Source: an uncultured delta proteobacterium (GTDB taxonomy: Bacteria; Desulfobacterota; RBG-13-43-22). Taken from it: 64,000 bases of DNA. The stretch spans positions 832,001 to 896,000 of the forward strand of contig CAWBOS010000012.1 in the NCBI GenBank assembly GCA_963790475.1, given 5' to 3'. A program made the position numbers and the translations under genes. Shown piece after piece: positions 1 through 64,000 of the stretch (position 1 is its first letter; every line of letters starts with the position of its first letter). The notes under the pieces were generated by a model that was not told where the DNA came from, searched no databases, and worked only from the letters and a program-made list of their open reading frames with translations.

Positions 1-375
1 TTGGGCAAGTTGATGTTAGGGATAAAAGTAAGGGATATTTCCGGTGCACCCTGCAGCCTCTCCCAGTCCATTATTCGAAATATTCTCCGAATTGTTGACG
101 GAATTGCTCTCTATTTTGTTGGATTCCTCATTGCCCTTTTTTCCAAACTCCGTCAACGCCTCGGCGATCATATTGCCAAGACGGTTGTTGTCGAGAAGGC
201 GACCGGAAAAGTTTTGCGAGTCCTGTTCGTACTGATCTGGCTTGCCTCCATTATGGGCTGCGGTTGGGGCGCCTATATGATTTACATAGGTGCCCCGTCG
301 CAGACCAAGGCGGCTATCGTAGAGACTGATGTAGGAAAGACGGGTAATCACGTCTCCATGACGCTGAATAAGTAG
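1..375 (+). CDS. RDD family membrane protein (5'-partial)
   Basis: GKxxLGIKV...IIRNILRIVD...QRLGDHIAKTVVV matches the RDD family pattern; frame is open at the window edge. Confidence 0.8.
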   Translation: MGKLMLGIKVRDISGAPCSLSQSIIRNILRIVDGIALYFVGFLIALFSKLRQRLGDHIAKTVVVEKATGKVLRVLFVLIWLASIMGCGWGAYMIYIGAPSQTKAAIVETDVGKTGNHVSMTLNK

Positions 376-460
376 AGGAATTCCCTTCGGGTATAGAAGG
401 AGTCGGATCGATGAAAGGAATTTGACTTTTTCGCCCTCTCTGGTTATGCTTCCCAAGATC

Positions 461-1621
461 ATGACGGGCAGATCTTTAAAAATAGGGATCATTTACGGGG
501 GGATCAGCGAACAGAAGGCGGGAATGGATCATTACCTCCACCAGGTCCTTCTGGCCATAAAAAGGCTGGCCCCTGAGCATCGCTATGTTCTCATCGATCA
601 CCGCCGAAAGCAAACGTCCTTTAAAGAGCAGTTCGAGCAAGTCATTCTGGAACTTCCCCGATCTCCTATCCGGGTCAGCCGATGGAATCTTCAAATTGTC
701 CCTCGAGTCTTGTCGCAATTTGATCTTGTGTTTTCTCCCGGGCTTTACGGCCCGCTGCGAATTCCCAAAGGGGTGGCCTCGGTCATGGTTGTTCATGACC
801 TGACCAAATACCTTTTCCCGAATTTTTTTCCTTTCAATCCTGTGCAAAAAGTGCTGGACCTTCTGGTTTACCCGGCCATGTTACGGCGTTACGGTCATCT
901 CATCACCGTTTCGAAGACTACCCGGCAAGACTTGATAACCCTCTTTAAGGTCCCTAAGGAAAAGATTACCGTCGCCTATCATGGGGCCGAGGATGCCTTT
1001 CAACCTGCGAGCCCCCAGGATACCGAGGAGCTCCTTTGGCAATCCCATAAAGTTAAGAAACCATTTATACTCTCCCTCGGCACTTTGGAGCCGCGAAAGA
1101 ATATTCCCACTTTGCTTAAGGCCTTTGCCGGAATATTGGATCAAATTCCTCACGACCTGGTCCTGGTGGGCCAAAAGGGCTGGAAATGGGAGCCGGTCTT
1201 TAGAGAAATGGAAAGACCGAACCTGAAAGGACGAGTTCACTGGGTGGGCTATGTTTCGGATCCGGAAAGGGTCCTTTTTTACAATGCCGCGGACTTTTTG
1301 GCCTATCCGAGCTGGTATGAAGGATTCGGCATGCCTTTGCTGGAAGCCATGCAGTGCGGATGTCCGGTGATCACCTCCCGGGTAAGTTCCATGCCCGAAG
1401 TTGTTGGTGACGCCGGATTGCTGATCGATCCCCACCAGGTGGAGGATTTGCAGGGAGCAATCCATCGTCTGGTGAATGAGCCCGGGTTGAGGGAAAAAAT
1501 GAGGATGGTCGGATTTGAGCAGGCCAAGAAATTTTCCTGGGAGACTTCGGCCAAGATCACCTTAGAGGTATTTGAGAAAGTAATGGAAATGAAAGACCGA
1601 AGACCGAAGACCGAAGGCTGA
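461..1621 (+). CDS. Glycosyltransferase family 4 (GT-B)
   Basis: LGTLEPRKN and YPSWYEGFGMPLLEAMQCG GT4 motifs; ATG at 461 preferred as start. Confidence 0.92.
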   Translation: MTGRSLKIGIIYGGISEQKAGMDHYLHQVLLAIKRLAPEHRYVLIDHRRKQTSFKEQFEQVILELPRSPIRVSRWNLQIVPRVLSQFDLVFSPGLYGPLRIPKGVASVMVVHDLTKYLFPNFFPFNPVQKVLDLLVYPAMLRRYGHLITVSKTTRQDLITLFKVPKEKITVAYHGAEDAFQPASPQDTEELLWQSHKVKKPFILSLGTLEPRKNIPTLLKAFAGILDQIPHDLVLVGQKGWKWEPVFREMERPNLKGRVHWVGYVSDPERVLFYNAADFLAYPSWYEGFGMPLLEAMQCGCPVITSRVSSMPEVVGDAGLLIDPHQVEDLQGAIHRLVNEPGLREKMRMVGFEQAKKFSWETSAKITLEVFEKVMEMKDRRPKTEG

Positions 1622-1700
1622 AGGCTGAAGGAAGGGAAAGTTTTATATTCTTCTTGAATCTTGAATCTTGAACCTTAAACCTTGAACCTCAAACCTTGGA
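1593..1700. repeat. Two heptamer tandem-repeat tracts (AAGACCG/AAGGCTG x5; YCTTGAA-like x7)
   Basis: Read directly: tracts at 1593-1631 and 1652-1700. Confidence 0.85.
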
Positions 1701-1711
1701 CCTTTTTCATT

Positions 1712-2896
1712 ATGAAAATCGCTTTTCTTGGAGATCGGTTGGGCCTGGCCACCGGCGGCAATTTGTATGTCGCCAGGGTGGCCGAAGAATTGGCTGCCCT
1801 GGGAGTGGAGGTGACCTTGATCACCCTGATCCCCCCCCGGGACATCCCTTGGCCTTCCAGTTTGTCTGTTATTTCCAGAACGGTTGATTTTTCCTTTGGT
1901 CAAAGGCCCGATCAGGGCCGAATTAAATCCCTTTTAAATTCCAGGCTGGCAGCGGTCACTGAATTAAAAAAATTAATTCGGGAGCCTTATGACATTCTTT
2001 ATTCCGTTGGCGGGCCTTCCAATATTGTCAACCATCTATGTCAAAAGGGCCCCTTTAAGCCTAAGGTTTCCATAGCAGTCCTTTTCCACTTGTTTCGGCA
2101 GGCCTCCTGCCCTCAATTTCTGATAAACCCCGATACCTATCGGAAACCGTTCCAGACTATCTATCATTCTCTAGGGGACCATCTGGCCAAAGGCTTCTAT
2201 GTGATCACCGTTTCTGAATTCTGGCGGCAAAAGCTGATCCGCAGAGGATTTGACGAAGAGAAAATCACTCTTATCCCGGTAGGGGCCGATTGGGAAGATT
2301 GGCCTAAGATCGCTCCGGAGGAGGCAAAAAGAGAATTGGGGCTCAGTGGCCAGTGGGTCGTTTATACCAATCCCTTGCGGTTGAATAAAGGGATCATGAA
2401 TGTCCTTAAGGCCGCTAACCAAATAAAAGAAAAATTTCCATCCCTGCTGGTCTTGGTTACTGGTGTTACCGACCGCCGGACCCAGCGGCAAGTCCAGCAA
2501 TTTGTCCTGGAACATCATCTGGAAAATCATTTTCGTTATGCCGGAGTGATTCCCAGAGAACAACTTCCCCTTCATTATGCCGCTTCCGATGTGGTGGTTT
2601 TGCCCTCTTTGGAAGAAGAAGGCTGGGGAGTTACTCTTCTGGAAGGGATGATGGCCGGAAGGCCGGTGATTTGCAGTCCCTTAGGGGCTATGCCGGAATT
2701 AGTCAGAGATAAGGGGATTGTCCTGAAAAAGAATACCCCTCAACACTTGGCCAAGGCCCTGGAAAGATTGATTGAAGACCGGGGACTCAGGGACCTCCTG
2801 GGAAGGGCCGGACCTCCCCAGGCCAGGCAGTTTTCTTATCAGGCCGCCGCCCAGGCCCATCTCTCTTTATTTAATAAGTTGCTTGCCAAGTCTTAG
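1712..2896 (+). CDS. Glycosyltransferase family 4
   Basis: MKIAFL start; LPSLEEEGWGVTLLEGMMAGRPVI GT4 motif. Confidence 0.9.
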   Translation: MKIAFLGDRLGLATGGNLYVARVAEELAALGVEVTLITLIPPRDIPWPSSLSVISRTVDFSFGQRPDQGRIKSLLNSRLAAVTELKKLIREPYDILYSVGGPSNIVNHLCQKGPFKPKVSIAVLFHLFRQASCPQFLINPDTYRKPFQTIYHSLGDHLAKGFYVITVSEFWRQKLIRRGFDEEKITLIPVGADWEDWPKIAPEEAKRELGLSGQWVVYTNPLRLNKGIMNVLKAANQIKEKFPSLLVLVTGVTDRRTQRQVQQFVLEHHLENHFRYAGVIPREQLPLHYAASDVVVLPSLEEEGWGVTLLEGMMAGRPVICSPLGAMPELVRDKGIVLKKNTPQHLAKALERLIEDRGLRDLLGRAGPPQARQFSYQAAAQAHLSLFNKLLAKS

Positions 2897-2904
2897 AGGT
2901 CCCC

Positions 2905-4338
2905 TCATCCATCGAGGTTTTCTTCTTCTAATTCATTTTTAAGGTGATCAGATGATAAGTGGTGCTTTCTAATAAGAAGACAAAAATTGGATCGTTGCAT
3001 ACCTACCCTCGCCGCCGCCTGGGTAATATTGCCTTTTGTGTTCCTGAGGGCTTTCAGAAGAAAAGCCTTTTCCAGGGGATCGAAGACCTGTGTCAGAAGA
3101 TGGTTCTTGGCGGTTTTTAACTCTTGCAGGGTTTCGGGGACGGGGTTCTTCTCCCAAGGCCGCTTTAACTGCATATGATCCAAAAGATAGGGTAACCCGA
3201 GTGTTTTGTCATCGGCCATAATGACCAGGCGCTCAACGATGTTTTTCAGTTGCCGGACGTTCCCCGGCCATTCGTAGTTGATTAAAACCTCCAGGGCATC
3301 ATCTGAGAATCCCTCGATTACTTTCCCTGTCTTTCGAGAAAACAGTTTCAGGAAATAGTAGGCGAGCTTGGGGATATCTTCTTTTCTTTCCCGAAGGGGG
3401 GGGATGTCAATGGGAAAAACATTCAAACGGTAGAATAGGTCCTCCCTGAACTTTCCCTCTTCCACCATTTTCTTGAGGTCTCGGTTGGTGGCGGCAATAA
3501 TTCGGATATCGGTTTTTTTTTGATGGGTTGTCCCTACCGGTTTAAATTCACCGCTCTCCAGAACCCGCAACAGTTTGGCTTGAATTTCAAGATCCATATT
3601 GGTCACATCGTCCATAAACAGAGTCCCGCCGTTGGCCACCTCAAAGAGGCCTTCCTTGTCGCGAAGGGCTCCGGTAAAAGCCCCTTTAACATGGCCGAAA
3701 AGTTCGCTCTCCAGCAGGTTGGGAGATAGGGCGCTGCAGTCCACAGGTATGATTTGCCGGAAGGCCCTTCGGCTATGGGTATGAATAGCTCCGGCAAACA
3801 GTTCTTTGCCTGTCCCGCTCTCTCCGTAAAGAAGCACGGTGCTCTCCGTAGGGGCCACCTTTTCAATTTGCTTGAAGACCTGAATGATTTTCGGATCTTC
3901 CCCGACAATGTTTTCAAAACTGAATCGATTGAAAAGTTCTTTCCGAAGGGAAAGATTTTCCTCCACCAGGCGTTTTTTCTCCAAGGCATTCTTGGCCGCC
4001 ATGATCAGTTGGTCGTCGGTAAAGGGCTTGGTCAGATAGTCAAAGGCCCCTAATTTCATGGCTTCAACCGCGTTTTGAATAGTTGAATGGCCTGTCATGA
4101 CTACTACTTGAAGAGTCGGTTTGGTTTCATGGATGATTTTAAGAATCTCCATGCCGTCCAGGTCCGGCAGCTTCATATCCAAGAGAATCAAGTCGTAGCT
4201 ATGCCGCCGGATTTCATCCTCCCCGGCTTTACCCGTCGTGCAATAATTTACCAGATGGTCTTCGTCGGAGAGTATGAGACTGCATGCTTTGCAGATCACA
4301 ATCTCATCATCGATAACTAAAATATTAGCAGGGGCCAT
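2905..4338 (-). CDS. Sigma-54-dependent response regulator (NtrC/AtoC family: REC-AAA+-HTH)
   Basis: REC domain (DDE...LLD...KP), GESGTGKE Walker [16 protein letters not shown]-terminal Fis-type HTH. Confidence 0.95.
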
Positions 4339-4407
4339 CTTTATCCATTAAATGTTGTTTAGGGGACAATCTGAAAACCATCGACCGGAATTGAAGGTTT
4401 CTTTCTC

Positions 4408-5640
4408 TTAAAATTTCTTAAGAGAAAGCGTACCGAAAATAGGAAACTCGGCTACGAACTGGGCCCCTTGCCCAGGTTCACTGGTGACATAAAGTTCTCC
4501 CCCGTGTTTTTGTATGAGGGCATAGGTAACCCACAGTCCCAAACCGGTTCCCTTGGGCTTGGTTGAGAAAAAGGGCTCAAAGATTTTAGACTTATCTTCC
4601 AGAGGGATTCCGCATCCGGTGTCGGATACCTCTACCTTGATACACTTTCGGTCAGCGCTCAGGTGGCTTACGACGGTAATGGTTCCTTTCTCTTCTATGG
4701 CCTGAATGGCGTTAAGCAATAGATTAATGAAAACCTGATGAATCTGGTTCTCGTCCAGGAAGATGTTAGGCACTTGTCTGGAAAGATGTTTGTCTATTTG
4801 TATATGCCGGAGTTTGAACTCGTTATCCAGGATGTGGAGGGCCTTTTCAACAACGTTGTTCACATTGGCTAAGACCATTTTGGGTTCACTTTCACGAGAA
4901 AATTCCAAAAGGTCCTGGATAATCGTTTTACATCTTAAAGCTTCCTGTATGATAATCTCCAATACTTCTTTAGTGGGTCCATCCTTGGAGGATTTTTTGA
5001 GGAGATTCGTACTATACAGCAGGATACCAGCCAGAGGGTTATTGATTTCATGGGCAACGCCGGCGGCCATTCGGCCTAAAGCCGATAATTTTTCAGTTTG
5101 CAGGACCAGTTGATCGTATCGGGATTGCTGCTTTTCCAAAAGTTGCGCTTTTTGGATGACGGCGGCGCCCCGTTCGGCGATAAGGATGATATAGTTGAGC
5201 TCTTCTTTTGAAAATTCCCTCGGTTCATCAAAAAAGACACGCAGCAAACCTACAATATCGTTCCCGAGAAAAATCGGTAAGTCAAGGATCATCCGAATGC
5301 CTTCATCCCAGGCCTCTTTCGGGTATTGAACCCGGGGATCATTTAAGATATCCCTGATGATAATGGCTTTATTCTGCCGGAACAAATCGGTAATAACCAC
5401 TTGGCTTGAGACCGGTCCTTTGGAAAGATAATGATCCCCTAAACCGTAGGCGGCTCCTAATTCCATTTCCTGAGTTTCGAGGTTAAAAATCCGAATCAGT
5501 GCCCCTTTTGATTTAAGCAATTCGCTGACCTTCATGACCACAGTATGCAATACATGCTTTACCTGGGTATTGGAATTCAAAGAGGCGCTGATATATCGAA
5601 GAACGTTATAGCAGCTTTCAAAGTCTATGCCTTGGCCCAC
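4408..5640 (-). CDS. Cytoplasmic GAF-domain sensor histidine kinase
   Basis: N-terminal GAF-like region; H-box AHEINNPL, N-box NLLLNAIQA, DTGCGI, FFSTKPKGTGLGL; no TM segment evident. Confidence 0.93.
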   Translation of the reverse strand: MGQGIDFESCYNVLRYISASLNSNTQVKHVLHTVVMKVSELLKSKGALIRIFNLETQEMELGAAYGLGDHYLSKGPVSSQVVITDLFRQNKAIIIRDILNDPRVQYPKEAWDEGIRMILDLPIFLGNDIVGLLRVFFDEPREFSKEELNYIILIAERGAAVIQKAQLLEKQQSRYDQLVLQTEKLSALGRMAAGVAHEINNPLAGILLYSTNLLKKSSKDGPTKEVLEIIIQEALRCKTIIQDLLEFSRESEPKMVLANVNNVVEKALHILDNEFKLRHIQIDKHLSRQVPNIFLDENQIHQVFINLLLNAIQAIEEKGTITVVSHLSADRKCIKVEVSDTGCGIPLEDKSKIFEPFFSTKPKGTGLGLWVTYALIQKHGGELYVTSEPGQGAQFVAEFPIFGTLSLKKF

Positions 5641-5857
5641 CGAACTGCCTGCCTTTACTGTCTGGGTTTATAATAAGTATAATATATTATACACCCATAA
5701 CTAAATAAAAAAATTATAAAAATAATCCTTAATGATTAAAATCCCCTATAAATTTTTATACGATTTTGCAGGCTGAGATTTCTGAAGGGTCGGCCACCAG
5801 TATCATAATCTATTGAAAAAAGGGGTAAAATAATAGAAAGGGTCCATGGGCAGGATT

Positions 5858-5873
5858 TGGTCTTCCTTTTGCA
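5858..5873 (+). promoter_or_regulatory. Putative sigma-54 (-24/-12) promoter of the hydrogenase operon
   Basis: TGG-tcttcctt-TTGCA: GG(5859-60)-N10-GC(5871-72); a sigma-54 activator gene lies divergently upstream. Confidence 0.5.
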
Positions 5874-5906
5874 TCCCCCCTTTTTTAAAAAAGCTTAATC
5901 CCCTTG

Positions 5907-5980
5907 ACCGTCTCCCCGGCGAAAGCCGGGGTCCAGGAGAAAATTAAATTCCTGGATTCCGGGTCAAGCTCGGAATGACG
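5907..5980. repeat. REP-like palindromic element (GTC..CCCGGCGAAAGCCGGGGTCCAG...CTGGATTCC...GGAATGAC)
   Basis: Nested inverted repeats; related copies near 9707-9736 and 62895-62955. Confidence 0.7.
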
Positions 5981-6139
5981 AAAATGGGTTTTGGCGAATT
6001 TTTGGAAGGCATACTGCCCCGTTAGGGGGCCACCCCTTCCAAGGGACTCCCGGATGGGGCCTAGAATCTAAACCTAAAAAGAATAACGTATAGGCTGGAG
6101 ACATCAATCAGGAATAAAACCGACGAAAGGATCGTTTCC

Positions 6140-6637
6140 ATGGACCGGTACTCTATTCGAGATACTCAGAAAAAAGAAAATAACATAGCGGAAATACTTG
6201 AAGGATTTGATATCAAATCGGATGGACTGATTCCTATGCTTCAGGCTGTCCAGGGGGTTTGGGGTTTTCTGCCGAAACCGGCTTTTCCGGAAATAGCCCG
6301 TTTGATGAAATTATCGGTCGCCGAGGTTTTCGAGACGGCCTCATTTTATTCTCAATTCCGATTTGAACCGACCGGGAAATATCTCGTCCGAGTCTGTTGT
6401 GGAACGAACTGCCATATTCAAGGGTCAGAGCGGATTTTAGAAGATATTCAAAATCATTTATTAGTGTCTCCGGGAGGGACTACGAAAGACAGATTATTTA
6501 CCCTGGAGACCGGTTACTGTTTTGGTTCCTGTGCTCAGGCCCCCGTTATGGTCGTCGAGGATTCCGTTTACCCACGTATGAATCGCTTCAAAGTTCAAAA
6601 AATTTTAAATGCAATAGGGATAAGGGAGAAAGGATAA
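6140..6637 (+). CDS. NuoE/HoxE-like [2Fe-2S] subunit
   Basis: ASFYSQF, C-x4-C (CCGTNC) and C-x3-C (CFGSC) thioredoxin-like 2Fe-2S ligands. Confidence 0.9.
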   Translation: MDRYSIRDTQKKENNIAEILEGFDIKSDGLIPMLQAVQGVWGFLPKPAFPEIARLMKLSVAEVFETASFYSQFRFEPTGKYLVRVCCGTNCHIQGSERILEDIQNHLLVSPGGTTKDRLFTLETGYCFGSCAQAPVMVVEDSVYPRMNRFKVQKILNAIGIREKG

Positions 6638-6753
6638 ATGATCTAAAACCAACAAGGACATAATCCGGATCCGGTAGGGGCTTTTTAACTTACCCAAAAG
6701 GTGTTTTGAAGCTCTTCGGGAGAGGCTCTTTATTCAATAAGGATATTAATAAA

Positions 6754-8511
6754 ATGATCAATAATATTCCCACGGTTTGTAGCTTCTGTAATACAGGGTG
6801 CGGGATGTTTGTTCGCAAGGGGGGGGAGGAAGCGGTCGGGATTCTTCCCATCATCCGTCATCCGGTCAATGAAGGACGTCTCTGTCAGCGGGGATGGAAC
6901 CGCTACCAAAATCTGAGAAGTATGAATCGCCTGACCCATCCCCTGACCCGAAGGGGCTCCCGATTAGGAAAAACAGGGTGGGATGAAGCCCTCCAGATCA
7001 GCAAAGAAAAGATTTCCTCTATTCTAAACCTGTATGGCCCTCAAGCCATAGGCGTTATCGGATCCCCCTGGTTGACGAACGAAGATAATTTTCGCGTCTC
7101 TCTTTTTTGCCGTCAGGCGCTTAAAAGCAATAACCTGGACGGAAGTTACCGATTCGGCGGCGCAGCGGCCCTGACCGCCTTAAATGATACCTGGTCCGGG
7201 GCTCTGGGATCTTTGGCTTCTATACAATCCCTAAAAGAAAGTCCGGCTATTTTGGTAATTGGAAGGGAGAGCCTGCGTGATTTCTCTCCGGTTGGGGCCC
7301 AAATGATTCAAGCCTATCAGCAGGGGTCCAAACTCATTTTGGCAGATCCCACCTGTCTCCAGGCCGAAGGCTTTTTTAATGCTTTTCTACCTTATCCGGC
7401 GGACAAACTTGCTCACATGTTTAAAGGAAAAAAAGAAATAGCGGAGGACCTGGTCCGGCTCCTGGCCCAACCGGAATCAGCTATCGTGTTTATTGCCGAT
7501 CAAATAAAAACGGCCTCCAGTCTGTTGAGTCTCCTCAGTGTTATTTCGCAGGATCGCCCCGACTCCCAGACGATTCCCATGATGATCCCTCTGAGCCGCT
7601 CTCCGAATCTCCGGGGGGCCTGGGACATGGACATAAAACCTAAAAACGGGGGATTAACCCTCCAGGAGATGCTGGATCTTCCCAACGTGATAAAGGGTCT
7701 TCTCGTTTTTGGTGATGATCTGCTCAACCACCTCCCCTCATTCGCCTTTATGGAAAAACTGAAAAACCTTGAATTTCTGCTGGTCGCGGATCGTTTCCTC
7801 ACTGATACGGTACAGATTGCTGATTGTGCCTTTCCAATTCCTGTTCTGGCCGAAGGGACAGGGACTCTGACCAATTGCGAAGGAAGGGTCCAACAACTTC
7901 GTCCGGTTTTAAGTCCAAAGGAAGAGATTCGCCCCCTCTCCTATCTGCTCAGTTCTTTATCCCGAAAGTTGGGGATTAACCTCCCCGCGCAGTCGGATAG
8001 AGATGTGAGAAAAGAAATCAGCCGGGCCATTCCTCATTATCAAACTATCAGTGACGAATCAGAACTGGATTCATCCCAGGGTATCGTCCTGTCCTCTGTT
8101 AATCACCCGGCCATACCATCGGTCCCCTCTGAAACGCGGGAAGGTCCACAAGAACCGGGGAAATATCGCCTTTTCATTCCCAACACCTTATACGCCTGGA
8201 ATCGGAATCAAATGATTTTGGACTCTCCCCTTCTAAAGATCGAGTATCCGGAAGACCGGAAGGCCCTAAGAATGAACCGCCAGGATGTCCGGGATCTCAG
8301 ACTTCGTCCCGGTGAAAAAATTAAGGTGCGCTCAGAGCATGGCGATGCACAAATAGGCGTGGAAATAGACGATACGCTTCCTCCCCGGACCCTGGTGTTG
8401 CCCATGCATTTTTCAACCGTTATAGAAAATTTAGCCGGAAAAAGGGAATTTGATCATATAACCAATTATTCGTACTGTCCGGATCTATCGGTAACCCTGG
8501 AGAGAGTCTGA
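6754..8511 (+). CDS. Molybdopterin-oxidoreductase-fold protein (FdhA/NuoG-like) with an N-terminal [4Fe-4S] motif; canonical Mo ligand absent
   Basis: CSFCNTGC...GRLCQRG Fe-S motif; TNED; GTLTNCEGRVQ; C-terminal MGD-binding-like domain; NNLDGSYRFGG where FDHs have D-x-CARL-C/U-H. Confidence 0.8.
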   Translation: MINNIPTVCSFCNTGCGMFVRKGGEEAVGILPIIRHPVNEGRLCQRGWNRYQNLRSMNRLTHPLTRRGSRLGKTGWDEALQISKEKISSILNLYGPQAIGVIGSPWLTNEDNFRVSLFCRQALKSNNLDGSYRFGGAAALTALNDTWSGALGSLASIQSLKESPAILVIGRESLRDFSPVGAQMIQAYQQGSKLILADPTCLQAEGFFNAFLPYPADKLAHMFKGKKEIAEDLVRLLAQPESAIVFIADQIKTASSLLSLLSVISQDRPDSQTIPMMIPLSRSPNLRGAWDMDIKPKNGGLTLQEMLDLPNVIKGLLVFGDDLLNHLPSFAFMEKLKNLEFLLVADRFLTDTVQIADCAFPIPVLAEGTGTLTNCEGRVQQLRPVLSPKEEIRPLSYLLSSLSRKLGINLPAQSDRDVRKEISRAIPHYQTISDESELDSSQGIVLSSVNHPAIPSVPSETREGPQEPGKYRLFIPNTLYAWNRNQMILDSPLLKIEYPEDRKALRMNRQDVRDLRLRPGEKIKVRSEHGDAQIGVEIDDTLPPRTLVLPMHFSTVIENLAGKREFDHITNYSYCPDLSVTLERV

Positions 8512-8512
8512 G

Positions 8513-9583
8513 ATGGAAAGATACAGTCTTCGGAAAGACGCTCTGAATGCCTGGATTGAAGCGATGCTGGACCACCGTCAAGTTCTGGCCCCCTCCCGCA
8601 TTGAGCAGGAAATTTTTTTCAAGCCCGTAGAAATCGCTCCGGATCAGGAGTTGCTGGAGGGGACGGCCGTTCTTCCTTACCTGCCGCCCAAAGATATTGT
8701 TTTTCCCCAGTCCGAAATCATGTTCTCTTTCTCCGGCGAGGGGGAAGAGTTGAGTCTGGAAGTTCCGGGGGGATCAGAGACAAATTCTGTCATCTTAGGC
8801 ATAAGACCCTGCGATACCCGGGGTATTTCTTGGCTGGACCATTTTTTTTCGGAAAATTTCGACGATTTCTATTATTCCCGCAGGAGGGACAAGGTCGCTC
8901 TGGTTACCATTGCCTGTAACCAACCGGGAAAGAACTGTTTTTGCATCTGTTGTCAGGGGGGGCCTTTCCTGGAACCCGAAAGTGAGGAATGTGACATCCA
9001 ACTTATATCTTTCCAAGACCGATATCTGGTGGGATGTCAAAGCGCCCGGGGGAAAGAACTGATCAATATGCGGCCTGAGCTCTTTTCCAGCCCTGAGGCC
9101 GGCAGTGAAGAAATTTGGTCCAATCTGGAAGAAGAGTCCCGAAAGATGTTTTTCCCGGACCCTACCTCCTATATGAGCACGGCCATCCGCCGGATCACTT
9201 CAAACGAAGTCCCTTCGGAGGTCTGGACGGAATTGGGAGAGCGATGTTTTGATGACGGGGGTTGTTCCTTTGTCTGTCCCTGCTGCAGTTGTTTCGGAGT
9301 CGGTTACCTGGCCAACGGCGAAAAGGGATGTCATTACCGATACTGGGATTCTTGCGATTATTCAGGTTTTACCCGGGAGGTTTCCGGACATAATCCCAGG
9401 ATGGATAAAGGCGAGCGGTTCAAAAGGAGATTTTTCCATAAACTCAGTTATCAATATCTGAAAAAGGATGGAAGGATCGGTTGTGTGGGCTGTGGAAGGT
9501 GCATCACCGTCTGTCCTGGGGACATAGGTATGCCCCAGGTGGTCGAGAGAATTCGAAAGGCCCAGGCCGGACGGGAACTTTAA
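8513..9583 (+). CDS. 4Fe-4S dicluster protein, AsrA/HydB/FlxB-like
   Basis: GIRPCD, CxxxxxxCFC, CPCCSCF, WDSC, RFKRRFFHK, CVGCGRCITVCP. Confidence 0.88.
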   Translation: MERYSLRKDALNAWIEAMLDHRQVLAPSRIEQEIFFKPVEIAPDQELLEGTAVLPYLPPKDIVFPQSEIMFSFSGEGEELSLEVPGGSETNSVILGIRPCDTRGISWLDHFFSENFDDFYYSRRRDKVALVTIACNQPGKNCFCICCQGGPFLEPESEECDIQLISFQDRYLVGCQSARGKELINMRPELFSSPEAGSEEIWSNLEEESRKMFFPDPTSYMSTAIRRITSNEVPSEVWTELGERCFDDGGCSFVCPCCSCFGVGYLANGEKGCHYRYWDSCDYSGFTREVSGHNPRMDKGERFKRRFFHKLSYQYLKKDGRIGCVGCGRCITVCPGDIGMPQVVERIRKAQAGREL

Positions 9584-9706
9584 ATAGAAATTAAACCCTA
9601 CCCTCATGTGGGAGTATATCAGGGAAGAAAGTGCCATAGCAGGGCAACTGACTTGAAAACACGGAATATCACTCTCCTGTCTAGGAATCTAATTCCGCAT
9701 CAGCGG

Positions 9707-9736
9707 GACTGGACCCCGGCCTTCGCCGGGGTGACG
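9707..9736. repeat. REP-like half element (CTGGACCCCGGCCTTCGCCGGGGTGAC)
   Basis: Hairpin homologous to the 5907 element. Confidence 0.65.
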
Positions 9737-9825
9737 AGCAATCCGATTTTCGGAAGTGACCGGAAGCTCGCAAAAATTTTTTCGATGTTGATTGGCTAAT
9801 CAATAAGAGGGGTAAAAATTAAATT

Positions 9826-10656
9826 ATGGATAATGGCTACATTCCCCAGTTGGCTCGGATTGTCGAAATCCAAACGGAGACCTACGATACCAAGAGTTTT
9901 GAGTTAGAATTTGTCGAGTCCCAGGGGAAAGACGAATTCCGATTCAAACCCGGCCAATTTGTTGAAGCCTCGGTTTTGGGTGTGGGGGAAGCCCCTTTTG
10001 GCCTGTCCTCTAATCCGAATCACCCTTCAACTTTCCGGATCACGGTTCGGGCAGTCGGTTCCGTAACCCAGGCCCTTCACCAGCTTAAAGCCGGAGATCG
10101 GATAGGGATTCGGGGCCCCTTCGGAAACGGGTTTCCTTATGATGGAGTCAAAGGGAAAAATATTCTCTTCGTTGGGGGCGGTATCGGACTCCCCCCCCTC
10201 CGATCCCTTATCGAGCCCATGCTTGAAGCCCGATCGGATTTCAAGGACATTCAGATCCTTTACGGTGCCCGCACCCCGGCCGACCTTGTCTATAAGGACC
10301 GTTTGGTGGAGTGGGCTAAAATGAAGGACCTGAGATTCATGATGACCGTGGATGTGGGTGACCCCACCTGGACCGGCGATGTCGGGGTGGTGACTACCCT
10401 CTTTCCTAAAGCGGACCTTAAGGTGGATGATTCCGTGGCCTTCGTCTGCGGTCCTCCTATTATGATTCAATTTGTCATTAAAGGACTGATCCAGCTGGGT
10501 GTCCATCCGAAAAATATCATCTCCACCCTGGAGCGCTATATGAAATGCGGGATCGGAAAATGCGGACATTGTGCCATTGGCCATAAATATATTTGTCTGG
10601 ACGGACCGGTTTTTTCCTATCAGGAGATGCTGAAGCTACCGGAAAAAGTAGTTTAG
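9826..10656 (+). CDS. FAD/NAD(P)-binding [2Fe-2S] protein, AsrB/HydG/FlxA-like
   Basis: FKPGQF, GEAPF, RGPFGNGF, GGGIGLPP, VCGPP, ERYMKCGIGKCGHC...CLDGPVF. Confidence 0.92.
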   Translation: MDNGYIPQLARIVEIQTETYDTKSFELEFVESQGKDEFRFKPGQFVEASVLGVGEAPFGLSSNPNHPSTFRITVRAVGSVTQALHQLKAGDRIGIRGPFGNGFPYDGVKGKNILFVGGGIGLPPLRSLIEPMLEARSDFKDIQILYGARTPADLVYKDRLVEWAKMKDLRFMMTVDVGDPTWTGDVGVVTTLFPKADLKVDDSVAFVCGPPIMIQFVIKGLIQLGVHPKNIISTLERYMKCGIGKCGHCAIGHKYICLDGPVFSYQEMLKLPEKVV

Positions 10657-10662
10657 AAGGGG

Positions 10663-12693
10663 GTGAATACCGTGTGGACCCTGAATGCTTTGATTGTCAC
10701 CGTTTTAGCGGGGATACTTCTCATTGCCATTTTCGCCCGATCCCGTCGAATCTGCGGGCTGATCGGGGTGGTCACCGTAGGGGTCATCACCGGGATCATT
10801 AGTTATATATCCTATCAAGTCTTTACGGTCGGGCCTCTGACCCTTGAGCCCATTTTCTCCATCCTTGCTCTGGGGGCTGATTTCTCAATCGGTGTGGACT
10901 ATTTGAGCGCCGTCTTTTTACTGCTGATCGGGGGCCTGTCCTTTTTAGGCACCCTCTATTCCTATCGTTATATGGACCACTACGCCACCCAGTCCCTGTC
11001 CCGCTTCTACCATTGTTTGATTCTCTTTATCGTCGGCATGATCGGGGTGGTCTGTCTGACTGATTTGTTTTTCTTTTTTGTCAGTTGGGAATTCATGACC
11101 CTTTCCTCCTACTTTTTGGTGACTTATGAAAAAGAGGATCCCGTTAACCTCAGGGCCGGTTTCAAATACTTTCTTATGACCCATATCGGTACCGCCGCCA
11201 TGTTCATCGGGGCCTTGATCCTGCAAACCGAGGTAGGGTCTTTTGCCTTTTCCCGTCTGGGAGAATCCATGGCCGGCATGATGGGGACCAGTCCGGTCAA
11301 ACTCTCTATTATTCTGGGCCTCTTTCTCTTAGGATTTGGGACCAAGGCGGGAATGTTCCCGGTTGGAACCTGGTTGCCTGACGCCCATCCCGCCGCCCCC
11401 TCCGGGGTTTCGGCCATGCTCTCCGGGGTGATGATTAAAATGGGCATCTACGGTATTTTTCGTTTCTTCTTTTTCCTCCTTCCCCCGTCGCCCTATTCCG
11501 TGGCCTTCGGCATAGCCATCGGGGCTCTCGGTGCCATCTCCATTTTCATGGGAACTATCTCCGCCCTCCTTCAGCATGACTCCAAGCGATTACTGGCTTT
11601 TCATTCCATCGGCCAAATCGGGTACATTCTTTTAGGCCTGGGGACCGGACTGGTATTCCTTAGGGGCTACCCCGCCCTGGCTATAACGGCTACCTTGGGG
11701 GGAATGCTTCATGTGTTCAACCATGCCCTTTTTAAAGGGCTCCTCTTTTTAAACGCCGGCTCCATACTTTATAAAACCGGAACGAGGGATCTAAACAAAC
11801 TCGGCGGGCTTTATTTTGCAATGCCCATTACGGCCTGGACCACCCTCATAGCCTCCTTTTCCATTGCCGGCCTGCCTCCTTTCAACGGCTTTATAAGTAA
11901 ATGGCTCATTTATGAGACGACGATCTTAGGGGGAGTTCAAAACCCTCTATTTATCCTTTTCGGTCTGATAGCCATTTTCATCAGTACGGTTACCTTGGCC
12001 TCCTTTATAAAATTTTTCACCACTGCCTTTAGCGGAGAAATGGATAAAACTCTGGCCAACAATCTTCTGCCTGGGGTTGATGTCCCTTTTTCCATGCAGC
12101 TTCCCCAGGTCATCCTGGCCTTTTCCTGTCTCTTTTTCGGTATTTTCCCCTGGATACCGCTCAAGATGATGTATTGGTCTTTAACGGGTTCCGCTTTTGG
12201 TTCCCATTTGCCGGCTCTGAACGATATCTTCGGCAGCTCCATCCTCGGTCTGACCTTGAGTCCGGGGTGGCCCCTGGTCGGTTCCTGGCTCCCCATCCCC
12301 GGGGTAATCCTCATGTCCGGCTGCTTCTTGCTGGCCTTCTGGATATCCAGGATGGCCAGACCGGTCAAGCGAACCGTTCCCCTTTGGACCTGCGGAGAGG
12401 TCTTTGAACCCAAGGAGATCAGATTTCCTGCGGAAAATTATTATGTTCCTCTGGTTTCCCGGTTCGAAGGATTAATCTATCCCGAATCGCCTTTGGACAG
12501 GATAAAATCTCCTCAAAAAATTTACAGAGGGCTGGATTTAGATGAGGTTCTTTATTATCCCCTAGCGGACCTGGTGGTTCGTATCTTTCAGAAATTCCGG
12601 AAGAGCCATGTGGGGACTCCGCAGGTTTATTTGCTTTATCAAGTGATAGGGATTTTAATTTTAGTGGCGGCCATGCTTATCTGGCTTTATTAA
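10663..12693 (+). CDS. hyfB: Hydrogenase-4 antiporter-like membrane subunit (HyfB/HycC)
   Basis: SWEFM, GFGTKAG, WLPDAHPAAPSGVSAMLSGVMIK, NHALFKGLLFL, LPPFNGFISKW, WTCG. Confidence 0.88.
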   Translation: MNTVWTLNALIVTVLAGILLIAIFARSRRICGLIGVVTVGVITGIISYISYQVFTVGPLTLEPIFSILALGADFSIGVDYLSAVFLLLIGGLSFLGTLYSYRYMDHYATQSLSRFYHCLILFIVGMIGVVCLTDLFFFFVSWEFMTLSSYFLVTYEKEDPVNLRAGFKYFLMTHIGTAAMFIGALILQTEVGSFAFSRLGESMAGMMGTSPVKLSIILGLFLLGFGTKAGMFPVGTWLPDAHPAAPSGVSAMLSGVMIKMGIYGIFRFFFFLLPPSPYSVAFGIAIGALGAISIFMGTISALLQHDSKRLLAFHSIGQIGYILLGLGTGLVFLRGYPALAITATLGGMLHVFNHALFKGLLFLNAGSILYKTGTRDLNKLGGLYFAMPITAWTTLIASFSIAGLPPFNGFISKWLIYETTILGGVQNPLFILFGLIAIFISTVTLASFIKFFTTAFSGEMDKTLANNLLPGVDVPFSMQLPQVILAFSCLFFGIFPWIPLKMMYWSLTGSAFGSHLPALNDIFGSSILGLTLSPGWPLVGSWLPIPGVILMSGCFLLAFWISRMARPVKRTVPLWTCGEVFEPKEIRFPAENYYVPLVSRFEGLIYPESPLDRIKSPQKIYRGLDLDEVLYYPLADLVVRIFQKFRKSHVGTPQVYLLYQVIGILILVAAMLIWLY

Positions 12694-12775
12694 GGGATGG
12701 GAAATTCCTTTAAAAGGGATTTTTCTTAATCAAAATTTTTAAGCTTAATTAATTAATGAGTATAAGGAGAAAGAA

Positions 12776-14461
12776 ATGGCCTTTGAAAACGGCGAAAAAT
12801 TAATGGTCCATTTAAGGGAAAAATTTCCAACAGAGATAATCTCCGCCAGGGAATGGGTCCCAATGAAAGTTTTCATAACCATCCGCCGGGTATCCATTCG
12901 ACCCCTGGCCGAATATATCTTCCGCGGTTTGGGGGCCCGGTTTAATACCATCGTCGGGATGGATCGGCGGCCCACCCATGGGGATTTTCAAACCACTCAT
13001 ATTTTTTCCCTCGATTCGGACAAACTTTTTGTCCTGCTCCAGTCTTCCATACCTCAGGACCAGCCGATGATCGACTCCGTCACCCCCTTGATCCCGGGGG
13101 CCAATTGGGCCGAAAGGGAAATCCGAGATCTGGTGGGGATCAACTTTGCCGGTCATGGGGACCCCCGCCGTCTGGCCCTTCCGGATGACTGGCCGGAAAA
13201 CCTTCACCCGCTGCGCAGGGATTTTGTCTATAATTTTCGCCCTGAACCAGTCGAGGGGCAGGCTCCCAAACCGGTTGAAGCACCCGGAAAGGCCACGGTA
13301 TTTCCTATCGGCCCCTTCTTTCCGGTATTGGAGGAGCCGGCGGCCTTCCGGGTCTTCCTGGAAGGGGAAACCGTGGTAGGCTGTGATTATCGTGGTTTTT
13401 ATAACCACCGGGGAATTGAGAAAATTGCCGACTCGGTTCTGACCTATAATCAGATTCCCTTCATCGCCGAGCGTATATGAGGCATCTGAGGGTATATTCA
13501 CAGTACGTGTTACTGTGAGGCCGTTGAAGAAGCTGCTGGGATTGAGGTTCCTCCCCGGGCCCGGTATATCCGGAGCATTTTACTGGAGCTGGAGCGCCTT
13601 CACTCCCATCCCCTCTGGCTGGGGATCGGGGGTCATGTTTTGGGATTTGACACGATTCTCATGCAGACCTGGCGCATACGGGAACCGGTGATGTGGCTTT
13701 GTGAGCAGATCACCGGGAACCGGAAGACCTATGGTATGAATCTGATCGGGGGTGTCCGCCGGGACATTACCCCGGAGATGAAACCCAAAATTTTAGAGGT
13801 CATCGATCATCTGGAAAAGGAATGGTTGAAGGTGATCGAAGCCATCAGTGGGGATACGCCCCTGATGATGCGTCTCAAAGGCGTTGGGGTGCTCAGGCAT
13901 GAGGACGCCGTCGACTTTTGCGTCACCGGGCCTACGGCCCGGGGGTCCGGTGTGGCCATCGATTCCCGGGTTGATCATCCCTACGCCGCCTATGGGGATC
14001 TGGTTCCGGAAAAAAAGGTCCATGAAGAGGGGGACATCCTGGCCCGCACCCTGGTTCGCCTGGAGGAGACCCTGGAGTCCGTCCGTCTGGTCCGCCAGGG
14101 GATCCAGGAAATTCCCGAGGGCCCGATTATGGCTGACATCCCTGAGGAAATCCCCGCCGGACGGGAAGGAGTCCGGGTGGTTGAAGCGCCTCGGGGGGAA
14201 TCGATGCATTATGTGCTGACCGGGGAGAACAACCGTCCCTACCGCTGGAAAGTGAGGGCCCCGACCTATATGAATCTGGAGTCAGTGGCGGTAATGATTC
14301 AGGGGCTTGAACTGGCCGATGTTCCTATCGCCATAGCCAGCTATGACCCCTGCTTTTCCTGTACCGAACGGTTAGAGGTGGTGGATCGTCAAAGCGGAAA
14401 AATTCGTATCTATACTCATGGCCAACTGGTCCAACTGAGCCGGGACAAAAGGAATAGGTGA
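12776..14461 (+). CDS. hycE: Group 4 [NiFe]-hydrogenase large subunit (HycE/HyfG, NuoCD-like) with two in-frame TGA codons (13478-80, 13487-89) at the L1 Cys positions; predicted selenoprotein, 561 aa
   Basis: The track ORFs 12776-13480 and 13640-14461 share one frame. Read-through gives FYNHRGIEK...AERI-U-GI-U-GYIHS...ELERLHSH. L2 motif is DPCFSCTER, followed by a cleavable C-terminal tail. Confidence 0.9.
13497..13519 (+). promoter_or_regulatory. Putative bacterial SECIS hairpin
   Basis: Perfect 7-bp stem CACAGTA/TACTGTG (extendable to 9 bp) with apical loop CGTGT; loop lies 16 nt after TGA2 and 25 nt after TGA1. Confidence 0.72.
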
Positions 14462-15369
14462 AAATGAACAACATCATCACTTCAGCCTTGATAAATTTGC
14501 TTCTGGTAATCCTGGCCGCCCCTTTTTATGAAGGTATTCTGCGAAAGCTCAAGGCCTTCGTTCAATCCCGTCAGGGACCTCCGCTTCGGCAGCCTTTTTG
14601 GGATCTCTTAAAGTTGTTGGGGAAAGAAAACCTTCAGGTCACCCGAAACCCCATTTTTTCACTGGCCCCCATTATCACCTTCGGAAGCGTCCTGATGGCG
14701 GCTTTATTTGTCCCCATGGGCTCGGCCCCTCCTTTCGGATTTGCCGGTGACCTGATTGTCCTGATTTATCTTCTCACCCTGGCCTCAGTAGGGGTCATGC
14801 TGGGAGGGTCTGTTTCAGGAAGTCCTTACGGGGTAATCGGGATGGGCCGGGAGATGATGTTGGCCATGATGGTCGAGATCATTGTTCTGGGAAGCCTGAT
14901 CGTCGGGGCGATGCAGACCAAGTCCTTTGACTTAGGACAAATCTCATCCTGGTATCGAAAAGCCGGCCCCAATCTTTCTATGATCGTGGCGGCCATCCCC
15001 TTCCTGCTCTGTCTTCAGGTTCTAGTCGGCAAAATCCCCTTTGACCTTCCTGAGGCCGATCAGGAAATCATGGGAGGCCCTTTTGTGGAGACCCCAGGGG
15101 CCCGGCTGGCCCTTTACAAGTGGAGCTATTTCGCCAAACAGATTATCTGGGCCTCAATCTTTTGGGAAATTTTTATCCCCTGGCCCAAAACCGGATATTA
15201 TCCTCTTGATCTGATCATTCATCTGATAAAGATTTTAATAGTCCTCCTTCTGGTCGGATTGGTTGATGCGGTAAATCCTCGTCTCCGGGTAGATCAGGGC
15301 ATACGGTATTTTTCCGGTATTTGGATAATCCTAATTCTGGCTGTGGCTTTTGCCGTGATCGGAGTTTAA
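14458..15369 (+). CDS. hyfC: Hydrogenase membrane subunit HyfC/HycD (NuoH-like)
   Basis: RKLKAFVQSRQGPP..QPFWDLLKLLGKE, KIPFDLPEADQEIMGG, NPRLR. Confidence 0.9.
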   Translation: MKMNNIITSALINLLLVILAAPFYEGILRKLKAFVQSRQGPPLRQPFWDLLKLLGKENLQVTRNPIFSLAPIITFGSVLMAALFVPMGSAPPFGFAGDLIVLIYLLTLASVGVMLGGSVSGSPYGVIGMGREMMLAMMVEIIVLGSLIVGAMQTKSFDLGQISSWYRKAGPNLSMIVAAIPFLLCLQVLVGKIPFDLPEADQEIMGGPFVETPGARLALYKWSYFAKQIIWASIFWEIFIPWPKTGYYPLDLIIHLIKILIVLLLVGLVDAVNPRLRVDQGIRYFSGIWIILILAVAFAVIGV

Positions 15370-15523
15370 TAGGATGCGTAATAACCTTTTTATTACAGGT
15401 TGCTCAAAAAGGCCCAGATACAAGGCGCCTGAAACTCCGAGGAACGAGTCGTACATAGACGTACGGCGCAGTGAGGAGGGGTGAGGGCAACGCAGTAGAT
15501 GGACCTTTTTCAGCAACCTGTTA
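15367..15523 (+). mobile_element. MITE-like element, copy 1 (125-bp core 15396-15520 plus conserved outer segment)
   Basis: Ends CAGGTTGCTCAAAAAGG...CCTTTTTCAGCAACCTG-TTA; clearly homologous to copies at 16728 and 55378. Confidence 0.8.
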
Positions 15524-15536
15524 GGAAGGTGATCCA

Positions 15537-15983
15537 ATGTTCAAAAGCAAAATGAAGGAAGCCATCATCTGCTTTAAAGCCGGGCGGGTGACCGCCCCCT
15601 TTCCTTTGGGGCCTGAGCCGAATCCTCCCCAGGAGGGCTATCGGGGTAAGATCGCCGTGGATGTAGAAAAATGTATCGGCTGCGGAGGTTGTGCCAATGT
15701 TTGTCCGCCCCGCCTGATTAAAATCACCGATACCGACCAAACCCGCGTCCTCGAATATTTCCTGAGCCGTTGCACCTATTGCGGTCGATGTGCCGAGGTC
15801 TGCCCGGAGGAGGCCATTACCATGACCCGGGAATACCAGTTGGCGACCAATGATGTGAACGACCTTTATATCCGGTCCGAGCTTTATATGGGGACCTGCG
15901 GACGGTGTGGACGATGCTTTAAGCCCAAAACCATTCTCGACAAAATGATGGTGACCGGATTTCAACCAGGGGATTTATCCTAA
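15537..15983 (+). CDS. hyfH: Hydrogenase 2x[4Fe-4S] subunit HyfH/HycF (NuoI-like)
   Basis: YRGK, CIGCGGCANVCP, CTYCGRCAEVCP, extra CxxC. Confidence 0.9.
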   Translation: MFKSKMKEAIICFKAGRVTAPFPLGPEPNPPQEGYRGKIAVDVEKCIGCGGCANVCPPRLIKITDTDQTRVLEYFLSRCTYCGRCAEVCPEEAITMTREYQLATNDVNDLYIRSELYMGTCGRCGRCFKPKTILDKMMVTGFQPGDLS

Positions 15984-16025
15984 ATCAGGCTATAACCTTC
16001 AAAAGGTAGAAACGGACAGGAAAAG

Positions 16026-16691
16026 ATGGAACCTTGGACTAAACTTATCTCCGCTTTGAGTCTTTCGCTGATTCTCACGGCCTACCTCATCATCGAGATA
16101 AAAAACCTGCGCTATGCGACCTATGTTTATATCCTCCAGGCCCTTTTGATGTGCAGTCTCTTTTTGGCTTACGCCGGCCAAAACCCCAGGCTCTATTACT
16201 GGGCCTTGACCGCCTTGGTTACCAAGGTGTTTATTATCCCCTTTATGCTTTTGCGAACCATCCGCCGGACCAAGGTCCTGGAAGTTCCTCCCGTGATCGG
16301 GTACTTAGGATCCATCATCTTCCTTACCGTGGTCATCGTTATTTTTTACCGCCTTACGCATAAATATGTTGATTTCATCGCCCCCACTCCCCTGGCCACC
16401 CAGGAGCCTTTTCGGACCAATCTGGCGGTAAGCCTGGCCCTGTTTGTCATGGGGTTATATTGCATCCTGGTCCGGAGAGATGCCATCAAAGCTGTTCTGG
16501 GGCTTACCATTTTACAAAACGGGGTTCACCTCTCACTGGTCACCCTGGTCCCCCTGCTTGAAGAAACCGGCGTTATCGGGATCGTCACCGATCTGGTCAT
16601 CGCCGTCGTTCTCTTGCTCTATATTACCCAGGGGGTTTACGAGAAATTCGGATCAACGGATACCTTCAACCTTAAGGAACTTCGATGGTGA
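16026..16691 (+). CDS. hyfE: Hydrogenase-4 membrane subunit HyfE (NuoK-like C-terminus)
   Basis: Multi-TM; TKVFIIP, QNGVHL; operon position. Confidence 0.8.
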   Translation: MEPWTKLISALSLSLILTAYLIIEIKNLRYATYVYILQALLMCSLFLAYAGQNPRLYYWALTALVTKVFIIPFMLLRTIRRTKVLEVPPVIGYLGSIIFLTVVIVIFYRLTHKYVDFIAPTPLATQEPFRTNLAVSLALFVMGLYCILVRRDAIKAVLGLTILQNGVHLSLVTLVPLLEETGVIGIVTDLVIAVVLLLYITQGVYEKFGSTDTFNLKELRW

Positions 16692-16702
16692 AAAATGGAG
16701 AT

Positions 16703-16855
16703 TAACAGGTTGTGGAAACCCTTTTTGCAGGTGGCTCAAAAAGGTTCAGATGCAAGGCGCCCGAAGTTCCTTGGCATGAGGCGTAGTTTAATCTACGTCG
16801 GAATGACAAGGGATGAGGGCAACGCCGCAGATGGGCCTTTTTCAGACACCTGTTA
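16703..16855 (+). mobile_element. MITE-like element, copy 2 (core 16728-16852)
   Basis: 125-bp core homologous to copies 1 and 3. Confidence 0.8.
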
Positions 16856-16868
16856 AGGAATGTATAAT

Positions 16869-18359
16869 ATGGACTGGGAAATCCTCTATCTTTTGCTGGC
16901 CCCCACCTTGACCGGATTTTTTATTTTTATTTTTGGGAAAAAGTCCTTTTATTGGAGTGAAGGACCGGCTCTCTTAGGGTCGGCTATCACCTTGGGCTTC
17001 TCGGGCTGGATTTTTCTTCAGACCACACGAGGTGAAGTTCTATCATTCTATCGTGATGAATTCAGGGTTGACGCCTTGAGCGGGTTGATGGTTGGGCTGG
17101 TGGCCTTCCTCGGTTTTATAGCCATTATTTATTCCTTTTCTTACATCCGGAAAGAAGTGGTCGAGGAAGTCATCCCACCTGAGAAATTACATTCGTATTA
17201 CGGTTGGCTGATGCTTTTTCTGGCCTCCATGCTCTGGGCCGTGACCACCAACAATGTTTACCTTCTCTGGGTAGTTATCGAAGGTACCACCTTGGCTTCG
17301 ATTATCCTGGTATCCTTCAACTGGTCCCGGGAGGCCCTGGAGGCAGGTTATAAATACGCCCTGCTTTTGACCGTAGGGATTACCTTTGCCCTTTTTGGCT
17401 GCATTCTCCTCTATGCCGGATCTTCCCCCCATATTCCCCCGGGACTGGATCCACTCAAAATCAGCGAGATTGCCAAGGTGGCCGGGAAGATACCTCGGAG
17501 CATTGCCCTGGTGTCGGTCATTCTTCTCTTGGCCGGTTTTGGAACCAAGGCGGGTGTTGTCCCTTTTCACACCTGGCTTCCGGATGCCCATGCCGAAGCC
17601 CCTACCCCGGTCAGCGCCCTGCTTTCCGGGATCATGATCAAGGTGGGGATTTATGCGGTCATTAGAACCGTTCTGATCTTCTATTCTTTTTATTCCGTCA
17701 TCAGCCTTCTGGTCCTCATTCTCGGGGTAATAACCATGATTGTGGGCCTGGTGATGATGTTCCTCCAGGACGATGCCAAACGATTTTTAGCCTTTTGCTC
17801 CGTGGTCAGTGTGGGATATATATTCATGGGCCTGGGCCTGGGCAGTTATTTGGGGATCTATGGGGCCATATTTCATCTGATCAATCATTCCCTGATGAAG
17901 GCCCTGGCCTTTTTGTCTCTCGGTGGAGTGATTTATGCCACCCGCTGTCGGAAGATATCCGAACTGGGGGGGGTGGGAAAATTGATGCCGGTAACCGCTT
18001 TAACCTTTTACGTTTCGGCCCTGGCCCTAAGCGGCATCCCCCTGTTTAATGGATTTGTCAGCGAGTTTACCATCTTTCTGGCCGGAGTGAAGGCCGGTTA
18101 TTTGTGGGCGACGATCATCGCCATCGTGGTGTCTGTTCTGACTCTGGCGGCCTTTATCCGGGTCAGCGCTCGGATATTCATGGGGACCCTGCCTCAGAAT
18201 CTGATGAATTTGCCGATCCGAGAAGTTCCACCAACCATGTGGGGAGGGGAAATTCTCCTGGCTGCCCTCTGTATATTGATCGGGGTCTATCCTCAGTTGA
18301 TTTATCAAGTCCTTCATGAGGCGACCAAGGCGATTTTTGCGATGATGCCCATGCCTTAA
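16869..18359 (+). CDS. hyfF: Hydrogenase-4 antiporter-like subunit HyfF (NuoM/N-like)
   Basis: WVVIEGTTLAS, EAGYKY, GFGTKAGVVPFHTWLPDAHAEAPTPVSALLSG, NHSLMKALAFL. Confidence 0.88.
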   Translation: MDWEILYLLLAPTLTGFFIFIFGKKSFYWSEGPALLGSAITLGFSGWIFLQTTRGEVLSFYRDEFRVDALSGLMVGLVAFLGFIAIIYSFSYIRKEVVEEVIPPEKLHSYYGWLMLFLASMLWAVTTNNVYLLWVVIEGTTLASIILVSFNWSREALEAGYKYALLLTVGITFALFGCILLYAGSSPHIPPGLDPLKISEIAKVAGKIPRSIALVSVILLLAGFGTKAGVVPFHTWLPDAHAEAPTPVSALLSGIMIKVGIYAVIRTVLIFYSFYSVISLLVLILGVITMIVGLVMMFLQDDAKRFLAFCSVVSVGYIFMGLGLGSYLGIYGAIFHLINHSLMKALAFLSLGGVIYATRCRKISELGGVGKLMPVTALTFYVSALALSGIPLFNGFVSEFTIFLAGVKAGYLWATIIAIVVSVLTLAAFIRVSARIFMGTLPQNLMNLPIREVPPTMWGGEILLAALCILIGVYPQLIYQVLHEATKAIFAMMPMP

Positions 18360-18369
18360 AGGGGGGAAC

Positions 18370-18882
18370 ATGTTAAAAAAATTAATCGATAAGGCCCAGT
18401 TCAAATCACTCTGGGTCTACCATGCCAATACGGGTGCCTGCAATGGCTGTGATATCGAGGTGATTAATGTCTTGACCCCCTATTATGATGCGGAACGTTT
18501 TGGAATCAAGCTGGTTGGCTCACCCCGTCATGCCGATGTTTTGCTGGTTTCGGGCCCGGTGACCCGACAGGTGGCCCCGGCCTTGCTTAGGCTTTATGAG
18601 GCCGTCCCCAGTCCAAAATTGGTGTTTGCCATCGGGGGCTGCCCTTCAGGAGGAGGAATGTTTTTTGACAGTTATGCCACCTTGGGGGGGTTGAACAAAG
18701 TCATCCCGGTTGACTTTTATATTCCCGGATGCCCGCCCAGGCCAGAGGCGATCCTCTATGGCGTAGCCGTGGCCTTAGGTCTGGCCCCTAAAAAAACGGC
18801 CCCCATCATGTCTTCCCAGGTCTTTCCGGAGGAGATTCTTCAAAAAATCGAACAAGGGGAATTAATCCATGAACAAAAATAG
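18370..18882 (+). CDS. hycG: Group 4 hydrogenase small subunit HycG/HyfI (NuoB-like)
   Basis: ACNGCDIE, GSPRHAD, GGC, IPGCPPRP. Confidence 0.92.
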   Translation: MLKKLIDKAQFKSLWVYHANTGACNGCDIEVINVLTPYYDAERFGIKLVGSPRHADVLLVSGPVTRQVAPALLRLYEAVPSPKLVFAIGGCPSGGGMFFDSYATLGGLNKVIPVDFYIPGCPPRPEAILYGVAVALGLAPKKTAPIMSSQVFPEEILQKIEQGELIHEQK

Positions 18883-19810
18883 AATCCTCTCTTATTGGGC
18901 AACCGCCGTTTTTATTGTGGCCTTTTTGGGATTGGGGGTCGGCTGTAAAATGGCTAAACCCTATAAAGGAGAGGCAAAGATTCTGGTTGCTCCTGCTCCT
19001 TTTTCCCTTTCCATGGTAGAGGCCCGATTTTTATTTTTAACCGATTACTTGACGGAACAAACGGGTTGGAAGATAGAAACTGTCGTCGCCCCCTCCAGCC
19101 TGGATGAGTTTCTTAAAATACTTAGCGCTCAAAAGATAGCCTTTTCCTTTCAAAACCCTTATTTCTATCTCTATCTGGCCGAAAAACACGGGGCAGTCCC
19201 CTTAGTCAAGACCGTCTCTCTGGACGGCTTAACGGAATTCCGGGGGATGATTATCGCCCAAGAAAAAAGTCCCATCAAATCGCCGGGTGATTTGATCGGC
19301 AAAAAAATCCTGGTTTCCGATCGTAACTCTGTGGGTGGATTTTTAGCCCAATATATGCTTCTCAAGGATTTTGGATTGGATCCGGAAAAAGAATTGATTT
19401 TTTCATTCGGAGACACACAGGAAAAAATAATGGAAAAGGTGGCCTTGGGGCAGGCGGAAGTAGGATTTATCCGGGAAGATGTGCTTCAGTCCATGATCCG
19501 GGCCAAGGGGAGCATGACCGGAGTGAAGGTCATCGCCTTAACCCCTTTCCATCCTACCCATTGTCTGGTGAGCTACCCCAAGACGGATCCGGTTCTGAGC
19601 GAAAAGGTAAAAACAGCCCTACTAAATTTAACTCCCGAGAATCCTTCCCATCGATTTATCCTGGAACGTTTGAGGATTTCCAGATTTACCCAGGCTTCCG
19701 CTGAAGAATACCAGACCTTCAAGAAGGTCCTTATGCTCCACGGGCTTTTCGTTCCTGGTCCGCTCTCTAAGTTGAAAGAGCAGGAGACAAAAGGTGATCC
19801 CGGTCTTTAA
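18869..19810 (+). CDS. PhnD/PtxB-like phosphate/phosphite/phosphonate-binding lipoprotein
   Basis: Lipobox-like LGVGC; FRGMII...DLIGK...SVGGFLAQ pattern typical of the phosphonate-binding fold; overlaps the hycG end by 14 nt. Confidence 0.75.
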   Translation: MNKNRILSYWATAVFIVAFLGLGVGCKMAKPYKGEAKILVAPAPFSLSMVEARFLFLTDYLTEQTGWKIETVVAPSSLDEFLKILSAQKIAFSFQNPYFYLYLAEKHGAVPLVKTVSLDGLTEFRGMIIAQEKSPIKSPGDLIGKKILVSDRNSVGGFLAQYMLLKDFGLDPEKELIFSFGDTQEKIMEKVALGQAEVGFIREDVLQSMIRAKGSMTGVKVIALTPFHPTHCLVSYPKTDPVLSEKVKTALLNLTPENPSHRFILERLRISRFTQASAEEYQTFKKVLMLHGLFVPGPLSKLKEQETKGDPGL

Positions 19811-19822
19811 AAAGAGAAAAAA

Positions 19823-20347
19823 ATGCCGGACCATTACCCCCCGGACCTGAAAACCCTGGAGTCCTTTATTCATCCTTCCTATCCGGGTCGTGTCGTCACT
19901 CTGGGAGTAGGGAATCGGCTTCTGGGGGATGATGGAACCGGGCCTGAACTGGTGACCAGACTCAAAGAAAACTGGGAAGGGAGTGAAATACAGGACGATT
20001 TAAGGGGCAACCGATTTTTTATCGATGCAGAAGAAAATCCGGAGGATTGGTTTATCAGGGTCCTCGAACTTCAGCCGGCGGTCATCATAGTAATCGATGC
20101 CGTGGCCATGCAGGCCGAACCAGGGAGTGTGGCCGTGCTTGAGGCCCAGGCCTTGCCGGAAAGTCTCCTCTATTCCACTCATCGTTTGTCCCTCAGAAGT
20201 CTTCTTCAACTCTGGGAGGAAAACGGCTGCCGGGCCCTGGTCCTGGCCATCCAGCCGGAAACCCTGAACATCGGCCAAGGATTGTCTCTACGGGTAAAAG
20301 AGAGTATTAATCAACTTATCCATTTTCTTTCCCCCTGGTCACCTTAA
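19823..20347 (+). CDS. hycI: Hydrogenase maturation endopeptidase (HycI-like)
   Basis: LGVGNRLLGDDGTG, ENPE, IDAV, STH, IQP. Confidence 0.88.
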   Translation: MPDHYPPDLKTLESFIHPSYPGRVVTLGVGNRLLGDDGTGPELVTRLKENWEGSEIQDDLRGNRFFIDAEENPEDWFIRVLELQPAVIIVIDAVAMQAEPGSVAVLEAQALPESLLYSTHRLSLRSLLQLWEENGCRALVLAIQPETLNIGQGLSLRVKESINQLIHFLSPWSP

Positions 20348-20470
20348 TTATCTACTAAACCTTTGGAGTCTCAGCCCAGTCCCATCTGAAACAATTTAAA
20401 GCCCGCCCAACCATTCCTGATTGACTTTCTTTCGTTCGTTGATAATATATGAATCAAGAAATATCATGAA

Positions 20471-20617
20471 CAGGTTGCTGAAACCGGGAACCCACCCCGA
20501 AGAGGGGGGAGTGAGCCGCGACGTGGGGCGAACAATAAGGCTCATCTATCCCGCGGCGGGATTGCCCTAAACCTTTTTGAGCAACCCGTGAAATAGAGTT
20601 TTACCACATTCTGTTAA
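20471..20617 (-). mobile_element. MITE-like element, copy 4 (inverted; same ends, different interior)
   Basis: Reverse complement reads TTAACAGAATGTGG...CGGGTTGCTCAAAAAGG...TCAGCAACCTG. Confidence 0.65.
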
Positions 20618-20644
20618 GGTGTGTTAGGGAAAAGGGATCATACC

Positions 20645-21070
20645 ATGGACGAGGAAACGAAAAAAAATCCATCGGACCGCGTTCAAAACCGCCGGGTCCA
20701 CATGGCCAACGAACGGACCTTTCTGGCCTGGATCAGGACCAGCATCGGCATCATGGCCTTTGGGTTTGTGGTGGAAAAGTTCGCCCTCTTTGTCAGGCAG
20801 ATGAGCCAGTATCTATCCCTTACCGCCGGGAGAGAATCGGTTCCCTTTTCTTCTCTTCCGAAGAGCCCGGGGTATTCTTCCATTATTGGGGTGATTCTTA
20901 TCGGTCTCGGGGCCCTGATGGGGTTTTTGGCTTTCATTCGCTATAAAAAAGTTGAAAGGCAGATTGATGAGGATACCTTTCGCCCTTCTCTGATCCTGGA
21001 TATACTGCTGACGATTTCCATCGTTTCCGTAGGATTTTTCCTGATTATTTATTTGAGTCATATTTTTTGA
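20645..21070 (+). CDS. YidH/DUF202 membrane protein
   Basis: HMANERTFLAWIRTS signature. Confidence 0.92.
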   Translation: MDEETKKNPSDRVQNRRVHMANERTFLAWIRTSIGIMAFGFVVEKFALFVRQMSQYLSLTAGRESVPFSSLPKSPGYSSIIGVILIGLGALMGFLAFIRYKKVERQIDEDTFRPSLILDILLTISIVSVGFFLIIYLSHIF

Positions 21071-21130
21071 TGACCAGATCTCCATATCATTGGACCTTGG
21101 ACTCATTGAAGAAGATGGGGGAAACCGATT

Positions 21131-21412
21131 ATGTTGGAATCCAAGAAAAAGATGGCCCAAAGTTTTTCCGATTTGAAGGTGGCCATGGAAAAGGGGAAAG
21201 GAAATCCCAAAGATTTTTTTTCCGTTTTTGAGCAAGGCTGCCGGGAATTTGCTCAGGAAACCCAGAAAGTCTCCCAGGAGGATCCGGGAACTTTCCTTGA
21301 TCTGGTCAGGCGGATGGCGCAGAAAATTGAAGGTGGAGACACCCCGGCTGTATTTGAATTGATGGACAAAATGAAAGGGCTGAAAAAATCCTGCCATGAA
21401 AAATATAAATAG
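21131..21412 (+). CDS. Small XXXCH-motif protein
   Basis: Helical 93-aa protein ending LKKSCHEKYK. Confidence 0.6.
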   Translation: MLESKKKMAQSFSDLKVAMEKGKGNPKDFFSVFEQGCREFAQETQKVSQEDPGTFLDLVRRMAQKIEGGDTPAVFELMDKMKGLKKSCHEKYK

Positions 21413-22097
21413 AAAAGTCGGGGCTCTATTTTTTTTCTTGATGGTGTTTGTGTTATGGGCCAAAGTTCCGGACCTTTTGGCCATGGGGGCCAACAACGGA
21501 GGGTCCCCCCCCCAAAGCCAATCGCTAAAGCCCTCTGCTCCCGGTTTGGAAAACATTCAGGTCGTCGTGCCGGCCGGGACACTGATGAAGGTCCAATTGA
21601 ATCAATCCATACGCACTTCGACCCATCGGAGCGGGCAGTCTTTTTTCGTCACTCTAAAGGAGCCGGTTGTGATTGGGGGAAAAGAAATGGTTCAGGCCGG
21701 GGTTCCCTTCTTCGGTGTTATTTCCCAATCCCGGGAATCCGGACATCTTAGCGGCAGTGCCTTGATTGAACTCCAATTGACGCGGATTATTATGCCCGAC
21801 GGAACAATTTTGCCCATAAGTACCGAAACCTTCAAAAAAGTAGGCCAGGCCCATTTTCTGCGGAACATCGGTTTGATCGGGATAGGGACCATCCTGGGGG
21901 CCGGTTTGGGGAATCTTTTGGGACAGATTCCCGGGGCCCTGATAGGGATCGGTACCGGGGGAGGGACCGGGGCTGTTCTGGCCTATGTGACCGGGAAAGA
22001 GGATTTATTTATTAAGGCCGGAACCGAACTGGGATTCAAAATAGCTCGCCCCTTTACAATCTCAATTCAGCCCACTTTCGCTATTCCATCGAAGTAA
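21396..22097 (+). CDS. Exported protein with a TrbI/VirB10-like beta region and glycine zipper
   Basis: Signal/TM segment, VPAGT...GQSF, GAGLG..GALIG..GGGTG. Confidence 0.6.
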   Translation: MKNINRKVGALFFFLMVFVLWAKVPDLLAMGANNGGSPPQSQSLKPSAPGLENIQVVVPAGTLMKVQLNQSIRTSTHRSGQSFFVTLKEPVVIGGKEMVQAGVPFFGVISQSRESGHLSGSALIELQLTRIIMPDGTILPISTETFKKVGQAHFLRNIGLIGIGTILGAGLGNLLGQIPGALIGIGTGGGTGAVLAYVTGKEDLFIKAGTELGFKIARPFTISIQPTFAIPSK

Positions 22098-22197
22098 TTC
22101 GGTAAAATTGATGGACTCGTAAAAAGTCCATCAACAGGCCGAGGCCAATTAAGGACTTGACATAAAGCCTTCATCAATTTATTTTGACACCAGGGGG

Positions 22198-22665
22198 ATG
22201 GAGGAAAACAGTCTGAATGAATTCATGACCATGGCCCTAAGGGAGGCCGAAAAGGCCGGCCTTGAAGACGAGGTTCCCGTGGGAGCGGTTTTGATCTGCT
22301 CTGGCGGGGAGGTCCTGGCTGCTGATCATAACCGGACCAGACAGTTGAACGATCCAACGGCCCATGCCGAAATTTTAGTTTTAAGAAGAGCCGCCCATGT
22401 TCTAAATAATTTTCGGCTGCCGGAAACGACATTGTTCGTTACCATCGAACCCTGCTTGATGTGTGCCGGAGCAATGGTCCAGGCCCGTGTGGATCGGGTT
22501 GTTTTTGGAACGGCTGATCCCAAGGCCGGTGCTTTAGGGTCCCTTTGTGATGTTTCCAAGGATAAGCGATTGAATCATCGCTTTGAGGTGGTTTCAGGGG
22601 TCCTGGAAACGGAATGCCGGGACCTGATTCAAAAATTTTTTAATAACAAGCGCGGCAAGTTATAA
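22198..22665 (+). CDS. tadA: tRNA adenosine(34) deaminase
   Basis: EVPVGA, DPTAHAE, EPCLMCAGA, DPKAGA, LNH. Confidence 0.95.
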   Translation: MEENSLNEFMTMALREAEKAGLEDEVPVGAVLICSGGEVLAADHNRTRQLNDPTAHAEILVLRRAAHVLNNFRLPETTLFVTIEPCLMCAGAMVQARVDRVVFGTADPKAGALGSLCDVSKDKRLNHRFEVVSGVLETECRDLIQKFFNNKRGKL

Positions 22666-22737
22666 ATATACTTAAAATCCTCTGTGAGATGGGAAAAAAG
22701 TTTTCGCTGAACGCCGAACGTTATTTCTAAAATTTAC

Positions 22738-22831
<94 letters not shown>

Positions 22832-22989
22832 ATAACTTATTGATTTTATTAAGTCCGACTCCCTAAAAATAGTTTAGATAATGTTTAGATAAAGGTTAAA
22901 CAAAAGACTTTATCCGACGTCATAAATCATCCTCCATCCCTCCAAATAAAATGACTAATACCGATCAGGGCAACAAGAAAAAGAACACA

Positions 22990-23037
22990 TGACTCTTAAT
23001 CAGTAGGTCGACGGTTCGATCCCGCCACGGCCCACCA
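22990..23037 (+). other. tRNA-Lys(CTT) 3'-half remnant (att-like site)
   Basis: TGA-CTCTTAA-TCAGTAGGTC...GGTTCGATCCC...CCCACCA; no 5' acceptor or D arm upstream. Confidence 0.75.
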
Positions 23038-23283
23038 CATTTCAATAAGTTACAAAGATTATATTTTTAGTTTGGTGGAAATGGTGGCTATTTGGTGGCA
23101 ATAAATTAAATCCATCGATAGTCATCATTTTAACCAAATAATCCAGTCATTTTTATTTCTTTTTCCTCTTTCTGTACTTCCACCATTTTTTATGATAGAG
23201 AAAATATCTATTAAGGTTGGGGCCAAGTTAATCTTCTATCTCCGGCAAATAAATTTTGAATAGGCTAAAAAGATGCATACACA

Positions 23284-23328
23284 TTCCTAATCTGTAGGCC
23301 GTGAGTTCAAGTCCCGCCGGGGGCACCA
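23284..23328 (+). other. tRNA-Arg(CCT)-like 3'-half remnant (att-like site)
   Basis: TTCCTAA...GTTCAAGTC...GGGCACCA; no 5' half. Confidence 0.62.
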
Positions 23329-23775
23329 TAAAAATCAACAAACTACAAAGTAATCTAATAAATTAATAAAATTTGAGTGGCAATGGGTGGCGAAAATTAT
23401 GGTTTTGCAACCCTGAATAAACGATTTAGGCCGCATAGCCCCCAGCCATTCGTACACTTTGGGCGCGCACCGGTAACCGCAAAAGCAAAATACACAGATC
23501 CCCCCCACCAAACCTTTTCCGGCCTGACCAGCCGGTTAAATCCCAATTATAGGTTCGAACCTTATTAGTTTAACCAAGTAACTAATTGAAAATACAATAA
23601 TTTAATTTATTAATAACTTTCCCAACATTGCTAAGTGACAAGTCCAACCAGCTCCTAAAGAATCAAATCATTTTTCTCCTTTTTATCCGCTATGGAATTC
23701 AATAGGCAGGCGGTTTAATCCTCTTGCGCCTCCATCATTTTCTATGATAAATAGTTAATTATTTATTAAAGTAGG

Positions 23776-23824
23776 ACAGTAGGTTCGATCATACCCACTC
23801 GGCCAATAACTTATTGATTTTATT
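23776..23824 (+). repeat. Degenerate duplicate of the tRNA-Ser 3' end plus flank (att direct repeat)
   Basis: 23-bp exact repeat GCCAATAACTTATTGATTTTATT at 22828-22850 and 23802-23824, preceded by a degenerate GGTTCGA T-arm. Confidence 0.8.
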
Positions 23825-23925
23825 TAAGCTGAACAGGTCAAATCGGGTAATAGTTTGGATAGGTTAATCATTTTCAGTGCAAATCTCATAAACGTATTGT
23901 TTTTATATGACATATTGAGGGGAAA

Positions 23926-24963
23926 ATGCGGACGGCATCAGTAATAGATTTATTTTGTGGCGTTGGTGGAATGACGTACGGATTCGTACAAGAAGGCTTC
24001 AACGTCATAGCCGGGATTGATATTGATCCGACTTGCGCATACGCCTACGAAAAAAACAATGGCGCAAAATTCATCCTCAAGGATATTGAAAACCTGACCG
24101 GTGATGACATTGTCGAACTATTTCCTGAAAATGATATTAAAATCCTTATCGGTTGTGCACCATGCCAACCCTTTTCCAAATATACCAATAAAAAAACTGA
24201 AGGCAACGAATGGAAATTGGTACGGAGTTTTGGAGAATTGATTAAGTGCGTGAAACCCGATATCGTCTCAATGGAAAACGTTCCTCAATTGGAGAATCAC
24301 AGGGTCTTTAATGAATTTTTGAATGTTCTTGAGGAGATGGACTTCTATTTCTCCTGGAGTACTGTCGACTGTGTCAGATATGGTGTCCCGCAAACTCGCA
24401 AAAGGTTGGTACTTTTCGCTTCCAAATTCGGAAAGATTAAAATAATCAACAAAACCCACTCTCTCCAAAGACAAAAGACAGTTGCTCATGTAATCCGAAA
24501 ATTGAAACCTGTCGTTGCGGGGGAGGTGAATTCTGCAGATCCTCTCCATAGAGCAAGCAGGTTGACTGATTTGAATTTGAGGAGGATCATGAACACACCC
24601 TCTGGTGGAGGATGGAAGGACTGGCCGGATGAATTGGTCCTGCAATGTCATAAAAAAGAAACCGGGAGACACTATTCGGGTGTCTATGGGAGAATGTCAT
24701 GGGAGCAGCCAGCTCCAACTATGACTACTCAATGCTATGGGTTGGGAAACGGGAGGTTCGGTCATCCAGAACAGAACAGGGCCATATCACTGAGAGAAGC
24801 GGCTTTGTTTCAAACTTTTCCAAAAAAATATGAATTCTTTCCACCAGGAGCCGAAGTCCATTTTAAAATTATTGGGAAACAGATAGGTAATGCGGTCCCG
24901 GTTCGCTTGGGCAGGATTGTCGCGAGGAGCATAAAGAAACATTTAGAGGTGTGTCATGTCTAA
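23926..24963 (+). CDS. dcm: DNA (cytosine-5) methyltransferase, M.HgiDII-like
   Basis: DLFCGVGG, PCQPFS, ENV, QTRKR, GNAVP. Confidence 0.95.
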   Translation: MRTASVIDLFCGVGGMTYGFVQEGFNVIAGIDIDPTCAYAYEKNNGAKFILKDIENLTGDDIVELFPENDIKILIGCAPCQPFSKYTNKKTEGNEWKLVRSFGELIKCVKPDIVSMENVPQLENHRVFNEFLNVLEEMDFYFSWSTVDCVRYGVPQTRKRLVLFASKFGKIKIINKTHSLQRQKTVAHVIRKLKPVVAGEVNSADPLHRASRLTDLNLRRIMNTPSGGGWKDWPDELVLQCHKKETGRHYSGVYGRMSWEQPAPTMTTQCYGLGNGRFGHPEQNRAISLREAALFQTFPKKYEFFPPGAEVHFKIIGKQIGNAVPVRLGRIVARSIKKHLEVCHV

Positions 24964-26909
24964 CAATCCCGAATATTTGTTGACAATAGATCTAAATACA
25001 TTGAATCATTTGGGTATTGGGCTTTATAGCAATATACCCGCTGTGCTCTCGGAAGTAGTCGCAAATTCATGGGATGCCGATGCTTCTAAGGTCGAAATCA
25101 ATATCGATAAAAGAAAAAAAATTATAACGATATCAGATGATGGCTGGGGCATGGCCAAAGAAGACATAAACAAAAAATATTTGAAAGTTGGATATGCCAA
25201 AAGAGAAAATGAACCGCCAATAACTCCGAAAGGAAGGCATGTTTTTGGACGTAAAGGGATAGGGAAATTATCCCTTTTTTCAATAGCGGATACTATTGAG
25301 GTCCATAGCATAAAAACAGATAAAAAGAAAACAATTGAAAAAAATGGGTTCATTATGAATGCCCAGAAAATAGCAGAGGAGATAAAAAGGGTCGATGGTG
25401 TATATGCCCCCATACCCGTAGAGAAGAAAAAAATCACTATTGAAAAAGGAACTAAAATCGTTCTCAGTGACCTCAAAAAAAGTTTGGGACTGGTGGAAAG
25501 TTTTTTAAGAAGGCGTATAGCGAGACGATTCGCTATAATCGGAGAAGAACATGATTTTTCTGTAATCATTAACAATAACCCGATAACGGTCGAAGATAGA
25601 GATTATTTTAAAAATTTAGAATATTTGTGGTGTATCGGAGAGGGGAGCGAAAAATATCTTAATTCCTGCCCGAAATGCAAAAAACATACAAAATTGGATG
25701 GCATAATAGACCCAACAAAAGATTTTAAAATTACAGGTTGGGTGGGAACTTTCGACGAACAAAAGAGCATTGAAGAAGGAAACAATACTATCGCAGTCAT
25801 GGCTTGGGGAAAACTCATCCATGAGGATATTCTAAAGGACTTGAAAGAAGGCGGGATTTTCACGAAATACATAATAGGTGAAATACGAGCCGATTTTCTT
25901 GATTTTGATGAAGAGGAGGATATATCTACAAGCAATCGCCAAAGTGTCAAAGAAGATGATCCGAGATTTCAAGTTTTAAAAAAGTACGTCCAAGAAAACA
26001 TCCTAAAAGAAATTCAAAACAAATGGCGAGATTGGAGAAACGAAGATGCCGAAAGAAAGGCTCTGGAGAATCCAAAAATTAAAGAATGGTTCGAACAGTT
26101 AACCAGGGACAACAAAAAGTATGCTCGATTACTTTTTGGAAAAATCGAAGCATTTCCGATTCAGGACCAAGCCTATAAAAAAGAACTTTATAAACATAGT
26201 ATTCTTGCCTTTGAAACTTTAGCTCTTAAAGACAATTTGAGCGCATTGAAGAAAGTGGACACAGAAGAAAATTTGGAACTGCTTACCTCGATTTTCAATG
26301 ATATGGATGAACTTGAAGCGGTCCACTATTGGCAGATCACAAAAGGAAGGGTCGAAGTTTTGAAAAAATTTCAAGACATCGCGCCTACCGCGCAAGAAAA
26401 AATTATTCAAAAGTATATATATGATCATCTATGGCTCTTAGAATCCTTCTTGGGAAAGGGCCAGTACAGATGAAAAGATGGAAGAATCTGTCAACAAGGA
26501 ATGGAAAAAAATCGGTGCGAAACTATCCGAAGAAGAAAAAAAAGGCAGAATTGATATAAGGTATAAAACAGCAGCCGGTAAGCATATAATAATTGAACTT
26601 AAGAAGTATGATAGGGCCGTAACCGCGACCGAACTCGTGGACCAGATAGTGAAATACAAGGATGCTTTAGAAAAATGTTTGGAAAAGGCGTACCCTGGGG
26701 ATCGACAAATTATAGAGGTTATTTGTATCCTGGGACAACCTCCGAAACCCCCTGGAAAAGAAAAAATGAACACTGAAATATTGATGGCAGCCGATGCGAG
26801 ATATATCACATATGACCTGCTTATACGGCAAACGCGAGAGAGTTACCAGGACTATCTTAATAAAGAAAAAGAAATTTCTCGAATTCAAAGCTTGATCGAA
26901 AGCCTCTGA
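24956..26909 (+). pseudogene. GHKL/MORC-ATPase-containing restriction endonuclease (HgiDII/BbrUII-like), frameshifted near 26442
   Basis: EVVANSWDADA, DDGWGM, GRKGIGKLS. Removing one A at 26442 joins both ORFs as HLWLLDPSWERASTDEKMEE...GRIDIRY...IIELKK (PD-(D/E)xK). Confidence 0.8.
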
Positions 26910-26962
26910 ATATTCTACGCCTTGATTTCTGGCTTCCTATCTCAAGTTTTGTTTTATAAAAT

Positions 26963-27385
26963 ATGGTCGATCATCTTACTCCAGAACAACGTTCCCGCGC
27001 CATGTCGAATGTTAAAACAAAAGATGGTCGTCTGGAACGAATAGTCCGATCAGCACTTCATAAACGTGGCTTCAGATTTAGAAAACATATAAAAAATCTT
27101 CCGGGCACCCCTGATATTGTATTTCCTAAAGCGAAAATAGCCGTATTCATTGATGGGGATTTTTGGCATGGATTCCGTTTTCCCGAGTGGGAATACAAGC
27201 TTACGGAATTTTGGAGAAATAAAATCATAACAAACAGAAAACGAGATCAAAAAAATTTTAGAAAATTAAGAAGAATGGGATGGCGAGTGTTAAGGATTTG
27301 GCAACACGAAATTGAAAAAAATACGGAATCTTGTGTCATGAAGATTATATCAGAAATCATTAATGTCAGAACAAGTTCCGTTTAA
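26963..27385 (+). CDS. vsr: Very short patch repair endonuclease
   Basis: DHLTPEQRS..MS, LPGTPDIVF, FIDGDFWHG, GWRVLRIWQHE. Confidence 0.95.
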   Translation: MVDHLTPEQRSRAMSNVKTKDGRLERIVRSALHKRGFRFRKHIKNLPGTPDIVFPKAKIAVFIDGDFWHGFRFPEWEYKLTEFWRNKIITNRKRDQKNFRKLRRMGWRVLRIWQHEIEKNTESCVMKIISEIINVRTSSV

Positions 27386-27471
27386 GAATATTCGGCGGGA
27401 ACGGTCCCAATTGTTATCCCGCAAGAGACGGAGCAAAAAACGAAAATGACTGCGTAGAGAATAGGCACTTT

Positions 27472-28926
27472 ATGTTCGAACAAACCTTCAAAAACATCGA
27501 TGACGTCCTCTGGAAAGAGGCGGGATGCACCACCGAATTGGACTACACCGAGCAGACTTCCTGGCTGCTGTTTCTGAAATACATAGACGATCTGGAACAG
27601 GACAGGGCCATGGAGGCCGAATTGGAGGGGAAGAAATACTCTTATATTCTCGACAAGCCTTACAGGTGGCAAAGTTGGGCCGCGCCTAAGGGAAAAGATG
27701 GCAAGCTCGACCACAACAAGGCCCTTATCGGCGACGACCTCCTCGACTTCGTTAACCAGAAACTTTTCCGCTACCTGCAAGGCTTCAAGCAGAAGGCCAG
27801 CGGGCCGAACACCATCGAATATAAGATCGGCGAAATCTTCGGCGAGATCAAAAACAAGATCAGCAGTGGCTACAACCTGCGTGAGATCATTGATTACATT
27901 GATGAGCTGCATTTCCGCTCGCAGACCGAGAAATTCGAACTCTCGCACCTCTACGAAGCCAAGATCAAGAACATGGGTAACGCCGGGCGCAACGGCGGGG
28001 AATATTATACCCCGCGCCCGCTCATCCGCGCAATCGTGCAGGTTGTGAAACCGAGGATCGGCGAGAAGATTTATGATGGGGCCTGCGGCTCGGCGGGGTT
28101 CTTGTGCGAGTCGTTCGATTACCTCCGGTCAGGAAAGAAAATCACGACAAAGGATCTCGACACCCTCCAAAACCGAACTTTTTACGGTAAAGAAAAGAAG
28201 TCTCTCGCCTATGTCATCGCGATCATGAACATGATCCTGCACGGTATCGAGGCGCCGAACATCATTCACACCAATACCCTCTCCGAGAACCTCGCCGATA
28301 TTCAGGACAAGGACCGCTTCGACGTGGTGCTGGCCAATCCTCCCTTCGGCGGCAAGGAACGCAAGGAAGTTCAACAGAACTTCCCTATCCGTACCGGCGA
28401 GACCGCCTTTCTCTTCCTCCAGCACTTTATCAAGATCCTAAAGGCCGGTGGGCGCGGCGGCGTGGTTATCAAGAATACCTTCCTTTCCAATACCGACAAT
28501 GCCTCCGTCAGCCTTCGCAAGCTACTTCTGGAAAGCTGCAACCTCCACACCGTGCTCGACTGCCCCGGCGGTACTTTCCTGGGCGCGGGCGTGAAGACCG
28601 TGGTGCTCTTCTTCGAAAAAGGCTCGCCTACCCGCAAAATCTGGTTTTACCAGCTCGATCCGGGTCGCAATCTGGGCAAGACCAACCCTCTTAACGACGA
28701 CGACCTCGCCGAGTTCGTAAGTCTGCAAAAGATTTTCGTGGACTCTCCCAAGAGTTGGAGCGTTGAAGCCAAGACTATTGACCCTTTGACTTTTGATCTC
28801 TCAGTAAAGAACCCCAACGGCGGTGAAGAAGTGATACACCGCAGCCCTCTGACGATCATGGACGAGATTGCAATGCTGGATGCAGAGAGTGCGGTGGTAC
28901 TCGCAAATATAAGGGAGCTTCTGTGA
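27472..28926 (+). CDS. hsdM: Type I RM methyltransferase subunit
   Basis: GEYYTPRP, YDGACGSAGFL, NPPF. Confidence 0.95.
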   Translation: MFEQTFKNIDDVLWKEAGCTTELDYTEQTSWLLFLKYIDDLEQDRAMEAELEGKKYSYILDKPYRWQSWAAPKGKDGKLDHNKALIGDDLLDFVNQKLFRYLQGFKQKASGPNTIEYKIGEIFGEIKNKISSGYNLREIIDYIDELHFRSQTEKFELSHLYEAKIKNMGNAGRNGGEYYTPRPLIRAIVQVVKPRIGEKIYDGACGSAGFLCESFDYLRSGKKITTKDLDTLQNRTFYGKEKKSLAYVIAIMNMILHGIEAPNIIHTNTLSENLADIQDKDRFDVVLANPPFGGKERKEVQQNFPIRTGETAFLFLQHFIKILKAGGRGGVVIKNTFLSNTDNASVSLRKLLLESCNLHTVLDCPGGTFLGAGVKTVVLFFEKGSPTRKIWFYQLDPGRNLGKTNPLNDDDLAEFVSLQKIFVDSPKSWSVEAKTIDPLTFDLSVKNPNGGEEVIHRSPLTIMDEIAMLDAESAVVLANIRELL

Positions 28927-30140
28927 AGAGTGGGTGGCTATCAAAGACGCTGGGCGAAGTGTGTCAGATAAAACCGCCGAAAAACGAAGCCCGGGTTAGG
29001 CTCCCCATCGATGGATTTGTTTCCTTCCTCCCGATGGAAGACTTGGGTATCGACGAAAAGTTTGTACGGGCAACTCAAACTAAGCAACTTTCGGCTGTTG
29101 TGGGGAGTTATACCTACTTCGCTGATGGCGATGTTCTCCTCGCAAAAATAACGCCCTGTTTCGAAAACGGAAAACTCGGTATAGCCGAAAGACTTACCAA
29201 TGGCATCGGTTTTGGCTCCAGTGAATATTTCGTATTCCGTCCAAATGGAACTCTGAACAAGGAATGGCTCTACTACTACCTATCCCGGGAGATATTCCGG
29301 GAAGAGGGTGCAGCACGGATGTTGGGAGCCGTTGGACACAAACGTGTCGCGAAGGAGTTTATCGAAGCATATCCGATTCCCATTCCTCCACTCCCTGAAC
29401 AACAGCGGATAGTCGGCATCCTCAACGAAGCATTTGACGGCATCGCCGCCGTCAAAACCAACGCCGAAAAGAACCTCCGAAACGCCCGCGTCCTCTTTGA
29501 AAGCCACCTACAGGCTATCTTCACCCAACAAGGCGATGGATGGGTAGAGAGGCGCAAACCTCTGTCTGACTTATGCGAGTTAATTGTTGATTGTGAACAC
29601 AAAACCGCTCCAACCCAAGCAGAAGGTATTCCTTCAATCCGTACGCCAAACATTGGTAAAGGTAAGCTTTTACTTGATGACGTTTACCTCGTTTCTGAGG
29701 AAACATACAGTAAGTGGACACGCCGAGCCAAGCCTCGTGCGGGTGATCTGATCCTCGCGCGTGAGGCTCCTGCTGGGAACGTGGCAGTGATCCCTGAAAA
29801 TGTGCGGCTCTGTTTAGGACAGAGAACCGTCTTGATAAGACCGAAAGCTGTCGTTTTTGAGTCGGAATTTCTTTCTTTTCTTCTCCTGCAACAGGACATG
29901 CAACGCTGGTTGCTGGCTCAATCACGTGGTGCAACGGTACAGCATGTGAACATGAAGGACATTCGAGCATTAAATATCGGGGCGATTCCACCACTTGATG
30001 TGCAACGATCTATTTTGCTGAAAATTAAAGGCCTGGAGAAGGAAATCGAGCGCCTCGAATCCATCTACCAGGGCAAGCTTAACGCGCTCGAAGAGCTAAA
30101 AAAATCTTTACTGCACCAAGCATTCACCGAAGGACTGTGA
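28923..30140 (+). CDS. hsdS: Type I RM specificity subunit
   Basis: Two TRDs; KITPCFENGK, PIPPLPEQQRIV, LKKSLLHQAF. Confidence 0.95.
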   Translation: MKSGWLSKTLGEVCQIKPPKNEARVRLPIDGFVSFLPMEDLGIDEKFVRATQTKQLSAVVGSYTYFADGDVLLAKITPCFENGKLGIAERLTNGIGFGSSEYFVFRPNGTLNKEWLYYYLSREIFREEGAARMLGAVGHKRVAKEFIEAYPIPIPPLPEQQRIVGILNEAFDGIAAVKTNAEKNLRNARVLFESHLQAIFTQQGDGWVERRKPLSDLCELIVDCEHKTAPTQAEGIPSIRTPNIGKGKLLLDDVYLVSEETYSKWTRRAKPRAGDLILAREAPAGNVAVIPENVRLCLGQRTVLIRPKAVVFESEFLSFLLLQQDMQRWLLAQSRGATVQHVNMKDIRALNIGAIPPLDVQRSILLKIKGLEKEIERLESIYQGKLNALEELKKSLLHQAFTEGL

Positions 30141-30147
30141 AATAGTA

Positions 30148-30375
30148 ATGGCAACAATAACCAAAAATCCGAGTGCGTTCCACGCGCAATTAAAACCGAA
30201 TGATACCTCAGATCAAACTGTCGGTTGTCGGCACACTCAACCTGATATCTGCTCCAAGAACAGCATGCCAAAAATCTGTGCGTTGGTTCGAGAAGATGGG
30301 ATGTGCCTCACCCCGCCTCGATCTTGGAAGAAGCAGTTTCTTAAACTGAAGGAAGGCATTGTGAAGAAGAAATGA
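30148..30375 (+). CDS. Small Cys-containing hypothetical protein inside the hsd operon
   Basis: 75 aa; GCRH...C...C...C; stop overlaps the hsdR start (ATGA). Confidence 0.7.
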   Translation: MATITKNPSAFHAQLKPNDTSDQTVGCRHTQPDICSKNSMPKICALVREDGMCLTPPRSWKKQFLKLKEGIVKKK

Positions 30376-32756
30376 ACGAAGCCGAAACCAGAGCCGAACA
30401 TATTGATCCCGCCCTCAAGGCGGCGGGCTGGGGTGTGGTTGAGGGCAGTCGTATCCGACGTGAGTATCCCATCACGCTGGGCCGCATCGAAGGTCACGGG
30501 CGGAGAGGCAAGCCGCTCATTGCCGATTATTTATTGATTTATCGAAATACCAGGCTGGCTGTCGTCGAGGCTAAAGCCTGGGATGAACCACTGACTCAAG
30601 GCGTAGCTCAGGCCAAGGAGTACGCGGGCAAGCTCGCGATCCGTTTCACCTACGCCACCAATGGCCAGGGTCTCTATCGCATCGACATGCAGGAGGGAAC
30701 CGAAGGGGAGTTGCCCTGTTATCCGACTCCCGACGAACTCTGGAACCTGACCTTTGCCCAGGAGAACAGCTGGCGGGATCGCTTCGCCACCATCCCCTTC
30801 GAGGATAGAGGCGGATATTTCCAAGGCAGGTACTTCCAGGACATCGCCATCGAGCGGGTGATGGAAGCCATTGCCGCTAACAAGTCTCGCATTCTGCTCA
30901 CGCTCGCCACGGGCACGGGCAAGACGTTCATCGCCTTCCAGATCGCCTGGAAGCTTTTTCACTCCCGCTGGAATTTGAGCCACGAACCCTCCCGCCGCCC
31001 GCGGATCTTGTTCCTGGCAGATCGCAACATCCTGGCGGATCAGGCGTTTAACTCCTTTTCCTCCTTTCCTGAAGACGCGATGGTGCGGATCAACCCTGAG
31101 TCCATCCGGCAAAAAGGTCGGGTGCCAAAGAACGCCAGCATCTTCTTCACTATTTTTCAGACCTTCATGAGCGGGCCGCCCAAGGATGGAAAGCCCTCGC
31201 CTTACTTCGGGGAGTATCCACCGGACTTCTTCGACTTCATCATTATTGACGAATGCCATCGAGGCGGCGCGAACGACGAGAGCAACTGGCGCGGCATTAT
31301 GGAGTACTTCTCCCCGGCCGTACAGGTCGGCCTCACCGCCACGCCCAAACGCAAGGAAAACGCGGACACTTATGCCTATTTCGGTGATCCGGTCTATATC
31401 TACTCTCTAAAGGAAGGAATCAACGACGGGTTTCTGACACCGTTCAAGGTTAAGCAGATCTCCACCACACTCGACGAGTATGTATATACGTCCGACGACA
31501 CAGTGATCGAGGGCGAGATTGAAACCGGGAAGCGTTACACGGAACCCGACTTCAACAAGATCATCGAAATCATGGAGAGGGAGCGATATCGGGTAAAGCT
31601 TTTTATGGATGAGATCAACCAGAAGGAGAAGACGCTGGTCTTTTGCTCTTCCCAGGACCACGCCCTGGCCGTTCGCGACCTCATCAACCAGATGAAGACA
31701 AGCAAAGACCCGAATTATTGCCACCGGGTAACGGCTAAAGACGGCAAGTTGGGCGATCAATACTTGCGAGACTTTCAAGACAATGAAAAGACTATCCCTA
31801 CGATCCTGACCACCTCTCAAAAGCTCTCTACCGGCGTGGATGCTCGCAACATCCGCAATATCGTCTTGATGCGTCCGATCAACTCTATAATCGAGTTTAA
31901 GCAGATCATTGGGCGCGGTACGCGACTCTACGACGGGAAGGATTACTTCACCATCTACGATTTCGTAAAGGCGCACCACCATTTCAGCGATCCCGAGTGG
32001 GACGGCGAGCCGATGGAGCCTGAGACCTGTCCGAGATGTGGCTGTTACCCCTGCCAATGCGAAAAGCAGCCGCCGAAACCGTGTCCTGTATGTGGGCAGA
32101 GGCCGTGTATCTGTGAGCCCAAGGTTTGCCCGATATGCGGTCAAAAGCCCTGTGTCTGTAAGAAGAAGGCAAAAGTCAAGCTTGCCGATGGCAAGGAGCG
32201 GACCATTCAGCACATGATGTGCACCACCTTTTGGCATCCCAGCGGCTTGCCCATGTCTGCCCAGCAGTTCATGGAAATGCTGTTCGGCAAGCTGCCGGAA
32301 TTCTTCAAGGACGAAGCGGAACTCCGCGACATTTGGAGCGCCCCTGATACGCGCAAGAAGCTTTTACAAGGACTCGCAGAGAAGGGGTTTGGCCGCGAAC
32401 AACTTTCCGAGATGCAAAAGATTATTGATGCCGAAAAGAGCGATCTCTTTGATGTGCTGGCCCATGTTGCCTACGCAATGCCACCATTGACCCGGGAAGA
32501 ACGCGCTGCCGGGGCTAAGGTCATTATCAGCACCCACTTCAACACAAAGCAGCGGGTCTTCCTCGACTTCGTGCTGTCGCATTATGTGAGTATCGGGGTG
32601 GATGAACTCGACCAGGAAAAGTTGAAACCGTTGCTCCTTCTGAAATACCACGACTCCATTGCTGACGCCGTGGCCGATTTAGGCAAACCGGAAGAAATTG
32701 GCGAGGTCTTCTACGGATTTCAAAAATATCTGTATCAGCAACAGGCCGCTGCATGA
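30372..32756 (+). CDS. hsdR: Type I restriction subunit (EcoEI/EcoAI-like) with a Cys-rich insertion
   Basis: AVVEAK nuclease motif, ATGTGKT, DECHR, LTATP, QIIGRGTR. Confidence 0.95.
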   Translation: MNEAETRAEHIDPALKAAGWGVVEGSRIRREYPITLGRIEGHGRRGKPLIADYLLIYRNTRLAVVEAKAWDEPLTQGVAQAKEYAGKLAIRFTYATNGQGLYRIDMQEGTEGELPCYPTPDELWNLTFAQENSWRDRFATIPFEDRGGYFQGRYFQDIAIERVMEAIAANKSRILLTLATGTGKTFIAFQIAWKLFHSRWNLSHEPSRRPRILFLADRNILADQAFNSFSSFPEDAMVRINPESIRQKGRVPKNASIFFTIFQTFMSGPPKDGKPSPYFGEYPPDFFDFIIIDECHRGGANDESNWRGIMEYFSPAVQVGLTATPKRKENADTYAYFGDPVYIYSLKEGINDGFLTPFKVKQISTTLDEYVYTSDDTVIEGEIETGKRYTEPDFNKIIEIMERERYRVKLFMDEINQKEKTLVFCSSQDHALAVRDLINQMKTSKDPNYCHRVTAKDGKLGDQYLRDFQDNEKTIPTILTTSQKLSTGVDARNIRNIVLMRPINSIIEFKQIIGRGTRLYDGKDYFTIYDFVKAHHHFSDPEWDGEPMEPETCPRCGCYPCQCEKQPPKPCPVCGQRPCICEPKVCPICGQKPCVCKKKAKVKLADGKERTIQHMMCTTFWHPSGLPMSAQQFMEMLFGKLPEFFKDEAELRDIWSAPDTRKKLLQGLAEKGFGREQLSEMQKIIDAEKSDLFDVLAHVAYAMPPLTREERAAGAKVIISTHFNTKQRVFLDFVLSHYVSIGVDELDQEKLKPLLLLKYHDSIADAVADLGKPEEIGEVFYGFQKYLYQQQAAA

Positions 32757-32766
32757 CGAGCATTCA

Positions 32767-32940
32767 ATGGAAATAAATGATAAGAAATTAGAAGCTTTAA
32801 AACAGGCCTTGATTGGCGTCAAAAATCAGAGGGAGGAGGCTTTTATATTGCTTACCGCTGTTCCGGAACAACATCTTCCCGATATGGTGGAGACACTCCG
32901 GATCCTAAATGGGCTCAAGGAAATTAATAGTCCTCGTTAA
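32767..32940 (+). CDS. Short hypothetical protein or gene fragment
   Basis: 57-aa ORF immediately after hsdR; no recognisable motif. Confidence 0.35.
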   Translation: MEINDKKLEALKQALIGVKNQREEAFILLTAVPEQHLPDMVETLRILNGLKEINSPR

Positions 32941-33127
32941 AATTAATACTTTCTTCCAGTAACTCGCAGGGTCCAGTTTTGGAAAAAATGCCAGAGGACA
33001 AATGATGATACCTTAACAGAGACTTGAATTTGTTTGACTTTTTCTAAATTCTGATTAAAATCTCCTTATTCTTAAATGAGTTTTCTTGCTATCAACACCT
33101 AACAAAGGAGTTTTGATGGAAGAATAG

Positions 33128-33167
33128 ACCCCTATTCTCAACAGAGATATGGGGGTTTTTTATTTTT
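33128..33167 (+). terminator. Putative intrinsic terminator
   Basis: CCCCTAT-TCTC...GAGA-T-ATGGGGG stem followed by a T-run. Confidence 0.45.
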
Positions 33168-33312
33168 AAACTGGGCGGGATGTTACACAGTTAGAAATTT
33201 ATCCAAGCAACGCCCTATTTTAACAAAATTTTATAATATTTTAATCGAATGTTTAATACAATTCGGGAAAACCAATCAATTTCATTTTGATAATTTGAAT
33301 AGGACCGGGGAT

Positions 33313-34092
33313 ATGGATGTAACTCTCCTGCACAAAATCCATTCTGAGGGAGCCAAACTTCTTCTCAACTGCCCGCCTCCTCGAAGATCAGCCAACGACT
33401 GGCAGCAATATATTCCAGAACCGTTTGAGACAGCCTTGTCAGTTGAAGAGCATCGTTGGTTCTGGCGGCCAAAGCAAATCAAATTTGTTCTTCTGGCTGA
33501 ATCCCACGTCTATACTGATGCTGATGATCTAAAGTGCAAAATCGTTTATGACAAGTTGGATCCGTCTTTACAAAAATCGCCTCGACAATTTGTCCGACTT
33601 GTCTACTGCCTTGGGTACGGAAACGACCAGATACTCGATAGAGTTCCAGAGCAAAATAATTCAGGTACCAAAGAGTACTGGGAATTGTTAGGAAGATGTG
33701 CTGGCACGTGGAACAGATCTGACTATTCCATGCCATCGAAGATTCGAACCCTTGAGATTTTGAAAGAGAAAGGGATTTGGCTTGCAGATGCATCCATCCA
33801 TGCATGTATGAACCCGCGACTAAATAAACCATGGCGCAATATTGCGACTCGCTTCAAAAACACACTTTATAGAGAGCTGATCAATCTTTCTTGGGACTAT
33901 GTACGTCCAACGATTGAACAGGCAAAGGAAATCTGGTATGTCGGCAACAATTTGAAATCTGTCTTGCACGATAGCATTCTGAATCCCATAAAGTCCATCC
34001 CCCAACCATCAGGACGACGCAATCCAAGAACACGAAGAGAATATGACGAAAAACTTCCGAAGCTTATAACTGCAATTAACAAGGTTTGCTGA
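33313..34092 (+). CDS. Hypothetical protein in defence island (possible uracil-DNA-glycosylase-like fold)
   Basis: VLLAESH, LVYCLGYG, GIWLAD and PQPS motifs; fold assignment is tentative. Confidence 0.6.
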   Translation: MDVTLLHKIHSEGAKLLLNCPPPRRSANDWQQYIPEPFETALSVEEHRWFWRPKQIKFVLLAESHVYTDADDLKCKIVYDKLDPSLQKSPRQFVRLVYCLGYGNDQILDRVPEQNNSGTKEYWELLGRCAGTWNRSDYSMPSKIRTLEILKEKGIWLADASIHACMNPRLNKPWRNIATRFKNTLYRELINLSWDYVRPTIEQAKEIWYVGNNLKSVLHDSILNPIKSIPQPSGRRNPRTRREYDEKLPKLITAINKVC

Positions 34093-34199
34093 TAAATACA
34101 TGAAAAAAGACATGTGATGGTTACTTCTGTATATCAAGCAAAATGAGGAGATATGAAGTTCTTTAGAATAACTTGTTAGCTGTCACAAAGGGTAGTAGA

Positions 34200-35729
34200 C
34201 CTAAACGTTGCAAAAGAAATCGCCAAATTTTGAATTATGCTGCCATTTTAAAAGTATCTAAGAATTTGAACAAACCATGTTTAACGACTTCATTACCACT
34301 CATAGTAAGAGTCAGGTTACCCTGGGGTGCTGTGAGTCTTCCTGCTCTTTGAATATAACGATGGCGGATCCATTTTAATTCATGAAAATTCCAAAGCGGG
34401 GTTCTTTTCTCGGAGGTTCCTCGATCTCTATCCCGGGTAGCCATTTGTAATTCCCGGTTCAGGTTATGGGCAAAAATAGCCGCTATCATGTAACATTGGT
34501 TTCCTGAAAGTTTCTTAACCGCAATATAATCCAGTTGGCTTTGGGATTTCAATTCCCCAAAGACACTCTCCTGACTTCCTCGACCATTGTGAAAGACCAG
34601 GATCTTTTTAGCAGAAATCCTCTTGTTGGTGACGATGACCTTATACTCGTACCCATATTCTAAAGGGATAAAGAGATCCAATTGAATCGGGGCTTTTTGG
34701 ATTTGCTTGCATCGTTGTCGTATAAAAACAAAACGGAACTTTACCGGCCATTTTTTCGGTTTCCAGGGGGTTTCAAAATACGACCAGCGATTATTTAAAT
34801 GACGCCAACGCACTCGATTTTCAATCATCGATTTTAATTCGGCAAAGCGTTCAAAAGGAACGCTGAGGGTAAATTCGATGGATTCCTGGTCTAATAAGGC
34901 AACTATTTCCTGGCTGAAAAAAGCGCTATCCATCCGGACCTCAAGCGTAATACCCGGCAGTTCTTGTTTGAGCCAGCTAAGGCATTGATGGATAAACTCA
35001 CTGGCCCCATTCGAATCATGGACATTGCCGGGGCGATGATAGAAATCAAATACTTGTCCGGTTTGGGCAATGGTACAAAAAAGGGGATAGTAACTTCGGG
35101 CTCCCTTCTTTTTCTTGTTAAATCCAACCGCCGTGCCTTCGGCTTTTCGGGATGTAGATAAAACTGATCCATCAAAGTCAACGGTTAATCGACTCAGACC
35201 AGTTTTTTGGAGACGTTCGATAACCATCTGGCGGTTCAGTTCTCGGATTTTTTGGATGGCTTTTGGATCGGTACTTTTTAAGGCGCGACAAACCGTAGAG
35301 ACATCCGGGAGGCGTTTCATTCCTAATAGTCTTTGAACCAAAGGATCATCTTTATAATAGTCCATATCCCGGAGTCTTCGAAAGCCCAAAAGAATATGGA
35401 TAATCAGCAGCATCATAATTACATGATGTCCTATAATTTCCGAGACGTGCAGGTGACGAAAACACTGGCGCAGTCGTTCTTTCAAACCCAGTTTCTGAAA
35501 CAAAGGATGAAAAATTATCAAACCTGAAAAGGATGTAAGTTTCTGATCTTCAAATCGGATCTGAGGAGTTTTATATGCTCGACTAAAAAAATGCCTTTTG
35601 CTATACTTCACCTTAGGTGGCCTCCAGTGACGGAAAATTGTGTGATGTGCTAATCTCACTTTAACCAATACTGGAGCCACCTTTCAAGCTCTTTATTACT
35701 TTTATTACACTTTTTTTATGCCACTATAG
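34200..35729 (-). mobile_element. IS1380-family insertion sequence
   Basis: Flanked by AGTAGA direct repeats (34194-99, 35730-35); imperfect ends CCTAAACGTTGCA / TGCCACTATAG. Confidence 0.8.
34235..35611 (-). CDS. IS1380-family transposase
   Basis: VDFDGSV, GARSYYPL, RPGNVHD, RMDSAFF, NGRGSQE..ELK; GTG start at 35611 with GGAGG RBS. Confidence 0.9.
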   Translation of the reverse strand: MKYSKRHFFSRAYKTPQIRFEDQKLTSFSGLIIFHPLFQKLGLKERLRQCFRHLHVSEIIGHHVIMMLLIIHILLGFRRLRDMDYYKDDPLVQRLLGMKRLPDVSTVCRALKSTDPKAIQKIRELNRQMVIERLQKTGLSRLTVDFDGSVLSTSRKAEGTAVGFNKKKKGARSYYPLFCTIAQTGQVFDFYHRPGNVHDSNGASEFIHQCLSWLKQELPGITLEVRMDSAFFSQEIVALLDQESIEFTLSVPFERFAELKSMIENRVRWRHLNNRWSYFETPWKPKKWPVKFRFVFIRQRCKQIQKAPIQLDLFIPLEYGYEYKVIVTNKRISAKKILVFHNGRGSQESVFGELKSQSQLDYIAVKKLSGNQCYMIAAIFAHNLNRELQMATRDRDRGTSEKRTPLWNFHELKWIRHRYIQRAGRLTAPQGNLTLTMSGNEVVKHGLFKFLDTFKMAA

Positions 35730-35734
35730 AGTAG

Positions 35735-36427
35735 ATGCAAGATAAATTCAAATTCCCATCGAGAGGTTTCTATTTTGTCGAAAGCAAAGTGAAGGAGGCC
35801 GACTATTTCCTAGATATGCTGGAGGGCAAAAAGGGTTCTCCAGATGAATTTTCATTTATCTTGAATGCATTTGCTTCTGCGGCACGTAGCATCACGTTTT
35901 CGCTTCAATCAGTCATGTCTCATTATCCAAGTTTCGAGGAATGGTATCAGCCAAGGCAACAACAACTGAAGGAAAACAAGCTAGCGAAATTCTTTGTTGA
36001 TCTGCGAAATTTCACTCAGAAAGTTGGATGTGCTCCTATTATGCATACGGGAACGCTGAAAAATGCAAAAGCATTTCGCTACGCCTTATTTTTTCCATCA
36101 GAGCATTTAGAAAGTATTCCACCCGGTGATATTGTCAGGCTTGCACAGGAATATTTTATAAGCATCCTAACAATTATCAAACAATGCTATGAGGACTACT
36201 CAGAGTATGTGGATCCAAGGATCGTATTCACTATTGAGGGCCTATCAAAGTTAGGTTGGTCTATAGAGGATTTAGAAGAGTCATGCGGCCTCCCAAGAGG
36301 ATGGACTGACATTAATGAAAATATTCCAAACAAATCACAAGAACGGCTGAGAGTATTAAAGAGTGAGTATCAAAAAGAAGAAGAGATGGAATACTATTTC
36401 AAGAAATACAACCTAAACAACTGCTAA
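35735..36427 (+). CDS. Integron cassette 1 gene: hypothetical, HEPN-like
   Basis: EADYFL...NAFASAARSITFSLQ...LRNFTQK; stop codon lies within the attC R'' box. Confidence 0.7.
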   Translation: MQDKFKFPSRGFYFVESKVKEADYFLDMLEGKKGSPDEFSFILNAFASAARSITFSLQSVMSHYPSFEEWYQPRQQQLKENKLAKFFVDLRNFTQKVGCAPIMHTGTLKNAKAFRYALFFPSEHLESIPPGDIVRLAQEYFISILTIIKQCYEDYSEYVDPRIVFTIEGLSKLGWSIEDLEESCGLPRGWTDINENIPNKSQERLRVLKSEYQKEEEMEYYFKKYNLNNC

Positions 36428-36478
36428 CAAAGGCAATACAACCGATCGCTAACGCTTCGGCTGATCTTTTCGTTGGGC
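36422..36478 (+). other. attC site 1 (integron cassette recombination site)
   Basis: R'' TGCTAAC ... L' GCTGATC-TTTTC-R' GTTGGGC; R'' complements the cassette start GTTAGC at 34175. Confidence 0.75.
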
Positions 36479-36496
36479 ATAAAGGAGAGGATATCC

Positions 36497-37180
36497 ATGT
36501 CACGTCTTCTTTCATTCACGACAGGGCCAAAAGACTGGAAGGCATTGCTTGCCGATCCAGAGAAACATTGGAAATCAGGATATTCTGCCCGCACTTTAGC
36601 GTATTGTTGGGAAGCAGCAGACGGCTTCCCTTCTGAGGTCAGCCTACCTTTTACTCAGAGCACGGAGCCTCTATTAGAAAACCTCATTCCAATTCTCGCA
36701 GTGCCAGAGTTCAAAGTGCCATTGCCAGGCGGAGTACGCTCCTCACAGAACGACATCTTCGTATTAGCTCGATCCTCATCAGGGCCTGTTTGTATTATGG
36801 TTGAAGGCAAGGTCGATGAATCCTTCGGCCCCACCCTTGGTGAATGGCGAAAGGAAGCATCACCAGGCAAAAAAAAGCGCCTTAGTTTTCTCCTTCGCTC
36901 GCTTGGTCTAGCCACTGTTCCGTCAGATTCAATTCGTTATCAACTTCTTCATCGAGCTGCATCAGCCATAATTGCTGGAGAGCAATATCGTGCCGCAGCT
37001 GCTGTCCTTATCGTTCATTCATTCAGTCAGCTGCATACGGGTTGGTCAGATTATCAAGCATTTACACACATCTTTGGTGTTGAGGCAATGGTTGGAACTA
37101 TCCAGCGACTTAGTATCTCTTCAACTGTGCCGCTCCTTGGGGTATGGGTCGTTGGTAATCCATTGTTCTTACAAAGCTGA
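36497..37180 (+). CDS. Integron cassette 2 gene: DUF6946-like PD-(D/E)xK nuclease
   Basis: HWKSGYSA, SQNDIF...VEGKVDESFG, RYQLLHRAASA, VHSF. Confidence 0.78.
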   Translation: MSRLLSFTTGPKDWKALLADPEKHWKSGYSARTLAYCWEAADGFPSEVSLPFTQSTEPLLENLIPILAVPEFKVPLPGGVRSSQNDIFVLARSSSGPVCIMVEGKVDESFGPTLGEWRKEASPGKKKRLSFLLRSLGLATVPSDSIRYQLLHRAASAIIAGEQYRAAAAVLIVHSFSQLHTGWSDYQAFTHIFGVEAMVGTIQRLSISSTVPLLGVWVVGNPLFLQS

Positions 37181-37189
37181 GGCATAATA

Positions 37190-37244
37190 GCCCAACCAGT
37201 CGATCCAGCCGATCGCTATACTCCGGCTGATTTTTTCGTTATGA
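37190..37244 (+). other. attC site 2
   Basis: R'' GCCCAAC (exact complement of GTTGGGC at the cassette start), 5-nt spacer, L'' GATCCAGC / L' GCTGATT, R' GTTATGA. Confidence 0.85.
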
Positions 37245-37307
37245 TCACTTTCAGCCAGTAATCATCCGTTTTTTGTTCATTCCCTGTTCAACATTAGTAG
37301 GTGTACT

Positions 37308-37748
37308 CTATTTGTTGATCAGTTTTCTCAATGCGATGGTCCGGTTGATCCATCCCCGCAGATTAATAATTTTATATGGTTTTTCTTTAACCCGGTCGGA
37401 ATAATAGGCGATCCGGTCAAAGAGATAATCCTGCCAGGTCCCGGGCCCGGATCTCAATTCATTGGCCAGCTTAAAACCAGGATTAATAGCAATATCAAAA
37501 ATGATCATGTCCTTTGGATAGGGCAGCAGATCACACCCGGCCAGCAGCCAGTAATTTTTGAAGTAGAGATCCGATGCATATTTCATGGCCTCTTCTTTGG
37601 ACATCTTCGCCATTTTGGCCACTTCCACCGGATGATAAACAATAGACATTCCCCAAATCGTAAGCTTGCCGGGATCCCTGGGATCGTCGGTTTTATAGCC
37701 TTCCTTTTCCAGTACAAATCCGAGGGCCTTGGGAAAATTATCATTCAT
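37308..37748 (-). CDS. Glycoside hydrolase family 108 lysozyme (phage endolysin/TtsA-like)
   Basis: EGY..DPRDPGKLTIWG, FDIAINPG, GWINR. Confidence 0.85.
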   Translation of the reverse strand: MNDNFPKALGFVLEKEGYKTDDPRDPGKLTIWGMSIVYHPVEVAKMAKMSKEEAMKYASDLYFKNYWLLAGCDLLPYPKDMIIFDIAINPGFKLANELRSGPGTWQDYLFDRIAYYSDRVKEKPYKIINLRGWINRTIALRKLINK

Positions 37749-38005
37749 TTTTTAACCTTTTCAACTGTCTTAGAGATAATTTGTTCGATCTGCGTAGTGG
37801 AAAGATCGTGGTTGTTAACATGAAAATATACCTGAGTTAAGAAGAAAGAAACCATGCCGATAAGGACTGAGATAAGAGTCCAGACGGCCATTCGGCTGCT
37901 TTTTAGGGCATTTTCCTTGATCTCTAAAAGGCATGTTTCCGCCTGCTCAATCCGTTCTTTAAATCCTTGGTGTAAAGGACAAGTCACATCAGCTTCGCTC
38001 GGCAT
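37745..38005 (-). CDS. Small single-TM phage-type membrane protein (holin/XhlA-like)
   Basis: Coiled-coil then one TM helix; ATGA overlap with the lysozyme gene. Confidence 0.55.
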   Translation of the reverse strand: MPSEADVTCPLHQGFKERIEQAETCLLEIKENALKSSRMAVWTLISVLIGMVSFFLTQVYFHVNNHDLSTTQIEQIISKTVEKVKK

Positions 38006-38190
38006 GGGCGTTTCCTTTCTTATCAGATTATCCTGGGGAGAACGAAAAGGCAAAAAACCACCCCCACCGTTCTCCCCAGGATTTAAAGTATTTGTCCAAG
38101 ACTGTTTCTCATTTTCCGGACACCACTCCCGCCGCATCATCCGCCAAAGGCAGCATGGATTTGATAAGGTTATTGAACATCGTGCCGGTG

Positions 38191-38751
38191 ATGGCCAAAA
38201 AACTGCTGGCTGAGGCCGGTTACCCCAATGGGTTCACCTTCAAGGCTCAAATCCCAAATGCCAGTCAGGAACGTATGGATCTGGCCCAAATGGTAGTGGC
38301 TTATCTTGCTAAGATCGGGGTGACCCTGGTGTTGGACCCTTTGGATTATCCTTCCTGGCTCAGCCGGATGACCAAGAAGAACCACTCGGAAGGGATCTTC
38401 TTTGACAACGATCACGGGACTCCTTACGCCGGAATTCGCAAGAATTTCTCGACCGGCAACACCTGGAATCCCCACATGATGAGCGATCCCTATGTGGACA
38501 AGACCCACAGCGAGGCCGTTGAAAACCCGAAACTGAGCGAAAAGCAAAGTCTGGCGGTGATGAAAAAACTAGCGGTTTATTGCCTGGATCAAGCCCCGGC
38601 CATCATACTTCCTACCCCCCATGTTTATACCGCCTGGTGGCCCTGGGTCAAAAATTATTACGGGGAGCAGCGTGTTGGTGCACAAAGAGCTAATCCCATC
38701 ATGGCCCGTATATGGATAGATCAAGAATTGAAAAAGAAGATGGGATATTGA
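38191..38751 (+). pseudogene. C-terminal fragment of an oligopeptide-type ABC substrate-binding protein
   Basis: AKKLLAEAGYPNGF...WWPWVKNYYGE...WID; N-terminal part absent. Confidence 0.75.
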
Positions 38752-38920
38752 TAAGAAGCAAATATCTGATAAAGGCCTTCAGGGGGTGTTTCCTTGAGCG
38801 CACCCCGTATTTGAAGGGAAAGCGGGACTTCTTAAAAAAGCAAATAACTTGATGAGGTAGTGGGAGAAGGCGACGGGGTGGTGAACAAATTGAATCAGGA
38901 TCTGATCCCCACTTTTTCAG

Positions 38921-40138
38921 TCACTCGATGATTCCGGACTTCCTTAAATCGGCGATATCCTGCTCGGAGTATCCAAGTTCTCTCATAATCTGATCCGTGT
39001 GCTCCCCGAGATCGGGAGCCCTGCTCGTTACTCTCGAGGGAGTCTTGGAGAGCTTGATCGGGTTATTAATCATTCGGACCGGACCATGCCGGGGATGGTC
39101 CCAATCAACAAAGATATCGTTGGCCCGGGCCTGTTCTTCCCGGGTCACCTCCAAGGGAGTCATCACCGGTGCCCAGATAAGTTTGGTCCGGGAGAGAATC
39201 TCAATCCATTCAGCATAGGTCTTGCCGCAGAAGATCTTCTCAATCAGTTCCACCAGCTCTTCCGCGTTTTTCGTCCTGGCCTCGGAGGTGGCGAAACGCG
39301 GATCCTTTTCCAGTTCCGGGAAGCCGGTGGCCAGGCAGAAGGCTGGCCAATAGGGCTGGGAATTCGTCATGCCGAGCATGATCCAGCGGTTGTCCCGGGT
39401 CGGGTAATTATTGCGGATAGGGTTAACGACGGCACGGCGGCGGGGCAGTTCCAGATCCTCACCCGTGGCCAAACAGCCGGAGATATCGAAGCCCAGGGAC
39501 CAGACGCCGGAGTTGAAAAGGGAAACGGAAACCTCCTGCCCTTGCCCGGTCCTTTCGCGGATGTAAAGGGCGGCCATGATTCCGGCCAACAGGTGAATGG
39601 ATGTGGTGCTGTCGCCATAGGCAGGCCGGGAGACGGGAGGCGGATCATCATCCTCGTGGAGCAGATGCATCACCCCCGTACGCGCCCAGAAGGCGACGGA
39701 ATCATAACCGCCGGTGTTCCTCATGGGACCCCTCTGCCCATATCCGGTCAGGTTGGCACAGATGATCCCCGGATTGATCCCGGACAGGATCTCATAGGTC
39801 AGGTTGAATTTTTCCATCTCGTAGGGCCGCAGATTGTTAAGGAAGACATCCGCGGAAGCGATAAGCTTATGCAGGATGGCCTGACCCGCAGGGGTCCCCA
39901 TGTCAATGACCATACTCTTCTTGTTTCGATCGGCGTGCTCCCAGAGAAAATTCATCTGAGAGAGATTACCTGTCTGGCTGATCCGCATCCCTACAAAATG
40001 ACGCTGTATGTCCCCACGGCCGGGTGGTTCCACATGGATAATCTCCGCACCCCAGGAGCTCATGAGCATCCCGGCCAAGGGCATGGCCGCGACTCCTCCT
40101 ACCTCGACACCTTTAATCCCTTCCAATCCATTTCGCAT
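38921..40138 (-). CDS. Family III CoA-transferase (CaiB/BaiF)
   Basis: GAEIIHVEPP.GD, RNKKS, GYD, APDLGEHT. Confidence 0.93.
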   Translation of the reverse strand: MRNGLEGIKGVEVGGVAAMPLAGMLMSSWGAEIIHVEPPGRGDIQRHFVGMRISQTGNLSQMNFLWEHADRNKKSMVIDMGTPAGQAILHKLIASADVFLNNLRPYEMEKFNLTYEILSGINPGIICANLTGYGQRGPMRNTGGYDSVAFWARTGVMHLLHEDDDPPPVSRPAYGDSTTSIHLLAGIMAALYIRERTGQGQEVSVSLFNSGVWSLGFDISGCLATGEDLELPRRRAVVNPIRNNYPTRDNRWIMLGMTNSQPYWPAFCLATGFPELEKDPRFATSEARTKNAEELVELIEKIFCGKTYAEWIEILSRTKLIWAPVMTPLEVTREEQARANDIFVDWDHPRHGPVRMINNPIKLSKTPSRVTSRAPDLGEHTDQIMRELGYSEQDIADLRKSGIIE

Positions 40139-40226
40139 AAACCACCTGCTGATTCGCCCTTCCCCCTTTGAAAAAAAGGCTGATTTATTATTGAGATCTT
40201 AAATTGGCCATTGTCTAAAAACAAAT

Positions 40227-40405
40227 TTCACCGCCCACTCCCCCTGATAAAAACAGGACTCATTCGAGACGCCGGGTACGCCGAGTTAGTGATTTCACCT
40301 TTGCCTGTGAGAGGCAGGCAAAGGTAAAGGGCTCTTATTGCTTTCCGCCCTCTCAGCGGAAAGCAATAATATTCTTCTCTGCGCTCCCTGCGACTCTGCG
40401 GTGAA
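40227..40405. repeat. Composite palindromic element with TTCACCGC/GCGGTGAA ends
   Basis: Terminal IR plus an internal hairpin with a TGAGAGG loop; related element at 57720-57910. Confidence 0.6.
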
Positions 40406-40427
40406 TCTAATCTGCTATCTGCTCTTC

Positions 40428-41405
40428 TTATTGGGTGACCCCCTGAGCCCCACCCCCGGCAGCGGCTACGGCGGTTACCTTTTCCGCCTCTCGGCGGGTT
40501 ACACATTCTGCCCGTTCCAGCACATCGTTCACATGCTCCAAGTGAGCCACATCGATCATGCGGCCGTCCAGGGCCACTGATCCGTCTCCCCGGGCGAAGG
40601 CCTCCTCCAGGGCGGTTTTCACACGTTTGGCCGCATCCAGCTCGGCCGGGGTGGATTTGAAACCTTCGTTAACCGGATCACACCACAAGGGATGGATTTC
40701 AGGAGTCCCCCGGTATCCCATCATAAAGGATCGATGACAGACCTCTAATATGGCCTTGGGGTCCCCACTGGTATTCATTAGGCCTGCGCCGCCCCGGGGC
40801 ATCAGACCGGAGGCCTGTACCCCTGCGGCCCTGGCCGTAAAGAGCAGTTTGCCGGCTGGCCAGGAAAACTGGTCATAACTCAGATCCCGGGAAGGTGTAA
40901 AACCCAGGTCGCGGGCGAGGTCCACTCCCCCGATACTGCTCTGGACGATTCGGGGACTGGCATTGAGGATAGTCTCCATATTGACGACTCCGACAGCCGT
41001 CTCGATGAGCAGATCGAACTGAATGGACCCCACGGGAATTCCTCTCTCCTTCTCCAAGCCGGTCACCATGCTGTCGATTCTTTGGATCTCTTCCGCAGAT
41101 TCGCACTTGGGGATCATGATACTGACCAGGCCGGGGACGACGATTGAATCCAGGTCCTCCTCCTCCAGTCCCCGGTTGATCCGCACCTGGACCTCGGCCC
41201 CTCCTCGGCTTACGATGGGCATGGCGTCTTTGACCATTTTTCGGGCGGTTGTTTTTTCGGATGGAGGAACGGCATCTTCAAGATCAAGAATGATGCAGTC
41301 AGCCCCGCGCATCCAGGCCTTGATAATGAATTTTTCACGATTCACCGGAACAAAGAGCTTCGACCTGCGTACGAGCCGGAGAATCTTATCCCGCTTGGAA
41401 AGCAT
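40428..41405 (-). CDS. CitE/HpcH family acyl-CoA lyase
   Basis: RSKLFVP, ILDLEDAV, VRIN, IPKCES, LIET, GRMID. Confidence 0.9.
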   Translation of the reverse strand: MLSKRDKILRLVRRSKLFVPVNREKFIIKAWMRGADCIILDLEDAVPPSEKTTARKMVKDAMPIVSRGGAEVQVRINRGLEEEDLDSIVVPGLVSIMIPKCESAEEIQRIDSMVTGLEKERGIPVGSIQFDLLIETAVGVVNMETILNASPRIVQSSIGGVDLARDLGFTPSRDLSYDQFSWPAGKLLFTARAAGVQASGLMPRGGAGLMNTSGDPKAILEVCHRSFMMGYRGTPEIHPLWCDPVNEGFKSTPAELDAAKRVKTALEEAFARGDGSVALDGRMIDVAHLEHVNDVLERAECVTRREAEKVTAVAAAGGGAQGVTQ

Positions 41406-41924
41406 GGGATTCCCTCCTTTCAAGGTGGAGAAAATACAGGCGATGTTTTACTGGTGTTTCAATGGAAACGTAGCAGTCTTCCCTAAAAATGGATAGTTTC
41501 CTTGGAGAAATCAACCTTAAATAATTATATAATAGAATTTCCTTTACTATGGAAGAAGTATAAGAGAAGGAAAAGACACGGTCAAGACAAAACCAAGTCT
41601 TGAAAGCAAAGGGAAGGAAATGGGTGATCCGAATAATCTATCTTAAGTTCAAGGACATTAGGGTTAAGGGCTCTGGTCTTTTTGCCACGGGATTAAATCT
41701 CCTGTCGACATGAAAACGATTACCGGACTCTGAAGTTTTTCCGAAAATTACTTCGCCTGATTGATTTAAACGATGTCACCTACAACTCTTGCTTGGGAGC
41801 TGGACTAAAAATTGAGAATTACCGTTCGAAATAGATAAGCAGCCCCAAAGTCCCTGGACGGCCACATCGAATGAATTGAGTATAAAAGAAGCCCAAAAAT
41901 GAGGGAAAGAGAAAAAGGAAAGAA

Positions 41925-42341
41925 TCAGCTGAAGCCTAATTCTTTGACGTTCTTAGGTAACACTTGATTTCCAGCCAGAATAGCGTCGATGGATTGAATC
42001 AATACGGCCCGGGGAGAATCCTTTGAAAGACACCAGCTTGCACCGGCCTTTAAGGCGGCAATCAGGTATTCAGGCGTTTTATGTACTGAGAAAACCAGGA
42101 CCTTAGTCCCCGGCCATTGTTTCTTGATTTCCCTGGTAGCGGCTATGCCGTCCATCCTGGGCATGGATAGATCCATCAAAACCAGGTCAGGATGGAATCT
42201 TTCGACAGAATTAAGGGCTTCCACCCCATCGGCCGCTTCACCGACAATATCGAAAGCCAGGAAGTGTGAAAGAATAGACCTTAATCCCTCCCGGAAAGCG
42301 GGACTGTCATCAACGATCAGAATACGGTGTACTTTATACAT
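41925..42341 (-). CDS. Stand-alone receiver-domain response regulator (NarL-type REC, no HTH)
   Basis: VDDS...MDLSMPRMDG...SK. Confidence 0.85.
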   Translation of the reverse strand: MYKVHRILIVDDSPAFREGLRSILSHFLAFDIVGEAADGVEALNSVERFHPDLVLMDLSMPRMDGIAATREIKKQWPGTKVLVFSVHKTPEYLIAALKAGASWCLSKDSPRAVLIQSIDAILAGNQVLPKNVKELGFS

Positions 42342-42522
42342 CAGTTAGGATAAAAAGGCCCCTTTTGATACTTTTAATAGGTTTAGATTAAGGGTATCAG
42401 AGATTTTAGGAAAAAAGAATGGTGGGAAAGCTGTATTTTCGGGGAGAAAGAGCTGTATTTTAAATCGGAGGGTTCCGAAAACCGATCTGGCGATCTTATT
42501 GAAGGGAGAGATTTCGAAAAAT

Positions 42523-44406
42523 TCAGATGGGCCAAACGGCCCGGACAACCGTTCCTTTTCCCTTAACGGAGTGGATGGAAAAAGAACCTCCTGAGAATTC
42601 AATCCGTTCTCTCATACTGGAGATCCCCAGGCCTTTTTTTGAAATCGTCCGGGAGGACAGACTTTCCAGATCGAATCCTTCTCCTTTATCACTGATACTC
42701 AGTTCTATGGTGCTGTCGACTTTTCGCAGTTCGAGATATACCAGGTCGGTCTTGGCATATTTGGCGATATTATTCATGGCTTCCTGTGTGATCCTAAAGA
42801 GAGCGATTTTTAGATGATCCGGCACATCCTCTTCCCGGATAGTAATTGCTTGTTCAACCTTGATACCAGAGTAAATCGTTTCAAATCTCCTGCAGAACCA
42901 GGAAAAGGTGGCTATGATACCCAGGTCGTCTAAAAGTGGAGGCCGTAAATCAGCCTGAATTCTTCGGGCCTCTTCAATCGTATCCTGGATGATGGGGATT
43001 AGGGTTTCCAGAGAATTGGAAATATTCGAGGTTCCGTCCTTCGGAAAATGTTGTAAAGCCTCTTCCGCCTTAAATTTAATGGCAGTTAAGTTCGACCCCA
43101 GGATATCGTGAACTTCCAGGGCGATCCGTTTCCTTTCAATCTCCTGGGTGGAGAGGATCTGGGAGGCCAGAATTCGCAGTTGGTTTTTTGATTCCTGCAA
43201 GGTCTGCTCCATCTTCAGTCGTTCCGCGATTTCGATGGTCAGCTCTTTATTGCTTTGAGCCAATTCAGCAGTTCGCTCAAGAACCCGGACTTCCAGTTCG
43301 TCATGCGATTTACGTAGCTCTTCTTCCATCTGTTTGCGTTCGGTGATGTCTATAATGAACCCCCGTAAGCGGACGGACTCGCCGTCACGAATAACAGGCG
43401 TCGAAAAAACCAAGGAAGGAAAAACGCTCCCATCCTTTCTCAGCATTAGGTACTCGTTTGAACGTATATAGCCGTCCTTCAAAATTCTTTGAATGTTTTC
43501 CCATGCCCGACCCCGATCATCGGGAGTAACCGCGTCCAACACATTCAAACCTACTGCAAAATCCGCTTGGGTGTATCCAAAGCTCTTAAAGGCATTCTGG
43601 TTCCAAAAGGTGAGAAGGCCCTGTTGATCTATTTCAAAAACGATTTCAGGCAACAAATCAGCAAAATTCCTGAAACGCGCCTCGCTCTCCCGTAGCGCCT
43701 TCTCCTCCTGCTTGCGCTTAAGCGCCACGCCAATACTTGCACTGATCCCCTCGAAAAAATGGATCATATTGAGAGTGAAACGATCTTTTTCCCGGTCATT
43801 TAGTTGTAGCAGGCCGATGATCTCCTGATTTTCGCGGATAGGAATCAGCGCCACAGAGATGAAGCCTTCATGCACACAGCGGTTTCGTGGATGAAGTCTC
43901 GGATCCTGGTCAGGTGATAGATCTAATAATGTCAAGGAGTTGTTTGTCCAGGCGCTTCCACCTGGCGTAAAAAGGGGGTTTGTCGGATCGGTCTGTCCGG
44001 ATATTACCAAGCCACAGGTGCATTCAAGAATATAGTTGCGATCTTTATCCTTGCAAGGCCAGCCATCTTTGGTGCGAACAACCAGCGTGTTCTCTGTAAG
44101 AAGAAAATCATTCGAAAAACCTTCCTGGACAAAATACGGGAAGTCGTCACTGCTTCGGAGGCGAATCCCAACGGCTTCGAATCCCGTTTCCCGCTTTATT
44201 GCTGAGAGAATGAGGCTAATCGCATCAGTTAAAACAGATGGGTTGTTTAGAATGCCCAGGATTTCAGCCGTAAGTTGTTGGTAACGCTCTGCCTGCATAT
44301 GTGCTTTGGTTGATTGTTCCAGTTCCTCAATTTTCTGCTTTAAGACAGAGATCTCTTCCACCTGTTCTTCATATGTCCTGGATAAATCTTTCACCCGACT
44401 CTCCAA
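42523..44406 (-). CDS. GAF-PAS sensor histidine kinase (HisKA_3)
   Basis: ERKRIALEVHD, QEAMNNIAKYA, DKGEGF, GLGISSMRER. Confidence 0.92.
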   Translation of the reverse strand: MESRVKDLSRTYEEQVEEISVLKQKIEELEQSTKAHMQAERYQQLTAEILGILNNPSVLTDAISLILSAIKRETGFEAVGIRLRSSDDFPYFVQEGFSNDFLLTENTLVVRTKDGWPCKDKDRNYILECTCGLVISGQTDPTNPLFTPGGSAWTNNSLTLLDLSPDQDPRLHPRNRCVHEGFISVALIPIRENQEIIGLLQLNDREKDRFTLNMIHFFEGISASIGVALKRKQEEKALRESEARFRNFADLLPEIVFEIDQQGLLTFWNQNAFKSFGYTQADFAVGLNVLDAVTPDDRGRAWENIQRILKDGYIRSNEYLMLRKDGSVFPSLVFSTPVIRDGESVRLRGFIIDITERKQMEEELRKSHDELEVRVLERTAELAQSNKELTIEIAERLKMEQTLQESKNQLRILASQILSTQEIERKRIALEVHDILGSNLTAIKFKAEEALQHFPKDGTSNISNSLETLIPIIQDTIEEARRIQADLRPPLLDDLGIIATFSWFCRRFETIYSGIKVEQAITIREEDVPDHLKIALFRITQEAMNNIAKYAKTDLVYLELRKVDSTIELSISDKGEGFDLESLSSRTISKKGLGISSMRERIEFSGGSFSIHSVKGKGTVVRAVWPI

Positions 44407-44712
44407 TGGTGATAGTTATAATGCCGAGATATATCAAAATATTAAAAACAATACAGGAAGGTATCCTGAGATGTCAAGGAGATATACATATAACGGACGG
44501 TTGTCTAAAGCTTGATTATATGAATGGACAACTACCGTTCCACAGAGTAACGTGGCCAACCTTACGGTTCTTTGATAATTTAGCAATAGAATAGTGTTTT
44601 GGGGGGGGAATTCAACAGAGAAACAACGATTACCGTTCGAAATCTTGTCTTTTTTCAAAAATGCAATTTTAACGAGTTCAGGAAGCTAATTGTCAACCGT
44701 CTTTTCCGAGCA

Positions 44713-45732
44713 TCAATCCAGCGTTATTCCCCTCAGTTTTTGGAATAGATGTTCTTCCCGATCGGCGATATCCATAAGGACATCGGCTGCAGTGCGGTAG
44801 GAATCGTCCACCCCGGCCCGGTTCTTGAAAATACGTACGGCAATGACAGCGAATTCACGCCACCGGTCACCGACTTCCGTCATTTCTCTGGACCTGTCGT
44901 TCAACCAGGGCTGGTTTAGTTCTTTGGCGGCCTCCTGCAGAAAGGCGGCATAGATAAAACGAAATCCGGCCCCACCCGTACCGATCTCTTCCAGCATGCG
45001 AACAATCTGTCCCAGGTAAAGAGAGGCCTTCTTCGGTCCCAATTTTTCAGGCCATTTCCGCATCCTGCGCGCCAAAAAACGGATCCCTTTGGCCCCGATC
45101 AAGGGGACGGGGGTTCGGAGCATAACATCGCCGGTCTTCCGGATGGCGAGGACAATGGCTTTTTTCAGATCAAAGGACGAAGGAATTTCCGTCATGAAAT
45201 ACATCTGTCCTTTGGGCGCGAAAACCCCTTTGGCAAAGCGGACCCGCATCAGATCCTCATAACTTAGTCTCTGGATATCCTCCAGGATCGGGTCACTGAT
45301 CAGGTATTCTCCATTTTCCTTTCCGATGACTACGATATTGTGGGCATTGAAATGAAATCGGAAGGCTTTGGGGAAATAGGTCAGATGGAATACCCCAACC
45401 TTGCAACCGGTAGGGATGCCTTGCTCCAGGTTCTTATCCAAGGCTTCCATGGACTGCCTGGGATCTTTAAATTCCCTCCGTTGAAAGCGGACCCCCAGGC
45501 GGCGATTGGCCTTACTGAAAATCGTTCCCATCCAAGGTCGAAAGGTGATCAGTGGAATACCATTAACCTTTATAAAGGGTAGAAAGCCGAAATATAGCCC
45601 TGATCCGATCCCGAAGACCATCGCTTCGCTTAGATTAACATTGTAGAACCTGAGAAGGTTTGAGGTAACGCCGGTCTCGCAATGGGCCGCCGGGCGATGA
45701 TCAAAATTAATTTGAATATCCTTGGAGTTCAT
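44713..45732 (-). CDS. BtrH-like peptidase-fold protein with DUF4872
   Basis: HCETG, FGIGSGL, FHFNAHN, EEIGTGGAGFR. Confidence 0.85.
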   Translation of the reverse strand: MNSKDIQINFDHRPAAHCETGVTSNLLRFYNVNLSEAMVFGIGSGLYFGFLPFIKVNGIPLITFRPWMGTIFSKANRRLGVRFQRREFKDPRQSMEALDKNLEQGIPTGCKVGVFHLTYFPKAFRFHFNAHNIVVIGKENGEYLISDPILEDIQRLSYEDLMRVRFAKGVFAPKGQMYFMTEIPSSFDLKKAIVLAIRKTGDVMLRTPVPLIGAKGIRFLARRMRKWPEKLGPKKASLYLGQIVRMLEEIGTGGAGFRFIYAAFLQEAAKELNQPWLNDRSREMTEVGDRWREFAVIAVRIFKNRAGVDDSYRTAADVLMDIADREEHLFQKLRGITLD

Positions 45733-46145
45733 TTCTCTTCAGCAGTTCTCATGAAATCCGTTAAGGCCTCGAAGGGGATACCGAAGATGTCGGCATATCG
45801 TCGCAAGACCTCTTCATCCATTTTCGCAAACCCGTCGGGCTTGAGGTGTCTTCGGACCTTCCTTTTGGGCAGGCCGATATAAGTGGCCAGAAGCTTCTCG
45901 TCCATCATATTTTTTTCCATGTAGTAGGCAATCGGGCTGAGCTTGCCCTGCAAGATCTGCTGCCTGGTTTCTTTCATCTTTTCATGGATTACATCCCAGG
46001 CCTGCAATAAGGCCGCATTTTTAGGAGCCCAACCGCAGCTCGGGACCGTTACATAGTTCCCATTTTCATCCACGGCATAACTCAGGTCCATCTGTCTGCC
46101 TTCCATTAAACCATCATCATCCTGGGGTACTTCATGCTTTTTCAT
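45729..46145 (-). CDS. Conserved hypothetical protein of dar/flexirubin-type clusters
   Basis: EVPQD...YAVDENG...SPIAYYM...VRRHLKP. Confidence 0.7.
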   Translation of the reverse strand: MKKHEVPQDDDGLMEGRQMDLSYAVDENGNYVTVPSCGWAPKNAALLQAWDVIHEKMKETRQQILQGKLSPIAYYMEKNMMDEKLLATYIGLPKRKVRRHLKPDGFAKMDEEVLRRYADIFGIPFEALTDFMRTAEEK

Positions 46146-46218
46146 AGGGTGTTTTTTAAGAAACTACTCCCTCCTGTTTAATGTCGGGGCAAAAGGGGAG
46201 CAAAACTGCGCTAATAAA

Positions 46219-47358
46219 TCATACGACCGTCAGTAGGGTGTAGACATAGGAAAACCGGGCACTCTCGGGAACCAAGGTCAGGATTTGCTGGCCTTTTTTC
46301 AATTGATCCGAATGGTAAAGCTCTTCCAGCATGCAATATACCGAGGCCGATCCTATATTACCCAAACGGGTAAGGTTAGTGAACCATTTTTCCTGCGGGA
46401 TGTATACCCCTTGATCTCGGCTGTCGGCATCTAAACGGGACCGGAAATATTCGGAGGACAAGTGCGGTAAAAAGAATGAAATCTTATCGAGATTTAAATC
46501 GCGCTTTTTAGTAATACTCTTCAGAAACAGATTGTTCTGGCGGACGGCGTAGCTGTCCAGCATTTTTATGTCCTGCCTTACCGAGAGGAGCGAACGCTCC
46601 AGCAGTTCATTGGCTTCGAATTCCCGCCAGCCCTTGATCTCTCCGTTTTCAAGTTTTTCACCACCGGCATACATGCAGGTTTCGAACTGGTTGGCAAAAG
46701 AAGCTATTTCAATCCAATCGATCCTGAGGGAAAGGCCCTTTGGGTTGGGTTTATTCTGTAACAGAGCGGCACCGGCTCCATCGGAAAGCATCCAGCGCAA
46801 GAAGTCCTTTTCAAAGGCCACGATCGGTTGCTGTTCTAGCAAGGCGAGCTTCTCCGTCTCTTTTTCAAAATTGCGAGCCCGCATATAGGTGGACATCAAT
46901 TCCGACCCGGTGCAAACGGCATTGTTCTTCTCTCCGGATAGGACGGCCAGGAAAGCATATTTCATGGCCTGCATTCCACAGACACAAGCACCGCTGGGTG
47001 AATTAATCTCAATGGGTTTCCCGCCCAACTCCCCGTGAACCATAGAGGCATGGGACGGCATCAACTGGTCTTGGGAACTGGTACCGCAAGAGAGAAGCTC
47101 GATGTCTTCAACCGTGAAGTGGTCATTGAGCAAACCCCGGACGGCCTCAGCGGTCATTTGGGCATTGGAATGGGTTAAACGGCCGTTCTCGTCCAGGGCA
47201 TAATAGCGGGTTTTGATCTTATTATTACGGAGAACAATCGCTTTGGCCTTCGAAGGTCGGCCATCAACCCGGCCCAGGTATTTTTCCATAGCGTCGTTGG
47301 TCACCGGCCGGTTGGGCAAAAATTTTGCTAAACGGGTTATATAAACTTCGTTTGGCAT
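46219..47358 (-). CDS. darB: DarB/StlD-type beta-ketoacyl synthase III
   Basis: Catalytic GAC, DFLRWMLSDGAGA, PHLSS, GNIGSAS, VPESARFS. Confidence 0.88.
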   Translation of the reverse strand: MPNEVYITRLAKFLPNRPVTNDAMEKYLGRVDGRPSKAKAIVLRNNKIKTRYYALDENGRLTHSNAQMTAEAVRGLLNDHFTVEDIELLSCGTSSQDQLMPSHASMVHGELGGKPIEINSPSGACVCGMQAMKYAFLAVLSGEKNNAVCTGSELMSTYMRARNFEKETEKLALLEQQPIVAFEKDFLRWMLSDGAGAALLQNKPNPKGLSLRIDWIEIASFANQFETCMYAGGEKLENGEIKGWREFEANELLERSLLSVRQDIKMLDSYAVRQNNLFLKSITKKRDLNLDKISFFLPHLSSEYFRSRLDADSRDQGVYIPQEKWFTNLTRLGNIGSASVYCMLEELYHSDQLKKGQQILTLVPESARFSYVYTLLTVV

Positions 47359-47404
47359 ATTGAAATTATCCGTTCCTTTCTATCAAGTATGGTTTGACTT
47401 AATA

Positions 47405-48322
47405 TTATTCCACCTGTGAATAATAGTCCTGGAGCCTCTTTGTCTTTTTATAAAAGATCTTCTGGGTTAACCAGGAAACTAAGGAGATAAAGGGAGGAAG
47501 GAGAAATGCTCCGGAAAACAGATAATATTTGAAGAGTTTCAATCGAAATTCCCGCGCAGGATCCCAAGGGCCCCCCTTTTTCAGCACGTATTTCGACCAG
47601 AACTCGAACATCATCCGTCCCCTCTTCTCAATACTCATCAGAATGGGGTTGACCTTAACGGCCCCCTTTTCCAGAAGGTGATCCTGGAGTTTTTTTGTTT
47701 GTCCAAGACGAAATGCTTCCCGGATTACTTCGCCAAATTTCGCAGACTCCCGAATACTTTGTTCAGGTACACCGGCTGGAGGGAAAAGACCGCTGATCAA
47801 TCCTTTTCCTTTCGACACGCCTTTTGACATCCAGAGTACAATCGTCACTATACTTACCAGATTCGGATGGGGATCGACCAGCACAATATTACCGACCAAT
47901 GTACCCCCCAGACCCCGGATTTGTTTTTTCACGCTTTCCTGGGCCATGATCCACATATTCCGGACCCCCAGAATGGTGATGACCGGTTTGCCTTTCAGGA
48001 CTTTCCCGGCCGCGGGTGACTGAAGAAAGGCGGCAAATGGGATGGAGGGAGACAGATACCAGACCTGATAAGCCAGAATGACCAAGTCGAAATCCTGATC
48101 CGGATTGAATAATAAAGGTTCTAAAGCACAGGGAATCTCCTGAACGGATTCCGGAAAAGCTTGGAAGAATTGCATCCCCCGCCAGGGAAACGGATAGGGA
48201 GGAAGGGGTCTAAGCTCTTCAAAAATCAGCTCAAAATCCTCCTGCAGCGGACTTGTGACAGAATCCAATATCCTTTTCATCTGACCGGTCTGGGAATAGT
48301 ATATTATGAGTGCTTTTTTCAT
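47405..48322 (-). CDS. darA: Dialkylresorcinol-condensing enzyme DarA
   Basis: YYSQTGQ, YPFPW..FF..FPE, YQVWYLSPS, RNMW. Confidence 0.85.
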   Translation of the reverse strand: MKKALIIYYSQTGQMKRILDSVTSPLQEDFELIFEELRPLPPYPFPWRGMQFFQAFPESVQEIPCALEPLLFNPDQDFDLVILAYQVWYLSPSIPFAAFLQSPAAGKVLKGKPVITILGVRNMWIMAQESVKKQIRGLGGTLVGNIVLVDPHPNLVSIVTIVLWMSKGVSKGKGLISGLFPPAGVPEQSIRESAKFGEVIREAFRLGQTKKLQDHLLEKGAVKVNPILMSIEKRGRMMFEFWSKYVLKKGGPWDPAREFRLKLFKYYLFSGAFLLPPFISLVSWLTQKIFYKKTKRLQDYYSQVE

Positions 48323-48886
48323 TTGACGGGTAATGGTTATTTAGAATGATTCACCTAAAGTTGTCAATCTAAAATTATAAAACAGCCATTTTCCCCCGAA
48401 ATCATCGGGCTTATTATAATCTTTTAAAAAAGTATTAATGTTTATGCTTAGTTCGATATTTACAAATATGGGAAGGGGAATTCCAGAAATACAAAGCAGT
48501 GAGCCGGGGAAATCCCGAGATCTTGATTTAAGGTTTCCTCATAGAAAAGAATCTGGGAATCCGGGTAGTCTATTTGAAGGGGAAAATTTTTATTTTGGGT
48601 AGGAGGCTCCGATGAGTTCGCTCCGTTCATTACCGTTCGCACTATTCCATTTTTATGAATTGGAGACTCGGAAGATTTCAGGAAGGTATTCACCCATTGC
48701 TTATCGAACGAGTCATGGACGTTTGACAACCCCTGCGTGCCTTCCTCTTAGGGGGCGAACTTGGCAAGTCGCTCCCCCCCTCAGATGAAGCGGGTCAAAA
48801 AATACAAAAATATATGGTAAGGGAAGCAGGACCTCTTTTCGCATAGACGTTGTATCTAACACCCCGATATTGACAAGAAAATCATG

Positions 48887-50482
48887 TCAGGATTTCCTGA
48901 ATTCCTTCTCCATCGCTTCCTTGGCGGGTTTTACGTACATCTCTCTCAATTTCGGCTTTTCAATCTTGCCGGCCGGGTTTCGAGGTATATTGGTATAGAT
49001 AATCTTTTCAGGCCATTTGAACTTGGCAAGTCCCTTCTCTTTGCAGAAATCGAGAACTTCCTCATCAGTGAGTGTCTGACCCGGCCTGGTTTGGATCACT
49101 GCTAAAACGATCTCCACGAGTCTGGGATGGGGATAGCCCATCACGGCGATGTCCTGTACCTTTGGGTGTTTAAGTAAGAAGCCCTCTATTTCCACAGGAA
49201 AGATGTTTTCGCCGCCCCGGATAATGAGATCCTTGGCCCTGTCCACGAAGCAGAAAAACCCCTCTTCATCCCGGTACGCCAGGTCACCGGTGTGGAGCCA
49301 CCCCTTTTCGATGGTCCTGGCCGTCATCTCGGGATTGTAGGCATACTGCTTCATGAGCCGGGGCCCCTTCAGCAGAAGTTCGCCGACCACCTTGGGAGGA
49401 CATTCCTTCCCTTTGTCATCCACCACCTTCGCCTCCATGAAAACGGTGGGTTTACCGATGGAGCCCGGTTTTCGCATTATGTCTTCGTCGTAGAGGTTGA
49501 TGGTCCCGCCGCCTCCTCCTTCCGTGATCCCGTAAATGTTGGCGATGGGCAGCTTTGGAAAGACCTTCTTTGAATTTTCGAGCAACACATAGGGAACGGG
49601 CTGGGCGCCGATCTCGATATGGGTCAAGGCACTCAGATCGTAGTCTTCCATCTTCACCTCTCCCGACAGTATGGCATCGATTACGTCCGACCAAACCGGG
49701 ACCGTGTTCCACCCGCCCGTACATTTTTCGTCGGCGAGGGAGCGCAAATAGTATTTCGGCTGGAGCTCCATGGGCATAAGGATTTTGCCCGCGGCGATGT
49801 ATGAGGGAAATGAAAGAAAGAGCGTGCCACTGTGATAGAAAGGATGGGGGGAGAGATAGACGCTTTTGTAACCTTCATTGTAAGTCAAGGCGTTGCCGAT
49901 TCCGATATAAAAGAGGTTGCTGTGGGTATGGCAGACCGGTTTGGGGGCGCCTGTCGTCCCCGAGGTAAACATGAGCTCGGCCATATCGTCGTCTGCCGTG
50001 TCAACGAGCACAGGGGCCGGATCCCCCTTTTCCATGATCTGTTGGTAAGAGACCATCCCCGGCGGGTTTTGTTCTCCGACGCATAGGTATTTTTTTACGT
50101 AATTCATCTCCTTCATAATGGGCTCCACCCTGGGTAGAAAACCTTCGCCGAGAATGAATACTTTACACTGGGTCACATCGGCCGCATATTTAATGTCCGA
50201 GCCTGCAAAACGGAAGTTGAGCGGGGTCACGGTTGCCCCCGTTTTCAGGACAGCCATGTAGCACACGTACCACTCAATGCTATTCATCATCAGATGAACG
50301 ACAATGTCTCCTTTCCTGATCCCGCACTCCTTCACCATGTAATTGGCCAGCTTATTCGTCTGATCGTCGATCTCTGCCCAGGTGATCGCTTTGCGTATCC
50401 CTTTCGAGGGATAGCTTTCGATGATAAACTCTCTCCCGGGAAACTTGCTCGCATTGAGCCAACAAAACCGTGCAAAGTTCAT
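48887..50482 (-). CDS. Acyl-CoA synthetase (AMP-binding)
   Basis: FTSGTTGAPK, YGITEG, WLHTGD, RGGENIFP, PRNPAGK. Confidence 0.93.
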   Translation of the reverse strand: MNFARFCWLNASKFPGREFIIESYPSKGIRKAITWAEIDDQTNKLANYMVKECGIRKGDIVVHLMMNSIEWYVCYMAVLKTGATVTPLNFRFAGSDIKYAADVTQCKVFILGEGFLPRVEPIMKEMNYVKKYLCVGEQNPPGMVSYQQIMEKGDPAPVLVDTADDDMAELMFTSGTTGAPKPVCHTHSNLFYIGIGNALTYNEGYKSVYLSPHPFYHSGTLFLSFPSYIAAGKILMPMELQPKYYLRSLADEKCTGGWNTVPVWSDVIDAILSGEVKMEDYDLSALTHIEIGAQPVPYVLLENSKKVFPKLPIANIYGITEGGGGGTINLYDEDIMRKPGSIGKPTVFMEAKVVDDKGKECPPKVVGELLLKGPRLMKQYAYNPEMTARTIEKGWLHTGDLAYRDEEGFFCFVDRAKDLIIRGGENIFPVEIEGFLLKHPKVQDIAVMGYPHPRLVEIVLAVIQTRPGQTLTDEEVLDFCKEKGLAKFKWPEKIIYTNIPRNPAGKIEKPKLREMYVKPAKEAMEKEFRKS

Positions 50483-50901
50483 GGCGTTCCTTTCTTCTGA
50501 TGGCTTAGTTAAGGTAATTTATTAAAAATAATGATAGATAAAAAGTAACCTTTGGTCAAACATAAAATAACATGGCCGGTAATGCCTCAGTCCCACGCGG
50601 AGTTGTGGAGAGGTAATACTTCAAAATTAGGGACTCCTTCATCCGGAAATCCACAACAAGACAACCATTCCCCTTTCACATAAGTGGTTATTAACTTTGA
50701 TTTTTAAAATTCATTGGGTTATTGTGCGCTTGGACAAAGGTCGAATAGATACTGAAAACCAAAAAATTAAAGAGTACTGACAGTCTTTTCCAAAATAGCC
50801 CAGACTCGGATTCCAGCTAAGATTTCTCATCTTCAAAAGAAGGCAAACTTTAACCGAAAATTATTCAAAAAAAGTCTTCCGGGGAAAAAGCACCACAAAC
50901 T

Positions 50902-51926
50902 ATGGAAAACAAAACTTCTCTATTCTTTCATCACTTCTTTCTTTTTTTGGGCTTCCTGAAGATGCCAGGGAAACTCATCCTTTGGGGTATGCAAACATAG
51001 GCAGCCAGGGGACAGTGCCCACCTACCCTTTCGGCTATCCCCTTATTATGGCCGCTTTCATTAAGATTTTCGGTCTTCGGGGGGCCTATTGGGTAACTCC
51101 CCTTTTGGCTGGGGGAACTATTCTTCTCACTTACTGGCTTGGGAGGGCATTCCTTGGCGTGTTGGGAGGGATCATTGCCGCAGGCCTTGTTTTGTTTTTG
51201 CCCAACTTTCTTCATAGTTCATTTTTCCCAATGAGCGATGTTCCGGCTACCTTTTTTCCCGCCCTCGCTCTCGTATCCTTACTGGTTATGCGTCCCTCTC
51301 GCCTCGCCGACCTACTCCTGGGGGCTTCCCTTGGTTTTGGGATATGGGTCCGTCCGAATATGATCTTGTTGGTGCTACCGATAGCGGTCTGGTTTGTTGT
51401 TCGTAAAGAATGGCCGAGGCTGATCCGTTTTAGCTTAATAATTTTTCCTTTTATCTTGGTTAATGGTCTCCTGAATGGATACTTATTGGGGTCTGTCTGG
51501 ACTACGGGCTATGCGAATATTCCCATAGGGGACACTTGGCCGAATTCTCTGGCCCGGGGTGCCTGTCACTTAGTGCGATTGCATGATCAACAAGCAGGCC
51601 TTGGGATTTCCCTGTTCCTTTTAGGGTTCTTATTCGGAAGGCTATCTTTGGCCTTGCGTTTACTTCTGGCCGGTGTGTTTGTCGTTTTTTTGGTTTTCTT
51701 CTCCGCCTACCGCTGGGATGATGCCTGGTGGTACTTCCGATTTCTGCTCCCGACTATGCCCGCAGTGGCGGTTTTGGAAGCATCTTTCCTAAGGCAATTC
51801 ATGTCAACCGGGAAATGGAGAAAGCGGAACAGCGCCTTAACATTGTTGTTTTTTTCTGTTTTGGCCTGGGCTTCTATTAATTTCAGCAACGAACATTTTG
51901 TATTTAATGACCGGATTTCTGAAAAG
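50902..51926 (+). pseudogene. Truncated GT-C (PMT/ArnT-like) membrane glycosyltransferase
   Basis: YPFGYP, PMSDVPA, VRPN, YFRFLLP. The upstream ATG is out of frame and the ORF has no stop of its own, running antisense into acoC. Confidence 0.6.
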
Positions 51927-53162
51927 TCAGACCATCAATCGCGTTTCTTCCAGATTATCTTTGATGGTTTTCAGAAACTGCCCGGCCAGCGCGCCATCGA
52001 TGATACGGTGATCGAATGTCAGGCTGAGGGCCAGCCGTGGTTCGGCCACCACCAATCCTTCGCGGACCCAGGGTTTTTCAATGATGCGCCCCACACCGAG
52101 AATCGCGCTTTCCGGCGGGTTGATGATGGGGGTGAAATGATCGATATCACTGCTTCCCATATTAGTAATGGTAAAGGTACCGGCTTGGAGATCATCGGGA
52201 AGCAGCCTCTTGCCGGCCGCTTTCTCTGCCAGTTCGTCCAGTTCTCCTGAAATGTCCCGGATAGATTTTGTGTCGGCGTTCCGGATTTTGGGTACGAGCA
52301 GGCCGTCACCGAAATCCATGGCCACGCCGATATGAATCTGCTCCCAGATTTTAATATCCTGACCGGCTACCGAAGCATTGAGCAGGGGATAGCGACGCAG
52401 CGCCAGAGCGGCGGCCTTGACAATGATCGCGTTATAAGAAACCGGGGACGCTTCTTCCTCCCGCGGATCATTAAGAGCCAATCTCAGGTCACGCAATTGA
52501 AGGGCGGAAGCTTCAGTATGCAGAGTTAACTGGGCCTGGGTCGTCAGGCTCAGCATCATGTTTTCGCTGATTATCTTTCTGATTCCGCGTATGGGAATTT
52601 CTTGAGCGGTAGTGAGCAGCGGGGATGGCCGGAGATCATCATCCCTTTCAGCAGGCTTTTTGCTGAGGGCCTCCACGGCCCGTTCCACATCCTCCAACAT
52701 GATCCGCCCTCCGGCTCCGCTGCCGGGAATGGTATGCAGATCAATACCCTGTTCAATCGCCAGTTTTCTGGCGACAGGCGTGGCGATGATGCGACCACCG
52801 CCGGCCGGAGGCCGGTCGCCGATCGCCAGGGAGCCCTTTTGCCCACCTTGCTCCCGGTTTGCGGGAGCCTCCGGCGACTTTGTCTGACTGGCGGCCTGGC
52901 GATCTCCTAAAGCCTTCAGTTCAATTTCATCGACGGCAATATACCCGATCACTTCTCCGACCGCGAAACGTTGTCCGGGCGAGGCAATCGGATAAACCAA
53001 TCCCGAAGCCGGCGCCGGTACCTCAAAAGTAACCTTGTCGGTTTCGATTACACAAACAATCTGTTTTTCGGCAACAGGATTTCCGGCCTGGATCAACCAT
53101 TGGGCGACCGTGGCTTCCTTCATAGTCAGACCAAGCTTGGGGATTTTAATCTCTACAGCCAT
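51927..53162 (-). CDS. acoC: Dihydrolipoamide acyltransferase E2 (AcoC-like)
   Basis: Lipoyl ETDKV, E3-binding ATPVARK, FDHRIIDGA. Confidence 0.88.
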   Translation of the reverse strand: MAVEIKIPKLGLTMKEATVAQWLIQAGNPVAEKQIVCVIETDKVTFEVPAPASGLVYPIASPGQRFAVGEVIGYIAVDEIELKALGDRQAASQTKSPEAPANREQGGQKGSLAIGDRPPAGGGRIIATPVARKLAIEQGIDLHTIPGSGAGGRIMLEDVERAVEALSKKPAERDDDLRPSPLLTTAQEIPIRGIRKIISENMMLSLTTQAQLTLHTEASALQLRDLRLALNDPREEEASPVSYNAIIVKAAALALRRYPLLNASVAGQDIKIWEQIHIGVAMDFGDGLLVPKIRNADTKSIRDISGELDELAEKAAGKRLLPDDLQAGTFTITNMGSSDIDHFTPIINPPESAILGVGRIIEKPWVREGLVVAEPRLALSLTFDHRIIDGALAGQFLKTIKDNLEETRLMV

Positions 53163-53337
53163 ACAAATACCTCAGGTTGCCGCCAGGGCGGCTTTCAGGG
53201 GTCAGTCCTCAGCGGCAAAAACCAGTTTAAAGTTTGGTAACACTTTAGCCTTATAAAAAAAACTGTTAAATCCTGTCTGATAAAAGTACTGGAATTTCAA
53301 AAAGCTAAACGATACAAAGTCTGGTATCGTAAGGCCA

Positions 53338-54312
53338 TCACTTCATAATCGAGCGGATGGCATTGCTGATGGCGGGCTCACCGGGCAGATAGGCCGCCTC
53401 CAAAATAGGTGAAAAGGGCACCGGACAAAAAGGCGCCCCGAGGCGCATAATGGGGGCATCCAAATAATCAAAGGCTTTTTCGGCTACCAGGGCGGCGATC
53501 TCGGCACCGCATCCGGCGAACTTGACCGCCTCATGAACTATGATCAGGCGATGGGTTTTTTTGACCGATTCCAGGATAGCGGTTTCATCCAGAGGCTGCA
53601 GGCTGCGCGGGTCCAGGACCTCGACACTGAGGCCATCGGGTTCGGCCTTTTCAGCCGCGCTCAGGGCGTGTTGAACCATATGCCCGGTGGCCACCACGGT
53701 GACATCCGTTCCCGGCCGTTTGATATCGGCACTGCCGATGGCAATCGTGTAGGATCCTTCGGGTACTTCGCCTTTGATGCCATACAGCAACTTGTGCTCC
53801 AGGCAAATGACCGGATTGTCGTCCCGGATGGCGGTGATCAACAAACCCTTGGCATCGTAAGGCGTGCTGGGCATGACTACCTTGATACCCGGGATGTGCA
53901 TGAAAAAGGCCTCCAGCGACTGGGAATGTTGCGCCCCGGCCCCTACGCCGGCTCCAAAGTTGGCGCGCACCACCATGGGGATTTTGGCCTTGCCGCCGAA
54001 CATAAAGCGCATCTTGGCCGCCTGGTTGAGAATCTGGTCCAGGCAAACGCCGATGAAATCGACGAACATCAGAGAGACCACCGGCCGCAAGCCCAGGGCC
54101 GCCGCCCCGGCGGCGGCGCCCACGAAGCCGCTTTCGGTGATGGGGGTGTCTATCACCCTTTTCTCACCGAATTTGGCGTACAGCCCTCCGGTTGTACCAA
54201 ATGCCCCCCCGGCCTGACCGATATCCTCGCCGATCAGGAAGACCTCGGGGTCCCTTTCCATTTCCAATTCCATCGCGTTTCTGATGGCTAAAGACATATT
54301 CATCTGGGTCAT
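53338..54312 (-). CDS. acoB: TPP-dependent dehydrogenase E1 beta (acetoin/pyruvate type)
   Basis: GEDIG, DTPITE, NQAAKMRFMFGG, AQHSQS, PSTPYDAKGLL. Confidence 0.88.
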   Translation of the reverse strand: MTQMNMSLAIRNAMELEMERDPEVFLIGEDIGQAGGAFGTTGGLYAKFGEKRVIDTPITESGFVGAAAGAAALGLRPVVSLMFVDFIGVCLDQILNQAAKMRFMFGGKAKIPMVVRANFGAGVGAGAQHSQSLEAFFMHIPGIKVVMPSTPYDAKGLLITAIRDDNPVICLEHKLLYGIKGEVPEGSYTIAIGSADIKRPGTDVTVVATGHMVQHALSAAEKAEPDGLSVEVLDPRSLQPLDETAILESVKKTHRLIIVHEAVKFAGCGAEIAALVAEKAFDYLDAPIMRLGAPFCPVPFSPILEAAYLPGEPAISNAIRSIMK

Positions 54313-54324
54313 GATATCCTCCTG

Positions 54325-55290
54325 TCAGGCATAAACGTCATTTAAAAGATCGGAAACATCCGGCACCGGGCTCTTTTCGGCAAAGGAAACCGCCTCTTCG
54401 ATCTCCTGCCGGATGGCGGCATCCAGGGCCTCCAGTCGACCGGGGTCGACCAGTCCCTGTTCGATCAGCTGTTTTTTAAAACGCAGGATAGGATCTTTGG
54501 ATTCGGATTGCCATTGGGCGACTTCCTCTTTGGTTCGGTAGACCTCGGGATCCCCCACATAATGGCCGCGGTGGCGATAGGTGCGAAACTCCAGCATGGA
54601 CGGACCATGTCCCTTTCGTGCCCTTTGGATGGCCTCGCCGGAGGCTTCATGGACGGCCATGACATCATTCCCGTCCACTGAAATCTGGGGCATGCCGTAC
54701 CCCGCTGCCCGATCGCAAATGCATTCGATACGCTGGTGATCGGCCTGACGGGTGAATTCGCCGAAGCCGTTATTTTCGACGGCGAAAATAACCGGCAGGT
54801 TTTTTACCGAGGCCAGGTTCATGGCCTCGTGGACGGTGCCCTGGTTGGAGGCGCCGTCGCCGAAAAAGGAGACGCAGACGTCGTCGGTCCCCCGGTACCA
54901 GGCTGCCAGACCGGCACCCGCCGCCAGGGGCGGGCCGCCGCCGACGATGCCGTTAGCGCCCAGGATGCCGAGGTCCAGATCGGCGATGTGCATGGAGCCG
55001 CCTTTCCCCTTGCAGTAACCGGTGGATTTGCCGAACAACTCGGCCATCATTTTTTTGATATCACCGCCCTTGGCAATCAAATGGCCGTGACCGCGATGGG
55101 TGCTGGTAATGAAGTCACTGGTGCGCAGGTTGGCGCAAACGCCGGCGGCCACGGCCTCCTGGCCGATATAAAGATGGACGAAGCCGGAAATTTTGGCGGC
55201 CATCACCAGCGCCTCCAGCTTTTCCTCAAAGCGACGGATTTTCAGCATGGTGCCGAACAGGTTGATCATGGTTTCTTTAGAAACAGTCAT
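54325..55290 (-). CDS. acoA: TPP-dependent dehydrogenase E1 alpha (acetoin/pyruvate type)
   Basis: HLYIGQEA, THRGHGH, GKGGSMH, GDGASNQG...ENN, YRHRGH. Confidence 0.88.
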   Translation of the reverse strand: MTVSKETMINLFGTMLKIRRFEEKLEALVMAAKISGFVHLYIGQEAVAAGVCANLRTSDFITSTHRGHGHLIAKGGDIKKMMAELFGKSTGYCKGKGGSMHIADLDLGILGANGIVGGGPPLAAGAGLAAWYRGTDDVCVSFFGDGASNQGTVHEAMNLASVKNLPVIFAVENNGFGEFTRQADHQRIECICDRAAGYGMPQISVDGNDVMAVHEASGEAIQRARKGHGPSMLEFRTYRHRGHYVGDPEVYRTKEEVAQWQSESKDPILRFKKQLIEQGLVDPGRLEALDAAIRQEIEEAVSFAEKSPVPDVSDLLNDVYA

Positions 55291-55349
55291 AAGTGTTCTC
55301 CCTTCATCCGCTTATAGGGGATCGTGTTATTAGATTTCTTGTTCCTTAT

Positions 55350-55505
55350 TAACGGGACGCGAAAATCTCTTTTTTTACAGGTTGCTCAAAAAGGTCCAAA
55401 TACAAGGCGCCCGAAACCCCGAGGAATGAGGCGTACATCGAAGTACGCCGCAATGACGAGGGGTGAGGGCAACGCAGTAGATGGGCCTTTTTCAGCAATC
55501 TGTTA
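55350..55505 (+). mobile_element. MITE-like element, copy 3 (core 55378-55502)
   Basis: 125-bp core homologous to 15396-15520. Confidence 0.8.
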
Positions 55506-55510
55506 ATCCA

Positions 55511-56121
55511 TCAATGCATTTCCATGCCGCCGTCCACATTTATGGCCTGCCCGGTAACGTGCCTTGCTTTTACCAGATAAAGCACCAGGTCAGCCACATC
55601 TTCCGGGGTCTGAGCCTGGCCTTGGGGAATCGTACTCACATGACGTTGCCAGGATTCCTCGATGCTCTCCTCAGGTCTTTTGAAGGTTCGGGCCAGATAT
55701 TCCCACATGGCGGTGTAAACGATGCCGGGACATACGGCGTTTACCGTAATATTTGTTTTGGCCAGCTCTTTGGCCAGGGCGTTGGTGAATCCGACGACTG
55801 CAAACTTGGAGGCGCAATAAGCCGACATGGTAGGAACCCCATTCTTACCGGCAACAGAGGCGATGTTGACTATGGAACCCCAGGGTTGTCGGCGTAAATA
55901 GGGTATAACGAACTTGCAGCACAAAAAGACCCCTTTGACATTGATGTCCATGATGCGCTGCCAGTCTTCGACAGACATGTTTTCTACCAAAGCAGACTGC
56001 ACAACGCCGGCGTTGTTGACAGGATGTCGGCACCGGCCGCTGCCAGGGCCAGGGCCACCGCCTTGCCGATACCCCGGCCGGCCCCGGTCACCAGGGCAAT
56101 TTTTCCTTCCAATTCGCTCAT
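55511..56121 (-). pseudogene. SDR oxidoreductase (acetoin/butanediol-dehydrogenase-like) with internal deletion and frameshift
   Basis: MSELEGKIALVTGAGRGIG...GADI is joined out of frame to VNNAG; catalytic YCASK intact downstream. Confidence 0.8.
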
Positions 56122-56336
56122 CCGCTTTTGAACCCCTCTCTAATGAATTCACCCCAATAACTTCTATATTCCTGGTGAGATGTCAAGATTTTTTCTGCGA
56201 ATGTTGGACTGCTTAACCCGGTATTCTGAAGGAAATAACTAATCCGGGCTTACCCCCATACCCAGGGATCAGAAAGAATAATATCAGGTAATAGCATTAA
56301 TATCTATTTAGCTTTTGAAATTCAAAAACTTTCTTA

Positions 56337-56514
56337 GACAGGATTTACAGGATTACTTTGCATTTTGTGCCTTTCCACCTGCTGGCAGGCAGGGAAAGGC
56401 ACAAACAATATAGTCCTGTGGATAGAAGCCTTAATTTCCGCTGGAAGCGGATCGAGGTTGCTCAGGGCCTGACAGGACCTGAGCAAAATATCTGTAAATC
56501 CTGTTGATCCTGTC
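56337..56514. repeat. Composite palindromic element with GACAGGATTTACAGGAT / ATCCTGTTGATCCTGTC ends
   Basis: 9-mer-repeat terminal IRs and three internal hairpins. Confidence 0.6.
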
Positions 56515-56777
56515 AGATATTTTTCTTCATAAGCCTAAAGTTACAAGCATTATTCCTTATTCCTGACCAACTTTTGACCGGCCTTAATGACGAACCAGCA
56601 TTCAAGAATGGGGGCATTCATCGCCTAGGCCTCTCACCAAGGCCGATAAAAAAGTTTACGGATTTTGAAAAACATGGTATTCGGGTATCAGTAGTCTTTT
56701 CCCCCTAGGTGAGTTCAGGGAAGAATAGGGAGGAACAAGGAAGGTAATCTTCCGCTGTCCTTTCCGAAAAAAAAGAG

Positions 56778-57710
56778 GTGGTAATGAAACCATGGCCGCT
56801 GAAGTTTTTATTCATTATTTTTCCCTTTTTATTGGCCCTCGACTCCTTCGCTGCCGAACCTGTTAACCTTCACTCCCTTCTGAGCAACCTCATCCAAAGG
56901 ATTCCTCTCCGACAGGATTCGTCCCTGACCGGAACAGCATTCGCACGGACTATCGCGGCCCTGGAGGGACCGGAACGGGAAAAGGCCATCCTGGCCCGAT
57001 TGTCCGAAGGAATTATTCCCGACTACCTGAGAAAATTAAAGGCAGTGTATTTGAGCCATAGATTCAAAGACGGTCATATCGTCAAGGCCACGATCTTTGT
57101 CATGCCCGACTACCTGTCGATCGGTTCGGACCAGGATTTTCTGCTCATCCCGGTGAATCTTCACACAGCCCTGGAAATAGCGGGTCGGCTTGGGTTCATC
57201 CTTCCGACCAAAAAAATGGTCGACCAAATCGTCCAGCAGTCGAATTTTCGTTTCAGCCCTCAACCCCTGCCGGCATGCTCCCAGATGAGATCCACGGCCT
57301 ATTACCTGAAGCACAACCAGATGATCATGGAACAACGCTCGGCTTCAGGTTGCCCTTTGGACGCCCTGGTGTCCGGTCACAAAAAAGATGTGGTCCTGAC
57401 CAATCGTTTGGAAAAGGCCATCGGAAAAATCGCCATTTACGGCTGGCACCGCCTTTCCGGCCTTCCCATTCAACCCCTGAGCACCGTTCATGGGGCCAAT
57501 TACGCCGATTACAGTCACGGGATCCGTCTGGTCAGCGAAACTGTTTTAATCGACGGGAAACCCTGGTCCATTTACGATGTTTTGGAAGATCCGAAGCTGG
57601 CGGCGGTTTTAAGCGACGAAGGACCAATGCCGGGAATCAGAAGATTCCTGGCCCTTCATTATCCTCAGAAGGAAAACTCCTTGATCTCCCGTAAGTCCGA
57701 TCGTTTTTGA
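56778..57710 (+). CDS. Exported conserved hypothetical protein
   Basis: Signal peptide; PDYLSIGSD, GHKKDVV, IYGWH, IQPLSTVH, YADYSHGIRLV. Confidence 0.8.
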   Translation: MVMKPWPLKFLFIIFPFLLALDSFAAEPVNLHSLLSNLIQRIPLRQDSSLTGTAFARTIAALEGPEREKAILARLSEGIIPDYLRKLKAVYLSHRFKDGHIVKATIFVMPDYLSIGSDQDFLLIPVNLHTALEIAGRLGFILPTKKMVDQIVQQSNFRFSPQPLPACSQMRSTAYYLKHNQMIMEQRSASGCPLDALVSGHKKDVVLTNRLEKAIGKIAIYGWHRLSGLPIQPLSTVHGANYADYSHGIRLVSETVLIDGKPWSIYDVLEDPKLAAVLSDEGPMPGIRRFLALHYPQKENSLISRKSDRF

Positions 57711-57719
57711 AATACAGAT

Positions 57720-57910
57720 TTCACCGCAGACGCAAAGGCCGCAAAGTTTAAAAATTATTGATCGCCGGTGAGAGGCCGGCGATCAATAGTCTATGCTGCC
57801 CTTCAGGTAATTATTCGGCTGGAGGCCAGAGCTGTGTTTTTATTCCATCCCACCTTCATGGGATTGAATAAAAATAATTCTCTCTGCGATCTTTGCGGCT
57901 TTGCGGTGAA
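57720..57910. repeat. Composite palindromic element (TTCACCGCA...TGCGGTGAA)
   Basis: CGCAAAG-type repeated terminal IRs; internal hairpin with a TGAGAGG loop. Confidence 0.65.
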
Positions 57911-57943
57911 TAAAAATGTTTTCAAAAGCCTGAGGTGTTTCTT

Positions 57944-58966
57944 CTATTTTTCTTCAATCGATTTGCAGCATCGAAAGCCCAGGTGATAATTGTGGTGACT
58001 GTCCGGGTCCATCACCCGGCTTCCGTGCCAGAAGGGGGCCCGCCAGCGGCACCAGTCCGGATGGGCGTAGTAGGTGTCGAAAATAAACCAGCTTCCCTTC
58101 ATCTCCGTGTATCCCAATTCCAGGCTGCCTCGACTGGCCATCTGGCTTTCATTCAAAGGAAGGTTCATATGTTCGGCCGCATTGCCCTCGAGATCATAGA
58201 CGCCTAAGGCGCTGCGGCAGTCGGGATAAGAGCCGGCCGGGAAGGTATTGGACCCGCAGCCGGTCCAACTCCCTCCGGTACAACCGGGGGTCTTGTGGCT
58301 GGAAGCGGCACATATCCCTTTTTCATAGTGATCGCCGTAAGCCCAGTTCTTATGGGCCTCGTAGAACTTATTATGGGCCTGTCTCATTCTGGCGATGGCC
58401 GTCCGGGGAGGGACTCCCCTGGCCAGGTCAAACCGGTAATCCGGCGGCAGGAGGGCACCGGCACAGGCCCCCTCCCATTCATGGGCGTCGCACAGGCGCT
58501 TGCCCACCGCCCGGCAAATCTGGGCGGCTTCGCGGGCCCTCACCCAGACTACCGGATAGGCACAGGGGATGTCGGGAAATTCGAACTGATCGATACAGGC
58601 CTTGGCCTCCTCGGCCTTTTCCTTGGCCGGATTATAAAGGGGGGCCATGAATTTCGCCCCACAGATTTTTTCAAAGGTCTGATTTTCATAAACGACTTTG
58701 AGCCGATCGAGTTTTTCCTGACAGGCCTGGGGAGTCATGGGGTGCTCGGTGATAGCCGGATTGCCTTGGCCGATATAACCGGATTTGTTGAATATGTCCC
58801 GCACGTCCTCCATTTGCCGATAGGACAGGCCGTGGACCTGCTTAAGCTGTTCAAGAAGATGGGCGTTCCTTTCTTTGAGGGACTGGGCGGGTACCGGCGT
58901 CCAGGAAAAAAGAACCGTACCGGCCGTCATCAGAACTACCAGGGAAAACAATCGACTGATTTTCAC
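57944..58966 (-). CDS. Exported FGE-sulfatase (SUMF1-fold) domain protein, Cys-rich
   Basis: CIDQFEFP, GKRLC..EWEGAC, GVYDLEGNAAE, KGSWF, GFRCC. Confidence 0.85.
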   Translation of the reverse strand: MKISRLFSLVVLMTAGTVLFSWTPVPAQSLKERNAHLLEQLKQVHGLSYRQMEDVRDIFNKSGYIGQGNPAITEHPMTPQACQEKLDRLKVVYENQTFEKICGAKFMAPLYNPAKEKAEEAKACIDQFEFPDIPCAYPVVWVRAREAAQICRAVGKRLCDAHEWEGACAGALLPPDYRFDLARGVPPRTAIARMRQAHNKFYEAHKNWAYGDHYEKGICAASSHKTPGCTGGSWTGCGSNTFPAGSYPDCRSALGVYDLEGNAAEHMNLPLNESQMASRGSLELGYTEMKGSWFIFDTYYAHPDWCRWRAPFWHGSRVMDPDSHHNYHLGFRCCKSIEEK

Positions 58967-60711
58967 GGGGCCTCCTTTCGCGTCAGGTAGAAAAAATCCC
59001 GGTCATCGGCATACCCTAGAAAACGGGGGATATACCGCCCTTTGTCCTCTAAATCGATTTCATTCATGCGTCGGATCAAGTGTTGGATATAAAGATTGCT
59101 TCCGTCCCTCTGATAGACGGCCAGATAGGTATGAACCGGGGCATTCATATCCAATAACAGGGCGTAACTGCATTGGTAGGCCTGAAAAACGCGGGCCATG
59201 GCCGACGGGGTGGCGCTCCAGAAAAAGGCATAAAGTAAAAAGCGTTTTCCACCGGACTCCTGCAAGGCCGCGCCGGACCGCAGGGCCTGCAGCTTCTCGG
59301 CGGCTGAGCCGGACCAATTACCCGGTCCCCAACGGGCCACTAATGGACCCGGAAGGGACAGACGGGTGGCGGAATCAAACCCGTCGATAAGGGGGACGCC
59401 ATTCTGGCGGGCATATCGGATCAGGGGGAGGAGCCGGTTGTCGGCTTCGGTCCAGGTCTTCATCACCACTTCCCCATCATTCAGGACAAAGATGGTGGCC
59501 AGCTCCGGCTGCAGTCGACTGAAGATGACCCCGTTTTCCAGAAAGCCGTAATGGCTGCCGTGATTCTTTAAAGACAATGGTCCATATTTGAAGGCCCCTT
59601 GGAGGCGTTTAAATCCGCCGGTGAAGGTGGCCGCGGTACGAGGCCGGTCCACAGGGTTGATCAGACCCGTTCGTATCAGGGGGGCCGCGGTGTTTATCCC
59701 ATCCGGTCCGCTCAAGGATTTGTCTTTCATTTGAGGCGGTATGTGCGGAGACCAGCCCAGGGAAGGATGGTTGGTTCCCAGGGCGTAATGCAGATTAAAT
59801 TGATCCAGATCGAAAGCGATCAGGTAGACCAACTCGCCCATCTCCACGCTATTCAGGTCATTTACTATTTTTTTATAACTTCCCAGAATATTCGCCGCGA
59901 TCACCTTGGGGATGATGATACTGACATAGATACCGGGATTGCCCCGGGCCGGATACCAGTTTCCCAGGACCATCCCATCCGGACCGGCACCCTGGGCGGT
60001 AATGCCCAGATCGACCGGTTTTACCAGGAGGTTGCCTTGCTTGGGGTCCAGCAAAGCGGGGATTGGCGCCTGTGAAGTCTGGGGGGGCGGCCCCTCGGCC
60101 GGTTTCGATGGTACTTTTTCTTCGGCTTTTTCCTCATATAGATAGCCAAAGACCGTGTCTCGCACCCAGACAACGATTTCATCCCCCTGAGGAATTTTTT
60201 TTCGGAGGAAATCGGTCACCTTTTCTATAGGGGTCTGATGCCCTTTGGTCGGATGGAGCAGGTAGAGCCTTTTGGCACAGAGCGGGGCAAATGGAAGGTG
60301 CTTATCCAGAGCCGATTGCAGACTTTCAGGGGCCTTTGATCCCCAGAGATCACAGAGGGAACTTTGTCCTTTTTCACTGAAGACCACTCCCTTGGGATCC
60401 AGAAGGAGACTTTGGGTTTTACGATTCGAATTCTCCAGGTGAAAAGTCTGCCCCGTCGGACTTCCCTGCCATTTAAGATCGAGCAGGTACCAGGCATTGA
60501 TATTGGGATTCAAGTTGATTAGGGTGGCCAGGCCTTCCCGACCCGGACCTTCCTGGACGGGGCTGGAAGTGGTCCGGGAAAAAGGCTGCAGATCAAGAAT
60601 GTTTTTCGGCCTTTCTTCCGACCGGGACAAAGGGGCCCACAGGCCGTCACCGGCCAGGGCCAGGGCCAATAAAAGCAAAACAAAACCTATGCGGGCTTTC
60701 ACATTCTTCAT
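58963..60711 (-). CDS. Exported hypothetical protein with a NAGPA/phosphodiester-glycosidase-like C-terminal region
   Basis: Signal peptide; FTGGFK, RQNG.PL, RSG, LLDMN, RDFFY. Confidence 0.65.
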   Translation of the reverse strand: MKNVKARIGFVLLLLALALAGDGLWAPLSRSEERPKNILDLQPFSRTTSSPVQEGPGREGLATLINLNPNINAWYLLDLKWQGSPTGQTFHLENSNRKTQSLLLDPKGVVFSEKGQSSLCDLWGSKAPESLQSALDKHLPFAPLCAKRLYLLHPTKGHQTPIEKVTDFLRKKIPQGDEIVVWVRDTVFGYLYEEKAEEKVPSKPAEGPPPQTSQAPIPALLDPKQGNLLVKPVDLGITAQGAGPDGMVLGNWYPARGNPGIYVSIIIPKVIAANILGSYKKIVNDLNSVEMGELVYLIAFDLDQFNLHYALGTNHPSLGWSPHIPPQMKDKSLSGPDGINTAAPLIRTGLINPVDRPRTAATFTGGFKRLQGAFKYGPLSLKNHGSHYGFLENGVIFSRLQPELATIFVLNDGEVVMKTWTEADNRLLPLIRYARQNGVPLIDGFDSATRLSLPGPLVARWGPGNWSGSAAEKLQALRSGAALQESGGKRFLLYAFFWSATPSAMARVFQAYQCSYALLLDMNAPVHTYLAVYQRDGSNLYIQHLIRRMNEIDLEDKGRYIPRFLGYADDRDFFYLTRKEAP

Positions 60712-61001
60712 CCTTTTTCAGGTCCTGATGCTTTACATGATGCCATAAATCACAGAAAAAAGGGACGGAATTAATTATAGCTGAAAGGGATCTCAATAAT
60801 CATCTATATTATATCTTGCCGCTAATCTTTGCCGCAAGAGGGTATATCTTTTCTCTTGATTTTCCTTTTGACGAAGCCCCGGGGAGACGTTACTATAAAA
60901 TTGAAACGGAATGAACCCATTTGCGGTTACCTTAAAATGGGACATTCCGAAATTGAAATACCGAACCTTTTGTTCGCCCGGAGTTGCGCCCCCTGCAGAA
61001 T

Positions 61002-62858
61002 ATGAAAAAATTTGAGCTTCCTCATACCTCCATTGATCCCGATCCCCAAAAAAACTGGTACCGGCGGATTAACCCGATTCTTCTGGCCCACAAAGGGACG
61101 TTAGTCAGCGGTTTGGCCTTGGCCCTCTTGGCCATGCTGCTCAACGTGCTGATTCCCAGGATCACCATGGCCGCCATTGACACCGCCCTGATTGCCCATA
61201 GATCCTCCCTGATGATGTATGTATGGATTCTGGTCGGACTGGCCGGAACCCGGTCAACCGTTGTTTATCTGTATCGTTACCTCCTTTTTAAAATGGCTTA
61301 CACCATCGAGTTTGATCTTCGGGCCCTCATTTTTAACCATATTTCATGGCTCTCGCTTTCCTTTTTCGACCGGGTTCAAGGAGGCCAGGTGATATCCAGG
61401 GCCAATTCGGACATTCGCGCCGTACAGATGTTTCTGGTGTTTTCACCCTTTCTGGCGGTCAATGCCTTCACTTTCGTAATGGCCCTCGGCTTTATGCTCA
61501 AGGTCCATATCGGCCTGACCCTGGCCTCTCTATTCCCGATCCCTTTTGTCTATTACACCGGTATTCGAATGCGTCGACTCATGTATCCGGCTTCCTGGCT
61601 GGTTCAATCCCGGTTGGCGGACATTTCCACGATAGTCGCTGAAAATGTTACCGGCGCGCACATCGTAAAATCTTTCTCAGCCGAAGTAAATCAGATCAAA
61701 TTACTGGCCAGGGCCGCCCTGAGACTCCGTTGGGCGACCGTTCACCAGATCGACATTCGGGCGATTTTTGCCCCTATCATGGAGAATATGCCCCGCCTGG
61801 CCAATACCATCCTCCTGTTTTACGGCGGTCTGCTGGTGGTGCGGGGTGAAATCACCATCGGCGCGCTGGTCGCCTTCAGTGCCTATGTCATTATGCTGCA
61901 AACCCCTTTTCGGTTATTGGGAATGCTGTTGATGATGAGCCAGCGGTCCATGGCTTCGGCCCATCGGATTTTTGAGATTCTCGATGAAAAACCGGAGATC
62001 AGGGAGCGTCCGGGTGCGGTAAATTTAGATCTGACCAGCGGTAAAATTGAATTTAAACAGGTTTCTTTCGGATACAACAGTGGACCGATGATTCTGTCGG
62101 ATCTTTGCTTTGATATCAATCCCGGAGAAACCGTGGCCGTTGTGGGGCGGACCGGATCAGGAAAAACTACTCTGGCCAGGTTATTGATCCGTTTTTATGA
62201 TGTAATAAAGGGCGGTATCGAGATCGACGGACGAGACATTCGAGACCTCACCCTGTCCAGTTTGCGGTCTCAGGTGGGAATTGTTCCTGATGAGCCTGTA
62301 TTGTTTTCGGTTTCGATCCGGGAGAATATCGCTTACGGGAAACCCGAAGCTTCCCTGGAAGAAATCCGGACTGCCGCCAAAGCGGCGGAAGCCCATGATT
62401 TTATCATGAAGTTGACCGACGGTTATGACACGGTGGTGGGGGAAAGGGGCTGTACCCTTTCCGGGGGCCAGCGCCAGAGAATCGCCATTGCCAGGACCCT
62501 CCTGACCAATCCCGGTATTCTGATTCTGGATGATGCCACCAGTTCGGTGGATGTGGGGGTGGAGCAGAACATCCATCAGGCCTTAAGACAATATTTAAAA
62601 GGACGCAGCACATTGATTATCGCCCACCGGATTTCCACCATCAGCCTGGCGGACCGGGTGCTTTTTATGGAAAATGGAAAGATCACCGCCCAGGGAACGC
62701 ATTCGGAGTTGATGAAAACGGAGCCCGGATATGTGGAAGTGTTGGCCAAAGCCGGCGAGAAAGAAGAAGACGAAAGCCGGTTAACGCCAAAGAAGCCAAC
62801 TCCTGTTACCGCTTTTGAAAAGGAAATCGAAATACCGCCGCTGCAGACGGACCTATAA
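61002..62858 (+). CDS. ABC exporter, fused TMD-NBD subunit 1
   Basis: GRTGSGKT, LSGGQRQR, degenerate Walker B ILDDATS, IAHR. Confidence 0.93.
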   Translation: MKKFELPHTSIDPDPQKNWYRRINPILLAHKGTLVSGLALALLAMLLNVLIPRITMAAIDTALIAHRSSLMMYVWILVGLAGTRSTVVYLYRYLLFKMAYTIEFDLRALIFNHISWLSLSFFDRVQGGQVISRANSDIRAVQMFLVFSPFLAVNAFTFVMALGFMLKVHIGLTLASLFPIPFVYYTGIRMRRLMYPASWLVQSRLADISTIVAENVTGAHIVKSFSAEVNQIKLLARAALRLRWATVHQIDIRAIFAPIMENMPRLANTILLFYGGLLVVRGEITIGALVAFSAYVIMLQTPFRLLGMLLMMSQRSMASAHRIFEILDEKPEIRERPGAVNLDLTSGKIEFKQVSFGYNSGPMILSDLCFDINPGETVAVVGRTGSGKTTLARLLIRFYDVIKGGIEIDGRDIRDLTLSSLRSQVGIVPDEPVLFSVSIRENIAYGKPEASLEEIRTAAKAAEAHDFIMKLTDGYDTVVGERGCTLSGGQRQRIAIARTLLTNPGILILDDATSSVDVGVEQNIHQALRQYLKGRSTLIIAHRISTISLADRVLFMENGKITAQGTHSELMKTEPGYVEVLAKAGEKEEDESRLTPKKPTPVTAFEKEIEIPPLQTDL

Positions 62859-62973
62859 GACAAGTTCGCAAAAAGTCGATGAAAGCCGATTTTAGTCATT
62901 CCGACGAAAGTCGGAATCCATCCCGATGGCGGGACCGGTTTTCACCGGAGTGACGACTATTTGCGAAACCATC
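62859..62973. repeat. Palindromic element with TCGCAAAAAGTC...GACTATTTGCGA ends enclosing a REP-like core
   Basis: GTCATTCCGACGAAAGTCGGAATC core resembles the 5907 element. Confidence 0.6.
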
Positions 62974-62976
62974 ATA

Positions 62977-63026
62977 TAAGAGGATGAGAGAAAAAACATT
63001 TATACAGATTGCTCAGCAATCTGTTA
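62977..63026 (+). mobile_element. Collapsed MITE copy 5 (ends only)
   Basis: Outer segment TAAGAGGATG..., then CAGATTGCT joined directly to CAGCAATCTG-TTA. Confidence 0.55.
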
Positions 63027-63039
63027 AGAGGATGCACTG

Positions 63040-64000
63040 ATGGCCAGAGAGATGGGCAGCCTGGGGGCCTTTTCCGGAAGGGGTTCCGGCAGTGAACAAA
63101 GCCGGCAAGCCGGACTCCCGTTTTCGGGGATACCCGCGGAACTGGAATCAGGGGTCAAGAAGATCATCGCCAAGGAACCGGTTGATGATACGGTTGAAGT
63201 CGTGTTTGACCAGGCCGAGGCCAAACAGCCGCCCTTGACTTTAAGAACCCTGTTTGCCCCCCATTATCCCGCCCTGGCGCTGGCTTTTCTTATGGTTCTG
63301 GCCCAGACGGGGGCCATGCAGGCCGGCCCCTTATTGACGCAGATCGGAATCGATAAGGGGATTCTAAGAGCCAACCTGAAGGTCCTCATGTGGGTGTCCC
63401 TGGCCTACCTGATGTCCATCTTCTTAAATTATATCACGGGTTATGCCCGCACCGCCTGGACGGGACGTTTGGGCGAGCGTTTGATGATGAACCTTCGTAT
63501 CAAGGTTTTTTCTCACCTGCAAAGATTGTCCCTGGATTTTTTCACCGATGAAATGAGTGGCCGTATCATGACCCGCATGACCAGTGACATCGAAGCCCTG
63601 ACCACCTTACTTCAGGATGGTATTATTAATTTGATGGTCCAGGGGCTGACCATGATATTCGTCATAGCGGTGCTGTTTTCTTTGAACCTGAAGCTGGCGG
63701 TTATATTGGTTGCGGCGGTTATGCCCGCCATGCTGGCCTTGTCACTCTGGTTTCGAAAGGTGTCGGATTATGGGTATGGGGTGGTCCGGGACCGGATCGC
63801 CACCTTGCTGGCAGACTTCCAGGAAAATCTAAACGGTATCCGGGTTATTCACGCTTTTTATCGCCAGGGCCGGAATATCGCCAACCATTTGAATCTGGCC
63901 GGATCGTATGCCCAGGCGAACTTCTATACCGCCAGGATGGGGGCTATTTTTGATTCCGGGTCCACGCTGATCGCGGTTTTCGGCCAGGCCCTTATTTTGC
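63040..64000 (+). CDS. ABC exporter subunit 2 (3'-partial; heterodimer partner)
   Basis: Open frame from ATG 63040; LRIKVFSHLQRLSLDFF...GRIMTRMTSDIE ABC-TMD signature. Confidence 0.88.
   Translation, partial: MAREMGSLGAFSGRGSGSEQSRQAGLPFSGIPAELESGVKKIIAKEPVDDTVEVVFDQAEAKQPPLTLRTLFAPHYPALALAFLMVLAQTGAMQAGPLLTQIGIDKGILRANLKVLMWVSLAYLMSIFLNYITGYARTAWTGRLGERLMMNLRIKVFSHLQRLSLDFFTDEMSGRIMTRMTSDIEALTTLLQDGIINLMVQGLTMIFVIAVLFSLNLKLAVILVAAVMPAMLALSLWFRKVSDYGYGVVRDRIATLLADFQENLNGIRVIHAFYRQGRNIANHLNLAGSYAQANFYTARMGAIFDSGSTLIAVFGQALIL

Follow-up and report, generated by a model that had tools for sequence, protein, structure and literature searches.

The window, a 64,000-nucleotide stretch of DNA from an uncultured delta proteobacterium, carries a cluster of 13 genes (Table 1) in which the gene for a hydrogenase catalytic large subunit is accompanied by those for complex-I-like partners (NuoB, NuoH, NuoI, NuoK, and antiporter-like subunits) and a maturation endopeptidase. 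With its Pfam domains and an L1 motif in register with that of HycE, the large subunit belongs with the group 4 [NiFe] hydrogenases, and its narrower assignment to subgroup 4b of HydDB would follow from the match to a published description (Takano, Inoue, Aono, Ochi, Mihara, Front Microbiol 2026;17:1925269; PMC13582414, September 2026; hereafter Takano et al., 2026) and from the presence in the same clade of L017, a sequence from a JAPLJL01 assembly. Its C-terminal end contains the D-P-C-x-x-C-x-x-R motif and a predicted cleavable tail, for which there is a cognate endopeptidase in the cluster, one that scores under the cut-off of the hycI model TIGR00142 (84.8 bits against 119.1).

Among the accompanying genes, that for the formate-dehydrogenase-like subunit encodes neither the Mo-ligand Sec or Cys nor the adjacent His, there being Gly-Gly in their place, and in the alignment with FdhF (PDB chain 7qv7_S) the segment ...HCARLCHAP... 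of the chain lies opposite ...GSYRFGGAA... of the query. Here, the subunit matches the class termed Fdh lacking Cys/Sec by Takano et al. (2026). Moreover, the lipoprotein-like gene is syntenic in all three of the UxxU relatives examined (54-90% identity), and the synteny of the cluster is likewise found in three of three relatives examined. A promoter-like site was noted at 5654-5683, the scan for promoters and terminators otherwise giving nothing usable. When other ORF pairs joined by one TGA were sought across the window, eight candidates emerged, none of them in a Cys- or Sec-like context.

Table 1. Genes of the hydrogenase cluster and features within the large-subunit gene (positions in the window).
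Feature	Position	Strand	Basis
Thioredoxin-like [2Fe-2S] ferredoxin (NuoE-like), first gene of the cluster	6140..6637	+	PF01257, 148.4 bits
Formate-dehydrogenase-like molybdopterin subunit	6706..8511	+	PF04879/PF00384/PF01568
4Fe-4S dicluster protein (SHI-beta-like, named by analogy with Takano et al., 2026)	8513..9583	+	PF17179, 84.4 bits
FAD/NAD(P)-binding iron-sulfur subunit (SHI-gamma-like, named by analogy with Takano et al., 2026)	9826..10656	+	PF00970/PF00175/PF10418
Antiporter-like membrane subunit (HyfB/NuoL-like)	10663..12693	+	PF00361, 207 bits; PF00662
Hydrogenase catalytic large subunit, fused NuoC+NuoD (HycE-like)	12776..14461	+	PF00329, PF00346, PF00374; phmmer to 7z0s_E
UGA 1, codon 235, first L1 Cys position (terminal Ni ligand)	13478..13480	+	frame and alignment
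UGA 2, codon 238, second L1 Cys position (Ni-Fe bridging ligand)	13487..13489	+	frame and alignment
SECIS-like hairpin	13497..13519	+	fold; invariant codons; coupling to UGA over 112 loci
L2 motif DPCFSCTER, both Cys (TGC...TGT), followed by a 29-residue tail to the stop	14345..14371	+	frame, alignment
HyfC/HycD/NuoH-like membrane subunit	14458..15369	+	PF00146, 184 bits
2x[4Fe-4S] ferredoxin subunit (HycF/NuoI-like)	15537..15983	+	Pfam Fer4 families
HyfE/NuoK-like membrane subunit	16026..16691	+	PF00420
Second antiporter-like subunit (HyfF/NuoN-like)	16860..18359	+	PF00361, 214.9 bits
Hydrogenase small subunit (HycG/NuoB-like)	18370..18882	+	PF01058, 105.6 bits
Phosphonate-binding-family lipoprotein-like gene, kept within the cluster	18869..19810	+	PF12974, 156.2 bits
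HycI-type hydrogenase maturation endopeptidase	19823..20347	+	TIGR00072, 89.8 bits, over cut-off

In-frame UGA codons at both L1 cysteine positions

The large-subunit gene reads as one frame of 561 codons closed by a TGA stop, within which there are only two internal stops, both of them TGA. As the preliminary description had pointed out, the ORF list made with translation table 11 breaks this gene into two ORFs that share one frame (12776-13480 and 13640-14461), the frame actually being open from 13490. Since gene callers split such genes in this manner, the enzymes that they encode are under-counted in annotation. In a phmmer comparison with solved structures, residues 6-560 align with subunit 5 of the Escherichia coli formate hydrogenlyase (7z0s_E, E = 6.5e-129), and because ERI-x-GI-x-GYIH (GAG CGT ATA TGA GGC ATC TGA GGG TAT ATT CAC, or E-R-I-*-G-I-*-G-Y-I-H) falls on DRVCGICGFAH of HycE, the two TGAs occupy the two L1 cysteine positions. 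The same placement had been made in the preliminary description, the register of which stands, though the HycE motif quoted there (ERVCGICGFAH) is wrong in its first letter for the 7z0s_E chain (DRVC...). Equally sound, as judged by frame reading and by the Pfam and NCBIfam matches, was its statement that the L2 motif, the C-terminal tail, the other subunits, and HycI are all intact.

With regard to the bases themselves, a contig from a public run that is possibly of the source sample has no differences across 13300-13642, and the TGA..TGA reading is also confirmed in other assemblies. Contigs from two further runs (X2, at a depth of 31.6, and X4) span the site as well and, among the differences listed, have none at 13478-13489, these not being counted here as confirmation. 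An RNA-library contig (X17) covers 13571-13784 with four differences, and is at most a hint that a relative is transcribed.

To place the two codons among relatives, the L1 codons were compiled from 50 related genome loci, where they are TGA..TGA in seven, TGA..TGT in one, TGC..TGA in two, and Cys..Cys in 40, and from 80 metagenome loci, which comprise 20 UxxU, one UxxC, four CxxU, and 50 CxxC forms, plus five without coverage of the motif. Both kinds of homolog that the preliminary description had named as support, namely conserved TGA-xx-TGA forms and Cys-only orthologs, are thus present, and an in-frame UGA that lies opposite Cys in homologs is typical of bacterial selenoprotein genes. In fact, TGA..TGA is kept in 26 non-duplicate related loci from many assemblies. 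In a quick tree with SH-aLRT support only, from which duplicates (L057 and L066-L069) and truncated sequences (L031 and L048) were left out, the window gene and L017 fall in one clade with 100% support. Within the close clade of nine sequences, UGA 1 is TGA in all nine and UGA 2 in eight, the ninth (L015) having TGT there; this UxxC form is from the same genus, is 88% identical, and lies inside the 4b clade of the window gene. Of the matches recorded as having one TGA inside (38-40% identity, in five relatives of the order), the four examined (L076-L079) were rejected as Sec forms, since each has Cys throughout L1 and L2 and its TGA or TAG is simply where the gene ends, and the same holds for L073 (genome G394), a CxxC form whose TGA is its own stop.

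Downstream of the two UGAs (codons 239-561), dN/dS amounts to 0.035-0.109 for the five computable pairs, with upstream values of 0.075-0.253, which shows purifying selection acting 3' of the UGAs, on a region that would be translated by read-through. A frame that is broken twice under table 11 could also be that of a pseudogene, of a gene with only a 234-residue N-terminal product, or of a sequence containing errors, or else it could reflect a genome-wide reassignment of TGA. We find this hardly credible, given the low downstream dN/dS, the recurrence of TGA..TGA in the 26 loci of many assemblies, the conserved maturation protease, and a full set of intact subunits; reassignment, moreover, is at odds with TGA terminating three of the 13 cluster genes and occurring in frame nowhere else among them. 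As far as sequence can do so, these observations refute such a reading, and chance and sequencing error are excluded as the source of the TGAs.

A SECIS-like hairpin coupled to the UGA codons

Nine nucleotides past the second UGA begins the core stem of a hairpin (13499-13505 paired with 13511-13517), which is closed by the loop CGUGU (13506-13510), where a conserved G (13507) ends a Thr codon (ACG). A stem-loop whose first or second loop base is G is the form expected for a selenoprotein gene, the G criterion being as in Takano et al. (2026). MFE z-scores for this region are no more than modest, at -1.78 and -1.15. Across 112 non-duplicate loci, the hairpin is coupled to UGA. All 33 Sec-type loci have at least six of the seven stem pairs (30 have all seven) along with G at loop position 1 or 2; for the 79 Cys-type loci, the corresponding counts are none with seven pairs, one with six, and 17 with a loop G, and those encoding the identical peptide HSTCYC (n = 23) reach five of seven pairs at most. 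Codon usage in the nine close sequences points in the same direction, as 314 of 564 columns combine an unchanging amino acid with a degenerate codon, only 20 of those 314 use a single codon, and six of the 20 are consecutive in the hairpin (codons 242-247; 13499-13516), the next longest run being two. Compensatory covariation is absent from the close clade because the stem never varies there. A search of 13400-13620 for an Rfam SECIS family (E up to 10) found none, which says nothing either way. Its only two matches, NsiR4 (12.3 bits) and sR39 (9 bits), were at the level of chance and on the other strand.

The loop G lies 29 nt from UGA 1 and 20 nt from UGA 2. In E. coli, the spacing from UGA to SECIS is strict, and it is for this reason unproven that a single hairpin could efficiently decode both UGAs at a separation of 9 nt. 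It might be, for instance, that UGA 2 with its better hairpin spacing is the only one decoded efficiently and that UGA 1 acts mainly as a selenium-dependent brake, with the majority of ribosomes terminating at codon 235 and a low yield of full-length enzyme. Losses should indeed multiply when one recoding event follows another, and CxxU forms are commoner than UxxC ones (27 versus 4; Takano et al., 2026), yet UGA 1 is kept in every sequence of the close clade, and L015 has UGA 1 alone with the same hairpin. Furthermore, the genome has a second and unrelated hydrogenase, which is group-1-like and has a CxxU motif with UGA at the bridging L1 position; this UGA lies 26 nt from a loop G and is decoded or, at the least, conserved, being kept in all eight same-genus loci. 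In light of these points, a brake at UGA 1 appears very unlikely.

Decoding machinery and the identity of the inserted residue

The genome contains selA (629.5 bits), selB (390.6 bits, the sole selB-class match over cut-off), selD (394.1 bits), and a tRNA-Sec (selC) of 74.3 bits and 98 nt, with anticodon UCA and discriminator G, and in this respect the expectation of the preliminary description is borne out. These genes are located on contigs C6, C10, and C20, that of the window being C12, in an assembly which is 100% complete by markers and has 9.68% contamination. The selD gene has an in-frame TGA of its own at the Sec/Cys site, for which no clear MFE hairpin was found. Two molybdopterin genes with short open frames (C12:1100873 and C6:564121) were rejected as Sec formate dehydrogenases, as neither frame continues past its TGA. 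In the genomes of five relatives, tRNA-Sec is over the cut-off in four and selB in three, with the misses falling in those that are 82-85% complete.

Alternatively, one or both UGAs could be read as Cys, either by a tRNA-ReC of the SelC* type, with CysRS as its charging enzyme, or by Cys-tRNA-Sec at low selenium, in which case the enzyme would be ordinary or partly selenated. In other systems, the Sec machinery is known to insert Cys when selenium is limiting, and the tRNA-ReC / SelC* system was reportedly described by Vargas-Rodriguez and coworkers in 2018. DNA sequence alone cannot tell Sec from Cys at the UGAs. As summarized by Takano et al. (2026), that system also relies on SECIS-dependent UGA decoding at Cys positions of selenoprotein-like genes, and needs a tRNA of at least 80 nt with a UCA or GCA anticodon and discriminator U; tRNA-ReC-like genes are given there for about 56% of UXXU genomes versus about 2.3% of other Sec-type genomes, which is stated as a limitation, and for two of six Desulfobacterota UXXU genomes. 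Here, default ARAGORN predicted 50 tRNAs, with UCA and GCA anticodons only in the 98-nt tRNA-Sec and a 76-nt canonical tRNA-Cys, and a tRNA-ReC-like gene of the above form was not found in the whole assembly with ARAGORN and the two Rfam models RF01852 and RF00005, the search of Takano et al. (2026) having used tRNAscan-SE. The tRNA-Cys(UCA) raised in the preliminary description was not found with these tools either. In a relaxed ARAGORN run (-ps85), the 1051 "tRNAs" included 30 with UCA or GCA anticodons, which is about the chance share, and none was backed by RF01852 or RF00005, so these were dismissed as noise.

That these tools found no tRNA-ReC-like gene in a genome complete by its markers favors Sec over Cys at both sites. 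Added to this, there is only one selB, and an outcome of Cys alone would give no reason to keep TGA at both sites in the 26 loci. We accordingly regard a Cys reading as improbable, albeit less so than the brake. Programmed UGA recoding at both L1 codons, as proposed in the preliminary description, is strongly supported at the sequence level by the conserved loci, the UGA-coupled hairpin, the low dN/dS, and the Sec machinery. Our preferred reading, with a probability of roughly 0.8, is that of a group 4(b) hydrogenase subunit in which both L1 cysteines are replaced by Sec, with both UGAs recoded by the canonical machinery via one SECIS.

The predicted Ni-Fe site and its known counterparts

According to this reading, the product would be the large subunit of a membrane-bound, formate-hydrogenlyase-like [NiFe] hydrogenase, the UGAs at 13478 and 13487 would both be recoded co-translationally by tRNA-Sec, SelA, SelB, and SelD, and a single SECIS (13499-13517) would direct both events. 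The mature enzyme would then have Se as the terminal Ni ligand (C1) and as the Ni-Fe bridging ligand (C2), with two thiolates contributed by L2. A wider proposal, to which we give slightly better than even odds, joins to this native center of terminal and bridging selenolates the notions that bridging Se is a selected, lineage-wide design, seen also in the CxxU of the group-1-like hydrogenase, and that one SelB/SECIS pair tolerates spacings of 20, 26, and 29 nt.

When set against characterized enzymes, the subunit resembles E. coli HycE (PDB IDs: 7Z0S and 7Z0T; group 4a) in its full-length alignment, its fused NuoC/NuoD, its L1 and L2 in register, and its C-terminal tail with a HycI-type protease, but HycE has four cysteines where there are two L1 UGAs here. 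The formate hydrogenlyase of E. coli also differs at the level of the complex, where Sec occurs in the FdhF subunit only (Evans et al., 2021, introduction; PMC8020662), whereas the Fdh-like subunit here carries Gly-Gly in place of Sec-His, and NuoE-like and FAD/NAD(P) modules are additional parts of the cluster. Like the classical [NiFeSe] hydrogenases (group 1a of sulfate reducers and group 3 Fru/Vhu of methanogens), the gene has UGA plus SECIS in place of a Cys ligand of the Ni-Fe site. In those enzymes, however, a single Sec occupies the first Cys of the C-terminal motif, in contrast to the two Cys in L2 (DPCFSCTER) and the two UGAs in L1 found here (PMC13582414; PMC8020662). More pertinent are the engineered Cys-to-Sec variants of E. 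coli Hyd-1 (Evans et al., PNAS 2021; PMC8020662), in which activity was retained with Sec at each of the four ligand positions, so that Se is placeable at both L1-equivalent positions, and in which a special phenotype was seen for C576U alone, at the natural [NiFeSe] position. These differ in being single substitutions in a group 1d enzyme by synthetic recoding, and the abstract mentions no double L1 variant.

The closest counterparts are the 16 UXXU-type group 4b sequences that Takano et al. (2026) describe in silico, from hosts labeled Desulfobacterota and JAPLJL01. These share with the window gene the UGA at both N-terminal Ni-ligand codons, the Cys in the C-terminal motif, a single downstream SECIS in which the loop G ends a Thr codon (ACG), and a matching gene cluster (HyfC/E-like and antiporter-like subunits, ferredoxins, an Fdh-like protein without Mo ligand, and SHI-beta and SHI-gamma homologs), and the tRNA-ReC caveat is stated there too. 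As described in that paper, they differ from the window gene in nothing of substance. The observation made in the preliminary description is real and had been correctly interpreted, though the UXXU type was already known in silico and its discovery belongs to Takano et al. (2026); the remark that no characterized enzyme is of this kind stands as to characterization, while the idea itself was in print.

If both codons insert Sec, there would be a natural [NiFe] site with two Se ligands, at positions never occupied by Se in a characterized enzyme, and this in the energy-converting group 4, the kin of respiratory complex I. The terminal C1 and bridging C2 positions have been probed so far only by the engineered single substitutions in Hyd-1 (PMC8020662), and what the chalcogen does there could in that event be tested in a native enzyme. 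The gene would also offer a natural setting for testing whether two UGAs separated by 9 nt can be served by one bacterial SECIS. What the window adds is a genome, near-complete, that lends no support to the Cys-recoding alternative. Moreover, as the main text of Takano et al. (2026) has UXXC in group 4e only, the same-genus UXXC variant within the 4b clade possibly goes beyond it, as may the group-1-like hydrogenase with its predicted Sec at the bridging L1 position.

The large-subunit gene and its cluster

Read as a single TGA-terminated frame, the gene for the HycE-like hydrogenase large subunit comprises 561 codons, and its sole interruptions are the TGA triplets at codons 235 and 238, which lie in the context E-R-I-TGA-G-I-TGA-G-Y-I-H; a table 11 ORF finder breaks this frame into two pieces. 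Here, Pfam recognised the Complex1_30kDa and Complex1_49kDa domains and the N-terminal part of NiFeSe_Hases, and a phmmer search against solved structures matched residues 6-560 to subunit 5 of the E. coli formate hydrogenlyase (7z0s_E, E = 6.5e-129), with both TGAs placed opposite the two cysteines of DRVCGICGFAH. Frame, domains and alignment thus confirm what the preliminary description had claimed, namely two in-frame TGAs at the cysteines of the N-terminal nickel-ligand motif (L1), and that description stood throughout save for one letter of the HycE motif it had quoted. The C-terminal motif (L2) is intact as DPCFSCTER and is followed by a 29-residue tail. Moreover, a Logan contig of run X1, possibly the source sample, covers the TGA site with no difference, and contigs of runs X2 and X4 also span it, with none of the differences listed for them at the two codons, though real confirmation of the bases comes from the independent assemblies of the genome and metagenome scans rather than from these runs. 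A peat metatranscriptome library (X17) yields a 214-nt contig that aligns just downstream with four differences, faintly suggesting that the gene is transcribed in a close relative, although the contig may instead stem from carried-over DNA.

The gene belongs to a plus-strand cluster of 13 genes, which is syntenic gene for gene in all three UxxU relatives compared (U denoting TGA and C a Cys codon at the L1 positions), whose large subunits are 91%, 76% and 75% identical, the stretch of the third stopping short of HycI. Three of the 13 genes end in TGA, and in-frame TGA occurs nowhere but at the two L1 codons, which excludes a genome-wide reassignment of TGA. The Fdh-like subunit carries Gly-Gly where formate dehydrogenases hold Sec or Cys followed by His (CARLCH in 7qv7_S) and so is probably no formate dehydrogenase; given this, a formate hydrogenlyase, strictly speaking, is probably not what the cluster encodes. 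The lipoprotein-like gene, between the small-subunit gene (14-nt overlap) and HycI, is syntenic in all three UxxU relatives examined, at 54-90% identity. Divergent and upstream of the cluster lie a response regulator and a histidine kinase, which are possible regulators of it.

Coordinates of features in the window and, where a contig or locus is named, elsewhere
Feature	Position	Strand	Remark
Sigma-54-dependent response regulator	2905-4338	-
GAF-domain histidine kinase	4408-5640	-
Hydrogenase cluster	6140-20347	+
NuoE-like [2Fe-2S] protein	in cluster	+
Fdh-like molybdopterin subunit	6706-8511	+	alignment to 7qv7_S
Fer4_22 protein	in cluster	+
FAD/NAD(P)-binding iron-sulfur protein	in cluster	+
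Two antiporter-like subunits	in cluster	+
HyfC-, HycF-, HyfE-like subunits	in cluster	+
Large subunit	12776-14461	+
ORF-finder pieces	12776-13480; 13640-14461	+
X1 contig match	13300-13642
TGA, codon 235	13478-13480	+
TGA, codon 238	13487-13489	+
Hairpin core stem	13499-13505 / 13511-13517	+	loop CGUGU
Codons 242-247	13499-13516	+	HSTCYC
X17 contig match	13571-13784
L2 motif	14345-14371	+
NuoB-like small subunit	in cluster	+
Phosphonate-binding-family lipoprotein-like gene	18869-19810	+	PF12974, 156.2 bits
HycI-type protease	in cluster	+
TadA (tRNA adenosine-34 deaminase)	22198-22665	+	171.2 bits
tRNA-Ser(CGA)	22738-22831	+
Second hydrogenase large subunit	C12:755620-757257	-
selA, intact	C20:490-1848	+	3.2-kb contig
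selA, broken copy	C13:443305-444664	+	four pieces in different frames, one TAA
Partial tRNA-like match, 58 nt	C1:238570-238627	-	RF00005, 41.3 bits, model positions 8-63
L1 motif of UxxC orthologue	L015:3694-3726

Conservation, hairpin and translation past the UGAs

Homologues with conserved TGA-xx-TGA and Cys-only orthologues are both present in the genome and metagenome scans. Among 50 related loci (one genome per species), seven have TGA..TGA (75-91% identity), one TGA..TGT (L015, 88%), two TGC..TGA (55-56%) and 40 two Cys codons, while 80 metagenome loci divide into 20 UxxU, one UxxC (the same contig as L015), four CxxU, 50 CxxC and five in which the motif is not covered. When 401 genomes sampled from the phylum were searched, ten gave matches at E <= 1e-100; four of the ten carry two TGAs and one a single TGA at L1. 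A quick maximum-likelihood tree of 54 rows united all eight UxxU rows with the UxxC row in one clade (SH-aLRT 100), whose sister is a Cys-type row (97), and placed the two CxxU rows in a separate clade of their own. L015, a same-genus orthologue from one assembly (also L066 and L086) with the hairpin as in the window, falls within the UxxU clade as sister of the window and L020 (93, not starred); read most simply, the tree implies that UxxU arose once in the clade and that L015 afterwards exchanged TGA for TGT. Comparison of the window with five relatives gave a dN/dS of 0.075-0.253 ahead of the first UGA (codons 1-234) and 0.035-0.109 past the second (codons 239-561), dS not being computable in one or both parts for two pairs; protein-level constraint behind the "stops" is at least as strong as before them.

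The hairpin begins 9 nt past the second UGA, and while its folding-energy z-scores are modest (-1.78 and -1.15), the comparative signal for a SECIS element is strong. In the close clade of nine sequences, 314 of 564 columns are amino-acid-invariant and codon-degenerate, yet just 20 of the 314 use a single codon, and six of these 20 are consecutive and coincide with the hairpin (codons 242-247), the next longest run being two. Moreover, across 112 non-duplicate loci, at least six of the seven stem pairs form in all 33 Sec-type loci (seven in 30), together with a G as first or second base of the loop; among the 79 Cys-type loci, none has seven pairs, one has six and 17 have the loop G. The 23 Cys-type loci with the identical peptide HSTCYC spell it with different synonymous codons and for that reason reach at most five pairs. 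Among UxxU loci the hairpin varies at a single base, T or C at the end of the loop. The loop G at 13507, in third position of a Thr ACG codon, is 29 nt from the first base of the first UGA and 20 nt from that of the second.

Together, conservation, hairpin coupling, dN/dS and decoding machinery support the earlier interpretation of programmed recoding of both L1 UGAs. Canonical SelB/SECIS recoding from the one hairpin would yield a UxxU nickel-binding motif, and we put the probability of Sec at both sites at about 0.8; that the UGAs are read through at all is held with higher confidence.

Selenocysteine machinery and rival decoders

At 6.34 Mb in 20 contigs, with completeness of 100% and contamination of 9.68%, the genome encodes all the machinery sought: tRNA-Sec (selC; 74.3 bits, anticodon UCA, discriminator G), selB (390.6 bits), selA (629.5 bits; a further copy is broken) and selD, which has an in-frame TGA at its own Sec/Cys site. 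The two selA copies may reflect strain duplication or assembly indels in this partly contaminated genome. In five relatives, tRNA-Sec exceeded the cut-off in four and selB in three, the genomes with misses being 82-85% complete.

Alternatively, the UGAs could be read as Cys, as the preliminary description had also considered; Takano et al. (Front Microbiol 2026, PMC13582414) caution that tRNA-ReC, found in two of six Desulfobacterota UXXU genomes, might insert Cys. By their criterion (at least 80 nt, UCA or GCA anticodon, discriminator U), ARAGORN, RF01852 and RF00005 revealed no tRNA-ReC in this genome, where tRNA-Sec is accompanied only by a 76-nt tRNA-Cys among UCA/GCA anticodons. Sub-threshold RF01852 and 49 RF00005 matches contained no further UCA/GCA tRNA and lay at ARAGORN tRNA genes, except for one 58-nt fragment, not an ARAGORN call, 1.2 kb from tRNA-Arg(ACG). 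Cys insertion, or any rival UGA decoder, thus finds no support here, and Sec remains the preferred reading. A sub-threshold RF01852 match (37.9 bits) in the window, downstream of TadA, is tRNA-Ser(CGA) rather than tRNA-Sec.

Relation to known hydrogenases

The UxxU group 4 hydrogenase is, as a kind, already described in silico. Takano et al. predicted UXXU in group 4b of Armatimonadota, Desulfobacterota, JAPLJL01 and Acidobacteriota, with a SECIS loop G in third position of a Thr ACG codon, a single SECIS proposed for both UGAs, and Fdh-like subunits lacking the Mo ligand alongside SHI-beta/gamma homologues. The window fits this class in every respect compared, including the "Fdh lacking Cys/Sec" and a same-clade locus (L017) from a JAPLJL01 assembly. 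Our finding is real and well interpreted, yet its kind is not new: a striking phenomenon known in silico only, and no longer a discovery. Group 4 hydrogenases do not yet figure in the portions consulted of a review on prokaryotic selenoproteomes from May 2026 (PMC13188914), which give UxxU motifs for three other predicted bacterial families. Evans et al. (2021; PMC8020662) showed that Hyd-1 keeps its activity when Sec is engineered into any one of its ligand positions, and we found no biochemical characterisation of a UXXU-type hydrogenase in the literature searched. What the window may add is a near-complete genome in which Cys recoding gets no support, a quantified hairpin-UGA coupling at synonymous sites, and a UxxC relative within the 4b UxxU clade, whereas the main text of Takano et al. 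places UXXC only in group 4e.

Its genome may also add a second hydrogenase with TGA in L1, some 75 kb ahead of the window. This protein is group-1-like (NF033181 at 591.7 bits, under the cut-off of 600), with TGA at the second L1 cysteine (R-A-C-G-V-TGA-T-Y-T-H), Cys in L2 and an invariant 8-bp hairpin (loop GGU) after the TGA. Both TGA and hairpin are kept in all eight same-genus loci (L181-L188); in homologues L189 and L190 (62-63% identity) the position is Cys and the hairpin is missing. An N-terminal CXXU is known from two group 1 sequences (Baltazar et al. 2011, as recounted in PMC13582414).
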